DNA of 64,000 nucleotides from Squalus acanthias. Its lineage: Eukaryota. The translations under genes were made by a program, and so were the position numbers. Shown here piece after piece: positions 1 to 64,000 of this stretch. Positions within the stretch are counted from its first letter, which is position 1; each line of letters opens with the position of its first letter. The stretch is taken from NCBI GenBank assembly GCA_030390025.1, contig CM059431.1, positions 159,652,001-159,716,000 on the forward strand, in the 5' to 3' direction. The notes below the pieces were generated by a model. That model made no database searches, was not told the DNA's origin, and was given only the letters and a program-made list of their open reading frames with translations.

Positions 1-3000
1 GTAGTGTACGAGAATAGTTACATCTCCTGTAGGGGACCACTAGTAATTGTGAAATGTTACTTCTAGTGTAGGGGACTACTATTACCGGAGAACTGTTAAA
101 TCTAGTGCAGTGTATCACCAGATCCGGAGAACTGTCACTTCTAATGTAGGGTACCACTAGTACTGGAGAACTGTTACATCTAGTGTAGGGTACCACAAGT
201 ACCGGAGAACTGTTACATGTAGTGTGGGTAACACTAGTGTCGGAGAACTTTTACATCTATTGCAGGTTACCACTAGTACCGGAGAACTGATACATCTAGT
301 GTAGGGGACAACTAGTACCAGGGAACTGATACTTCTAGTGTAGGGTACTACGAGTACCGGGGACCTGTGACATCTAGTGTCGGGTAGCACTAGTACCGGA
401 GAACTGTTACAGCTAGTGTCGTGTACCACTAGCACCAGATAACTGTTACATCTAGTGCAGGGTACCAGTAGTACCGTAGAACTGTCACATCTAGTCTAGG
501 GTACCACTGGTATCCGTGAACTTTAAGTGTAGAATACCACTAGTACAAGCGAACTGTTACATCCGGTGTAGGATACCTCCAGTACCTGAGAAATGTTACA
601 CCTAGAGCAGGGTACATCTAGTACCTGAGAACTGTTACATGTAGTGTGGGTACCACTAGAATCGGAGAACTTTTACATCTAGTGTAGGTTACCACAAGTA
701 CTGGAGAACTCTAACATCTAGTGTAGGTTACCACAAGAACCGGAGAAATGTTACATTTAGTGTAGGTTACCACAAGAACCGGAGAACTGTTACATCTAGT
801 GTAGGGTACCACTAGTACCGGAGAACTGTTACATCTAGTGTCGTGTACCACTAGCACCAGAGAACTGTTACATCTAGTGCAGGGTACCACTAGTACCTGT
901 GAAATGTTACATCTAGTGTAGGGTACCACTAGTACCTGTGAAATGTTACATCTAGTGTAGGGTACCACTAGCACCGTCGAACTGTTACATCTAGTGTAGG
1001 GTACCACTAGTACCAGAGAACTGTTACATCTTGTGTACGGTACCACTAGCACCGTCGAACTGTTACATCTAGTGTAGGGTACCACTAGTACCAGAGAACT
1101 GTTACATCTTGTGTACGGTACCACTAGTACCAGAGAACTGTTACATCTAGTGTAGGATACCACTAGTACCGGAGACTTGTTACATCTGGTGCAGGGCACC
1201 TCTAGTACTAGAGAACTGTTACATGTAGTGTCGATACCACAAGTACCGGAGAACTGTTACATTTGGTGTCGGGTACCTCTAGTGCCTGAGAACTGTTACA
1301 TCTAGTGTACGGTACCAATAGTACAGGACAATAGTTATATCTACTGTAGGGACCACTAATACTGGTGAACTGTTACATCTAATGTAGGCAACTACTAGAA
1401 TCATAGAACTGTTAAACCTAATGTAGGATACCACTAGTACCAGAGAACTGTTACCTCTAGTGTCAGATATCAATAGTACCGGAGAACTGTGACATCTAGA
1501 GTAGGGTACCTCTAGTACCGGAGAACTGCTACTTCTAGTGTAGAGTACCAATAGTACCGGAGAACTGTTCCATCTATAGCAGGGTACCATTTGTACCGGA
1601 GAACTGATACATCTACTGTAGGGTACCACTAGTACCTGAAAACTGTTACATCTAGTGTAGGGTACCTCTAGTACCTGAGATCTGTTATATCTAGTGTGGG
1701 TACCTCTAGTACCTGAGAAATGTTACATCTAGTATTGGGCACCACAAGTACCACATAACTGTTACATGTATTGTAGGGCACCACTAGAAACGGAGAACTG
1801 TCACATTTAGTGTCGCGCACCACTAGTACTGGAGAGCTGTTACATCTAGTGTAGGGCACCACTAGAACAGTAGAACTATTACATCTAGTGCAGCGTACCA
1901 CTAGTACCTGTGAAATGTTACATCTAGTGTGGGTAACACCAGTATAGGAGAACTGTTACATCTATTGTGGTTACCACTAGTACCGGAGAACTCTTACATC
2001 TAGTGTAGTGTACCTTTACTACCTGAGAACTGTTACATCTAGTGTAGGGTACCAATAGTACAGGAGAAGAGTTACATCTAGTGTAGGGTACCAATAGTAC
2101 AGGAGAATAGTTACATCTACTGTATGGGGCCACTAGTACCGGAGAACTGTGATATCAAGTGTAGGGTACCACTTGTACCGGAGAATTGTTATATCTAGTG
2201 TAGGATACCACTCGTACCGGAGAACTGTTACATCTAGTGTAGGGTACCACTAGTAGCAGAGAACTGTTACATCTAGTGTAGGGTACCAATAGTACCAGAG
2301 AACTGTTACATCTAGTGTAGGGTACCAATAGTACCCGAAACTGTTACATCTAATGTAGGGTACCACTAGTACCAGAGAACTGTTACATCTAATGTAGGAT
2401 ACCACTAGTACCGAAGAATTGTTACATCTATTGCAGGGTAGCACTAGTACCGGAGAACTGTTACATCTAGTGCAGGGGACTTGTACCTGTGAAATGTTAC
2501 ATCTAGTGTACGTTACCAATAGAACCGGAGAACTGTTGCATCTAGTGTAGGGTACCAATAGTACAGGAAAATAATTACATATACTGCCGGAAACACTAGT
2601 ACTGGTGAACTGTTACATCTAGTGCAGGGTACCACAAGTAACGGAGAACTGTTACATCTAGTGTAGGATGTTACCAGAACCAGCGAACTGCCATGTCTAA
2701 TGTAGGGTACCACTATTACCAGAGAACTGCAACATCTAGTGTAGTTTGCCACTATTACCAGAGAACTGCAACATCTAGTGTATGGCATCACTAGTACTGG
2801 AGAAATGTTACATCTAGTTTAGCGTACCACTAGTACCTGAGAAATATTACATCTAGTGTAGTATATCACTAGCACCAGAGAACTGTTACACCTAGTGTAG
2901 GGTACCACTAGTACCGGAGAACTATTGCATCTAGTGTAGGGTACCAATAGTACCAGAGAACTGTTACATCTAGTGTAGGGTACCAATAGTACCCGAAACT

Positions 3001-4080
3001 GTTACATCTAATGTAGGGTACCACTAGTACCAGAGAACTGTTACATCTAATGTAGGATACCACTAGTACCGAAGAATTGTTACATCTATTGCAGGGTAGC
3101 ACTAGTACCGGAGAACTGTTACATCTAGTGCAGGGGACTTGTACCTGTGAAATGTTACATCTAGTGTACGTTACCAATAGAACCGGAGAACTGTTGCATC
3201 TAGTGTAGGGTACCAATAGTACAGGAAAATAATTACATATACTGCCGGAAACACTAGTACTGGTGAACTGTTACATCTAGTGCAGGGTACCACAAGTAAC
3301 GGAGAACTGTTACATCTAGTGTAGGATGTTACCAGAACCAGCGAACTGCCATGTCTAATGTAGGGTACCACTATTACCAGAGAACTGCAACATCTAGTGT
3401 AGTTTGCCACTATTACCAGAGAACTGCAACATCTAGTGTATGGCATCACTAGTACTGGAGAAATGTTACATCTAGTTTAGCGTACCACTAGTACCTGAGA
3501 AATATTACATCTAGTGTAGTATATCACTAGCACCAGAGAACTGTTACACCTAGTGTAGGGTACCACTAGTACCGGAGAACTATTGCATCTAGCGCAAGGC
3601 ACCACTAGTACCGGAGAACTGTTACATCTAGTGTAAGGTACCACTAGTACCGGAGAACAGTTTCACCTAGTGTAGGGTACCACTAGTACCGGAGAACTGT
3701 TAAATCTTGTGTTGGGGACCACTAGTACAAAAGAACAGTGACATCCTATTGTAGCGTGCCACAAGTACCGGAGGAATGTTGCATCTATTGTCCGGTACCA
3801 CTAGTACCAGAGAACTGTTACATCTAGTGTAGGGAACCACTAGTACTGGAGAACTGTTACATCTAGTGTAGGTACCACTAGTACTGGGGAGCAGTTACAT
3901 CGAGTCTAGGGTACCACTAGTACCGGAGAACTGTGACATCTAGTGTAGGGTACCACTAGTAGCGGAGAACTGTGACATCTAGTGTAGGGTACCACGAGTA
4001 CCGGATAACTGCAACATCTGTAGTAGGGTATCACTAGAACTGGAGAACTGCAACATCTATTGTAGGGTACCACTAGTGCT
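1..4080. repeat. Tandem satellite, 39-bp unit (consensus AGTACCGGAGAACTGTTACATCTAGTGTAGGGTACCACT)
   Basis: Unit read directly from the sequence; minus-strand pseudo-ORFs repeat the 13-aa motif VLVVPYTRCNSSP. A 658-bp higher-order duplication lies at ~2250-2907/2908-3565. Confidence 0.95.
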
Positions 4081-4489
4081 GGACGAGCATGACCACATCT
4101 AGTTTACATTTAATGGCCAGGCTAATATTGGAAGAGCCCTACCACCGCTAGTTTAAGTGTTAGCTAGCACTAGTACATTTGAAGCAGGTTCACCTCTAGT
4201 GTAATTAAAGGCTATGTATAGTAGCAGAGGACCATGATAGCCGCTTGTGCAACGAGAAGAACCACGAGTCGTACAGGAGCACGATTAACTCTAGTATAAG
4301 TGTAGGGATATCACTCATACATAAGAGTATGGTCACCTCTAGTTTAAGTGTCGAGCATCACTAGTACCGTTGGAGCACGGCCACATTTATTGTAAGTGTA
4401 TGGTAAAAGTGTACCGAAGGAGCACGGCCACCTGTGTTGTAATTGTAAGCTACCAAAGGTACTCGAGGTGGACGATCGCCTCCATTGTA

Positions 4490-6790
4490 AGTACAGTGCA
4501 CCAATAACACCGGAGCAGCAGTGCCAAATCTAGGGCAAGTGTAGAGCACCAATAATACCGGAGGAGCAGTGTCCACTCTAGTGTAGGTGTAGTTCACCAA
4601 TAATACCGGAGGAGCAGTGTCCAATCTAGTGTGAGTGTAGTGCACCAATAATACTGGAGGAGCAGTGTCCATTCTAGTGTAGGTGTAGTTCACCAATAAT
4701 ACCGGAGGAGCAGTGTTCACTCTAGTGTAAGTGTAGTTCACCAATAATACCGGAGGAGCAGTGTTCACTCTAGTGCAAGTGGAATGCACAAATAATAAAT
4801 GGAGGAGCCGTGTTCACTCTAGTGAAAGTGTAGTTCACCAATAATACTGGAGGAGCAGTGTCTACTCTAGTGAAAGTGTAGATCACCAATAATACGGGAG
4901 GAGCAGTGCCCACTCTAGTGAAAGTGTAGATCACCAATAATATTGGAGGAGCAGTGTCCACTCTAGTGAAAGTGTAGTTCACCAATAATACCGGAGGAGC
5001 AGTGTCCATTCTAGTGTAAGTGTAGTTCACCAATGATTGGCCCAAAAATTCGTGAGGAAGCCTTTGTGCGAGGGTAAGGCCTCCCCGCGATCTCTCACTG
5101 CGCGTTGGCTTTTTCAGTTCCAGCTCGCACGAACTTGATGTTCTGGACAGCTGCTGTGCTGGGCTTGCGTATCCCACCGGCGTAGTTAATTCGTGCGAGC
5201 TGTGGGATCACGTGACTGAGTTAGCGCCAATGGCAGCACACCATCTTCCATTCATAACTTTCACATAAGAGCTGTGAAAGTTATGAATACTATAGCCCCC
5301 CAAAAGAACCGCTAAAGCTCAATTAAATTTTTTTAAAAAACCATCACATTAATAAAATAAGTATAGTTAAATAAATTAACCATTTTAAATAAAAAATTAA
5401 TTTTTTTTAAAAATGTAAAATCTTTTAAAAAGTTATAAAAATAAACTTACCTGTCTTTAAAGTCTCTAAAAAAGATATACCTGTTAAAAAAAATTCAAAA
5501 TAATACTTAATTCACTACTTACCTTGTTAAAAGTGGGTCTTACTTCTTTTTTTATGTGTAGAATCTGCCGTACTGACCTGCGCGTTGAAACCACTAAGTG
5601 CACAGCGTGCACGCAGCCTGTCGCGCGCACACGGTTCACCTAGGACCCGCCCCCTTTTCCATTCACCAAGTGCCGGTTTTCAGCGCATGCGCAGTGTATG
5701 CAGAAAACCGGCAATTGGAGACAGAATATGCGAGAGTACGCAGTGCGTACTCTCGCGTAGCGGCACTAATTTTTGGGCCAATACCGGAGGAGCAGTGTCC
5801 ACTCTAGTGTAAGTGTAGTGCAACAGTAATACCGGAGGAGCAGTGTCCACCCTAGTGTAACTGTAGATCACCAATAATACGGGAGGAGCAGTGTCCACTC
5901 CAGTGCAAGTGGAATGCACAAATAATAAATGGAAGAGCAGTGTCCACTCTAGTGTAACTGTAGATCACCAATAATACCGGAGGAGCAGTGTCCACCCTAG
6001 TGTAACTGTAGATCACCAATAATACCGGAGGAGCAGTGTCCACCCTAGTGTAACTGTAGATCACCAATAATACCGGAGGAGCAGTGTCCACTCTAGTGTA
6101 AGTGAAATGCAGCAATAATACTGGAGGAGCCGTGTTCACTCTAGTGTAAGTGTCGTTCACAAATAATACAGGAGGAGCACTGTCCACTCTTGTGCAAGTG
6201 TACTGCTGCAATAATACTGGAGGAGCAGTGTCCACTCTAGTGTAAGTGTAGTTCACCAATAATACCGGAGGAGCAGTGTTCACTCTAGTGTAAGTGTAGT
6301 GCACCAATAATACTGGAGGAGCAGTGTCCACTCTAGTGTAAGTGTAGTTCACCAATAATACCGGAGGAGCAGTGTCCACTCTAGTGTAAGTGTAGTTCAC
6401 CAATAATACTGGAGCAGCAGTGTCCATTCTAGTGTAAGTGTAGTTCACCAATAATACTTTAGGAGCAGTGTTCACTCTAGTGTAAGTGAAATACACCAAT
6501 AATACCGGAGGTGCAGTGTCCACTCTAGTGTAAGTGTCGTTCACAAATAATACCGGAGGAGCAGTGTCCACTCTAGTGTAGGTGTAGTTCACAAATAATA
6601 CTGGAGCAGCAGTGTCCACTCTATTGTAAGTGTAGTTCACCAATAATACTGTAGGAGCAGTGTCCACTCTAGTGTAAGTGTAGTTCACCAATTATACTGG
6701 AGCAGCAGTGTCCACTCTAGTGTAAGTGTAGTTCACCAATAATACTGTCGAAGCAGTGTCCACTCTAGTGTAAGTGTCGTGCACAATTAT
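4490..6790. repeat. Tandem satellite, 48-bp unit variant A (CCAATAATACCGGAGGAGCAGTGTCCACTCTAGTGTAAGTGTAGTTCA), interrupted by a MITE
   Basis: Repeated unit visible; 16-aa periodicity VNYTYTRVDTAPPVLL in the minus-strand ORF track. Bases ~4080-4490 are a degenerate transition zone. Confidence 0.92.
5039..5779. mobile_element. Non-autonomous DNA transposon (MITE), PIF/Harbinger-like, copy 1
   Basis: TIRs GGCCCAAAAATT...AATTTTTGGGCC with flanks ATT/AAT. It interrupts a satellite unit cleanly, has an AT-rich core, and is homologous in reverse orientation to 28549-29287. Confidence 0.8.
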
Positions 6791-6814
6791 ACCGGCACTG
6801 AAACCACCAGTGTA

Positions 6815-7120
6815 ATTTTTGTTATTCATTCCTGGGATGTGGGCGTCGCTGTCAAGGCCAGCATTTATTGGCAATCCTCAATTGCCCTTGCGACAACTGA
6901 ATGGCTTGCTCGGCCATTTCAGAGGGCAGTTAACAGTCAACTACGTTGCTGTGGGTCTGGAGACACATGTAGGCCACACCAGGCAAAGTATTCGTGAACC
7001 AGATGGGTTTTTATGACAACGGTAACCTACTGATGTTAGCTTTTTATTCCAGATTTATTAAACTGAATTCATATTCCCCAGCTGCCATGGGGTGCTTTGA
7101 ACTCAAGTCTCCGAGTCATT
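6815..7120 (-). mobile_element. Short retroposon (tRNA-type SINE-like) with LINE-type 3' tail
   Basis: Minus strand has a B-box-like GAGTTCAAAGC and the tail ...CAAGGGCAATTGAGGATTGCCAATAAATGCTGGCCTTGACAGCGACGCCCACATCCCAGGAATGAATAACAAAAA, which I recognise as a common shark repeat. Confidence 0.6.
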
Positions 7121-7126
7121 GTATGA

Positions 7127-7790
7127 CACCGCTAGTACTGGTGGAGCACAGTCACCGCTATTGTAAGTTTAGGGGTATCCCTAGTACTGGTGGAACATGG
7201 TCCCCTCTAGTATAAGTTTAGGGGTACCACTAGTATCAGTGAAGCACAGTCACCGCTTTTGTAAGTGTAGGGGTACCACTAGTACTGGTGGAGCACAGTC
7301 ACCTCTAGTGTAAGTGTAGGGGTATCGATAGTACTGGTGGAGCATGGTCACCTCTAGTGTAAGTGTAGGTGTACCACTAGTACTGGTGAAACATGGTCAT
7401 CTCTAGTGTAAGTGTAGGTGTACCATTAGTATCGGTGGAGCACGGTCACCTCTAGTGTAAGTGTAGGGGTATCGATAGTACTGGTGGAGCATGGTCACCT
7501 CTAGTGTAAGTGTAGGTGTACCACTAGTACTGGTGAAACATGGTCATCTCTAGTGTAAGTGTAGGTGTACCATTAGTATCGGTGGAGCACGGTCACCTCT
7601 AGTGTAAGTGTAGGGGTATCGCTAGTACTGGTGGAGCACGGTCACCTCGAGTGTAAGTGTAGGGGTACCAGTAGTACTGGTGGAGCACAGACAACGCTAG
7701 TGTAAGTGTAGAGGTATCGCTAGTACAGGTGGAGCACGGTCACCGCTATTGTAAGTGTAGGGGTACCGCTAGTACTAGTGTAGTGTAAGT
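7127..7790. repeat. Tandem satellite, 49-bp unit variant (AGTACTGGTGGAGCACGGTCACCTCTAGTGTAAGTGTAGGGGTACCACT)
   Basis: AGTACTGGTG recurs at 7281, 7330 and 7379 (period 49); a 3-unit higher-order repeat lies at ~7330-7620. Confidence 0.88.
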
Positions 7791-7966
7791 GGTGCTGCAC
7801 CACTGGTACCGGAGGAGCACTGTCACATCTAGTGTAAACTTAGGGGTAAAATAGAACTTGAGGAAGATGTGCGTAGGGAAGCACTAGTACTGGTGAAGCA
7901 CGGTAAAATATAGAGTAAGTGTAGGGACCCACAAGTACTGGAGGAGCAGGGTCACATATAGTGTAA

Positions 7967-8060
7967 AAAATTGAGAATAGGCACAACATGAGGTTACAGT
8001 AAAACAGCTTGATTTGAAATCACAAGCTTTCAGAGCGCTGCTCCTTCGTCAGGTGACGAA
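7967..8060 (-). mobile_element. Short Penelope-terminus (pLTR) fragment with hammerhead motif (8020-8056)
   Basis: Minus strand TCAC-CTGACGA-AGGAGCAGCGCTCT-GAAAGCTT-GTGA; homologous to the 3' end of the PLE at 18665-19828. Confidence 0.75.
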
Positions 8061-9563
8061 TGGAGGAAAACGGTGAAATATAGTGTAAGTGTAGGGAACC
8101 ACTAGTACTGGAGGAGCATGGTCACGTATAGTGTAAGTGTAGGGAACCACGAGTACTGGAGGAGCATTGTCACTTATAGAGTAAGTGTAGGGAACCACTA
8201 GTACATGAAGAGCATAGTCACATATAGTGTAAGGGTAGGGCACCACGAGTACTGGAGGAGATGGTCACATATAGTGCAAGTGTGGGGTACCACTAGTACT
8301 GGAGGAGCACGGTCACATATAGTGTAAGTGTAGGGAACCACCAGTACTGGAGGAGCACGATCGCATATAGTGTAAGTGTAGGGAACCACTAGTACTGGAG
8401 CAGCATGGTCACATATAGTGTAAGTGTAGGGAACCACTAGTACTGTAGGAGCATGGTCACATATAGTGTCAGTGTATGGAAACACTAGTACTGGAAGAGC
8501 ACGGTCACATATAGAGTAAGTGTGGGGAACCATTTGTACAGGAGGAGCTGATCACATACAGTGTAAGTGTAGGGAACCACTAGTACTGAAAGAGCACGGT
8601 CTCATATAGAGTAAGTGTGGGGAACCATTAGTACTGGAGAAGCATTGTCACATATAGTGTAAGTGTAGGGAACCGCTATTACTGGAGGACATGGTCACAT
8701 ATAAAGTAAGTGTAGCGAACCGCTATTACTGGAGGACATGGTCACATATAGAGTAAGTGTAGGGAACCGCTAGTACTGGAGGAGAAAGATCACATGTAGA
8801 GTCATTATAGGGAACCAATAGTACTGGAGGAGCATGGTCACATATAGTGCAAGTGTAGGGATTCACTAATACTGGAGGAGCAGGGTCACATATAGTGTAA
8901 GTGTGGGGAACAACTAGTACTGGAGGAGCTGGTCACATATCGTGTAAGTGTGGGGAACCATTAGTACAGGAGGAGCTGGTCAGAAATAGATTAAGTGTAG
9001 GGAACCACTAGTACTGGAGGAGAAGGTCACATATAGTGTAAGTGTGGGGAACAACTAGTACTAGAGGAGCTGGTCACATATCGTGTAAGTGTAGGGAACC
9101 TTTAGTACAGGAGGAGCTGTTCAGATATAGTTTAAGTGTAGGGAACCACTAGTTCTGGAGGAACATGGTCACATTAAAGTAAGTGTAGTGAAACACTACT
9201 ACTAGAGGAGCTGGTCTCATATAGTGTAAGTGTAGGGAACCATTAGTACTGGAGGAGCACGGTCACATATAGTGTAAGTGTAGGGAACCATAAGTACTGG
9301 AGGAGCAGGTTCACATATAGAGTAAGTATGGGGAATCACTGGTACTGGAGGAGAACGGCCAAATATAGTGTAAGCGTGGGGAATCACTCGTACTGGGGGA
9401 GCACGGTCATATATAGTGTAAGTGTAGGGAACCACTAGTACTGGAGTAGCACGGTCACATATAGTGTAAGTGTAGGGAACCAATAGTACTGTAGGACATG
9501 GTCACATATATTGTAAGTGTAGGGAACCATTAGTACTGGAGGAGCACGGTCACATATAGTGTA

Positions 9564-9769
9564 CAAAAATGACAAGTCGCACAACACCAGGTTATAGTCC
9601 AACAGATTTATTTAATTTTACAAGCTTTCGGAACAGTTCGCTCCTTCGTCAGGTAAGTTAGCAGTGAGAGAATCTCCCAGAATTCACAATTTAAACACAG
9701 ACAAAATATATTCAAATCTTTCCTACATTTTTGTCCACCCCAGTCCAACGCCGGCATCTCCACATCATG
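9564..9769. mobile_element. Short Penelope-terminus insertion: inverted pLTR piece with hammerhead motif (9618-9656, minus) plus direct 3' tail ending CTCCACATCA
   Basis: 12-bp TSD ACATATAGTGTA (9552-9563 / 9770-9781); homology to the other pLTR copies. Confidence 0.8.
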
Positions 9770-11742
9770 ACATATAGTGTAAGTATAGGGAACCGCTAGT
9801 ACTGGAGGAACAAGGTCACATATAGAGTAAGTGCAGGGAAGCACTAGTACCGGATGAGCATGGTCACATATACAGGAGGTGTAGGGAACCACAAGTACTG
9901 GAAGAGCACGGTAACATATAGTGTAATTGTAGGGAACCACTAGTACCGGATGAGCATGGTCACATATAGTGTCAGTGTAGGGAACCACTAGTACTGGATG
10001 AGCATGGTCACATATAGTGTAAGTGTAGGCAACCACTAGTACTGGAGGAGCATGCTCACATATAGAGTAATTGTAGGGAACCACTAGTACTGGTGGAGCA
10101 CGGTCACATATAGAGTAAGTGTAGGGAACCACTAGTACTAGAGGAGCATGGTCACATATAGAGTAAGTGTAGGGAACCACTAGTACTAGAGGAGCATGGT
10201 CATATATAGAGTAAGTGTGGGGAACCACTAGTACTGGAGGAGCATGCTCACAAATAGTGTAAGTGTAGGGAACCACTAGTACTGGAAGAGCAGGGTCACA
10301 CATTGTGTAAGTGTATGGAACAACTAGTACTAGAGGAGCTGGTCACATATAGTGTAAGTGTAGGGTAACATTAGTACTGGAGGAGCTGGTCATATATAGA
10401 GTAAGTGTACGGAACCACTAGTACAGGAGGAGCATGCTCACATGTACTGTAAGAGTAGGGAACCACTAGTACTGGAACAGCAGGGTCACACATTGTGTAA
10501 GTGTAGGGAGCAACTAGTACTAGAGGAGCTGGTCATATATAGTGTAAGTGTAGGGAACCACGAGTACTGCAAGAGCACGGTCACATATAGAGTAAGTGTA
10601 GGGAACCACTAATAATGGAGGAGCATGCTCACATATAGAGTAAGTGTAGGGAACCATTAGTACTAGAGGAGCATGGTCACATATAGAGTAAGTGTAGGGA
10701 ACCACTAGGATTGGAGGAGCATGATCTCATATAGTGAAAGTGTAGGGAACCATTAGTACTAGAGGAGCATGGTCACATATAGAGTAAGTGTAGGGAACCA
10801 CTAGGATTGGAGGAGCATGATCTCATATAGTGAAAGTGTAGGGAACCATTAGTACTAGAGGAGCATTGTCACAGATCGAGTAAGTTTAGGGAACCACTAG
10901 TACTGGAGGAGCATGCTCACATATACTGTAAGTGTAGGGAACCACTAGTACTGGAAGAGCAGGGTCACACATTGTGTAAGTGTAGGGAGCAACTAGTACT
11001 AGAGTAGCTGGTCATATATAGTTTAATGTAGGGAACCACGAGTACTGCAAGAGCACGGTCACATATAGAGTAAGTGCAGGGAACGACTAATACTGGAGGA
11101 GCATTATCACATATAGTGAAAGTGTAGGGAACCACTAGTACTGGAGGAGCATTATCACATATAATGTAAGTGTAGGTTCCCACTAGTACTGGAGGAGCAT
11201 TATCACATATAATGTAAGTGTAGGTTCCCACTAGTACTGGAGGAGCATTATCACATATAGTGAAAGTGTAGGGAACCATTAGTACTAGAGAAGCATTGTC
11301 ACATATCGAGTAAGTGTAGGGAACCACTAGTACTGGAGGAGCACGGTCACATACAGAGTAAGTGTAGGGAACCATACCTTCTGGTGTAGCACGGTCACAT
11401 ATAGAGTAAGTGTAGGGAACCACTAGTACTGGAGGAGCAAGGTCACATATAGTGTGAGTTTAGGGGAATCACTTGTACTGGAAGAGCATGATCACATATA
11501 GTGTAAGTGTAGGGAACCAATAGTACAGTTCAGCTGGTCACATATAAGAATATAAGAACATAAGAAATAGGAGTAGGAGTAGACCAATCGGCCACTCGAG
11601 CCTGCTCCGCCATTCAATAAGATCATGGCTGATCTGATCCAACCCCAACTCTAAAGAACACAAGAAGTAGGAGCAGGACCAGGCCACTCGGTCCCTGGGC
11701 CCGCTCTGCCACCCACAGGGCTTGACCGATCCGAACTCAAAC

Positions 11743-14558
11743 TCATGTCCAATTTCCAGCCCGCTCCCCGTAACCCCTGATTCCCTTTACTTCTAGGAAA
11801 CGGTCTATTTCTGTTTTAAATTTATTTAATGAAGTAGCTTCCACAGCTTCCTGGGGTAGCATATTCCACAGACCCACTACCCTCTGAGTGAAAAAGTTTC
11901 TCCTCATCTCAGTTTTGAAAGAGAAGCCCCTTATTCTAAGATTATGTCCCCTAATTCTAGTTTCACCCATCATTGGGAACATCCTCACCGCGTCCACCCG
12001 ATCAAGCCCCTTCACAATCTTATATGTTTCAATAAGATCGCCTCTCATTCTTCTGAACTCCAATGAGTAGAGTCCCAATCTACTCAACCTCTCCTCGTAT
12101 GTCCACCCCCTCATCCCCGGAATTAACCGAGTGAACCTTCTTTGTACTGCTTCGAGAGCAAGTATGTCTTTTCTTAAGTATGGACACCAAAACTGTATGC
12201 AGTACTCCAGGTGCGATCTCACCAATACCCTATACAACTGCAGCAATACCTCCCTGTTTTTATATTCTATCCCCCTAGCAATAAAAGCCAACATTCCATT
12301 GGCTTTCTTGATCACCTGCTGCACCTGCATACTAACTTTCTGATTTTCTTGCACCAAGACCCCCAGATCCCTTTGTACTGCAGTACTTTCCAGTTTCTCG
12401 CCATTAAGATAATAACTTGCTCTCTAATTTTTCCTGCCAAAGTGCATAACCTCACATTTTCCAATATTGTATTGCATCTGCCAAATCTCTGCCCACTCAC
12501 CCAGCCTGTCTATATCCCCTTGTAGGTTTTTTATGTCCTCCTCACTCTCTACTTTCCCTCTCATCTTTGTATCATCTGCAAACTTTGATATGTTACACTC
12601 GGTCCCCTCCTCCAAATCGTTAATATAGATTGTAAAGAGTTGGGGACCCAGCACCGACCCCTGCGGAGCACCACTGGCTACTGGTTGCCAGTCCGAGAAT
12701 GAACCATTTATCCCAACTCTCTGCTTCCTGTTAGATAATCAATCCTCCACCCATGCCAGAATATTACACCCAATCCAGTGATTTTTTATCTTGAGTAATA
12801 ATCTTTTATGTGGCACCTTGTCGAATGCCTTCTGGAAGTCTAAATACACTACATCCACTGGTTCCCCTTTATCCACCCTGTACGTTATGTCCTCAAAGAA
12901 CTCGAGCAAATTTGTCAGACATGACTTCCCATTCATAAAGCCATGCTGACTTTGTCCTATTAAATTATATTTATCTAAATGTTCCGTTACTGTCTCCTTA
13001 ATAATAGACTCCAAAATTTTACCCACCACAGATGTTAGGCTAACTGGTCTATAATTTCCAGCCTTCTGCCTACAACCCTTTTTAAATAAGGGTGTTACAT
13101 TAGCAGTTTTCCAATCTGCCGGGACCTTTGCTGAGTTTTAGGGAGTTTTGGAAAATTATTACCAAAGCATCCACAATTCCTACTGCCACTTCCCTCAAGA
13201 CCCTAGGATGTAAGCCATCAGGTCCAGGGGATTTATCCGCCTTGAGTCCCATTATTTTACTGAGTACCAATTCCTTAGTGATTTTAATCGTATTTAGCTC
13301 CTCCCCCACTAGAGCCCCCTGTTTGTCCAGTGTTGGGATATTCTTAGTGTCCTCTACCGTAAAGACTGAAACAAAATATTTGTTCAGCATTTTTGCCATC
13401 TCCATGTTTCCCACCATTAATTTCCCGGTCTCATCCTCTAAGGGACCTACGTTTGCCTTAACCACCCTTTTTCTTTTTATATAACTATAGAAACTCTTGC
13501 TATCTGTTTTTATATTTTTCGCTAATTTATTTTCATAGTCTATTTTCCCTTTTTTAATCAATCCTTTAGTTACTTTTTGTTGTCTTTTGAAGACTTCCCA
13601 ATCTTCTATCCTCCCACTAACTTTGGCTACCTTATATGTCCTTGTTATTAGTTGGATACTTTCTTTAATTTCTTTACTTAACCATGGATGGCTGTCATTT
13701 CTTTTACAGCCTTTTTTCCTCAGTGGAATATATTTATTTTGAAAGTTGTAAAATAACTCCTTGAATGAACACCACTGCTCATGTACCGTCTTACCCTTTA
13801 ATCTATTTTCCCAGTCCACTTTAATCAATTCTGCTCTCATGCCATCATAGTCTCCTTTTTTCAAGCTCAGTATGCTTGTTTGAGAACCAACCTTCTCACC
13901 CTCTAATTTGATATGGAATTCAACCATGTTTTGGTCACTCATTCCAAGGGGATCCTTAACTAGGACATTATTAATTAATCCAGACTCATTACACAGTACC
14001 AGGTCCAAGGTTGCTTGCCCCCTTGTAGGATCAGTAACATACTGCTCAAGAAATCCATCCCTAAGACACTCAATAAACTCTTCCTCAAGGCTGCCCTGCC
14101 CAATTTTATTTGTCCAGTTAATATGATAGTTAAAATCCCCCATAATTATAGCTGTTCCCTTATTACATGCCCCAACTATTTCCTGATTAATACTTCTTCC
14201 AACAGAGTTGCAACTATTAGGAGTCCTATATATTACGCCCACCAGTGTTTTTTTCCCCTTATTATTCCTTATCTCTACCCAAACTGTTTCATTATCCTGA
14301 TCTTTTGACCCAATATCATTTCTCTGTATTACAGTGATTCCTTCCTTTATTAACATAGCCACCCCCCCCCCCTCCCCTTCCTTCCTGCCTGTCCTTCCTG
14401 ATTGTTAAATACCCTGGCATATTTAATTCCCAGACGTTGTCAACCTGCAGCCATGTTTCTGTAATGGCCACAAGATCATACCCATACATAGTTATTTGTG
14501 CCGTTAACTCGTCAATTTTGTTACGAATGCTACGTGCATTCAGATAAAGAACATTCAA
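11743..14558 (-). pseudogene. CR1 ORF2 (APE endonuclease + reverse transcriptase), broken by a few frameshifts/stops
   Basis: Motifs YLNARSI, ETW, GDFN, KSPGPDG, QHGF...SCLTNL, LDFQKAFDKV, FADD and RSHLEYC are spread over five ORF pieces. Confidence 0.92.
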
Positions 14559-14690
14559 ATGTGTTTTGCGACACTTACTTCCTGCTTTTTCCTTATTAAC
14601 ACTTTACCTTTTACTCCATACCTTCTGTCCGTTCCTGACATGCTTTCCTCTGTCTCCCTGCTCAGGTTCCCAACCCCCTGCCACATTAGT

Positions 14691-15633
14691 TTAAATCCTC
14701 CCCAACAGCACTAGCAAACACTCCACTAGGACAGCTGTCCCGGCCCTGCCCAGGTGCAGACCGTCCGGTTTGTACTGGTCCCACCTCCCCCAGAACCGGT
14801 TCCAATGTCCCAGGAATTTGAATCCCTCCCCCTTGCACCATTCCTCTAGACACGTATTCATTTGAAATATCCTCCTATTTCTACTCTGACTAGCACGTGG
14901 CACTGGTAGCAATCCTGAGATTACTACCTTTGAGGTCCTACTTTTTTAATTTACCTCCTAACTCCCTATATTCTGCTTTTAGGACCTCATCCCCTTTTTT
15001 ACCTATATCGTTGGTGCCTATGTGCACCACGACAGCTGGCTGTTCGCCCTCCCCCTCCAAAATGTTCTGTAGCCGCTCCGAGACGTCCTTGACCCTTGCA
15101 CCAGGGAGGCAACACACCATCCTGCAGTCTCGGTTGCGGCCGCAGAAACGCCTATCTATTCCCCTTACAATTGAGTCCCCTATCACTATAGCTCTTCCAT
15201 TCTTTTTCCTCCCAGCCTGTGCAGCAGAGCCGCCCATGGTGCCAGGAATTTGGCTGCTGCTGCCTTCCCCTAAGTCATCCCCCCCAACAGTATCCAAAGC
15301 GGTATATCTGTTTGAGAGGGGGATGGCCACAGGGGACCCCTGCACTACCTGCCTGCACCTCCTACTCTGCCTGGTGGTCATCCATTCCCTTCCTGCCTGT
15401 ACACACTTCACCTGCGGTGTGACCAACTCACTAAACGTGCTATCCACGAGGTTCTCAGCATCGCGAATGCTCCAATATGCATCCAGCCGCAGCTCCAGCG
15501 CCGCAATGCGGGCTGTCAGTAGCTGAAGCTGGAAACACTTCCCGCACACATGGTCGTCAGGGACACTGGAAGGGTCCCTGATTTCCCACATAGAGCAGAA
15601 GGAGCACAACACGGGGCTGGGCTGTCCTGCCAT
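14691..15633 (-). pseudogene. CR1 ORF1 (N-terminal CxxC zinc/coiled-coil + SGNH/GDSL esterase), interrupted near 14938
   Basis: CSFC...CGKC, VIGDSIVR, HIGTNDI and DGLHL motifs. Confidence 0.9.
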
Positions 15634-18600
15634 GAATTACCCTTTAATTAATTGAACTTTAATTAAATCAAATCAATACCACCAATTTCACTCAATTAAA
15701 TGAATTATTCAAGGGCCCTTGGTTACTAGCACTAGAAATTATAATCACAAAATTAAGATCTTCGAAACTTTATAAACTATGAACCTTAACTATCAAACTA
15801 TAAAGTAGTATAAATACTAACCGGCCGTACTCACCCAATCAGTCGCTCCCTCCTCCCCACGTCACGTTTTGAATCGTAACGTGGCTCTGGAAGTCCGCCG
15901 CCGTTCTGAGATTGGTAAACCTCTGCAAACTAAAGCCCGCATATACTGTAAGTGTAGGGGAAACACTACTACTGGAGGAGATGGTCACATGTAGAGTAAC
16001 TGTAGGGAACCACTATTACAGGAGGAGCAAGGTCACATATAATGTAAGTGTAGGGAACCACTAGTACTGGAGGAGATGGTCACATGTAGAGTAACTGTAG
16101 GGAACCACTAGTACTGGAGGAGTATGGTCACATATAATGTAAGTGTAGGGAACCACTAGTACTGGAGAAGCATGGTCAAATATAGAGTACGTGTAGGGAA
16201 CCATTAGTACTGGAGGAGCTGGTCACATATAGTGTAAGTGTAGGGAACCATTAGTACTGGAGGACATGGTAACATATAGTGTCAGTGTAGGGAACCACTA
16301 GTACTGGAGGAGCATTGTCACATATAGTGTAAGTGTAGGGAACCAACAGTACTGGAATAGCAGGATCACATGTAGCGTAAGTGTAGGGAACCACAAGTAA
16401 TGGAGGAGCATGGACACATATAGTGTAAGTGTAGGGAACCACTAGTACTGGAGGAGCACGGTCACATATAGAGTGAGTGTAGGGAACCACCAGTACTGGA
16501 GGAGCACGGTCACATATAGAGTAAGTGTAGGGAATCACTAGTACTGGAGGAGCACGGTCACATATAGAGTAAGTGTAGGGAACCACTAGTACTGGAGGAG
16601 GAGGATCACATAGAGAGTAAGTTTAGGGAAACACTAGTACTGGAGGAGCACGGTCCCATATAGAGTAAGTTTAGGGATCCTCTAGTACTGGAAGAGCATG
16701 GTCTCATTTCGAGTAAGTGTAGGGAACCATTAGTACTGGTGGAGCATTATCAAAAATAGAGTAAGTGTGGGGTACCACCAGTACTGGAGGAGCACGGTTA
16801 CATATAGTGTAAGTTGAGGGAACCATTAGTGCAGGAGGAGCTGGTCAGATATAGTGTAAGTGTAGGGAACCAATAGTACTAGAGTAACATGTTCACATGT
16901 AGAGTAAGTGTAGGGAAACACTACTACTAGAGGAGCTTGTCTCATATAGTGTAAGTGTAGGGAACCACTAGTACTGGAGGGGCATGCTCACATACAGTGT
17001 AAGTGTAGGGAAACCCTAGTACTGGAAGAGCAAGGTCACTTATCCTGTAAGTGTGGGGAACCACTAGTACTGGAAGAGCTGTTCACATATTGAGTAAGTG
17101 TAGGGATCCACGAGTACTGGGGGGGCATGATCACATTTCGTGTAAAAGTTGGGAACCACTAGTACTTTTGGAGCATGGTCACATATATTGTAAGTGTAGG
17201 GAACCACTAGTACTGGATTAGCACGGTCACATATAGTGTAAGTGGAGGGAACCATTAGTAGTAGAGGAGCATTGTCACATATCGAGTAAGTGTAGGGAAC
17301 CACTAGCAGTGGAGGAGCATGTTCTCACATAGTGAAAGCGTAGGGAACCATTAGTACTAGAGGCGCATGGTCACATATGGTGTAAGTGTGGGGAACCATT
17401 AGTACAGGAGGAGATGGTAAGATATAGTGTAAGTGTAGGGAACCACTCGTACTGGAGGAACATGTTTACATGTAGAGTAAGTGTAGGGAAACAATACTAC
17501 TAGAGGAGCTGGTCTCATACAGTGTTAGTGTAGGGAACCACTAGTACTGGAGGAGCATGGTCGCATATCGTGTGATTGTAGGGACCCATTACTACTGGAG
17601 GAGCAGGGTAACATATGGTGTAAGTGTAGGGAAACACTAGTGCTGGAGGAGGACGGTAACATATAGTGTAAGTGCATGGAACCATTAGTACTGGAAGAGC
17701 AGGTTCACATTTCGTGTAAGTGTAGCGTACAACTAGTACTGGAGGAGAATGGTCACATATAGTGTAAGTGTAGGGAACCACTAGTACTGGAGGAGCACGA
17801 TCACATATAGAGTAAGTGTAGGGAACCATTAATACTGGAGGACATGGTAACATATAGTGTAAGTGTAGGGAACCACTAGTAAAGGAGGAGAATGGTAACA
17901 TATAGAGTAAGTGTAGGGAACTACTAGTACTGGAGGAGGACGGTCACATATAGTGTATGTGTAGGGAACTACTAGTACTGGAGGAGCAGGGTCACATATT
18001 GCGTAAGTGTAGGGAACCACTAGTACTGGAGGAGCAGGGTCACATATTGCGTAAGTGTAGGGAACCACTAGTACTGGTGGAGCACGGTCACATATAGAGT
18101 AAGTGTAGGGAACTACTAGTACTGGAGGAGGACGGTCACATATAGTGTATGTGTATGGAACCACCAGTACTGGAAGAGCATGATCACATATAGTGTAAGT
18201 GTAGGGAACCACTAGTACTGGAGGAGCATGTTCATATATAGAGTAAGTGTAGGGAACCACTAGTACTGGAAGAGCATGATCACATATAGTATAAGTGTGG
18301 GGAACCACTAGTACTGGAGGAGCATGGTCATATATAGTGTAAGTGTGGGGAACCACTAGTACTGGAGGAGCATGGCCATATATAGTGTAAGTGTAGGGAA
18401 CCACTAGTACTGGAGGCGCACGATCACATATAGAGAAATGTAGGGAACCACTAGTAGTGGAGAAGCGTGGTCACATATAGAGTAAGTGTAGGGAACCACT
18501 AGTACTGGAGAAGCGTGGTCACATATAGTGTAAGTGTAGGGAACCATTAGTACTGGAGAAGCATGGTCACATATAGTGTAAGTGTAGGGAACCATTAGTA

Positions 18601-18664
18601 CTGGAGGAGCATGATCACATATAGAGTAAGTGTAGGAAACCACTAGTACTGGATCAGCATGGTC

Positions 18665-19828
18665 CTACGGACGCTGAAAAACGCCCTCATAAGAACGGGA
18701 TATGAAGCTCGACTCATCGATCGACAGTTCCGACGGGCCACAGCGAAAAATCGCATAGACCTCCTCAGAAGGCAAACACGGGACACAAGCAACAGGGTAC
18801 CCTACGTCGTCCAGTACTTCCCCGGAGCAGAGAAACTACGCCATGTACTTCGCAGCCTCCATCATGTCATCGATGACGACGAACACCTCGCTAAGGCCAT
18901 CCCCACGCCTCCACTACTTGCCTTCAAACAGCCGCCTAACCTCAGAAGTACCATCGTTCGCAGCAAATTACCCAGCTTTCAGGATAACAGCGACCACGAC
19001 ACCACACAACCCTGCCACGGCAACCTCTGCAAGACATGCCAGATCATCAACACAGATACCATCATCACACGTGAGGACACTACCCACCAGGTACATGGTA
19101 CATACTCATGTGACTCGACAACGTTGTCTACCTCATACGTTGCAGGAAAGAATGCACCACGGCATGGTACATCGGCGAGACCATGCAGACACTGAGACAA
19201 TGTATGAACGGACACCGCACAACAATCACCAGGCAGGAGTGTTCCCTCCCAGTCGGGGAACACTTCAGCAGTCAAGGACATTCAGCCTCGGATCTGCGGG
19301 TCAGCGTTCTCCAAGGCGGCCTTAGAAACACACGACAACGCAAAATCATCGAGCAGAAACTGATAGCCAAGTTTCGCACTCATGAGGACGGCCATAACCG
19401 GGATCTTGGGTTTATGTCACGATACATGACGTGATCCAGACTCGAGTCGTCGTTGGCTTGTTAACAGATGAGATTCCCAGTAAAAAAGTAAATTTTTTTA
19501 AAGTTTATCGTTTCCCATACTGCGGCTTTTGACACATTGGACCCCCTGTGGCTCCACCTCATTGTCTCCGTTGTATCTTGCTATCTCTTTGATGTGGTAC
19601 TTTCCTGGCTGACCTGATTGCCTTTTGTCACACCTCGGCAGATAAACAGTCAGAATGATTTAAATGTAGTCGTCTGCTTTTGTAAGTAACACATGCATTG
19701 TTCTCTATCTATATATGCTTTGCGATTCTGTATCTCTTTACTTCACCTGAGGAAGGGGCCACGTAAGCTCCGAAAGCTTGTGATTTCAAATAAAACTGTT
19801 GGACTATAACCTGGTGTTGTGCGACTTC
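18665..19828 (+). mobile_element. 5'-truncated Penelope-like retroelement (Neptune-like): end of RT, Cys-rich linker, GIY-YIG endonuclease, 3' pLTR with hammerhead motif
   Basis: KQPPNLR, PCHGNLCKTC, (N)VVYLIRC..C...YIGETMQTL..MNGHR, VGEHF, EQKLI..F.T..DGHN motifs; 1-bp frameshift near 19118; stop at 19434. Confidence 0.9.
19743..19783 (+). ncRNA. Minimal type-I hammerhead ribozyme motif in the PLE 3' pLTR
   Basis: UCAC-CUGAGGA-A-GGGGC[loop]GCUCC-GAAAGCUU-GUGA: catalytic core CUGANGA/GAAA, stem I UCAC/GUGA, stem II, and palindromic AAGCUU in place of stem III. Confidence 0.75.
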
Positions 19829-22800
19829 ACATATAGAGTAAGTGTAGGGAACCACTAGTACTGGAGGAGCACGGTCACATATAGAGTAAGTGTAGGGAAC
19901 CACTAGTACTGGAGGAGCACGGTCACATATAGAGTAAGTGTAGGCAACCACTAGTACTGGAGGAGCAATTTCACATATAGTGTAAGTGTAGGGAACCACT
20001 AGTACTGGAGGAGCACGGTCACATATAGAGTACGTGTAGGGAACGACTAATACTGGAGGAGCATGGTCACATGTAGAGTAAGTGTAGGGAAACAATACTA
20101 CTAGAGGAGCTGGTCACATATAGTGTAAGTGTAGGGAACCATTAGTACTGGAGGAGCACGGTCACATATAGTGTAAGTGTAGGGAACCATTAGTACTGGA
20201 GGAGCATGCTCACATATAGTGTAATTGTAAGGAACCATTAGTACTGGAGGAGCAGGGTCACATATTGTGTAAGTGTAGGGAACTACTAGTACTGGAGGAG
20301 CAATTTCACATATAGTGAAAGTGTAGGGAACCATTCGTACTGGAGGAGCATTGTCACATATAGAGTAAGTGCAGGAAACCATTCGTACTGGAGGAGCACG
20401 GTCACATTTAGTGTGAGTTTAGGGGAACCACATGTACTGGAGGTGCATGGTCACATATAATGTAAGTGTAGGGAACCACTAGTACTGGAGGAGCTGGTCA
20501 CATATAGTGTAAGTGTAGGGAACCATTAGTCCTGGAGGACATAGTAACATATAGTGTCAGTGTAGGGAACCATTAGTACTGGAGGAGCATTGTCACATAT
20601 AGAGTAAGTGTAGGGAACCACTAGTACTGGAAGAGCAGGATCACATATAGTGTAAGTGTAGGGAACCATTAGTACTGGAGGCGCATGGTCACATCTAGTG
20701 TAAGTTTAGGGAATCACTAGTACTGAAGGAGCTGGTCACATATAGAGTAAGTTTAGGGAATCACTAGTACTGAAGGAGCTGGTCACATATAGAGTAAGTT
20801 TAGGGAACCACTAGTACTGGAAGAGCATGGTCTCATATAGAGTAAGTGAAGGGATCCAATAGTACTGGAAGAGCATGGTCTCATATACAGTAAGTGTAGG
20901 GAACCATTAGTACTGGAGGTGCGTTATCACAAATAGAGTAAGTGTAGGGAACCACTGGTACTGCAGTAGCACGGTCACAAATAGAGTAACTGTAGGGCAC
21001 CACTTTTACTGGAGGAGCTGGTCACATATAGTGTAAGTGTGGGGTACCACCAGTACTGGAGGAGCTGGTCACATATAGTGTAAGTGTAGGGTACCACCAG
21101 TACTGGAGGAGCACGGTTACATATAGTGTAAGTTGAGGGAACAATTAGTAATGGAGGAGCAGGGTCACATATAGTGTAAGTGTAGGGAACCATTAGTGCA
21201 GGAGGAACATGTTCACATATAGAGTAAGTGTAGGGAAATAATACTACTAGAGGAGCTGGTCACATATAGTGTAAGTGTAGGGAACCATTAGTACTGGAGG
21301 AGCAGGGTCACATATTGTGTAAGTGTAGGGAACTACTAGTACTGGAGGAGCAATGTCACATATAGTGTAAGTGTAGGGAACCACTAGTACTGGAGGAGCT
21401 GGTCACATGTAGAGTAAGTGGAGGGAACCACTATTACAGGAGGAGCTGGTCACATCTAGTGTAAGTGTAGGGAAGCATTATTACTGGAGGAGCACGGTCA
21501 CATATAGTGTAAGTGTATGGAACCACTAGTACTGGGGGGCATGCGCACATACAGTGTAAGTGTAGGGAAAAACAAGCAATGGAGGAGCACGGTCACATAT
21601 AGTGTAAGTGTGGGGAACCAGTAGTACTGCAGGAGCACGGTAACATATAGTGTAAGTGCATGGAACCATTAGTACTGGAAGAGCAGGTTCACATTTAATT
21701 TAAGTGTAGGGAACCGCTAGTACAGGACGAGCATGGTCACATATAGTGTTAGTGTGGGGAACCACTAGTACTGGAGGAGCATGTTCTCACATAGTGAAAG
21801 TGCAGGGAACCATTAGTACTAGAGGAGCATTTCACATATCGAGTAAGTGTAGGGAACCACTAGTACTGGAGGAGCATGGACACATATAGAGTAAGTGTAG
21901 GGAACCTTTCGTACTGGAGGAGCACGGTCACATATAGAGTAAGTGGCTGGAACCATTCGTACTGGAGGAGCACGGTCACATATAGAGTAAGTGTAGGGAA
22001 CCACTAGTACTGGAGGAGCACGGTCACATATAGAGTAAGTGCAGGGAACCACCAGTACTGGAGGAGCAAGGTCACATATAGTGTGAGTTTAGCAGAACCA
22101 CTAGTACTGGAGGAGCATGATCACATATAGAGTAAGTGTAGGGAACAAATAGTACAGGAGCAGCTGGTCACATATAGTGTAAGTGTAGGGAACCACTAGT
22201 ACTGGAAAAGCAGGATCACATATAGTGTAAGTGTAGGGAACCACTAGTAATGGAGGAGCATGGTCCCATATAGAGTAAGTGTAGGGAATCACTAGTACTG
22301 GAGGAGCATGGTCATATATAGTGTAAGTGTGGGGAACCACTAGTACTGGAGGAGCATGGTCATATATAGAGTAAGTGTAGGGAACCACTAGTACTGTAGG
22401 AGCACGGTCACATATAGTGTGAATGTAGGGATCCACTAGTACTGGGGGGGTTTGGTCACATATTGAGCAAGTGTAGGGAACCACTAGTAATGGAGGTGCA
22501 CGGTCACATATTGTGTAAGTGTAGGGAACCATTAGTACTGGAGGAGCATTATAACAAATAGAGTAAGTGTAGGGAACCATTAGTACTGGAGGAGCACGGT
22601 CACATATAGAGTAAGTGTATGGAACCACTAGTAATGGAGGTGCACGGTCACATATTGTGTAAGTGTAGGGAACCATTAGTACTGGAGGAGCATTATAACA
22701 AATAGAGTAAGTGTAGGGAACCATTAGTACTGGAGGAGCACGGTCACATATAGAGTAAGTGTATGGAACCACTAGTAATGGAGGTGCACGGTCACATATT

Positions 22801-25800
22801 GTGTAAGTGTAGGGAACCATTAGTACTGGAGGAGCATTATAACAAATAGAGTAAGTGTAGGGAACCACCTGTACTGGAGGAGCACGGTCACAGATAGAGT
22901 AAGTGTAGGGAACCATTAGTACTGGAGGAGCATTATAACAAATAGAGTAAGTGTAGGGAACCACTAGTACTGGAGGAGCACGGTCACATATAGAGTAAGT
23001 GTATGGAACCACTAGTAATGGAGGTGCACGGTCACATATTGTGTAAGTGTGGGGAACCATTAGTACAGGAGGAGCTGGTCAGATATAGTATAAGTGTAGG
23101 GAACCACTTTACTGGAGGAGCACGGTCACACATAGAGTAAGTGTAGGGAACCAATAGTACTGGAGCAGCTGGTCACATATAGAGTAAGTGTAGGGAACCA
23201 TTAGTACTGGAAGACATGGTAACATATATTGTCAGTGTAGGGAACCACTAGCACTGGAATAGCTGGTAACATATAGTGTAAGTGTAGGGAACCACTAGTA
23301 CTGGAAGAGCAGGATCACATGTAGTGTAAGTGTAGGGAACCATTAGTACTGAAGGAGCACGGTCACATACAGTGTCAGTGTAGGGAACCATAAGTACTGG
23401 AGGAGCACGGTCTCATATAGAGTAAGTGTAGGGAACCATAAGTACTGGAGGAGCACGGTCACATATAGAGTAAGTGTAGGGAACCATAAGTACTGGAGGA
23501 GCACGGTCTCATATAGAGTAAGTGTAGGGAACCATAAGTACTGGAGGAGCACGGCCACATATAGTGTAAGTGTAGGGAACTACTAGTACAGGAGGAGCAA
23601 TTTCACATCTAGTGTAAGTGTAGGGAACCACTAGTACTGGAGGAACATGTTCACATGTAGAGTAAGTGCAGGAAACCATTCGTACTGGAGGAGCACGGTC
23701 ACATACAGTGTAAGTGTAGGGAACGAATAATACTAGAGGAGCTGGTCACATATAGTGTAAGTGTAGGGAACCATTAGTACTGGAGGAGCATGCTCACATA
23801 TAGTGTAATTGTAAGGAACCATTAGTACTGGAGGAGCAGGGTCACATATTGTGTAAGTGTAGGGAACTACTAGTACTGGAGGAGCAATTTCACATCTAGT
23901 GTAAGTGTAGGGAACCACTAGTACTGGAGGAACATGTTCACATGTAGAGTAAGTGTACGGAAACAATACTACTAGAGGAGCTGGTCACATATAGTGTAAG
24001 TGTAGGGAACCATTAGTACTGGAGGAGCATGCTCACATATAGTGTAATTGTAAGGAACCATTAGTACTGGAGGAGCACGGTCACATATAGTGAAAGTGTA
24101 GGGAACCATTCGTACTGGAGGAGCATTGTCACATATAGAGTAAGTGCAGGAAACCATTCGTACTGGAGGAGCATTGTCACATATAGAGTAAGTGCAGGAA
24201 ACCATTCGTACTGGAGGAGCATTGTCACATATAGAGTAAGTGCAGGAAACCATTCGTACTGGAGGAGCACGGTCACATTTAGTGTGAGTTTAGGGGAACC
24301 ACATGTATTGGAGGTGCATGGTCACATATAATGTAAGTGTAGGGAACCACTAGTACTGGAGGAGCTGGTCACATATAGTGTAAGTGTAGGGAACCATTAG
24401 TCCTGGAGGACATAGTAACATATAGTGTCAGTGTAGGGAACCATTAGTACTGGAGGAGCATTGTCACATATAGAGTAAGTGTAGGGAACCACTAGTACTG
24501 GAAGAGCAGGATCACATATAGTGTAAGTGTAGGGAACCATTAGTACTGGAGGCGCATGGTCACATCTAGTGTAAGTTTAGGGAATCACTAGTACTGAAGG
24601 AGCTGGTCACATATAGAGTAAGTTTAGGGAATCACTAGTACTGAAGGAGCTGGTCACATATAGAGTAAGTTTAGGGAACCACTAGTACTGGAAGAGCATG
24701 GTCTCATATAGAGTAAGTGAAGGGATCCAATAGTACTGGAAGAGCATGGTCTCATATACAGTAAGTGTAGGGAACCATTAGTACTGGAGGTGCGTTATCA
24801 CAAATAGAGTAAGTGTAGGGAACCACTGGTACTGCAGTAGCACGGTCACAAATAGAGTAACTGTAGGGCACCACTTTTACTGGAGGAGCTGGTCACATAT
24901 AGTGTAAGTGTGGGGTACCACCAGTACTGGAGGAGCACGGTTACATATAGTGTAAGTTGAGGGAACAATTAGTAATGGAGGAGCAGGGTCACATATTGTG
25001 TAAGGGTAGGGAACCATTAGTGCAGGAGGAACATGTTCACATATAGAGTAAGTGTAGGGAAATAATACTACTAGAGGAGCTGGTCACATATAGTGTAAGT
25101 GTAGGGAACCACTAGTACTGGAGGAACATGTTCACATATAGAGTAAGTGTAGGGAAATAATACTACTAGAGGAGCTGGTCACATATAGTGTAAGTGTAGG
25201 GAACCACTAGTACTGGAGGAACATGTTCACATATAGAGTAAGTGTAGGGAAATAATACTACTAGAGGAGCTGGTCACATATAGTGTAAGTGTAGGGAACC
25301 ATTAGTACTGGAGGAGCAATTTCACATATAGAATAAGTGTAGGGAATCACTAGTACTGGGGAGCACGCTCACATACAGTGTAAGTGTGGGGAAACACTAG
25401 CACTGGGGGGGCATGCTCACATACAGTGTAAGTGTAGGGAAAAACAAGTAATGGAGGAGCACGGTCACATATAGTGTAAGTGTGGGGAACCACTAGTGCT
25501 GGAGGAGCACGGTCACATATAGTGTAAGTGTGGGGAACCACTAGTGCTGGAGGAGCACGGTCACATATAGTGTAAGTGAATGGAAACATTAGTACTAGAA
25601 GAGCAGGTTCACATTTAATTTAAGTGTAGCGAACCACTAGTACTGGAGGAGCATGTTCTCGCATAGTGAAAGTGTAGGGAACCATTAGTACTAGAGAAGC
25701 ATTGTCACATATCGAGTAAGTTTAGCGGAACCACCTGCACTGGAGGAGCATGATCACATATAGTGTAAGTGTAGGGAACAAATAGTACTGGAGGAGCTGG

Positions 25801-26769
25801 TCTCATGTCGAATAAGTGTAGGGAACCACTAGTACTGGAGGAGCTGGTCACATACAGTGTAAGTCTAGGGAACCATTAGTACTGGAGGACATGGTAGGAT
25901 ATAGTGTCAGTGTAGGGAACCACAAGCACTGGAAGAGCAGGATCACATATATTGTAAGTGTAGGGAATCACTGGTACTGGGGGGCATGCTCACATACAGT
26001 GTAAGTGTAGGGAAAAACAAGCAATGGAGGAGCACGGTCACATATAGTGTAAGTGTAGGGAAAAACAAGTAATGGAGGAGCACGGTCACATATAGTGTAA
26101 GTGTGGGGAACCAGTAGTACTGCAGGAGCACGGTAACATATAGTGTAAGTGCATGGAACCATTAGTACTGGAAGAGCAGGTTCACATTTAATTTAAGTGT
26201 AGGGAATCACTAGTACAGGACGAGCATGGTCACATATAGTGTTAGTGTGGGGAACCACTAGTACTGGAGGAGCATGTTCTCACATAGTGAAAGTGCAGGG
26301 AACCATTAGTACTAGAGGAGCATTTCACATATCGAGTAAGTGTAGGGAACCACTAGTACTGGAGGAGCATGGACACATATAGAGTAAGTGTAGGGAACCT
26401 TTCGTACTGGAGGAGCACGGTCACATATAGAGTAAGTGTAGGGAACCACTAGTACTGGTGGAGCAGGATCACATATAGTGTAAGTGTAGGGAACCACTAG
26501 TACTGGAAAAGCAGGATCACATATAGTGTAAGTGTAGGGAACCACTAGTACTGGTGGAGCAGGATCACATATAGTGTAAGTGTAGGGAACCACTAGTACT
26601 GGAAGACATGGTAACATATAGAGTAAGTGTAGGGAACCACTAATACTGGAGGAGGACGGTCACATATAGAGTAAGTGTAGGGAACCACTAGTACTGGAGG
26701 AGCATGGTCATATATAGTGTAAGTGTAGGGAACCACTAGTAATGGAGGAGCACGGTAACATATAGTGTA

Positions 26770-26884
26770 TGATGTGGAGATGCCGGCGTTGGACTGGGGT
26801 GGACAAAAATGAGAAGTCGCACAACACCAGGTTATTAAATAAATCTGTTGGACTATAACCTGGTGTTGTGCGACTTCTCATTTT
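26770..26884. mobile_element. Short Penelope-terminus inverted-repeat insertion lacking the ribozyme segment
   Basis: GAGAAGTCGCACAACACCAGGTTAT...ATAACCTGGTGTTGTGCGACTTCTC inverted arms; imperfect TSD CATATAGTGTA/CATACAGTGTA. Confidence 0.8.
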
Positions 26885-28200
26885 CATACAGTGTAAGTAT
26901 ACGGAACCACTAGTACTGGAGGAGCACGGTCATATATAGAGTAAGTGTAAGGAACCACTAGTACTGGTGGAGCATGGTCACATATAGTGTGAATGTAGGG
27001 ATCCACTAGTACTGGGGGGGTTTGGTCACATATTGAGCAAGTGTAGGGAACCACTAGTACTGGAGGAGCACGGTCACAGATAGAGTAAGTGTAGGGAACC
27101 ATTAGTACTGGAGGAGCACGGTCACATATAGAGTAAGTGTATGGAACCACTAGTAATGGAGGTGCACGGTCACATATTGTGTAAGTGTAGGGAACCATTA
27201 GTACTGGAGGAGCATTATAACAAATAGAGTAAGTGTAGGGAACCACCTGTACTGGAGGAGCACGGTCACATATAGAGTAAGTGTAGGGAACCACTAGTAC
27301 TGGAGGAGCACGGTCACATATAGAGTAAGTGTATGGATTACTAGTAATGGAGGTGCACGGTCACATATTGTGTAAGTGTGGGGAACCATTAGTACAGGAG
27401 GAGCTGGTCAGATATAGTATAAGTGTAGGGAACCACTTTACTGGAGGAGCACGGTCACACATAGAGTAAGTGTAGGGAACCATTAGTACTGGAAGACATG
27501 GTAACATATATTGTCAGTGTAGGGAACCACTAGTACTGGAGGAGCTTGATCACATATAGAGTAAGTGTAGGGAACCACTAGCACTGGAATAGCTGGTAAC
27601 ATATAGTGTAAGTGTCGGGAACCACGAGTAATGGTGGAGAATGGTCACATGTAGAGTAAGTGTAGGAACCACTAGTACTGGAAGAGCAGGATCACATGTA
27701 GTGTCAGTGTAAGGGAACCACTAGTACTGGAGGAGCACGGTCTCATATAGAGTAAGTGTAGGGAACCACTAGTGCTGGAGGAGCACGGTCTCATATAGAG
27801 TAAGTGTAGGGAACCATAAGTACTGGAGGAGCACGGCCACATATAGTGTAAGTGTAGGGAACTACTAGTACAGGAGGAGCACGGTCACATATAGAGTAAG
27901 TGTAGGGAACCACTAGTAATGGAGGAGCATGGCCACATATAGTGTAAGTGTAGGGAACTACTAGTACAGGAGGAGCATGGCCACATATAGTGTAAGTGTA
28001 GGGAACCACTAGTACTGGAGGAGCAATTTTGAAGAATTTTTTTTTGATTTTTTTTTTAAACTGTCCAGTAGCCATTTCACTAATTTTCTCAAATGAAAGT
28101 GTCAGACAAAATGCAACTTAACTGATTCTATTTGTTAAATGACTGTAACTAATGCTAATGATGTTGTAACCTGACTGACTCACTGGAGGATTGATGTGAG

Positions 28201-28208
28201 TATAAATA
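28201..28208 (+). promoter_or_regulatory. Putative TATA box of the GPCR gene
   Basis: TATAAATA about 87 bp upstream of the ATG at 28288. Confidence 0.5.
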
Positions 28209-28287
28209 TAGGTTCCCTTTCTTCTCCTCTGCCGTGCGCTGGTCAGAGTCTGTCATCTCCGACAGAATTCTCGCATTCTCACGGAAA

Positions 28288-28357
28288 ATGAGCCGACCAA
28301 CTATTCTGCAGATAAAGGAGATTTACTACCCGATTCTCGCGGCCGTCGGTGTCCCGG
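28288..28357 (+). CDS. Exon 1 of a class A GPCR (GPR139/GPR142-like): MSRPTILQIKEIYYPILAAVGVP
   Basis: ATG in AAAATG context, TM1-like YYPILAAVGVP, donor G|GTGAGC; the phase-1 intron joins in frame to exon 2 (G+CG = Ala, giving ANLVTIVIL). Confidence 0.85.
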
Positions 28358-28548
28358 GTGAGCCATTGTGACCTGTTTGTTGTTAATAGGTGTTAACTGT
28401 CTCCCTTTTCACACAGCCTGTTGGATAAGGTAACGAGTTTCCCCGGATGTCAGCATTATATAGTCGGCATTTACGGGAAAAATATGGGGAACCGCGTGTC
28501 CTCACTCCCCCCTTCCCTTTAATCATATAAACTCACTGATGTGACAAT

Positions 28549-29287
28549 GGGCAAAAAATTCGGCCCTTCCCTTGTGAGCCCGCGTTCTGTACTCACCCGT
28601 ATTGCTTCCCGAAGTGCCGGTTACCTGCATGCACTGCGCATGCGCGGGAAGCACTACTTCCGGAATGGTGAAGGGGGCGGTTCCTATTTGAACCGAGTGC
28701 GCGCTAGAGGCTGCGCGCATGCAGCACACTTAGATTATTTTTCAGGTTTCTACGCGAGTGTAAGTATTGAAGAAACTACACCAATGAAAAGGGGGCGCAA
28801 GACCCGTTTTGAACAAGGTAAGTGGTTAATTAAGTATCATTTTAATTTTTTTTCAACAGGTTTACCTTTTTTAGATACCTTAAAGAAAGGTAAGTTTATT
28901 TTTATCACTCTTAAAAAGTATTTAAATTTTTTCAAAAATTTTAATTTTTGTTTAAAGCGGTGAATTTATTTAACTATAGTTATTTTATAAATGTGATGGT
29001 TTTTTTAAATTCATTTTAAATTTAGCTGTTCTTTTGGGGCCGATTTCAATTTCAAATCTATGAATGAAAGATGGTCTGCTGCCATTGGCTCTCCATAACC
29101 CACGTGATCCCAGGGGACGCATCGCACTAACTGCGCCCCTGGAACACACAAGCACTGCGCGCCGGCAGTTGGGAGAGGCCCAGGACCCGAAGTTCCCGTG
29201 GGCCCAAAACACAACGGCAGGCATGGTAGGTAAGAGCGCGCGCAATCCTTACCCCCGTGGCATGCCGGAGAGGCGAATTTCTGGGCC
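28549..29287. mobile_element. Non-autonomous DNA transposon (MITE), PIF/Harbinger-like, copy 2, in the GPCR intron
   Basis: Imperfect TIRs GGGCAAAAAATT...AATTTCTGGGCC with a perfect AAT TSD; reverse-complement homolog of 5039-5779. Confidence 0.8.
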
Positions 29288-29525
29288 AATGTTCTTTTTA
29301 GCGAATTTTCGGACCGTGTGTCACCCCGTGCAGAGGGAGCGCTGCAGCAACTCATTACAATGTGTGGGTGGGTTTCCCAGGTAATGGCTCCAATACTATT
29401 CCTGTTCTCACACTGCTCCGTGTTGAAAATCACACTGACTGGAGTAAAATGTTCTCAACAGGGATCTCCATATATATTTGAATCAGACGCTGGAACATTA
29501 TTTCTCTCCTCTCTCTTTCTTACAG

Positions 29526-30444
29526 CGAACTTGGTGACAATTGTGATTCTCTCCCGAGGAAACTGCGGCCTTTCCAAGTGTATCTCTGTCTACATGGTGG
29601 CCATGGCAGCAGCGGATCAACTGGTCATGATCATCAATGTACTGGTGTATTATATTTTCACTCATCATTTCCCACTTTCCTTCCTGTCCCACACTCCGGT
29701 GTGTCGGGCAATTCTATACCTGACTGCTGTGGCCCTCCATTTGTCGGTCTGGTTCACCGTCTCCTTCACATTTGACCGATTTGTAGCTCTCTGCTACCAG
29801 AAGTTTAAAACAAAGTATTGCACTGCCAGAACAGCGACCGCGGTTATAACAACGCTCTCTGTTTTTTTCTTTGTGACGGACATCCCCGTTTTGTTTGTAT
29901 ATGAAGCTGAACGAATGATCGACAACGTGCAGTGGGGCTGTCGGAACAGTGTGGCTTCTTTATCCTTACCCGTGGCAATACCCTACTCCTGGTTCTACAG
30001 CATCTGGCTCGTTTGGCTTCCTTTCGCTTTAATCGCCTTGTTTAATTCTTTGATAATCAGGCGGATTTTAGTGGCCAATAGAGCGCGCAGGGGACTCCGG
30101 GATCGCAGCAGGGAGGTTCAGAATGATCCGGAGATGGAGAACCGAAGGAAATCCATCATCTTGCTCTTCACTATATCGGGCATTTTATAGTGCTGTGGCT
30201 GACAACTGCCGTGACTTTCTTAACCACCAGAATGACAAACCCCACTTATTATCGAGGCGAATTCACAAACCCAGCCTATATCGCCACTGAGACCGGAGCC
30301 ATGCTGAAGTATTTGAATTCCTCTCCAAACACGTGTATTTATGCAGCGACCCAGAAGAAGTTCAGAGAAGAGCTGAAGAAGGTGGTGAAATCTCCCTGGA
30401 CACTGATTCTGAGACTGGTTAAAAATGAAAGAAACACGAACTAG
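29526..30444 (+). pseudogene. Exon 2 of the GPR139-like GPCR with a 1-bp deletion in TM6 (premature TAG at 30188-30190; original frame ends at 30444)
   Basis: Polypyrimidine tract + CAG acceptor at 29525; MAAADQL (TM2), FTFDRFVA (DRY-like), ENRRKSIILLF (TM6), NTCIYAATQKKFR (TM7/H8). TCG GGC A-T TTT ATA GTG CTG TGG restores SGSFIVLW. Confidence 0.85.
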
Positions 30445-30529
30445 AGCTTCGGTTGGGACATTAGAATTCAGTTATTGCCCCTGTTCCAGCTCAGATTGGG
30501 TTTCGCTGTCCTTACAGTTACATCAGTTT

Positions 30530-31330
30530 GGTTCACCCATCACTCCTGTGCTCGCTGACATAAGAACATAAGAACATAAGAAATAGGAGCAGGAGTCGGC
30601 CATTTGTCCCTTCGAGCCTGCTCCGCCATTCAATAAGATCATGGCTGATCTTTTACCTCATCTCCACTTTCCTGCACTATCCTCATATCCCTTGATTCCC
30701 TTAATATACAAAAATCTATCGATCTCCGTCTTGAATATACTCAACGACTGATCCTCCACAGACCTCTGGGGTAGAGAATTCCAAAGATTCACACCATCTG
30801 AGTGAAGAAATTTCTCCTCATCTCAGTCCGAAATGGCCGACCCCTTATTCTGAGACTGTGACCCCCTGGTTCTAGACTCTCCAGCCAGGGGAACCATCCT
30901 CCCTGCATCTACTCTGTCAAGCCCTGTAAGAATTTGGTATGTTTCAATGAGATCACCTTTCATAATTCTAAACTCTAGAGAATATATGCCTAGCCTACTG
31001 AAACTGTCCTCATAGGACAATTCCCCCATCCCAGGAACCAGTCTGGTGAACCTTCGTTGCATTCCCTCTGTGGCAAGTATATCCTTCCTGAGGTAAGGAG
31101 AATAGAACTGTACACAATACTCCAGGTGTGGTCTCACCAGGGCCCTATATAACTGCAGTAAGACGTCTTTATTCTTGTACTCTAATCCTCTTGTAATAAA
31201 GGCCTACATTCTCTCCAGGTTAAGCAACGCCTCGATTTCAAAATTATCATCCTTGTTTGCACATGTTTCTATGGCCTCGCCCCTCACCATCTCTGTAATC
31301 GCCACCAGCCCCACAACCCTCCGAGATATC
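30530..31330 (+). mobile_element. L2-type LINE fragment split by a CR1 insertion
   Basis: TTCACCCATCACTCCTGTGCTCGCTGAC...CTACATT...CCAGGTTAAGCAACGCCTCGATTT matches the L2 copy at 58960-59100. Confidence 0.65.
30559..31204 (-). mobile_element. 5'-truncated CR1 LINE
   Basis: (CATAAGAA)n tail; RPHLEYCVQF...RRFTRL...LGIYSLE peptide. Confidence 0.88.
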
Positions 31331-31994
31331 AGCTGTTTGAATATCATAGTGCGAGGACTGTAATTCAATTCTGCCATGTAATTGACAGGAAAAATCCAAC
31401 AGTTTTACAGAAAGATTCAAGGGTTATCAATGCAAGAGGTCAGGACTCCGTCTTTGGCTGTAGCTCAAAATCACGTCGCTGCCTGATATTTGCACCGCGC
31501 AATATTCAGTTCTATTGCAGTCAATGGTACGGATTATCGGAGGGAACATATAACAGGCGACCGACGGCCGCCTCTTTCCAGCGGAATCTGCCATTTGTTC
31601 CACTTAGCGTTTGAAGATTCTAAAGGGATCTTTACCTCCGCCGGAATTAAACACATGTTACGTTACATTAAAGAAAAGAAAATCAATGCTCAGCGCTGAT
31701 GTCCAGCAGCACTAATGCCCGCGAAAAATAATAAAAGGTACACATAAATATTAGCGAGTTATTTGTTATCACTTTTGAACTGCGAGACTCACATAAAACT
31801 GCTGTGAACGCAAGGTTCAAGGAGTGAAAGATGGACGAGCTACTGAATATAATTGGGGGCACGTCGACTGAATGTTGCACCCATTAGATGTTAGTGTCAG
31901 AAATGATGACGTAGCAGATTCACTTCTGTAATACCCCCACCCCATGTCATCAATAAACCCCTACTTCAGACTGTGGCGCTGTCTGCGAACGTGA

Positions 31995-32505
31995 GAACAT
32001 AAGAACATAAGACGTCGGAGCAGGAGTCGGTCTTTTGACCCCTCGAACCTGCCCCGCCATTTAATGAGATCATGGCTGATCTGATCTTGGCCTCAACTCC
32101 ACTTCCCTGCCCGCTCCCCCTAACCCTTGACTCCATTACCATTCAAAAATCTGTCTATCTCCACCTTAAATATATTCAATGACCCAACCTCCACAGCTCT
32201 CTGGGGAAGAGAATTCCAAAGATTCACGACCCGTTGAGAGAAGAAATTCCTCCTCATTTCCTATTTAAATGGGTGCCCATTATTCTGAAATTATGCCCCC
32301 TAGTTCTAGATTCCCCCTCGAGGGGAAACATCCTCTCTGCATCTACCGTGTCAAGCCCCTTCAGAATCTTATATGTTTCATTAAGATCCCCTCTCATTCT
32401 TCTAAAGTCCAATGAGAATAGGCCCAACCTGCTCAACTTTTCTTCAGAAGACAACCCCTTCATCTCCGGAATCAGCCTCGTGAACCTTCTCTGAACTGCC
32501 GCCAA
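31995..32505 (-). mobile_element. 5'-truncated CR1 LINE
   Basis: (CATAAGAA)n tail; QRRFTRLIP...RMRGDL peptide. Confidence 0.88.
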
Positions 32506-32814
32506 TGCACGAGAGGCCGCGGTTTGATTGACTTAGAGCAGGAAATGCTGCTGCCGATCAGTGTCTGTGTCAGAATGCTCCGGCTCTCTCAGTGATGACC
32601 TGATGTCAATTTCCCCAGTCCCGTAATTCCGCCGGCCCACCAGTTTAGGGGAGTAATACCGAACACCAAGTCCGTCAGCCCCACGATATCAGTTCCATTT
32701 ACAACTCGTCAAGCAAAGAACACAGAAGAATTGGAACAACTGTCACTGGGCAAAGCAAATGGGACATTAAGTCTACTCAGAGCAACATCCATGTGCAGTC
32801 ATGCCTGAAGTACC

Positions 32815-35800
32815 ATATAGTCACAGAGTCAAAGAGTCATAGAGTTATACAGCACAGAAAGAGTCCCTTCGGCCCATCGTGTCCGCGCTCGCCATCAAGC
32901 CCTGTCTATTCTAATCCCATTTTCCAGCACTTGGTCCGTAGCCTTGTATGCTATCGCGTTTCAAGTGCTCATCTAAATGCTTCTTGAATGTTGTGAGGAT
33001 TCCTGCCTCTACCACCCTTTCAGGCAGTGAGTTCCAGATTCCAACCACCCTCTTGGTGAAAACGTTTTTCCTCAAATCCCCTCTAAACCGCCTGCCCCTT
33101 ACCTTCAAATTATGCCCCCTGGTTATTGACCCCTCTACTAAGGGGAAAAGTTCCTTTCTATCTACCCTATCTATGCCCCTCATAATTTTGTACACCTCAA
33201 TCAGGTCCCCCCTCAGCCTTCTCTGCTCTAAGGAAAACAACCCCAGCCTGTCCAGTCTCTCTTCATAGCTGAAGCGCTCCAGACCAGGTAACATCCTGGT
33301 GAATCTCCTCTGCACCCTCTCCAATGCAATCACTTCCTTCCTATATTGTGACGACCAGAACTGCACACAGTATTCCAGCTGTGGCCTAACTAGCGTTTTG
33401 TACAGTTCTTTCATAACCTCCCTGCTCTTATATTCTATGATGCGGAGATGCCGGTGTTGGACTGGGGTGGACAATATTGAGAGGTCGCACAACACCAGGT
33501 TATAGTCCAACAGTTTTATTTGAAATCACAAGCTTTCGGAGCTATTGATTGCTCCTTCCTCACCTGAGGAAGGAGCAATCGAAAGCTCCGAAAGCTTGTG
33601 ATTTCAAATAAAACTGTTGGACTATAACCTGGTGTTGTGCGACCTCTCAATCTTATATTCTATGCCTCGGCTAATGAAGGCAAGTATCCCATATGCCTTT
33701 TTAACACCTTATCTACCTGTCCTGCTGCCTTCAGGGATCGATGTACATGCACACCAAGATCCCACTGATCTTCTGCCCCTCCTAGGGTCCTTCCATTCAT
33801 TGTGTATTCCCTTGCCTTGTTAGTCCTCCCAAAATGAATCACCTCACACTTTTCAGGGTTAAATTCCATTTGCCACTGTTCTGCCCATCTGACCAACCCG
33901 TCTATATCGTCCTGTAGCCTGAGGCTTCCCTCCTCGCTATTTCCCACTCCACCAATGTTCGTGTCATCTGCGAACTTACTGATCATACCTCCTACATTCA
34001 TATCTAAATCATTAATGTACACTACAAACAGCAAAAGACCTAGCACCGATCCCTGCGGTACAACACTGGACACAAGCTTCCAGTCACAAAACAACCTTCG
34101 ACCATCACCCTCTGCCTCCTGCCACTAAACCAATTTTGGATCCAACGTGCCAAATTGCCCTGGATCCCATGGGCTCTTACCTTCTTGGCCAGTCTCCCAT
34201 GCGGGACTTTGTAAAAAGCCTTACTGAAGTCCATGTAGACTACATCAACTGCACTACCCTCACCCACGCACCTAGTCACACCCTCGAAAAATGCAATCAT
34301 ATTCGTTAGACATGATCTCCCCCTGACAAAGCCATGCTGACTATCCTTGATTAATCCTTGTCTCTCTAAGTGGAGACTAATTCTGTCCCTCAGATTTTTT
34401 TCCAATAATTTCCCTACCACTGATGTTAGGCTCACTGGCCTGTAATTCCCTGGTTTAGCCCTACTAACCTTCTTGAATAATGGAACTACGTTAGCTGTCC
34501 TTCAGTCCTCTGGTACCTCCCCTGTGGCAAGAGAGGATCTGAAAATTTGTGTCAGAGCCCCTGCAATCTCCTCCCTTGCCTCACATAGCAGTCTGGGATA
34601 CATCTCGCCTGGGCCTGGGGATTTATCCACTTTTAAGCCAGCTAAAACCGCTAGTACCTCCTCCCTCTCAATACTAATTTGTTCAAGTATATCACAATAC
34701 CCCTGCTTGATTTATATGACTGCATCGTCCTTCTCCATAGTGAACACAGATGCAAAATATTCATTTAAAACTTCACCAACATCTTCCGGCTCTACACACA
34801 GATTGCCACTTTGGTCCCTAATGGGCGCTACTCTTTCCCTGGTTATCATCTTGCCCTCAATATACTTATAAAACAACTTGGGATTTTCCTTTATTTTGCC
34901 CACCAGTGTTTTTTCATGCCCCCTCTTCTCTCTCCTAATTTCTTTTTTAAGTACCCCCCTGCATTTTCCATACTCCTCTCGGGCTTCCACTGTTTTTAGT
35001 TTTTTGTATCTGCCAAAAGCCTCCCTTTTTTTCAAATCCATTCTTACATATCCCTTGACATCCAGTGTTCCCTGGGCTTGTTGGTCCCACCCTTGACCTT
35101 TACGGGAACATGTTGGCGTTGTACTCTCTCTATTTCCTTTCTGAAACACTCCCACTGCTCTGATGTGGATTTTCCTACAAGTAGCTGATCCCAGTCCACT
35201 TTGGCCAGATCCTGCCTTATCATATTAAAATCGTCCTTCCCCCAATTTAGAAACTTTATTTCCGGTCCATTTTTGTCCTTTTCCATGACTACCTTAAATC
35301 TCCTCGAATTATGGTCACTCTCACCAAAATGCTCTCCCACTGACACATCTAACACTTGCCCGGCTACATTCCCTAGAAGTAGGTCCAGTACCGCCCCCTT
35401 TCTTGTAGGACTTTCTACATGCTGGCTCAAAAAGCTCTCCTGGATGCACTTTAAAAATTCCGCACCCGCTAAGCCTTTCACACTCTCACTATCCCAGTTA
35501 ATATTTGGGAAGTTGAAATCTCCTACTATTATTACCCTATTATTTCTACACTTCTCTGAGATTTGCCTACATATCTGTTCCTCTATCTCCCCCTGACTGT
35601 TTGGGGGCCTATAGTTCACTCCCAGCAAATTGCTTGCCCCCTTTTTGTTTATAAGTTCTACCCATATGCCCTCATTAGAGTAACCTGCTAAGATATCATC
35701 CCTCCTTACAGCAGTAATTGACTCAATGATTAATATTGCGACACCCCCTCCTCTTTTACACCGCCCTCTGTCTCGCCTGAAGATTCTATACCCCGGAATA

Positions 35801-36578
35801 TTGAGCTGCCTGTCCTGCCCATCCCTCAACCATGTCTCTGTGATAGCAACAATATCATACCCTCATGTGTTCATCAACACCTTCAATTCATCTGCCTTAC
35901 TCGCAAGACTCCTTGCATTAAAATAAATGCCATCCTGCCTTGCCATACTGCCTTGTGCCGTTACATATTTGCTCTGCCTTCCAGGCTGATTTGTTTTTTC
36001 CCCTATATTTGGCTGTGCATCACCCCCTACTATAGCTCCACTCCGTATCCCATCCCCCTGCCAAGTTAGTTTAACCCCCCCCCCAACAGTACTTGCAAAC
36101 CTCCCCGCAAGGATGTTGGTCCCGTTCCGGTTCAGGTGCAACCCGTCCGACTTGTACAGGTCCGACCTTCCCCAGAAGCAGACCCAGTGATCCAGGAAAC
36201 TAAAGCCCTCCCTCCTGCACCAACTCTTTAGCCACGCATTCATCTGCTCTATCCTTCTATTCCTATACTCACTCGCACGTGGCACCGGGAGTAATACAGA
36301 GATTACAACCTTTGAGCTCCTGTTTTTTAATCTGCTACCTAGCTCCCTAAATTCTTGTTGCAGGACCTCATCCCTCTTTCTACCCATGTCGTTGTTACCA
36401 ATGTGAACCAGGATTTCTAACTGTTCGCCCTCCCCCTTCAGAATGCCCTGCAGCCGTTCAGTGACATCCTTGACCCTGGCACAAGGTAGGCAACATACCA
36501 TCCTGGAGTCACGTCTGCGGCTGCAGAATTGTCTATCTGTTCCCAATACGATAGAATCCCCTATCACTATTGCTCTCA
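32815..36578 (-). mobile_element. Long degraded CR1 LINE (ORF2 fragments + partial SGNH ORF1)
   Basis: ORF pieces with GDSIV/HIGNND/DGLHL, GDFNFP, QHGF, FADD and RPQLEYC motifs. Confidence 0.92.
33440..33650. mobile_element. Penelope-terminus hairpin element (inverted pLTR pair) with hammerhead motif at 33560-33601 (+)
   Basis: About 85-bp inverted arms; 14-bp TSD TCTTATATTCTATG (33426-33439 / 33651-33664). Confidence 0.88.
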
Positions 36579-37044
36579 TATAACACAGTAGATTTTTATT
36601 TTATTTTATATATTTTATTTTCAAACTGACTTTAGGTTGCTAATTTGCTTTCTGACTTTGTTGAATTTAGATTTACATTGATAACAGCAGTGGATCTCCC
36701 GTGTTATTGTTGGTAGCGAGTTGCAGGGTGAGGTGTAAGTTTAGGAAAGGCTGCACTGAGTAAGGGGAGTGACTGATTGTGGGAAGCGGATCTGGGATCT
36801 AGAAGTAACTTTGGGAGATGAGGGCTCACAGTGAATTGCTGAGTCAGCAGAAAAAGACACAAAGTCACGTGAACCTTTCGCCCACCCTTTCTCCCCAATA
36901 ACCACTGACAGTCAAGTAAGAGTGAACTGGTTTTTCTTTCCTTTAAGATAAATTTAAGTGAATCAGAAATTTCTAACCGTGTTTTTATTTACTGTTAGTG
37001 TTTCGAATGAAACGCATCACTCGCCATATCCGGTCACACATTAC

Positions 37045-38415
37045 TCATAGAATCATAGACATTTACAACAGAGAAGGAGGCCATTCGGCCCATCTTGTCC
37101 GTGCCGGCCGACAACAAGCTATCCAACCTAATACCACTTTCCAGCACTTGGTCTGTAGCATTGTAGGTTATGGCATTTCAAGTGCATATGCAAGTATTTT
37201 TGAAATGTGATGAGGGTCTCTGCCTCTACCACCATTTCAGGCAGTGAGTTCCAGACCCCCACCACCATCTGGGTGAAAAATGTTCTCCTTAAATCCCCTT
37301 TAAAACTTCCGCCAATTACTTTAAATCTATGCCCCCTGTTTATGGGCCCCTCTGCTGAGGGAAATAGGTCCTTCCTATCCACACTATCTAGGCCCCTCAT
37401 AACTTTATACACCTCAGTTAGGTCTCCCCTCAGCCTCCTCTGTTCCAAAGAAAACAAAACCAGCCTAACCAATCTTTCCTCATAGCTAAAATTCCCCAGC
37501 CCAGGCAACATCCTCGTAAATCTCCTCTTCACCCCCTCTAGTGCAATCACATCCTTCCTGTAATATTGTGACCAGAATTGCACGCAGTATTCTAGCTGAG
37601 GCCTAACTAGTGTTTTATACAGTTCAAGCATAACCTCCCTGCTCTTATATTCTATGCTGCGGCTAATAAAGGCAAGTATCCCGTATGCCTTCTTAACCAC
37701 CTTATCAACCTGTCCTGCTACTTTAGGGATCTGTGGACGTGTACGCCAAGGTCCCTCTGATCTTCTGCACTTCTCAGTGTCCTACCATTTATAGTTTATT
37801 CACTTGCCTTGTTAGCCGTCCCCAGAGGCATTGCCTCACACTTCTCCAGATTGAATTACATTTGCCACTGTTGAGCCCACCTGACCAGTCCATTGATATC
37901 TTCCTGCAGTCTGCAGCTTTCTTCTTCATTATCGACCACACTGCCAATTTATGAACCATCTGCAAAATTCCTAATCATACTTCCTACATTCAAGTCCAAA
38001 TCATTGATATATACCACAAAAAGCCAAGGACCCAGTACTAAGTCCTGCAGAACCCCAATAGAAACAGCCTTTCAATCACAAAACCACCGTTCGACCATTC
38101 CCCTTTGTTTCCTTCCTCTGAGCCAACTTTGCATCCAACTTTGCTTTCGATCCCATGGACTTTTACTTTCGTGACCAGTCTGCCAGGCGGGACCTTATTA
38201 AAAGCCTTGCTAAAATCCATATAGACTACATCAAACGAACAAACCTCATCGACCCTCCTTGTTACCTTCTCAAAATATTCAGTCAAATTAGTCAGACACG
38301 ACATTCCCTTATCAAATGCTTGTTGACTGACCATGATTAATCCGTGTCTTTCTAAATGAAGATTTATCCTGTCTCTCAGAATTGTTTCCAATAATTTTCC
38401 CACCACCGAGATTAC
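37045..38415 (-). mobile_element. 5'-truncated CR1 LINE (carries the empty PLE target site at 37643-37656)
   Basis: CATAGAATCATAGA tail; KKAYGILAFISRSIEYKSREV peptide is uninterrupted. Confidence 0.9.
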
Positions 38416-38695
38416 TAAAGATAATACATTCATAAAAATTGAAATATTACTGGAAGAGAGAAGTAACAATCCCAGAACATCAGCAATTATCTTTGAAAAT
38501 TGCCTGCAGTACTTTCACCGCATACCTTGCTTCTCTCTCTCTCTGGAACCGAATTATTAATTCTGCTGCATTTCCACAATCAAGATGCTCAGCAAAGCCG
38601 CACAGTCCAAGAATGTACCTGTACGAGTTTGAGCATCTCTCAGGAATGGACAACTCCCAGAATGCAGCAGTGATTCAGTGCGTGTTATTCCCTTT

Positions 38696-38965
38696 CATGG
38701 CTCAGTTGTCAGCATCCTCGACTTGCAGTCAGAAGGTTCAGGGTTCAAAGTCCTGCTGCAGAGACTTGAGCACAACATTCAGGCTGACACTGCGTTGCAG
38801 TGCTGAGGGAGCGCTGCACTGTCGGAGGTGCCGTCTTTCAGATGAGACGTTGAACAGAGGCCCCATCGGCTCTCTCATGTGGACGTCAAAGATCCCATGA
38901 AGCTATTTCGAGTAAGAGCCAGGGGAGTTATCCCAGGTGTCCTGGTCAATATTTATTCCTCAAAC
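38696..38965 (+). mobile_element. tRNA-derived DeuSINE (SacSINE1-like), 3'-truncated
   Basis: A box TGGCTCAGTTG, B box GGTTCAAA, Deu-domain-like GCTGCACTGTCGGAGGTGCCGTCTTTCAGATGAGACGTT. Confidence 0.8.
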
Positions 38966-39042
38966 ATCAGAGGGAGGGCTTACAGGGGAGGGGTTAGAGG
39001 GGGAATCACAGGCGGTGGAGAGTGGCAGCATGTAGGGATTAA

Positions 39043-39654
39043 TCATAGAATCATAGAAAGTTACAGAATGGAAGGAGGCCATTTCAGCCCATCATGACCG
39101 CGCCGTCCAACAAAGAGCTATCCAGCCTAATCCCACTTCCCAGCTCTTGGTCCGTAGCCCTGCAGGTTAGAGCATCCCACGTGCATATCCAAGTACTTTT
39201 TAAATGTGGTTAGGCTTCCTGCCTCTACCACCCTTTCAGGCAGTGAGTTCCAGACCCCCACAACCCTCTGGGTGAAGAAATTTCCCCTCAAATCCCCTCT
39301 AAACCTTCCCCCAATTACTTTAAATCTGTGCCCCCTGTTTTTTGAACCCTCTGCTAAGGGAAGTAGGTCCTTTCTATCCACTTTATCTATGCCCCTCATA
39401 ATTTTATACACCTCAATAAGGTCTCCCCTCAGCCTCCTCTGTTCCAAGGAAATAGACCCAGCCTATCCAGTCTTTCCTCATAGGTAAGATTCGCAACTCC
39501 CGGCAACGCCCTTGCAAAACTCCTCTGTACCCTCTCTAGTGCAATCACATCATTCCTGTAATGTGGTGACCAGAACTGCACGCAGTACTCTAGCTGAGGC
39601 CTAATTGGTGTTTTATACAGTTGAAGCATAACCCCCCTGCTCTTGTATTCTATG
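39043..39654 (-). mobile_element. CR1 LINE 3' part (continues at 54165-54313 and 56278-56420)
   Basis: CATAGAATCATAGA tail; RT C-terminal peptide that resumes after the nested insertions (VKKAYGMLAFISRGIEYK). Confidence 0.9.
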
Positions 39655-50039: not shown

Positions 50040-53000
50040 ATGAAGATAACCATAGCCAGCCTCAACATCAACGGCAGCAGGGAGGCGCGCCGTAGATTCA
50101 ATAACTTCTCGGTCCTTCGGGACGGGAAATATGCGGTGTGCTTCCTGCAAGAAACCCACACCGTTCCGGGAGACGAGGCCACGTGGCTCCTGGAGTGGCA
50201 AGGAGGGGTCAGCATGAGTCACCTCTCCAACAATTCCTGCGGGGTGGCTGTCTTGCTGGCCCCGCATTTTCAGCCGGAGATCTTGAGGGTCAAGGAGCAC
50301 GTGCCGGGCCGCTTGCTCCAGGTCACTGTTCGCCTGGGAGGCGTGCCGCTCCATTTAGTGAACGTGTACGCCCCCCGGACCGGTGCGCAGCAAGTGCGCT
50401 TCTTCGGAGAAGTGTCCGCTCTTCTGGGCTCCATCGACGTGGGCGAGTGCGTCATCCTCGGGGGGGATTTCAATTGTACCCTCGAGGCGCGGGACCGGTC
50501 GGGTCCCCCGCGAAGCCCGGCGGCGATGGAGAAGTTGCGGGACCTGGTCGGGTCCTTCGACTTGGTGGACGTCTGGCGAAATCTCCATCCCGACTCCAGC
50601 GCCTTCACGAGCGTGAGGTCTGGAGGAGGAAGGTCCAGAATCGACCGCCTTTACATTTCCCGGGCGTACGTCTCCTGCGTTCCGGCGGCTTCCATGCGGC
50701 CGGTGCCGTGCACGGACCACCACCTGGTGTGGGCGGAGCTCGCTCCGCTGCGCGCGCGGGGGGGGTCCGCGTACTGGCATTTTAACAACCTGCTGCTGGA
50801 GGACGCGCGGTTCCGGGATTCGTTTCGCCGGTTCTGGGCCGACTGGAGAAGGAAGCGGGGAGGCTTCCCCTCCTTGAGGCTATGGTGGGACGTGGGCAAG
50901 GCTCACGTCCGCGTCTTCTGTCAGGAGTACGCGAAGGGGTCGACCAAGAGGCGGGAGGCCCGGGTCGGGCGATTGGAGAAAGAAGTGCTCGACCTGGAGT
51001 CCCGTCTCGGTCAGGTCGTCGAGGACCCGGCCCTGCGGAAGGTGTACGAAGAGAAGAAGGGCGCGCTGAAGGACCTGCAGCTGGTCGGGTCCCGAGGCGC
51101 GTACGTGAGGTCGCGGATCCAGCTCCTGCGGGACCTGGACCGCGGCTCCCCCTTCTTCTACTCGCTGGAAAAAAGACGGGGGGTCCGTAAGCAGCTCTTG
51201 GGGCTGCTGGCCGGCGACGGATCTCTGGTCTCGGATCCGGAGGGCATCAGCGCGGAGGCCCGGGCCTATTACGGGGCTCTGTTCTCTTCGGATCCGTCCA
51301 GCGAGGATGCGCGCAGAGTTTTGTGGGAGGACCTGCCGAAGGTCGGCCCGGAGGGCGCCGAGAATTTAGAAGCTCCGCTAAGCCTGGCGGAGCTGACCGG
51401 CGCCCTGCGCCAGCTCTCGAGGGGCAAGTCCCCGGGGCTGGACGGGCTGACCGTGGAGTTCCACAGGGCGTTCTGGGACGTCTTGGGGGACGACTACGCG
51501 CGGGTCCTGGGGGAAAGTCTGGCGACCGGGGAGATGCCCCTCTCTTGGCGCAGGGCGGTCATCGTCCTGCTGCCCAAGAAGGGCGATCTCCGCCTACTTA
51601 AGAACTGGCGCCCGGTCTCCCTCCTCAGCACGGACTACAAAATTTTCGCCAGGGCTATGTCTGCTCGCCTTGGCACCGTGCTGGCCCGCATGATCCACCC
51701 CGACCAGTCCTACACGGTCCCGGGCCGGAGTATCCACGATAACATCCATCTGGTCCGGGACCTGGTCCACCATTCCCAGAGGGCTGGTCTGTCGGTCGCC
51801 TTCCTTTCCCTGGATCAGGAGAAGGCGTTCGACAGGGTGGATCACGAGTATCTTTTCGGGACTCTGCGCGCATTCGGGTTCGGGACGCATTTCGTCGCCC
51901 GGATCCGACTTCTGTACGCCGCCGCGGAGTGTCTGATTAAAGTTAACGGGTCTTTGACGGCGCCCCTTCGCTTCGGGAGGGGGGTGCGTCAGGGATGCCC
52001 CATGTCCGGTCAGTTATACGCTGTTTGCGTGGAGCCTTTCCTGCGCCTCTTGCGGAAGAGGTTGACGGGACTGGCTCTGCAAGGGCCGGGCGTGGAGGTG
52101 GTCCTCTCGGCTTACGCCGATGACGTGCTCCTCGCGGTCACGGATCCCGTCGACTTGCGGAGGATGCGAGAATGCCAGCAGATTTACTCGGACGCATCCT
52201 CCGCCAAGATCAACTGGGAGAAATGTTCTGGACTCCTGGTGGGCCCATGGCGGGTGGACTCCCTGCCGGAGGAGTTCGGGCCTTTCGCCTGGAGCACCAC
52301 GCACCTCCTCTACCTGGGAGTCTACCTCAGCCCGGCCGAGGACGCCTGGCCGGCGAACTGGCAAGAGCTGGAGGCCAAAGTCACCGCTCGCCTAGGACGC
52401 TGGACAGGACTGCTCCGAGTGTTGTCCTACAGGGGTCGAGCGCTGGTCATAAACCAGCTGGTGGCCGCCATGTTGTGGTACCGGTTGGTCACTTTGATCC
52501 CTCCCCCTGCGTTTGTCGCCAAGATGCAGAAGAAGCTCGTCGACTTCTTCTGGGACAAAAGGAAGCACTGGGTCTCTGCCGCGGTTTTGAGTCTCCCGCT
52601 TAGGGAGGGCGGTCAGGCGCTGGTGTGCCTTCGCACCCAGGCGGCGACTTTCCGTCTTCAGACGCTGCAGAGATACCTGTACGTGGAGAATCCTCCTAGG
52701 TGGCGTGCGCTGGCGACGTATTTCTTCCGCCAGCTGCACGGCCTCAATTACGACACGCAGCTCCTGTTTGTGAGAGTGGGTGGCACGCGTGCCAGCCTGC
52801 AGGAGCTGCCTGTCTTCTACCAGGAACTGCTATGGGTTTGGAACAGCGTCGCCTCCGAGCGCAGTTCTCCCCCGTCAGGAGCGGCGGCCGTCCTTCGGGA
52901 GCCGCTGTTCAGGAATCCGCACCTCCACGACCGCGGGTTCGGCTGGCTGGCGGAGGGCAGGGCTGTGCCCGGTAAGGTGACCAGAGTCGGGGACCTGCTC

Positions 53001-53939
53001 GATGGCGGAGGAGCGGGCTGGATGGCGCCGGAGGAGTTGGCGAGGCGCATGTCTTGGGTCAACGTCCGGCTCGCGGTCAAAGCCATCGAGTCGCTAAAAG
53101 TGGCACTGGGCCCCGTCTCCACTAGGTGTGTCGAGGAGGCTCAAGCACGTGGGGCGATCCCGTCCGAACTGACCCCCGTTCGGACGGAATTCCTTATCGG
53201 CGCCCGGCCCCGAATCCTCCCTCGGGAGCCGCCGCCTCACCACTTGAGCCTTCTCGGAGAAATGCCCTCCGTGCCCTTTCAATCCGCACGGAGGCGTTTC
53301 CTGTACGGGCTGCTCCTGCACACTCTCCACTTTGCCATCTTCGTCTGCCGTCCGGACACGCCTTGGCGTACCATCCTGCCGTCCGGCGGAGGCGAAGGTC
53401 CCCATTGGAAGGCTCTCTACGCGGGAGTCTTCCCTTGTTCTATTGGGGACTTGGCCTGGAGGGTGTTGCACGGAGCAGTCCCGTGCAATAGGATTTTAAG
53501 TAGGTTTACGGACTCCCAGGCTGCTTGCCATTTTTGCGGCCTGGAGGAGTCCGTTTATCACATTTATGTTGAATGTGAGAGGTTGCAGCCCCTCTTTCAT
53601 TATTTGAAGGGGCTGCTCCTCAATTTCTGGTTGCACTTCAGCCCCACGCTCCTGATCTACGGTCACCCGGTGCGGAGGGGAGCGGGTAGGTCGGAGGACC
53701 TCCTCGTAGGACTGCTCCTGGGCCTGGCCAAGAAAGCCATTAATTGGTCCAGGCAGCGGGCGGTCGAGGGGGTCGTTCGGCCCGATTGCCTGCCTCTCTT
53801 CCGCGGCCATGTTCGCGCCCGGGTGGCCCTGGAGATGGAGCACGCGGTGTCCGCCGGCACGCTTGAGTTTTTCCGCGACCGGTGGGCGCCGCGGGGACTG
53901 GAGTGCATCGTCACCCCGGACTTTCAAATTTTAATTTGA
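50040..53939 (+). CDS. Tx1 ORF2 copy 2, intact
   Basis: Translation identical to copy 1. Confidence 0.95.
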   Translation: MKITIASLNINGSREARRRFNNFSVLRDGKYAVCFLQETHTVPGDEATWLLEWQGGVSMSHLSNNSCGVAVLLAPHFQPEILRVKEHVPGRLLQVTVRLGGVPLHLVNVYAPRTGAQQVRFFGEVSALLGSIDVGECVILGGDFNCTLEARDRSGPPRSPAAMEKLRDLVGSFDLVDVWRNLHPDSSAFTSVRSGGGRSRIDRLYISRAYVSCVPAASMRPVPCTDHHLVWAELAPLRARGGSAYWHFNNLLLEDARFRDSFRRFWADWRRKRGGFPSLRLWWDVGKAHVRVFCQEYAKGSTKRREARVGRLEKEVLDLESRLGQVVEDPALRKVYEEKKGALKDLQLVGSRGAYVRSRIQLLRDLDRGSPFFYSLEKRRGVRKQLLGLLAGDGSLVSDPEGISAEARAYYGALFSSDPSSEDARRVLWEDLPKVGPEGAENLEAPLSLAELTGALRQLSRGKSPGLDGLTVEFHRAFWDVLGDDYARVLGESLATGEMPLSWRRAVIVLLPKKGDLRLLKNWRPVSLLSTDYKIFARAMSARLGTVLARMIHPDQSYTVPGRSIHDNIHLVRDLVHHSQRAGLSVAFLSLDQEKAFDRVDHEYLFGTLRAFGFGTHFVARIRLLYAAAECLIKVNGSLTAPLRFGRGVRQGCPMSGQLYAVCVEPFLRLLRKRLTGLALQGPGVEVVLSAYADDVLLAVTDPVDLRRMRECQQIYSDASSAKINWEKCSGLLVGPWRVDSLPEEFGPFAWSTTHLLYLGVYLSPAEDAWPANWQELEAKVTARLGRWTGLLRVLSYRGRALVINQLVAAMLWYRLVTLIPPPAFVAKMQKKLVDFFWDKRKHWVSAAVLSLPLREGGQALVCLRTQAATFRLQTLQRYLYVENPPRWRALATYFFRQLHGLNYDTQLLFVRVGGTRASLQELPVFYQELLWVWNSVASERSSPPSGAAAVLREPLFRNPHLHDRGFGWLAEGRAVPGKVTRVGDLLDGGGAGWMAPEELARRMSWVNVRLAVKAIESLKVALGPVSTRCVEEAQARGAIPSELTPVRTEFLIGARPRILPREPPPHHLSLLGEMPSVPFQSARRRFLYGLLLHTLHFAIFVCRPDTPWRTILPSGGGEGPHWKALYAGVFPCSIGDLAWRVLHGAVPCNRILSRFTDSQAACHFCGLEESVYHIYVECERLQPLFHYLKGLLLNFWLHFSPTLLIYGHPVRRGAGRSEDLLVGLLLGLAKKAINWSRQRAVEGVVRPDCLPLFRGHVRARVALEMEHAVSAGTLEFFRDRWAPRGLECIVTPDFQILI

Positions 53940-54313
53940 TTTATTAAGTTTCATTTCAAGTTTTAATTGATTTACAGTAAATTTGCGTTCTGTCAAACCA
54001 AAAAGATCAACACCAGGTTATAGTCCAACAGTTTTATTTGAAATCACAAGCTTTCGGAGCGCTGCTCCTTCGTCAGGTGAAGTGACGAAGGAGCAGTGCT
54101 CCGAAAGCTTGTGATTTCAAATAAAACTGTTGGACTATAACATGGTGTTGTGCGACTTCTCACACTTGTATTCTATGCCACGGCTAATAAAGGCAAGCAT
54201 TCCGTATGCCTTCTTAACCAAGTTATCTACTTGGCCTGCTACCTTCAGGGATCTGTGGACGTGCACTCCAATGTCCCTTTTTTCCTCTACACTACTCAGT
54301 GTCCTACCATTTA

Positions 54314-56277
54314 TAAAGTTGCCAGAAAAAGCGGTCAGCCTGAGGATAGGGATCTTTTTAGAAATCAGCAAAGGGAGACCAATAAATTGATAAAGAAAGG
54401 GAAAATGGAATATGAGCACTAACTAGCGAAAAATATCAAAACGGATTGTAAAAGCTTCTATAGATATTTGAAAAGGAAAAGACTGGCAAAGGTAAATGTA
54501 GGTCCTTTACAGTCATAGACGGGATAATTTATAATGGGGGATGAAGAAATGGCTGAGAAATTAAATAAATACTTTGTTTCTGTCTTCACGGAGGAAGACA
54601 CAAAAAAACTCCCAGAAATACGAGAATCCGAGGGTGTGCCGAGAATGAGGAACTTAAAGAAATTATTATTCGTAAAAAAAACAGTACCAGCAAATTTAAT
54701 GGGACTAAAAGTCGTTAAATCCCAAGGACCGGATGACTTACATCCTAGGGTTTTGAAAGAGGTGGCCATTGGGAGAGTGGACGCATTTGTTGTCATCTTC
54801 CAAAATTCTATAGATTCTGGAACGGTTCCTGCAGAATGGAGGATAGCAAATGTAACTCCGCTGTTTAAGAAAGGAGGGAGAGAGAAAACGGGTAACTACA
54901 GACCTGTTAGCCTCACATCAGTGGTTGGGAAAATGCTGGAATCTATTATAAAGATGCAATAACTGGGCAATTAGAAACTAATAGTAAGATTGGGCAGAGT
55001 CAACATGGATTTATGAAATGGAAATCCTGTTTAACAAACCTATTGGAGTTCTTTGAGGTTATAACTAGTGGAGTAGACAAAGGGGAACTGGTAGATGTGG
55101 TGTATTTGGGTTTTCAGAAGGCCTTCAATAAGGTCCCGCAGAAGAGGTTGGTGAACAAATTTAGGGCACATGGAATGGGGGTAATATACTAGCATGGATT
55201 GAGAATTGGTTAACAGACAGAAAACAAAGAGTAGGGATAAACGTGTCTTTTTCAGGATGGCAGGTGGGGTACCGCAAGGATCAGTGCTTGGACCCCAGCT
55301 ATTCACAAACTATATCAATGATTTGGATGAGGAGACTAAATGCAACATTTCCAAATTTCCTGATGATACAAAGCTAGGTGGCAGTGTCAGTTGCGAAGAG
55401 GATGTGAAGTGGCTTCAAGGGGATCTCGACAGGCTCAGTAAGTTGGCGAGAAGATGGCAGATGGAATATAATGTGGATTAATGTGAAGTTATCCAATGGG
55501 TAGAAAAAACAGAAAGGCAGAGTATTTCCTAAATGGTAAAAGATTGGGGAATGCAGATGCTGAAAGGGACCTGGGTGTCCTTGTACATGAGTCACAGAAA
55601 GTTAATGTGCAGGTGCAGCAAGTTTTTAGGAAGGCAAATGGTATGCTGGCCTTCATTACAAGAGGATTTGAGTACAGCAGTAAAGAAGTCTTACTCCAAT
55701 TATATAGGGCCTTGGTGAGAACACACCTGGAGTACTGTGTACAATTTTGGTCTCCTTACCTAGGGAAGGATATACTTGCCATACAGGGAGTGCAAAGAAG
55801 GTTCACGAGATTCATTCCTGGGATGGCGGGACTGTCGTATGAGAAGAGATTGAGTAAACTAGGCCTGTATTCTCTTGAATTCAGAAGGATGAGAGGGGAT
55901 CTCATTGAAGCATATTAAATTATTGCAGGGCTTGATAGGATGGATGCTGGGAGAATGTTTCCCTTGGCTGGGGAAGTCTAGAGCCAGAGGCCACGGCCTC
56001 AAGATAAAGGGTAGGCCATTCCGGACTGAGATGAGAAGAAATTTCTTTTCACAGAGGGTGGTGAATCTTTGGAATTCTCTACCCCAGAGGGTTGTGGAGG
56101 CTCAGTCATTGCGTATATTCAAAACAGAAGTCGCTGGATTTCTGACTAGTAAGGGCATCAAGGGATATGGCGATAGGGCCGGTGAATGGAGTTGAGGCAG
56201 AAGATCTCATTGAATGGCGGAGCAGGCTCGAAGCGCCGAATGGCCGACTCCTGCTCCGATTTCTTATGTTCTTATGT
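54314..56277 (+). mobile_element. 5'-truncated CR1 LINE inserted antisense within the minus-strand CR1
   Basis: LNKYFVSVFT, GNYRPVSLTS, GVPQGSVLGP and RTHLEYCVQFW peptides; TTCTTATGTTCTTATG tail. Confidence 0.9.
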
Positions 56278-56464
56278 GTATTCCCTTTCCTTGTTAGCCC
56301 TCCCCAAATATATTACCTCACACTTCTCCGGATTGAATTTCATTTGTCACTGTTCTGCCCACCTGACCAATTTATTGTTATCTTCCTGCAGTCTACAGCG
56401 TCCTTCTTCTTCAGTATCAACCACTCCTGCAGGCTACAGCTTCCTTATTCAGTATCAACCACAA

Positions 56465-57300
56465 GCAGGAGGGAGTTTCACAGGGAATGGAGATTCACAG
56501 AGGGGGAGTTTCACAGGGAGGGAATTTCACAGGGAAAATGTTTTACAGTTGGTGGAGTTTCACTGGGGAGCACTTTCACAGGAGGGAGTTCCACATGGGG
56601 ACGTTTCACGAGGGGAGTTTCACGGGGAGGAGTTTCACGGGGAGGAGTTTCACAGGGGGGTTGGCGCAGTTTCACAGGGGTTAATTTCACAGGAGGGTGT
56701 TCCACATGGGGACGTTTCACGGGGAGGAGTTTCAAGGGCAGGAGTTTCACAGGGGAACAGTTTCACAGGTGGAAGTTCCACATGGGGGCGTTTCACGTTT
56801 TTAGTTTCACGGACAGTTGTTTCTCGGGAGTGGTGGCGCAGTTTCACAGGGTTTAGTTTCACGGGGGGGGGGGGGGGGATTTTCACAGGGAGGAGATTCA
56901 CCGGGGAAGAGTTTTACAGGGAGACGTGTTTCAAAGTGAGGAATTTCAAAGGAGAGTCTTAAAGCGAGAGATTCCCAGGGGTTGGGGTTACACGGGCGGA
57001 GTTTCAAATGAGGAGTTTCAGAGGGGGGTGAGTTTTTCGGGGGGTGGAGTTTCACAATCGGTGGAGTTTCACAGGTGTTGGAGTTTCACAGAGGGGAGTT
57101 TCGCAGGGTGGAATTTTCCGCGGGGATGGGGTTACACAGGAGGTGTGGTTACACGGATGGTGGAGCTTCACAAGGTTGGGGTTTCTCAGGAGTTGCAGTT
57201 TCACAAGGGCGATTTTCACCGAGGGTAATACACAAGGGGTGCAGTTCCAACTGTGCAATCTAAGGGGGCTGGGTTACATGGGGGCGGCACAGGGGATGAT
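56465..57300. repeat. Degenerate G-rich minisatellite built on GGGAGTTTCACAGG
   Basis: Motif recurs dozens of times with variable spacers. Confidence 0.8.
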
Positions 57301-57307
57301 ATCACAT

Positions 57308-57520
57308 TGAATCATAGAATGTTTACAGCAAAGAAGGAGCCCATTCAGCCGTCGAGTCCATGCCGGCTCTCTTTAAGAACACTTCAGCTAGTTCCACTCC
57401 CCCGCCCTTTCCCCGTAGCCCTGCTTTTTTTTTCCTTCAGGTACTTTTCCAATTCACTTTTGAAAGCCATAATTGAATCTGCCTCCACCACCCTCTCAGG
57501 CAGTGCATTCCAGTTCATGG
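57308..57520 (-). mobile_element. CR1 3'-end fragment
   Basis: GAATCATAGAA tail and CR1-type 3' UTR/RT end similar to the other copies. Confidence 0.7.
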
Positions 57521-57694
57521 ACTAGGGTTTAACATCTGCAATTCTCCATCCTCTGGCACCAGCCCCATATCTAAGGAGGATTTGGAAGAATATGGCCAGT
57601 ACCTCCGCAATTTCCATCTTTACTTCCCTCAGCATCCTAGGATGCATTACATCCGGTCTTGGTGACTTATCGACTTTAATCTACTTTTTTTCTA

Positions 57695-59435
57695 CTTTGG
57701 TGTCATATTTGACCCTGAAATGAGCTTCTGACCACATATCCGCAGCATAAGTAAGACCTCTTGTTTCCACCTCTGTAACATCGCCCGTCTCCGCCCTTGC
57801 TTCCGCTCATCCGCTGCTGAAACCCTCATCCATGCCTCTAGACTAAACTATTCCAACACACTCCTGGCTGGCCTCCCACATTCTACCCTACGTAAACTTG
57901 AGGTGAAGAGACAAATTCAAAGCCTCACACACACATCGAAATATGAATAATACCAGACCCCCTTCTGAAATTCCTAGGCCCAAACAGGATACCAGAAGCC
58001 TGAAATCAATAAAAGATTTAGTACTTCATCAAAAGCCAATCAACCAGGTATCCACAGGACAGATTTAAAAGCCCGCCAAAAGCCCTAGGACAATAGAGTT
58101 GGAATTTGGCACGTAGATAAGGCTGTGTTTAAATCGGAAAACGATCAGGTCATGTTTAACACTGAGCTAAAGCCATCGGAACTGGCAAGCCCGCCAAAAC
58201 TAGACAATGTACTAAGCAAGGCTCATTTGCAACCTAAAGGAATCCATTTTAGTAAGGGGTTTTTGGCGAGAGTAAAAAAGACAGTATAATTGAAAGCCTG
58301 TCCCAAAACTCTTTCTCTTTTGGACGCGCTGACAAAGCCGGCACAGCTCTCCCCCTGCTCCAGCAAAACCACTACAAGCCACGAGGAGGAAGGCCAGCAA
58401 ACAGACCATCACACAAAAAGAAACCAGATCGACTGCCTCAGTGACCATCGGACACCTCGCAGCAACAAGGGCCTTACGAAATCTTTTAATCAAAAGACTC
58501 TAAAATCCTGCCAAGGATTCGTTGGTGAGCATTATCCCTGATCTCCTGAAACCAAAAACCTAGCTAGATAGTGGGATGTTTGGGAGGGATAAGGTTTTGT
58601 TTGGTATATTGTCATTCCCCCTCGCCTGTACCGTGTGCTCCCCAATCTGTGTTTAAGTATTAAGTGTGTTTTAGGTTTGGTACCTTTTTCTTTTAATAAA
58701 GTCAAAATTCTTTCATAAGAAACTGTTGTCTACTGCATTTTTGTTCACAACCCCTAAATAAGTCCAAAGTCTAGGAACCAGAGGCACGTGGGAGCGATTC
58801 GAACCGCTCCCTGAGTCAGAAAGTGAAGGCTTACCACCCCCTACATCAATTACCTTGTAATTAGACATACTGGCGCTTTCCAGTTCTTAAAGGGGAGGGT
58901 CCTTCATGCTGCAGGTGATCCAAAACTCGGCTGCCCGTGTCCTAACTCGCACCAAGTCCCGTTCACCCATCACCCCTGTGCTCACAGACCTACATTGGCT
59001 CCCGGTTAAGCAGCGCCTCGATTTTAAAATTCTCATCCATGTTTTGAAATTCCTCCACGGCCTCGCCCTTCCCTATCTCTGTCATCTCCTTCAGCCCCAC
59101 AACCGTCAGAGATATCTGCATTTCCTAATTCAGCCCTCTTGAGCATCCCTGATTATAATCGCTCAACCATTGTTGGGCGTGCCTTCTGTTGCCTGGGCCC
59201 TAAACTCTGGAATTCCCTGCCGAAACCTCCCTGCCTCTCTACCTCTTTTCCTCCTTTAAGACGCTCCTTAAAACATACCTCTTTAACCAAGCTTCTGGTC
59301 ACCTGCCCTAATTTCTCCTTATGTGGATCGGTGTCAATGTTTTTGTCTTATACTACCCCTGCGAAGAGCCTTGGGACATTTTACTACATCAAAGACGCTA
59401 TATAAATACAAGTTGTTGATGTTGTTGTTGTTGTT
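57695..59435 (+). mobile_element. L2-type LINE 3' portion with (TTG)n tail, split by an LTR-like insertion
   Basis: VIQNSAARVLTRTKSRSPITPVLTDLHWLPVKQRLDFKIL and GRAF...PKLWNSLP peptides; tail GACGCTATATAAATACAAGTTGTTG. Confidence 0.85.
57904..58848 (+). mobile_element. Probable solo LTR
   Basis: TG...CA termini (TGAAGAGAC...CCCCTACATCA), TATAAT near 58286, AATAAA near 58696; interrupts the L2. No matching TSD was found. Confidence 0.55.
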
Positions 59436-59854
59436 AAGTACAGCCAGCATTTCTAGTACCTCCTCTTTATCAATTTTTATCTCATCCAATATCTCAACTG
59501 CCTCCTCTTTCACTATGATTTTGGCAGCATCTTCTTCCTTGGTAAAGACAGATGCAAAGTACTTATTTAGTACCTCAACCATGCCCTCTGCCTCCACAAG
59601 AATATTTCCTTTTTGTTCCCTAATCGGCCCCACCCTTTCTTTGGCTACCCTTTCACTACTTATATGTTTGTAAAAAAAACTTATGGGTTCCCTTTTATGT
59701 AACCCACTAATCCCTTCTCAATCAATCACTTTGTCTTTCTTATTTCCTTTTTCAGTTCTCCCCTGTACTTTCTGTGTTCAGCTTTGTTCTCCACTGAATT
59801 ATGAACCGGACATATATCACAAACTTCCTTTTTCTGTTTCATTTTAATCTCCAT

Positions 59855-61691
59855 GGGGGAAATTTGGTTTTGACCATTTTGGGCCACGAATATCTGCCGG
59901 GCGCAAAATTTAGCATCTGCCGCAAATTATCGCCGGTGACCGGTAAGTTCATCTGCAGCGCCCCGGAGGTGATTGCAGCGCTAAATCAAGCGCTACACTC
60001 TTCTCTTAGTGCGCTAACGTCGGGGAACGGGGCGCTACCTCAGAGTGCTACTCAAGCTCAGGCACTGTCAATTATCTGTTTCTCAGATATACTGTCACCT
60101 TCCAGTTCTTAAAGGGGAAGGTCCATCATGCTGCACAGCCTCACCCTGATCATTGCTGCGTTTGACCTGGGCCTGCAAGGAGTTGCAAATCGTCAGCAAC
60201 TATTAACATGGCTGGTCAGAGGCCCATGGAGAGAGCTCGCCGTTTCAGTAACCAGGCATTGGAGGCTATGGTTGTGACTGTGGAAGGCCGACGAACAGCG
60301 CTGTTTCCAGACATGGCAGGAGGCCATTACCCCGGGAATTCACAAGGATGTAGAGGGAGGTGGTCCATTACATATCATTCAGAAGCCTGGTCCAAAGGAC
60401 TCACACCCAGTGCTACAACAAGTTCAACGACCTCACTCGGGTGGTCAGGGTGAGTAGATGCTTGTACTACCTTTACATCCCACTATCTCAAACTCACTCT
60501 GTGCACAAACGGTGTAAAATGCCAAATCCCCAAAACTCACCCAACAACTATGCCCATTTACTAAATGTCACATCCACAACTCACACCTTAACACACATTA
60601 ACGGCTATTCAACTATGGTAGACACATCTGCCAAACACATGGCTGCACAATCACACACAAGCTGTCCTTTTTCTTGCAGGCCAGGCTTTCTCATTTCTCT
60701 GTTGAAGGGAGCAACAACGCATGGGAGGAGGTCAGGCGGAGCTGCACCCCCTCACACAGCTGGAGGAGCGAGTTCACAGATTAATCGCGAGCCATGTCGT
60801 AGGTGGTGTGGCAGCTGGAGAGGTCAACCTACTTGGGTACTGCAACGGTATGTTCAGCATCTCTCTCTCCTCTCTCATACCACTTCCCCCTCACAACACG
60901 AGCCTATCCCACTTTCCATCAAACTAAACTATCTCCATTCCTTGCTCCCTTCCTGTCCCCTGCCCTCACGTTAAAGCCACTGTTGTGCCTTCCTAATTTC
61001 AGAGAGTGAGCCATTATCTGACCAGCCTGTCCCTCAGCCTCCCAGTGAAAGCGATGCAGGACAGGAGGAGGAACACCAAGCTGGAACCTCACTGGGAGGG
61101 TAAGGTCTCCTGTGCAGAGCTCTGTGGGCCCTCCTCCCTCTGGCCACGTTTTCCTCTCTCTCTCTTCACTTCCACTGCCTCCGACGGTGAAGCTGGAGGA
61201 CGAGGCCCCACGTTCGTACAACCCCCATTAAATCTTCTAAATGTAGTAGTAATAAAGCTTACAGAAATGGGAACCTGGAAAGTCTTGCTGACGTCCAAAA
61301 CTCTTTAAATTTGGATAGCGTTAAATGTTACCAGATGCCCCTCTCCCTCTCACAACCTGCGAATGCAGAATTGATTGCCAACAGGAAAGAGCATGAAACG
61401 CTCGCCTTTAAATAGCGCATCCCCAGCCGACTGCAAAACATCCCCCCCTACCAGGCGCTGAGGCAGGGGTCGAGAATCAATTTCCAGCTTGGGGCGCTAC
61501 CAGGATGACATCATAATCTCTGGGCGCATTTAAATCATGGCGGTAGTGTTTAGCGCCACCGCAAACTGCCAGGTCAATTTCGGAGGTTGTGCTAAGATCA
61601 CCGTACATGGGCAGTAAGATTTTAGCGCCCCATTAGCGCCCCTGGAGGTGCTAACAGGAGGCGCTAACCAACTGAACTTCCCCCCCCCCCC
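59855..61691 (+). mobile_element. Harbinger/PIF deletion derivative retaining a decayed Myb/SANT-like gene
   Basis: GGGGGAAATTT...AACTTCCCCC termini, CAT/AAT flanks; CR1 host sequence resumes on both sides. Confidence 0.75.
60208..60848 (+). pseudogene. Myb/SANT-like DNA-binding protein remnant (Harbinger ORF; intron 60450-60679)
   Basis: RARRFSNQALEAMV..VEGRR..LFP, RTHTQCYNKFNDL, then GGGQAELHPLTQLEERV after a GTGAGT...TTCTTGCAG intron; frameshifted. Confidence 0.7.
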
Positions 61692-62051
61692 AATATCTTT
61701 AGTCATCCAGGGAGCTGTAGCTTTGAATTCCCTTCCTTTCCCTCTTGTTGTAATGTGTCTAGTCTTTACTCGAACTATCTCCTCTTTCAAGGCCTCCCGT
61801 TGCTCATTTACTCTTTTGCCTACCAATCTGAGATTCCAATCAACCTGGGCCAGAACCCTTTTCAACTCTTTCAAATTAGCCGTCCTCTATTTGAATGTTT
61901 TCACGTTTGATTTTTCCTTGTCCTTTTCCATAACTACTCTAAAGCTAATGATATTGTGATCACTGTTTCCCAAATGCTCACTCACTGAAACAGACTCCAA
62001 TTGCCCGATTCATTCCCCAGAACTAGATCCAGCACTGCTTCATTTCTTGTT

Positions 62052-62137
62052 AGAAGTCGCACAACACCAGATTATAGTCCAACAGCTTTATTTGAAATCA
62101 TAAGCTTTCGGAGCGCTGCTCCTTCGTCAGGTGAAGT
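62052..62137 (-). mobile_element. Short Penelope-terminus fragment with hammerhead motif (62098-62134)
   Basis: Imperfect TSD CTTCATTTCTTGTT/CTTCCTTTCTTGTT; same sequence family as the other pLTR copies. Confidence 0.8.
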
Positions 62138-62834
62138 CTTCCTTTCTTGTTGGACTGGGAACATACTAATCAGGAAAATTTCCTGTACACATTTTAGCAT
62201 TTCTTCCCCAGTCTATATTCGGACAAGTGAAGTGCCCCGTTATCACTACTCGAAAGTTCTTGCAGCTTTCTGCAATTTGCCTGCAAATTTGCTCCTCTAT
62301 CTCCTTTGCGCTATTTGGTAACCTATATTATACACCCAGGAGTGTAATAGCTCCTCTATTGTTCCTTCATTCTAACCAAATAGATTCTGTCTTTGATCTC
62401 TTTCAACCCTCAAGTATATCATCACTTACTAGTGATGTAACAGTATATTTGATTAATACTGCTACCCGCTCCTGTTTTCCATCTCTATCTTTCCTGAATA
62501 TTTTGTAGTCAGGAACATCAAGTGTCCATTCATCGCCTTGTTTGAGCCAGGTTTCCGTTATTACCACTTTATGAACATATCATAATCCCATGTGGCTACT
62601 TGTGCCTGCAGTTCGCCAACCTTATGATGCACATGCATTGTAAACCCATTTTAGTCGGCCTTGCAATCCCAGCCCCCTGACTGAACCTTCCTATTTTTGA
62701 ACTACTCTTTCTCCTAATGCTGTTTGTCTCTCTCATTCCTCTGTGCACCTTGCATCTCCTCGCTAATGTTTCATCCTGGTGCCCCTCTCCCTGCCAAATT
62801 CAGCTTTGCTAAATCTTTATAAATTCGAAAGTAC

Positions 62835-63790
62835 TCCGAGGACTCAGAGAGGGCACGGAGGAGATTTACTCGAATGGTGCCAGGGATGAGGGACTTCAAT
62901 TACGCGGAGAGACTTGGGAAGCTGGGTTTGTCCTCCTTAGCTGTGGCTCAGTTGGTAGCACACTCGCCTCTGATAGTCCTAAGGTTGTGGGTTCAAATCT
63001 CCAGGGACTTGAGCACATAAAGCTAGGCTGACACTCCAGTGCAGTGCTGAGGGAGTGCTGCATTGTCGGAGGTACCGTCTTTCAGATGAGACATTATACC
63101 GAGGCCCCATCTGCTCTCTCAGGTGGATGGAAAAGATCACACGGCACTATGTCGGAGAAGAGCAGGGGAGTTTTCCCCGGTGCCCTGGCCAATATTTATC
63201 CCTCAACCAATACAACAAAAACAGATTATCTGGTCATCATCACATTGCTGTTTGTGGGAGCTTGCTGTGCGGATTTTTGGCTGCCGTGTTTCCCACATTA
63301 CAACAGTGACTCCACTTCAAAAGTGCTCCATTAACTGTAAAGCGCTTTGAGAATCCGGTGGTCGTGAAAGGCGCTATATAAATGCAAGTCTTTCTTTCTT
63401 AGAGCAGAGAAGGTTAAGTGGAGATTTAATTGAGGTGTTCAAAAATTATGAGGGGTTTTGATTGAGTAGATAGGGAGAAAATGCTTCCACTGGCAGGAGG
63501 GTCGGTAACCAGAGGACACAGATTTAAAATAATTGGCAACAAAGCCAATTATGAGGAGATATTTTTTACAGAGCGAGTTGTTGTGATCTGGAATGTGCTG
63601 CCTGAAAGGGTGGCGGAATCAAATTAAATAGTAACTTTCAAAAGGGAATGTGATAACCACTTGAAAAGGAAAATGTTGCAGGTCTATGTGGTGGGAGCAG
63701 GGGAGTGGGACTAATTGTTAACCCCTTTCAGAGAGCCGGTACAGGCAAGATGGCTGAATGACCTCCTTCTGTGCTGTATGATTCTATGAT
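62835..63790 (+). mobile_element. CR1 3' fragment split by a SINE
   Basis: GGAGATTTACTCGAATGGTGCCAGGG...TCCTTAG | AGCAGAGAAGGTTAAG...; TATGATTCTATGATT tail. Confidence 0.8.
62941..63400 (+). mobile_element. Full-length tRNA-derived DeuSINE (SacSINE1-like) with L2-type tail
   Basis: A box TGGCTCAGTTGG, B box GGTTCAAAT, Deu-like core, tail GGCGCTATATAAATGCAAGTCTTTCTTTCTT matching the L2 tail at ~59395. Confidence 0.85.
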
Positions 63791-63791
63791 T

Positions 63792-63945
63792 TAAGAATAG
63801 ATTAGATAAGTGGTTGAAGGAAAGGGGTATAAAGGGATGTGGGAACACCATGCATACATGGGATTAGGACTACTGCTCATGTATAAACAACACGGACTGG
63901 TTGGGCAAAACGGCCCATTCCATGTTGTAAATTCTATGTAATTTT
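63792..63945 (+). mobile_element. Short CR1-like 3'-end fragment
   Basis: Ends with AATTCTATGTAATT and resembles CR1 RT end/3' UTR. Confidence 0.45.
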
Positions 63946-64000
63946 GACTTCAGTGCCCTCGTTTGTTTGAGTTTTGCTCCCTTTGCATTAGCACTCGGGT

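What the first reader, a model, noticed from the sequence alone, without database searches (positions are those of the whole stretch)
33426..39654. Penelope hairpin elements inserted independently at the identical nucleotide of two different CR1 copies; a third CR1 shows the empty site
Seen: insertions at 33440 (TSD TCTTATATTCTATG) and 39655 (TSD CTTGTATTCTATG) both fall in the codons for G-I-E-Y-K-S of CR1 ORF2, in the same orientation. The CR1 at 37643-37656 has the same site unoccupied. The two inserts differ in hammerhead stem II loop (AATCGAAA vs AGC/AGT), core (CUGAGGA vs CUGACGA), hairpin centre and end point. Inference: these are independent events at a preferred target rather than one ancestral insertion, implying more sequence specificity than usually attributed to endonuclease-bearing PLEs.
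Basis: partly seen in the sequence, partly recalled or inferred. Interest (0 to 1): 0.7.

Follow-up and report, generated by a model that had tools for sequence, protein, structure and literature searches.

The report
Penelope retroelement with a preferred site
A Penelope-type jumping gene in a shark-like genome landed twice, independently, at the same base of another repeat, most likely because it prefers a short near-palindromic DNA sequence that this repeat happens to contain and that also draws it into an unrelated satellite.

Summary
Two short Penelope-like (PLE) hairpins sit at the same nucleotide of two CR1 copies, each with a 13-bp duplication; a third copy is empty. They are independent events. 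The two hosts are the least alike pair (77.6%; host C to the empty copy 85.0%), and each duplication carries its own host's allele on both sides.

The preference is not for CR1 as such. Of 7 PLE insertions in the window, 2 are at this site and 4 at one register of an unrelated 48-bp satellite. One lies elsewhere in a CR1, off-motif. The satellite 13-mer picks the CR1 site as its unique best match among 7,056 positions (10/13; 16 of 20,000 composition shuffles do as well). The shared core is a near-palindrome, CWTA-N5-TAWG.

Best reading: a Neptune-type endonuclease with a degenerate site preference turns an abundant repeat into a hot spot. The genome-wide test could not be run, so this rests on one window. 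Earlier notes in this scan covered these hairpins and the Tx1 elements inside insert 2, not this target motif.

The parts
32836..33439 (-). Host CR1 copy A, 3' part (end of ORF2 and 3' UTR)
   Evidence: blastn map; ORF 32911-33525. The label CR1 rests on APE+RT domains and on recall of the octamer tail.
33427..33439 (.). Left copy of the 13-bp target duplication of insert 1; the last 3 nt may be microhomology with the element tail
33440..33651 (.). Insert 1: head-to-head solo pLTR hairpin. About 36-nt tail (33440-33475), arms 33473-33562 and 33565-33654, one minimal hammerhead motif per arm
   Evidence: inverted repeat 90 nt, 97%; self-alignment; stem II folds in the minus-strand arm; no Rfam match
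33652..33664 (.). Right copy of the target duplication of insert 1
33665..36600 (-). Host CR1 copy A, 5' part (RT, APE endonuclease, upstream ORF; frameshifted)
   Evidence: ORFs; RVT_1 and Exo_endo_phos
37053..38409 (-). CR1 copy B, 5'-truncated, with the empty site at 37644-37656
39051..39654 (-). Host CR1 copy C, 3' part; left target duplication at 39642-39654
39655..39750 (.). Insert 2, left piece: tail and start of the tail-bearing arm
   Evidence: 92.7% to insert 1 over 96 nt
39751..54007 (+). Two tandem Tx1-type LINEs nested inside insert 2 (later events, not part of the targeting claim)
   Evidence: 99.93% identical; ORFs 42870-46790 and 50019-53939; APE, RT, zf-RVT in the first; junctions
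54008..54164 (.). Insert 2, right piece: hairpin with arms 54008-54075 and 54083-54150
54165..54314 (-). Right target duplication of insert 2 (54165-54177) and 5' remnant of CR1 copy C
7967..8068 (.). S1: tailless pLTR arm in the 48-bp satellite; left junction at motif position 11-12 (motif starts 7955); right side deleted
9564..9770 (.). S2: two-armed PLE insert in the satellite, tail on the right; 11-bp duplication at 9553 and 9771
18665..19829 (+). S3: 5'-truncated PLE in the satellite with linker CX4CxxC, frameshifted GIY-YIG domain, 3' UTR and the same pLTR; 3' junction at motif position -2 to +1; no clear duplication
26772..26884 (.). S4: short PLE hairpin in the satellite, tail on the left (opposite orientation to S2); 11-13-bp duplication at 26759 and 26885
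62052..62137 (-). E: single tailless pLTR arm in the APE region of another CR1, 14-bp duplication (62038, 62138), off-motif: the counter-example

Best explanation
Two independent insertions of a Neptune-type EN+ Penelope-like element, directed by a degenerate, near-palindromic target of about 13 bp (CWTA-N5-TAWG; possibly extending one-sidedly to about 21 bp). The I-E-Y-K codons of this CR1 lineage happen to spell the best such site in the element, so a very abundant repeat becomes a single-nucleotide hot spot. The same motif in an unrelated 48-bp satellite is hit in the same register. Shown: independence, shared motif, 10-13-bp duplications, one tailed and one tailless arm facing outwards. 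Inferred mechanism: the GIY-YIG endonuclease, probably in a dimer, nicks both strands 10-13 nt apart. Each 3' end primes a short cDNA from one of the two internal start sites of the element RNA, and the two cDNAs join at 1-3 nt of microhomology near the 5' edge of the hammerhead. Pairing of the target's ATG end with the tail's CAU may sharpen the register.
For: Independence: host identities A-C 575/741, A-B 593/741, B-C 631/742, with no rise next to the site (A-C 81/100 and 81/99, B-C 91/100 and 86/99). Host-specific allele in both TSD copies. Insert-specific variants shared by both arms of each hairpin. Motif: 4 of 4 satellite insertions have a junction at the same register and differ in structure, subtype and orientation. 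The satellite 13-mer ranks the CR1 site first of 7,056 position/strand windows in copy A (10/13, next 9), first of 2,690 in B, and joint first of 1,458 in C. Reciprocally, the CR1 13-mer ranks the used satellite site first of 96 (10 and 9 for its two strands, next 7). Composition-preserving shuffles reach the match in 16 of 20,000 for the 13-mer and 121 of 20,000 for the conservative 11-mer. The satellite is not detectably CR1-derived (136-163 of 200 shuffles align as well). Of 6 CR1 copies covering the site, 2 of 3 with the intact core are filled and 0 of 3 with a degenerate core. Mechanism by analogy: the anole Poseidon protein cleaves and extends both strands, is modelled as a dimer and starts RT at two internal sites that bound the tail (PMC11167929).
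Against: One window, 7 insertions, only two distinct target sequences. 1 of 7 (E) is off-motif: 5/13 to the satellite site, with 350 of 1,376 windows scoring as well. The 13-nt length and register were chosen after looking; other registers rank the site among the top 4 to 41 of about 7,060. The satellite site is also that unit's most AT-rich part (8 of 48 windows with AT of 9 or more), so the register coincidence alone has a chance of about 0.05 under an AT-only null (my arithmetic). A CR1 at 11540-15939 landed at the same satellite position, which hints at a general hot spot. Motif-free satellite arrays hold 0 insertions in 6.3 kb, but that is not significant (about 0.26 by length, my arithmetic). 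One perfect site (copy B) and most of 185 satellite motif copies are empty. The observed duplications (positions 1 to 10-13) are not clearly symmetric about the palindrome centre.
Confidence: 0.65

Rival explanations
1. Independent insertions, but driven only by a loose AT-rich or DNA-shape/chromatin preference plus 3-nt ATG/CAU priming microhomology; the palindrome is incidental.
For: Published PLE endonuclease preferences are loose (AT-rich, 5'-ATT-3'; PMC11167929). The CR1 site is in the top 8% of AT-rich 13-mers. A CR1 also chose the satellite site. E is off-motif.
Against: Among 584 AT-rich 13-mers of copy A only 4 reach 9/13 to the satellite site, and only the used one reaches 10. Composition-preserving shuffles rarely match.
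Confidence: 0.2
2. Evolved, near-obligate targeting of CR1 ORF2, in the manner of R2 or Tx1 (a safe-haven strategy).
For: Same nucleotide and orientation in 2 of 3 CR1 insertions. Similarity between the two targets runs on to 16/21, which suggests a long site.
Against: 5 of 7 insertions are not at this CR1 site: 4 in a satellite, 1 elsewhere in CR1. The empty form of the site is the one listed in public shark-like runs.
Confidence: 0.05
3. Chance coincidence, picked out because the scan reads very many windows.
For: The pair was selected post hoc; both repeats are very abundant (depths of the same order in 3 of 4 runs).
Against: The satellite insertions were not part of the selection, yet they predict the site.
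Confidence: 0.06
4. One ancestral insertion, spread by duplication, retrotransposition of an insert-bearing CR1, or gene conversion between CR1 copies.
For: Identical position, orientation, duplication length and tailless end point.
Against: The hosts are not sisters (BC|A 95 vs AC|B 39, p=1.4e-6). The same substitution would have had to occur in both TSD copies of one host. Hairpin centres differ. No conversion tract flanks the site.
Confidence: 0.04

Closest known systems
Neptune-clade EN+ Penelope-like elements (PMC8557442, passages read)
   Same: C-terminal GIY-YIG, CX2-5CxxC linker, pLTRs, inverted 5'-truncated copy, 30-40-nt tail, hammerhead motif; reported insertion bias, ascribed to the linker.
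   Different: The reported bias is for microsatellites, such as (TA)n in Naiad and Hydra. Here the targets are non-repetitive near-palindromes hit at a fixed register with a measurable 10-13-bp duplication.
Poseidon element PAc of Anolis carolinensis (PMC11167929, main-text section read in full)
   Same: Two internal RT start sites bounding the tail; both strands cleaved and extended; predicted dimer. These account for the tailed/tailless hairpin.
   Different: Other clade; measured preference is only AT-rich DNA and 5'-ATT-3'.
Penelope elements of Adineta vaga (PMC3846280, passages read)
   Same: Head-to-head inverted pLTRs with palindromes at the junction, optional tail, 8-10-bp TSDs, insertion into other retrotransposons.
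   Different: No target consensus beyond simple AT-rich sequence in the passages read; inversion explained there by self-priming, not by priming from two nicks.
Nested-TE insertion hot spots in the human genome (PMC2836564, abstract and passages read)
   Same: Single-nucleotide hot spots inside an abundant target TE, used to derive the inserted family's integration motif.
   Different: Covers Alu, L1, hAT, ERV1 and MaLR; the word Penelope does not occur in its main text.
PLE-X families of spike mosses targeting 28S rDNA (PMC8557442)
   Same: A PLE inserting at a precise position in a repeated sequence.
   Different: These lack the endonuclease and have one target; this family has one and uses at least two unrelated hosts, plus off-motif sites.

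Membership tests
EN+ Penelope-like elements | RT followed by a C-terminal GIY-YIG endonuclease with the CCHH motif | tested here: met
   The hairpins are non-coding. Copy S3 carries the same pLTR in line with an ORF end that is 86-89% identical to P0003; P0003 has RVT_1. The GIY-YIG and C-C-H-H residues were read by eye; Pfam gave no GIY-YIG hit.
EN+ Penelope-like elements | pLTR in inverted arrangement with an optional 30-40-nt tail at one end | tested here: met
   tail of about 36 nt on one arm only in both inserts.
EN+ Penelope-like elements | Minimal hammerhead motif in the pLTR (PMC4209133, passages read) | tested here: met
   Motif level only: core, stem II and palindromic AAGCUU by eye; stem II folds in 5 of 6 pieces. 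Rfam found 0 matches at gathering threshold.
EN+ Penelope-like elements | Self-cleavage of the hammerhead | not testable with these tools
   Needs a bench assay.
Neptune clade | CX2-5CxxC linker before the endonuclease | tested here: met
   CX4CxxC in S3 and a matching pattern in 18 of 27 relatives. Nematis shares this kind of motif.
Neptune clade | Placement in the Neptune group on an RT tree | not tested
   No reference set of named PLE RTs was at hand.
Neptune clade | Insertion bias for microsatellites | tested here: not met
   0 of 7 insertions lie in a simple microsatellite; targets are CR1 coding DNA (3) and a 48-bp satellite (4). This is a reported habit rather than a strict definition.
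Obligately sequence-specific retrotransposons (R2/Tx1 style) | Nearly all copies at one site of one target family | tested here: not met
   2 of 7 at the CR1 site, 4 of 7 in a satellite, 1 of 7 off-motif.
Obligately sequence-specific retrotransposons (R2/Tx1 style) | Genome-wide peak at one target position | tested here: inconclusive
   No genome held; contigs laid on CR1 A showed 15 joints with 368 not shown, and 24 loose ends with 6,727 not shown.
CR1-clade LINE (host) | APE endonuclease plus RT in ORF2 and a short repeat tail | tested here: met
   Pfam Exo_endo_phos and RVT_1; tail repeats seen. The clade name itself is from recall, not from a tree.

The most novel reading that the evidence does not exclude
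A vertebrate endonuclease-bearing Penelope family recognises a defined 13-21-bp site, in the manner of a homing endonuclease: a palindromic core read by a dimer plus a one-sided purine-rich extension that sets orientation (5 of 6 on-motif insertions face the same way). It inserts by priming from both nicks. A large share of its copies would then sit at one codon of CR1 and one register of a satellite across sharks.
Probability: 0.3. Interest if true: 0.65.

Novelty: new variant of a known kind. Interest (0 to 1): 0.45.

Why it matters
How Penelope-like elements choose and resolve their targets is open: published preferences are only 'AT-rich', 'ATT' or microsatellites, where duplications often cannot be read. 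A defined site with a readable 10-13-bp duplication gives a concrete substrate for testing two standing ideas: that the Zn-finger-like linker sets target choice, and that the head-to-head hairpins come from priming at both nicks. It also warns that pLTR insertions in sharks can be homoplasious, so shared presence at a CR1 site is not proof of common descent. The family has relatives in at least five named shark genera, so the test is easy on public assemblies.

Tried and rejected

Pattern scans for pLTR sequence found 0 matches in metagenome contigs, viral contigs and genome contigs; blastn against phages found none.

Contigs of 4 of 20 listed public runs were laid on CR1 copy A. They confirmed that both repeats are abundant and showed the empty form (joint 33427 to 33653 in X1; loose ends at 33651 in X1 and X15). 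The tables were cut and gave no usable sample of PLE flanks. The one listed PLE-to-CR1 joint elsewhere (33651 to 34515, side 22) reads as a misalignment of the tail, and I discarded it.

Searches for in-frame tail/CR1 junction peptides found no candidate. The HMMER scan gave 1 hit, a repetitive 4,818-aa worm protein without the tail peptide, which I rejected.

Rfam found no match. A CR1 origin of the satellite was tested and not supported. The 'different end point' argument was rejected.

Look-ups of earlier findings by sequence, words and nearness returned nothing. Passages of 10.64898/2026.07.22.740005, PMC5753468, PMC13565253 and PMC12602865 held nothing on PLE targets. PMC522041 is not held. 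No structure or complex prediction was run, as none would decide the question.
Full report
Setting. The window is a repeat-rich stretch of a shark-like genome: the PLE ORF fragment's nearest named relatives are from Heptranchias, Mustelus, Scyliorhinus, Chiloscyllium and Hemiscyllium. Its first 28 kb are 39- and 48-bp satellites; the rest is mostly LINEs. No whole genome was held.

Observation. Insert 1 (33440-33651) lies in CR1 copy A between two copies of CTTATATTCTATG. Insert 2 begins at 39655 in copy C, is interrupted by two tandem Tx1-type LINEs and ends at 54164, between two copies of CTTGTATTCTATG. Copy B has the site once, at 37644-37656. Each insert is a head-to-head pair of pseudo-LTR pieces, one with a tail of about 36 nt and one without. 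The end points are not different: once the ambiguous T is set aside both duplications are 13 bp and both tailless arms stop at the same column. The last three bases of the left duplication (ATG) may come from the element. The tail runs on as CATGA in copy S2, and S4 shows ATG where the satellite has AAG. The target-derived stagger is therefore 10-13 nt.

What the element is. A longer copy in the satellite (S3, 18665-19829) carries the same pLTR downstream of an ORF end that is 86-89% identical to a shark protein with an RT domain. It shows a CX4CxxC linker and a GIY-YIG-type core with two internal cysteines, read by eye. Pfam did not call the endonuclease. This fits an EN+ PLE with the linker described for Neptune and Nematis (PMC8557442, passages); I built no RT tree. 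The hammerhead is a motif-level call: stem II folds in 5 of 6 pieces, Rfam finds nothing, and the minimal type is described in PMC4209133 (passages).

Independence. The insert-bearing hosts are the least alike pair: A-C 77.6%, A-B 80.0%, B-C 85.0%; informative columns BC|A 95, AB|C 57, AC|B 39 (p=1.4e-6 for 95 vs 39). Identity does not rise next to the site, so there is no conversion tract. Both duplication copies in A read TAT and both in C read TGT, which a single ancestral event would need to explain by the same change twice. The inserts are 178/207 alike overall, and 98/103 and 62/66 outside the centre, against 575/741 for the hosts. I put independence at about 0.95.

Is the target CR1, or a motif? 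blastn found 7 PLE insertion events in the window (10 merged hits). Three are in CR1 and four in the 48-bp satellite. All four satellite insertions have a junction at the same register of the unit. S2 and S4 both duplicate the same 11-13 bp, in opposite orientations; S1 gives only a left junction; S3 joins at positions -2 to +1 with no clear duplication. They differ in structure and subtype, so I count them as separate events. The satellite 13-mer CATATAGTGTAAG ranks the CR1 site first of 7,056 windows in copy A (10/13), first of 2,690 in B and joint first of 1,458 in C. The CR1 13-mer ranks the used satellite site first of 96. Shuffles that keep base composition match as well in 16 of 20,000 trials; for the 11-mer that both S2 and S4 certainly duplicate, in 121 of 20,000. 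The common core CWTA-N5-TAWG is self-complementary. Outside the satellite region it occurs 3 times in about 35 kb, all at this CR1 site. The likeness runs on to 16 of 21 on one side, and 5 of the 6 on-motif insertions face the same way relative to it. The satellite shows no general homology to CR1. Of 6 CR1 copies spanning the site, the 3 with a degenerate core are empty and 2 of the 3 others are filled.

Against this reading. The seventh insertion (E, 62052-62137) is in a CR1 endonuclease region at a site that matches the satellite 13-mer at only 5/13. The register and length were chosen after looking; neighbouring choices put the site among the top 4 to 41 of about 7,060. The satellite site is the unit's most AT-rich part, and a CR1 landed there too. 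The absence of insertions from motif-free arrays is not significant. Only two distinct target sequences define the motif. Contigs from 4 public runs could not supply a genome-wide sample, and no other collection held the family's DNA.

Mechanism. In vitro, an anole PLE protein cleaves and extends both strands, is modelled as a dimer, prefers AT-rich DNA and 5'-ATT-3', and starts reverse transcription at two internal sites that bound the tail (PMC11167929, main text read). Carried over by analogy, two nicks 10-13 nt apart on a two-fold symmetric site each prime a short cDNA, one from each start site. These join near the hammerhead with 1-3 nt of overlap (read by eye). This explains the shared end point without common descent. 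It is inference. Self-priming on an antisense template, proposed for rotifer elements (PMC3846280, passages), also yields inversions.

Comparison with what is known. The element type, hairpin, tail and ribozyme are known. Target bias in EN+ PLEs is reported as moderate or as microsatellite bias, and precise targeting only for EN-less plant families (PMC8557442). Hot spots of one TE inside another are a general phenomenon (PMC2836564, abstract and passages). Eight literature searches turned up no title or abstract describing a defined palindromic target for an EN+ PLE or a PLE hot spot in CR1. Key older papers, Repbase and supplementary files were not seen, so novelty is provisional. Earlier notes in this scan describe the hairpins as known and report the Tx1-in-pLTR targeting many times; none of those shown deals with the PLE's own target.

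Verdict. Real, independent, and probably the visible tip of a degenerate sequence preference rather than of CR1-specific targeting. New variant of a known kind; interest 0.45, limited by the single-window sample.

Noticed in passing
window 39705-54031: Two tandem, 99.93% identical Tx1-type LINEs with open ORF2 (1,306 aa stop to stop) sit inside the pLTR arm of insert 2. The duplication is 24 bp, and each element starts with a further 22 nt of pLTR-like sequence that differs from the host arm and ends at the AAGCTT palindrome of the hammerhead. Reported many times elsewhere in this scan.
   Followed up: partly
window 62038-62159: The off-motif insertion E sits where the CR1 target matches the PLE's own tail for 12 nt, across the inferred nick. 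It is the only such 12-mer outside PLE copies in the window. This may be a second, tail-guided route: RNA-DNA pairing, or endonuclease recognition of tail-like DNA.
   Followed up: partly
window 11540-15939: A CR1 of the other tail type is inserted at the same satellite position as the PLEs, with about 6 bp duplicated and microhomology to its tail repeat.
   Followed up: partly
window 33427-33434 and CR1 tails such as 39045-39057: Eight bases of the ORF2 target equal the CR1 tail octamer in reverse orientation; no PLE was seen in any CR1 tail in this window.
   Followed up: no
window 32911-33525 (-) and 39474-39728 (-): In both inserts the PLE tail reads in frame into the last part of CR1 ORF2, giving a 204-aa chimeric frame in copy A. 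No such protein was found in the databases; probably incidental.
   Followed up: yes
window 10-28025: Related 39-, 48- and 49-bp satellite arrays lie side by side, separated by related AT-rich spacers (5331-5541 and 28799-29009 are an 85% inverted pair). Only the later 48-bp variant carries the CWTA-N5-TAWG motif.
   Followed up: no
window 29234-30190 (+): A 318-aa open frame that looks by eye like a seven-transmembrane G-protein-coupled receptor gene; not searched.
   Followed up: no
window 8050-8068, 33560-33566, 54075-54084, 62130-62137: The 5' truncation points of most short pLTR arms cluster at the 5' edge of the hammerhead, which suggests a common RNA start or RT stop there.
   Followed up: no
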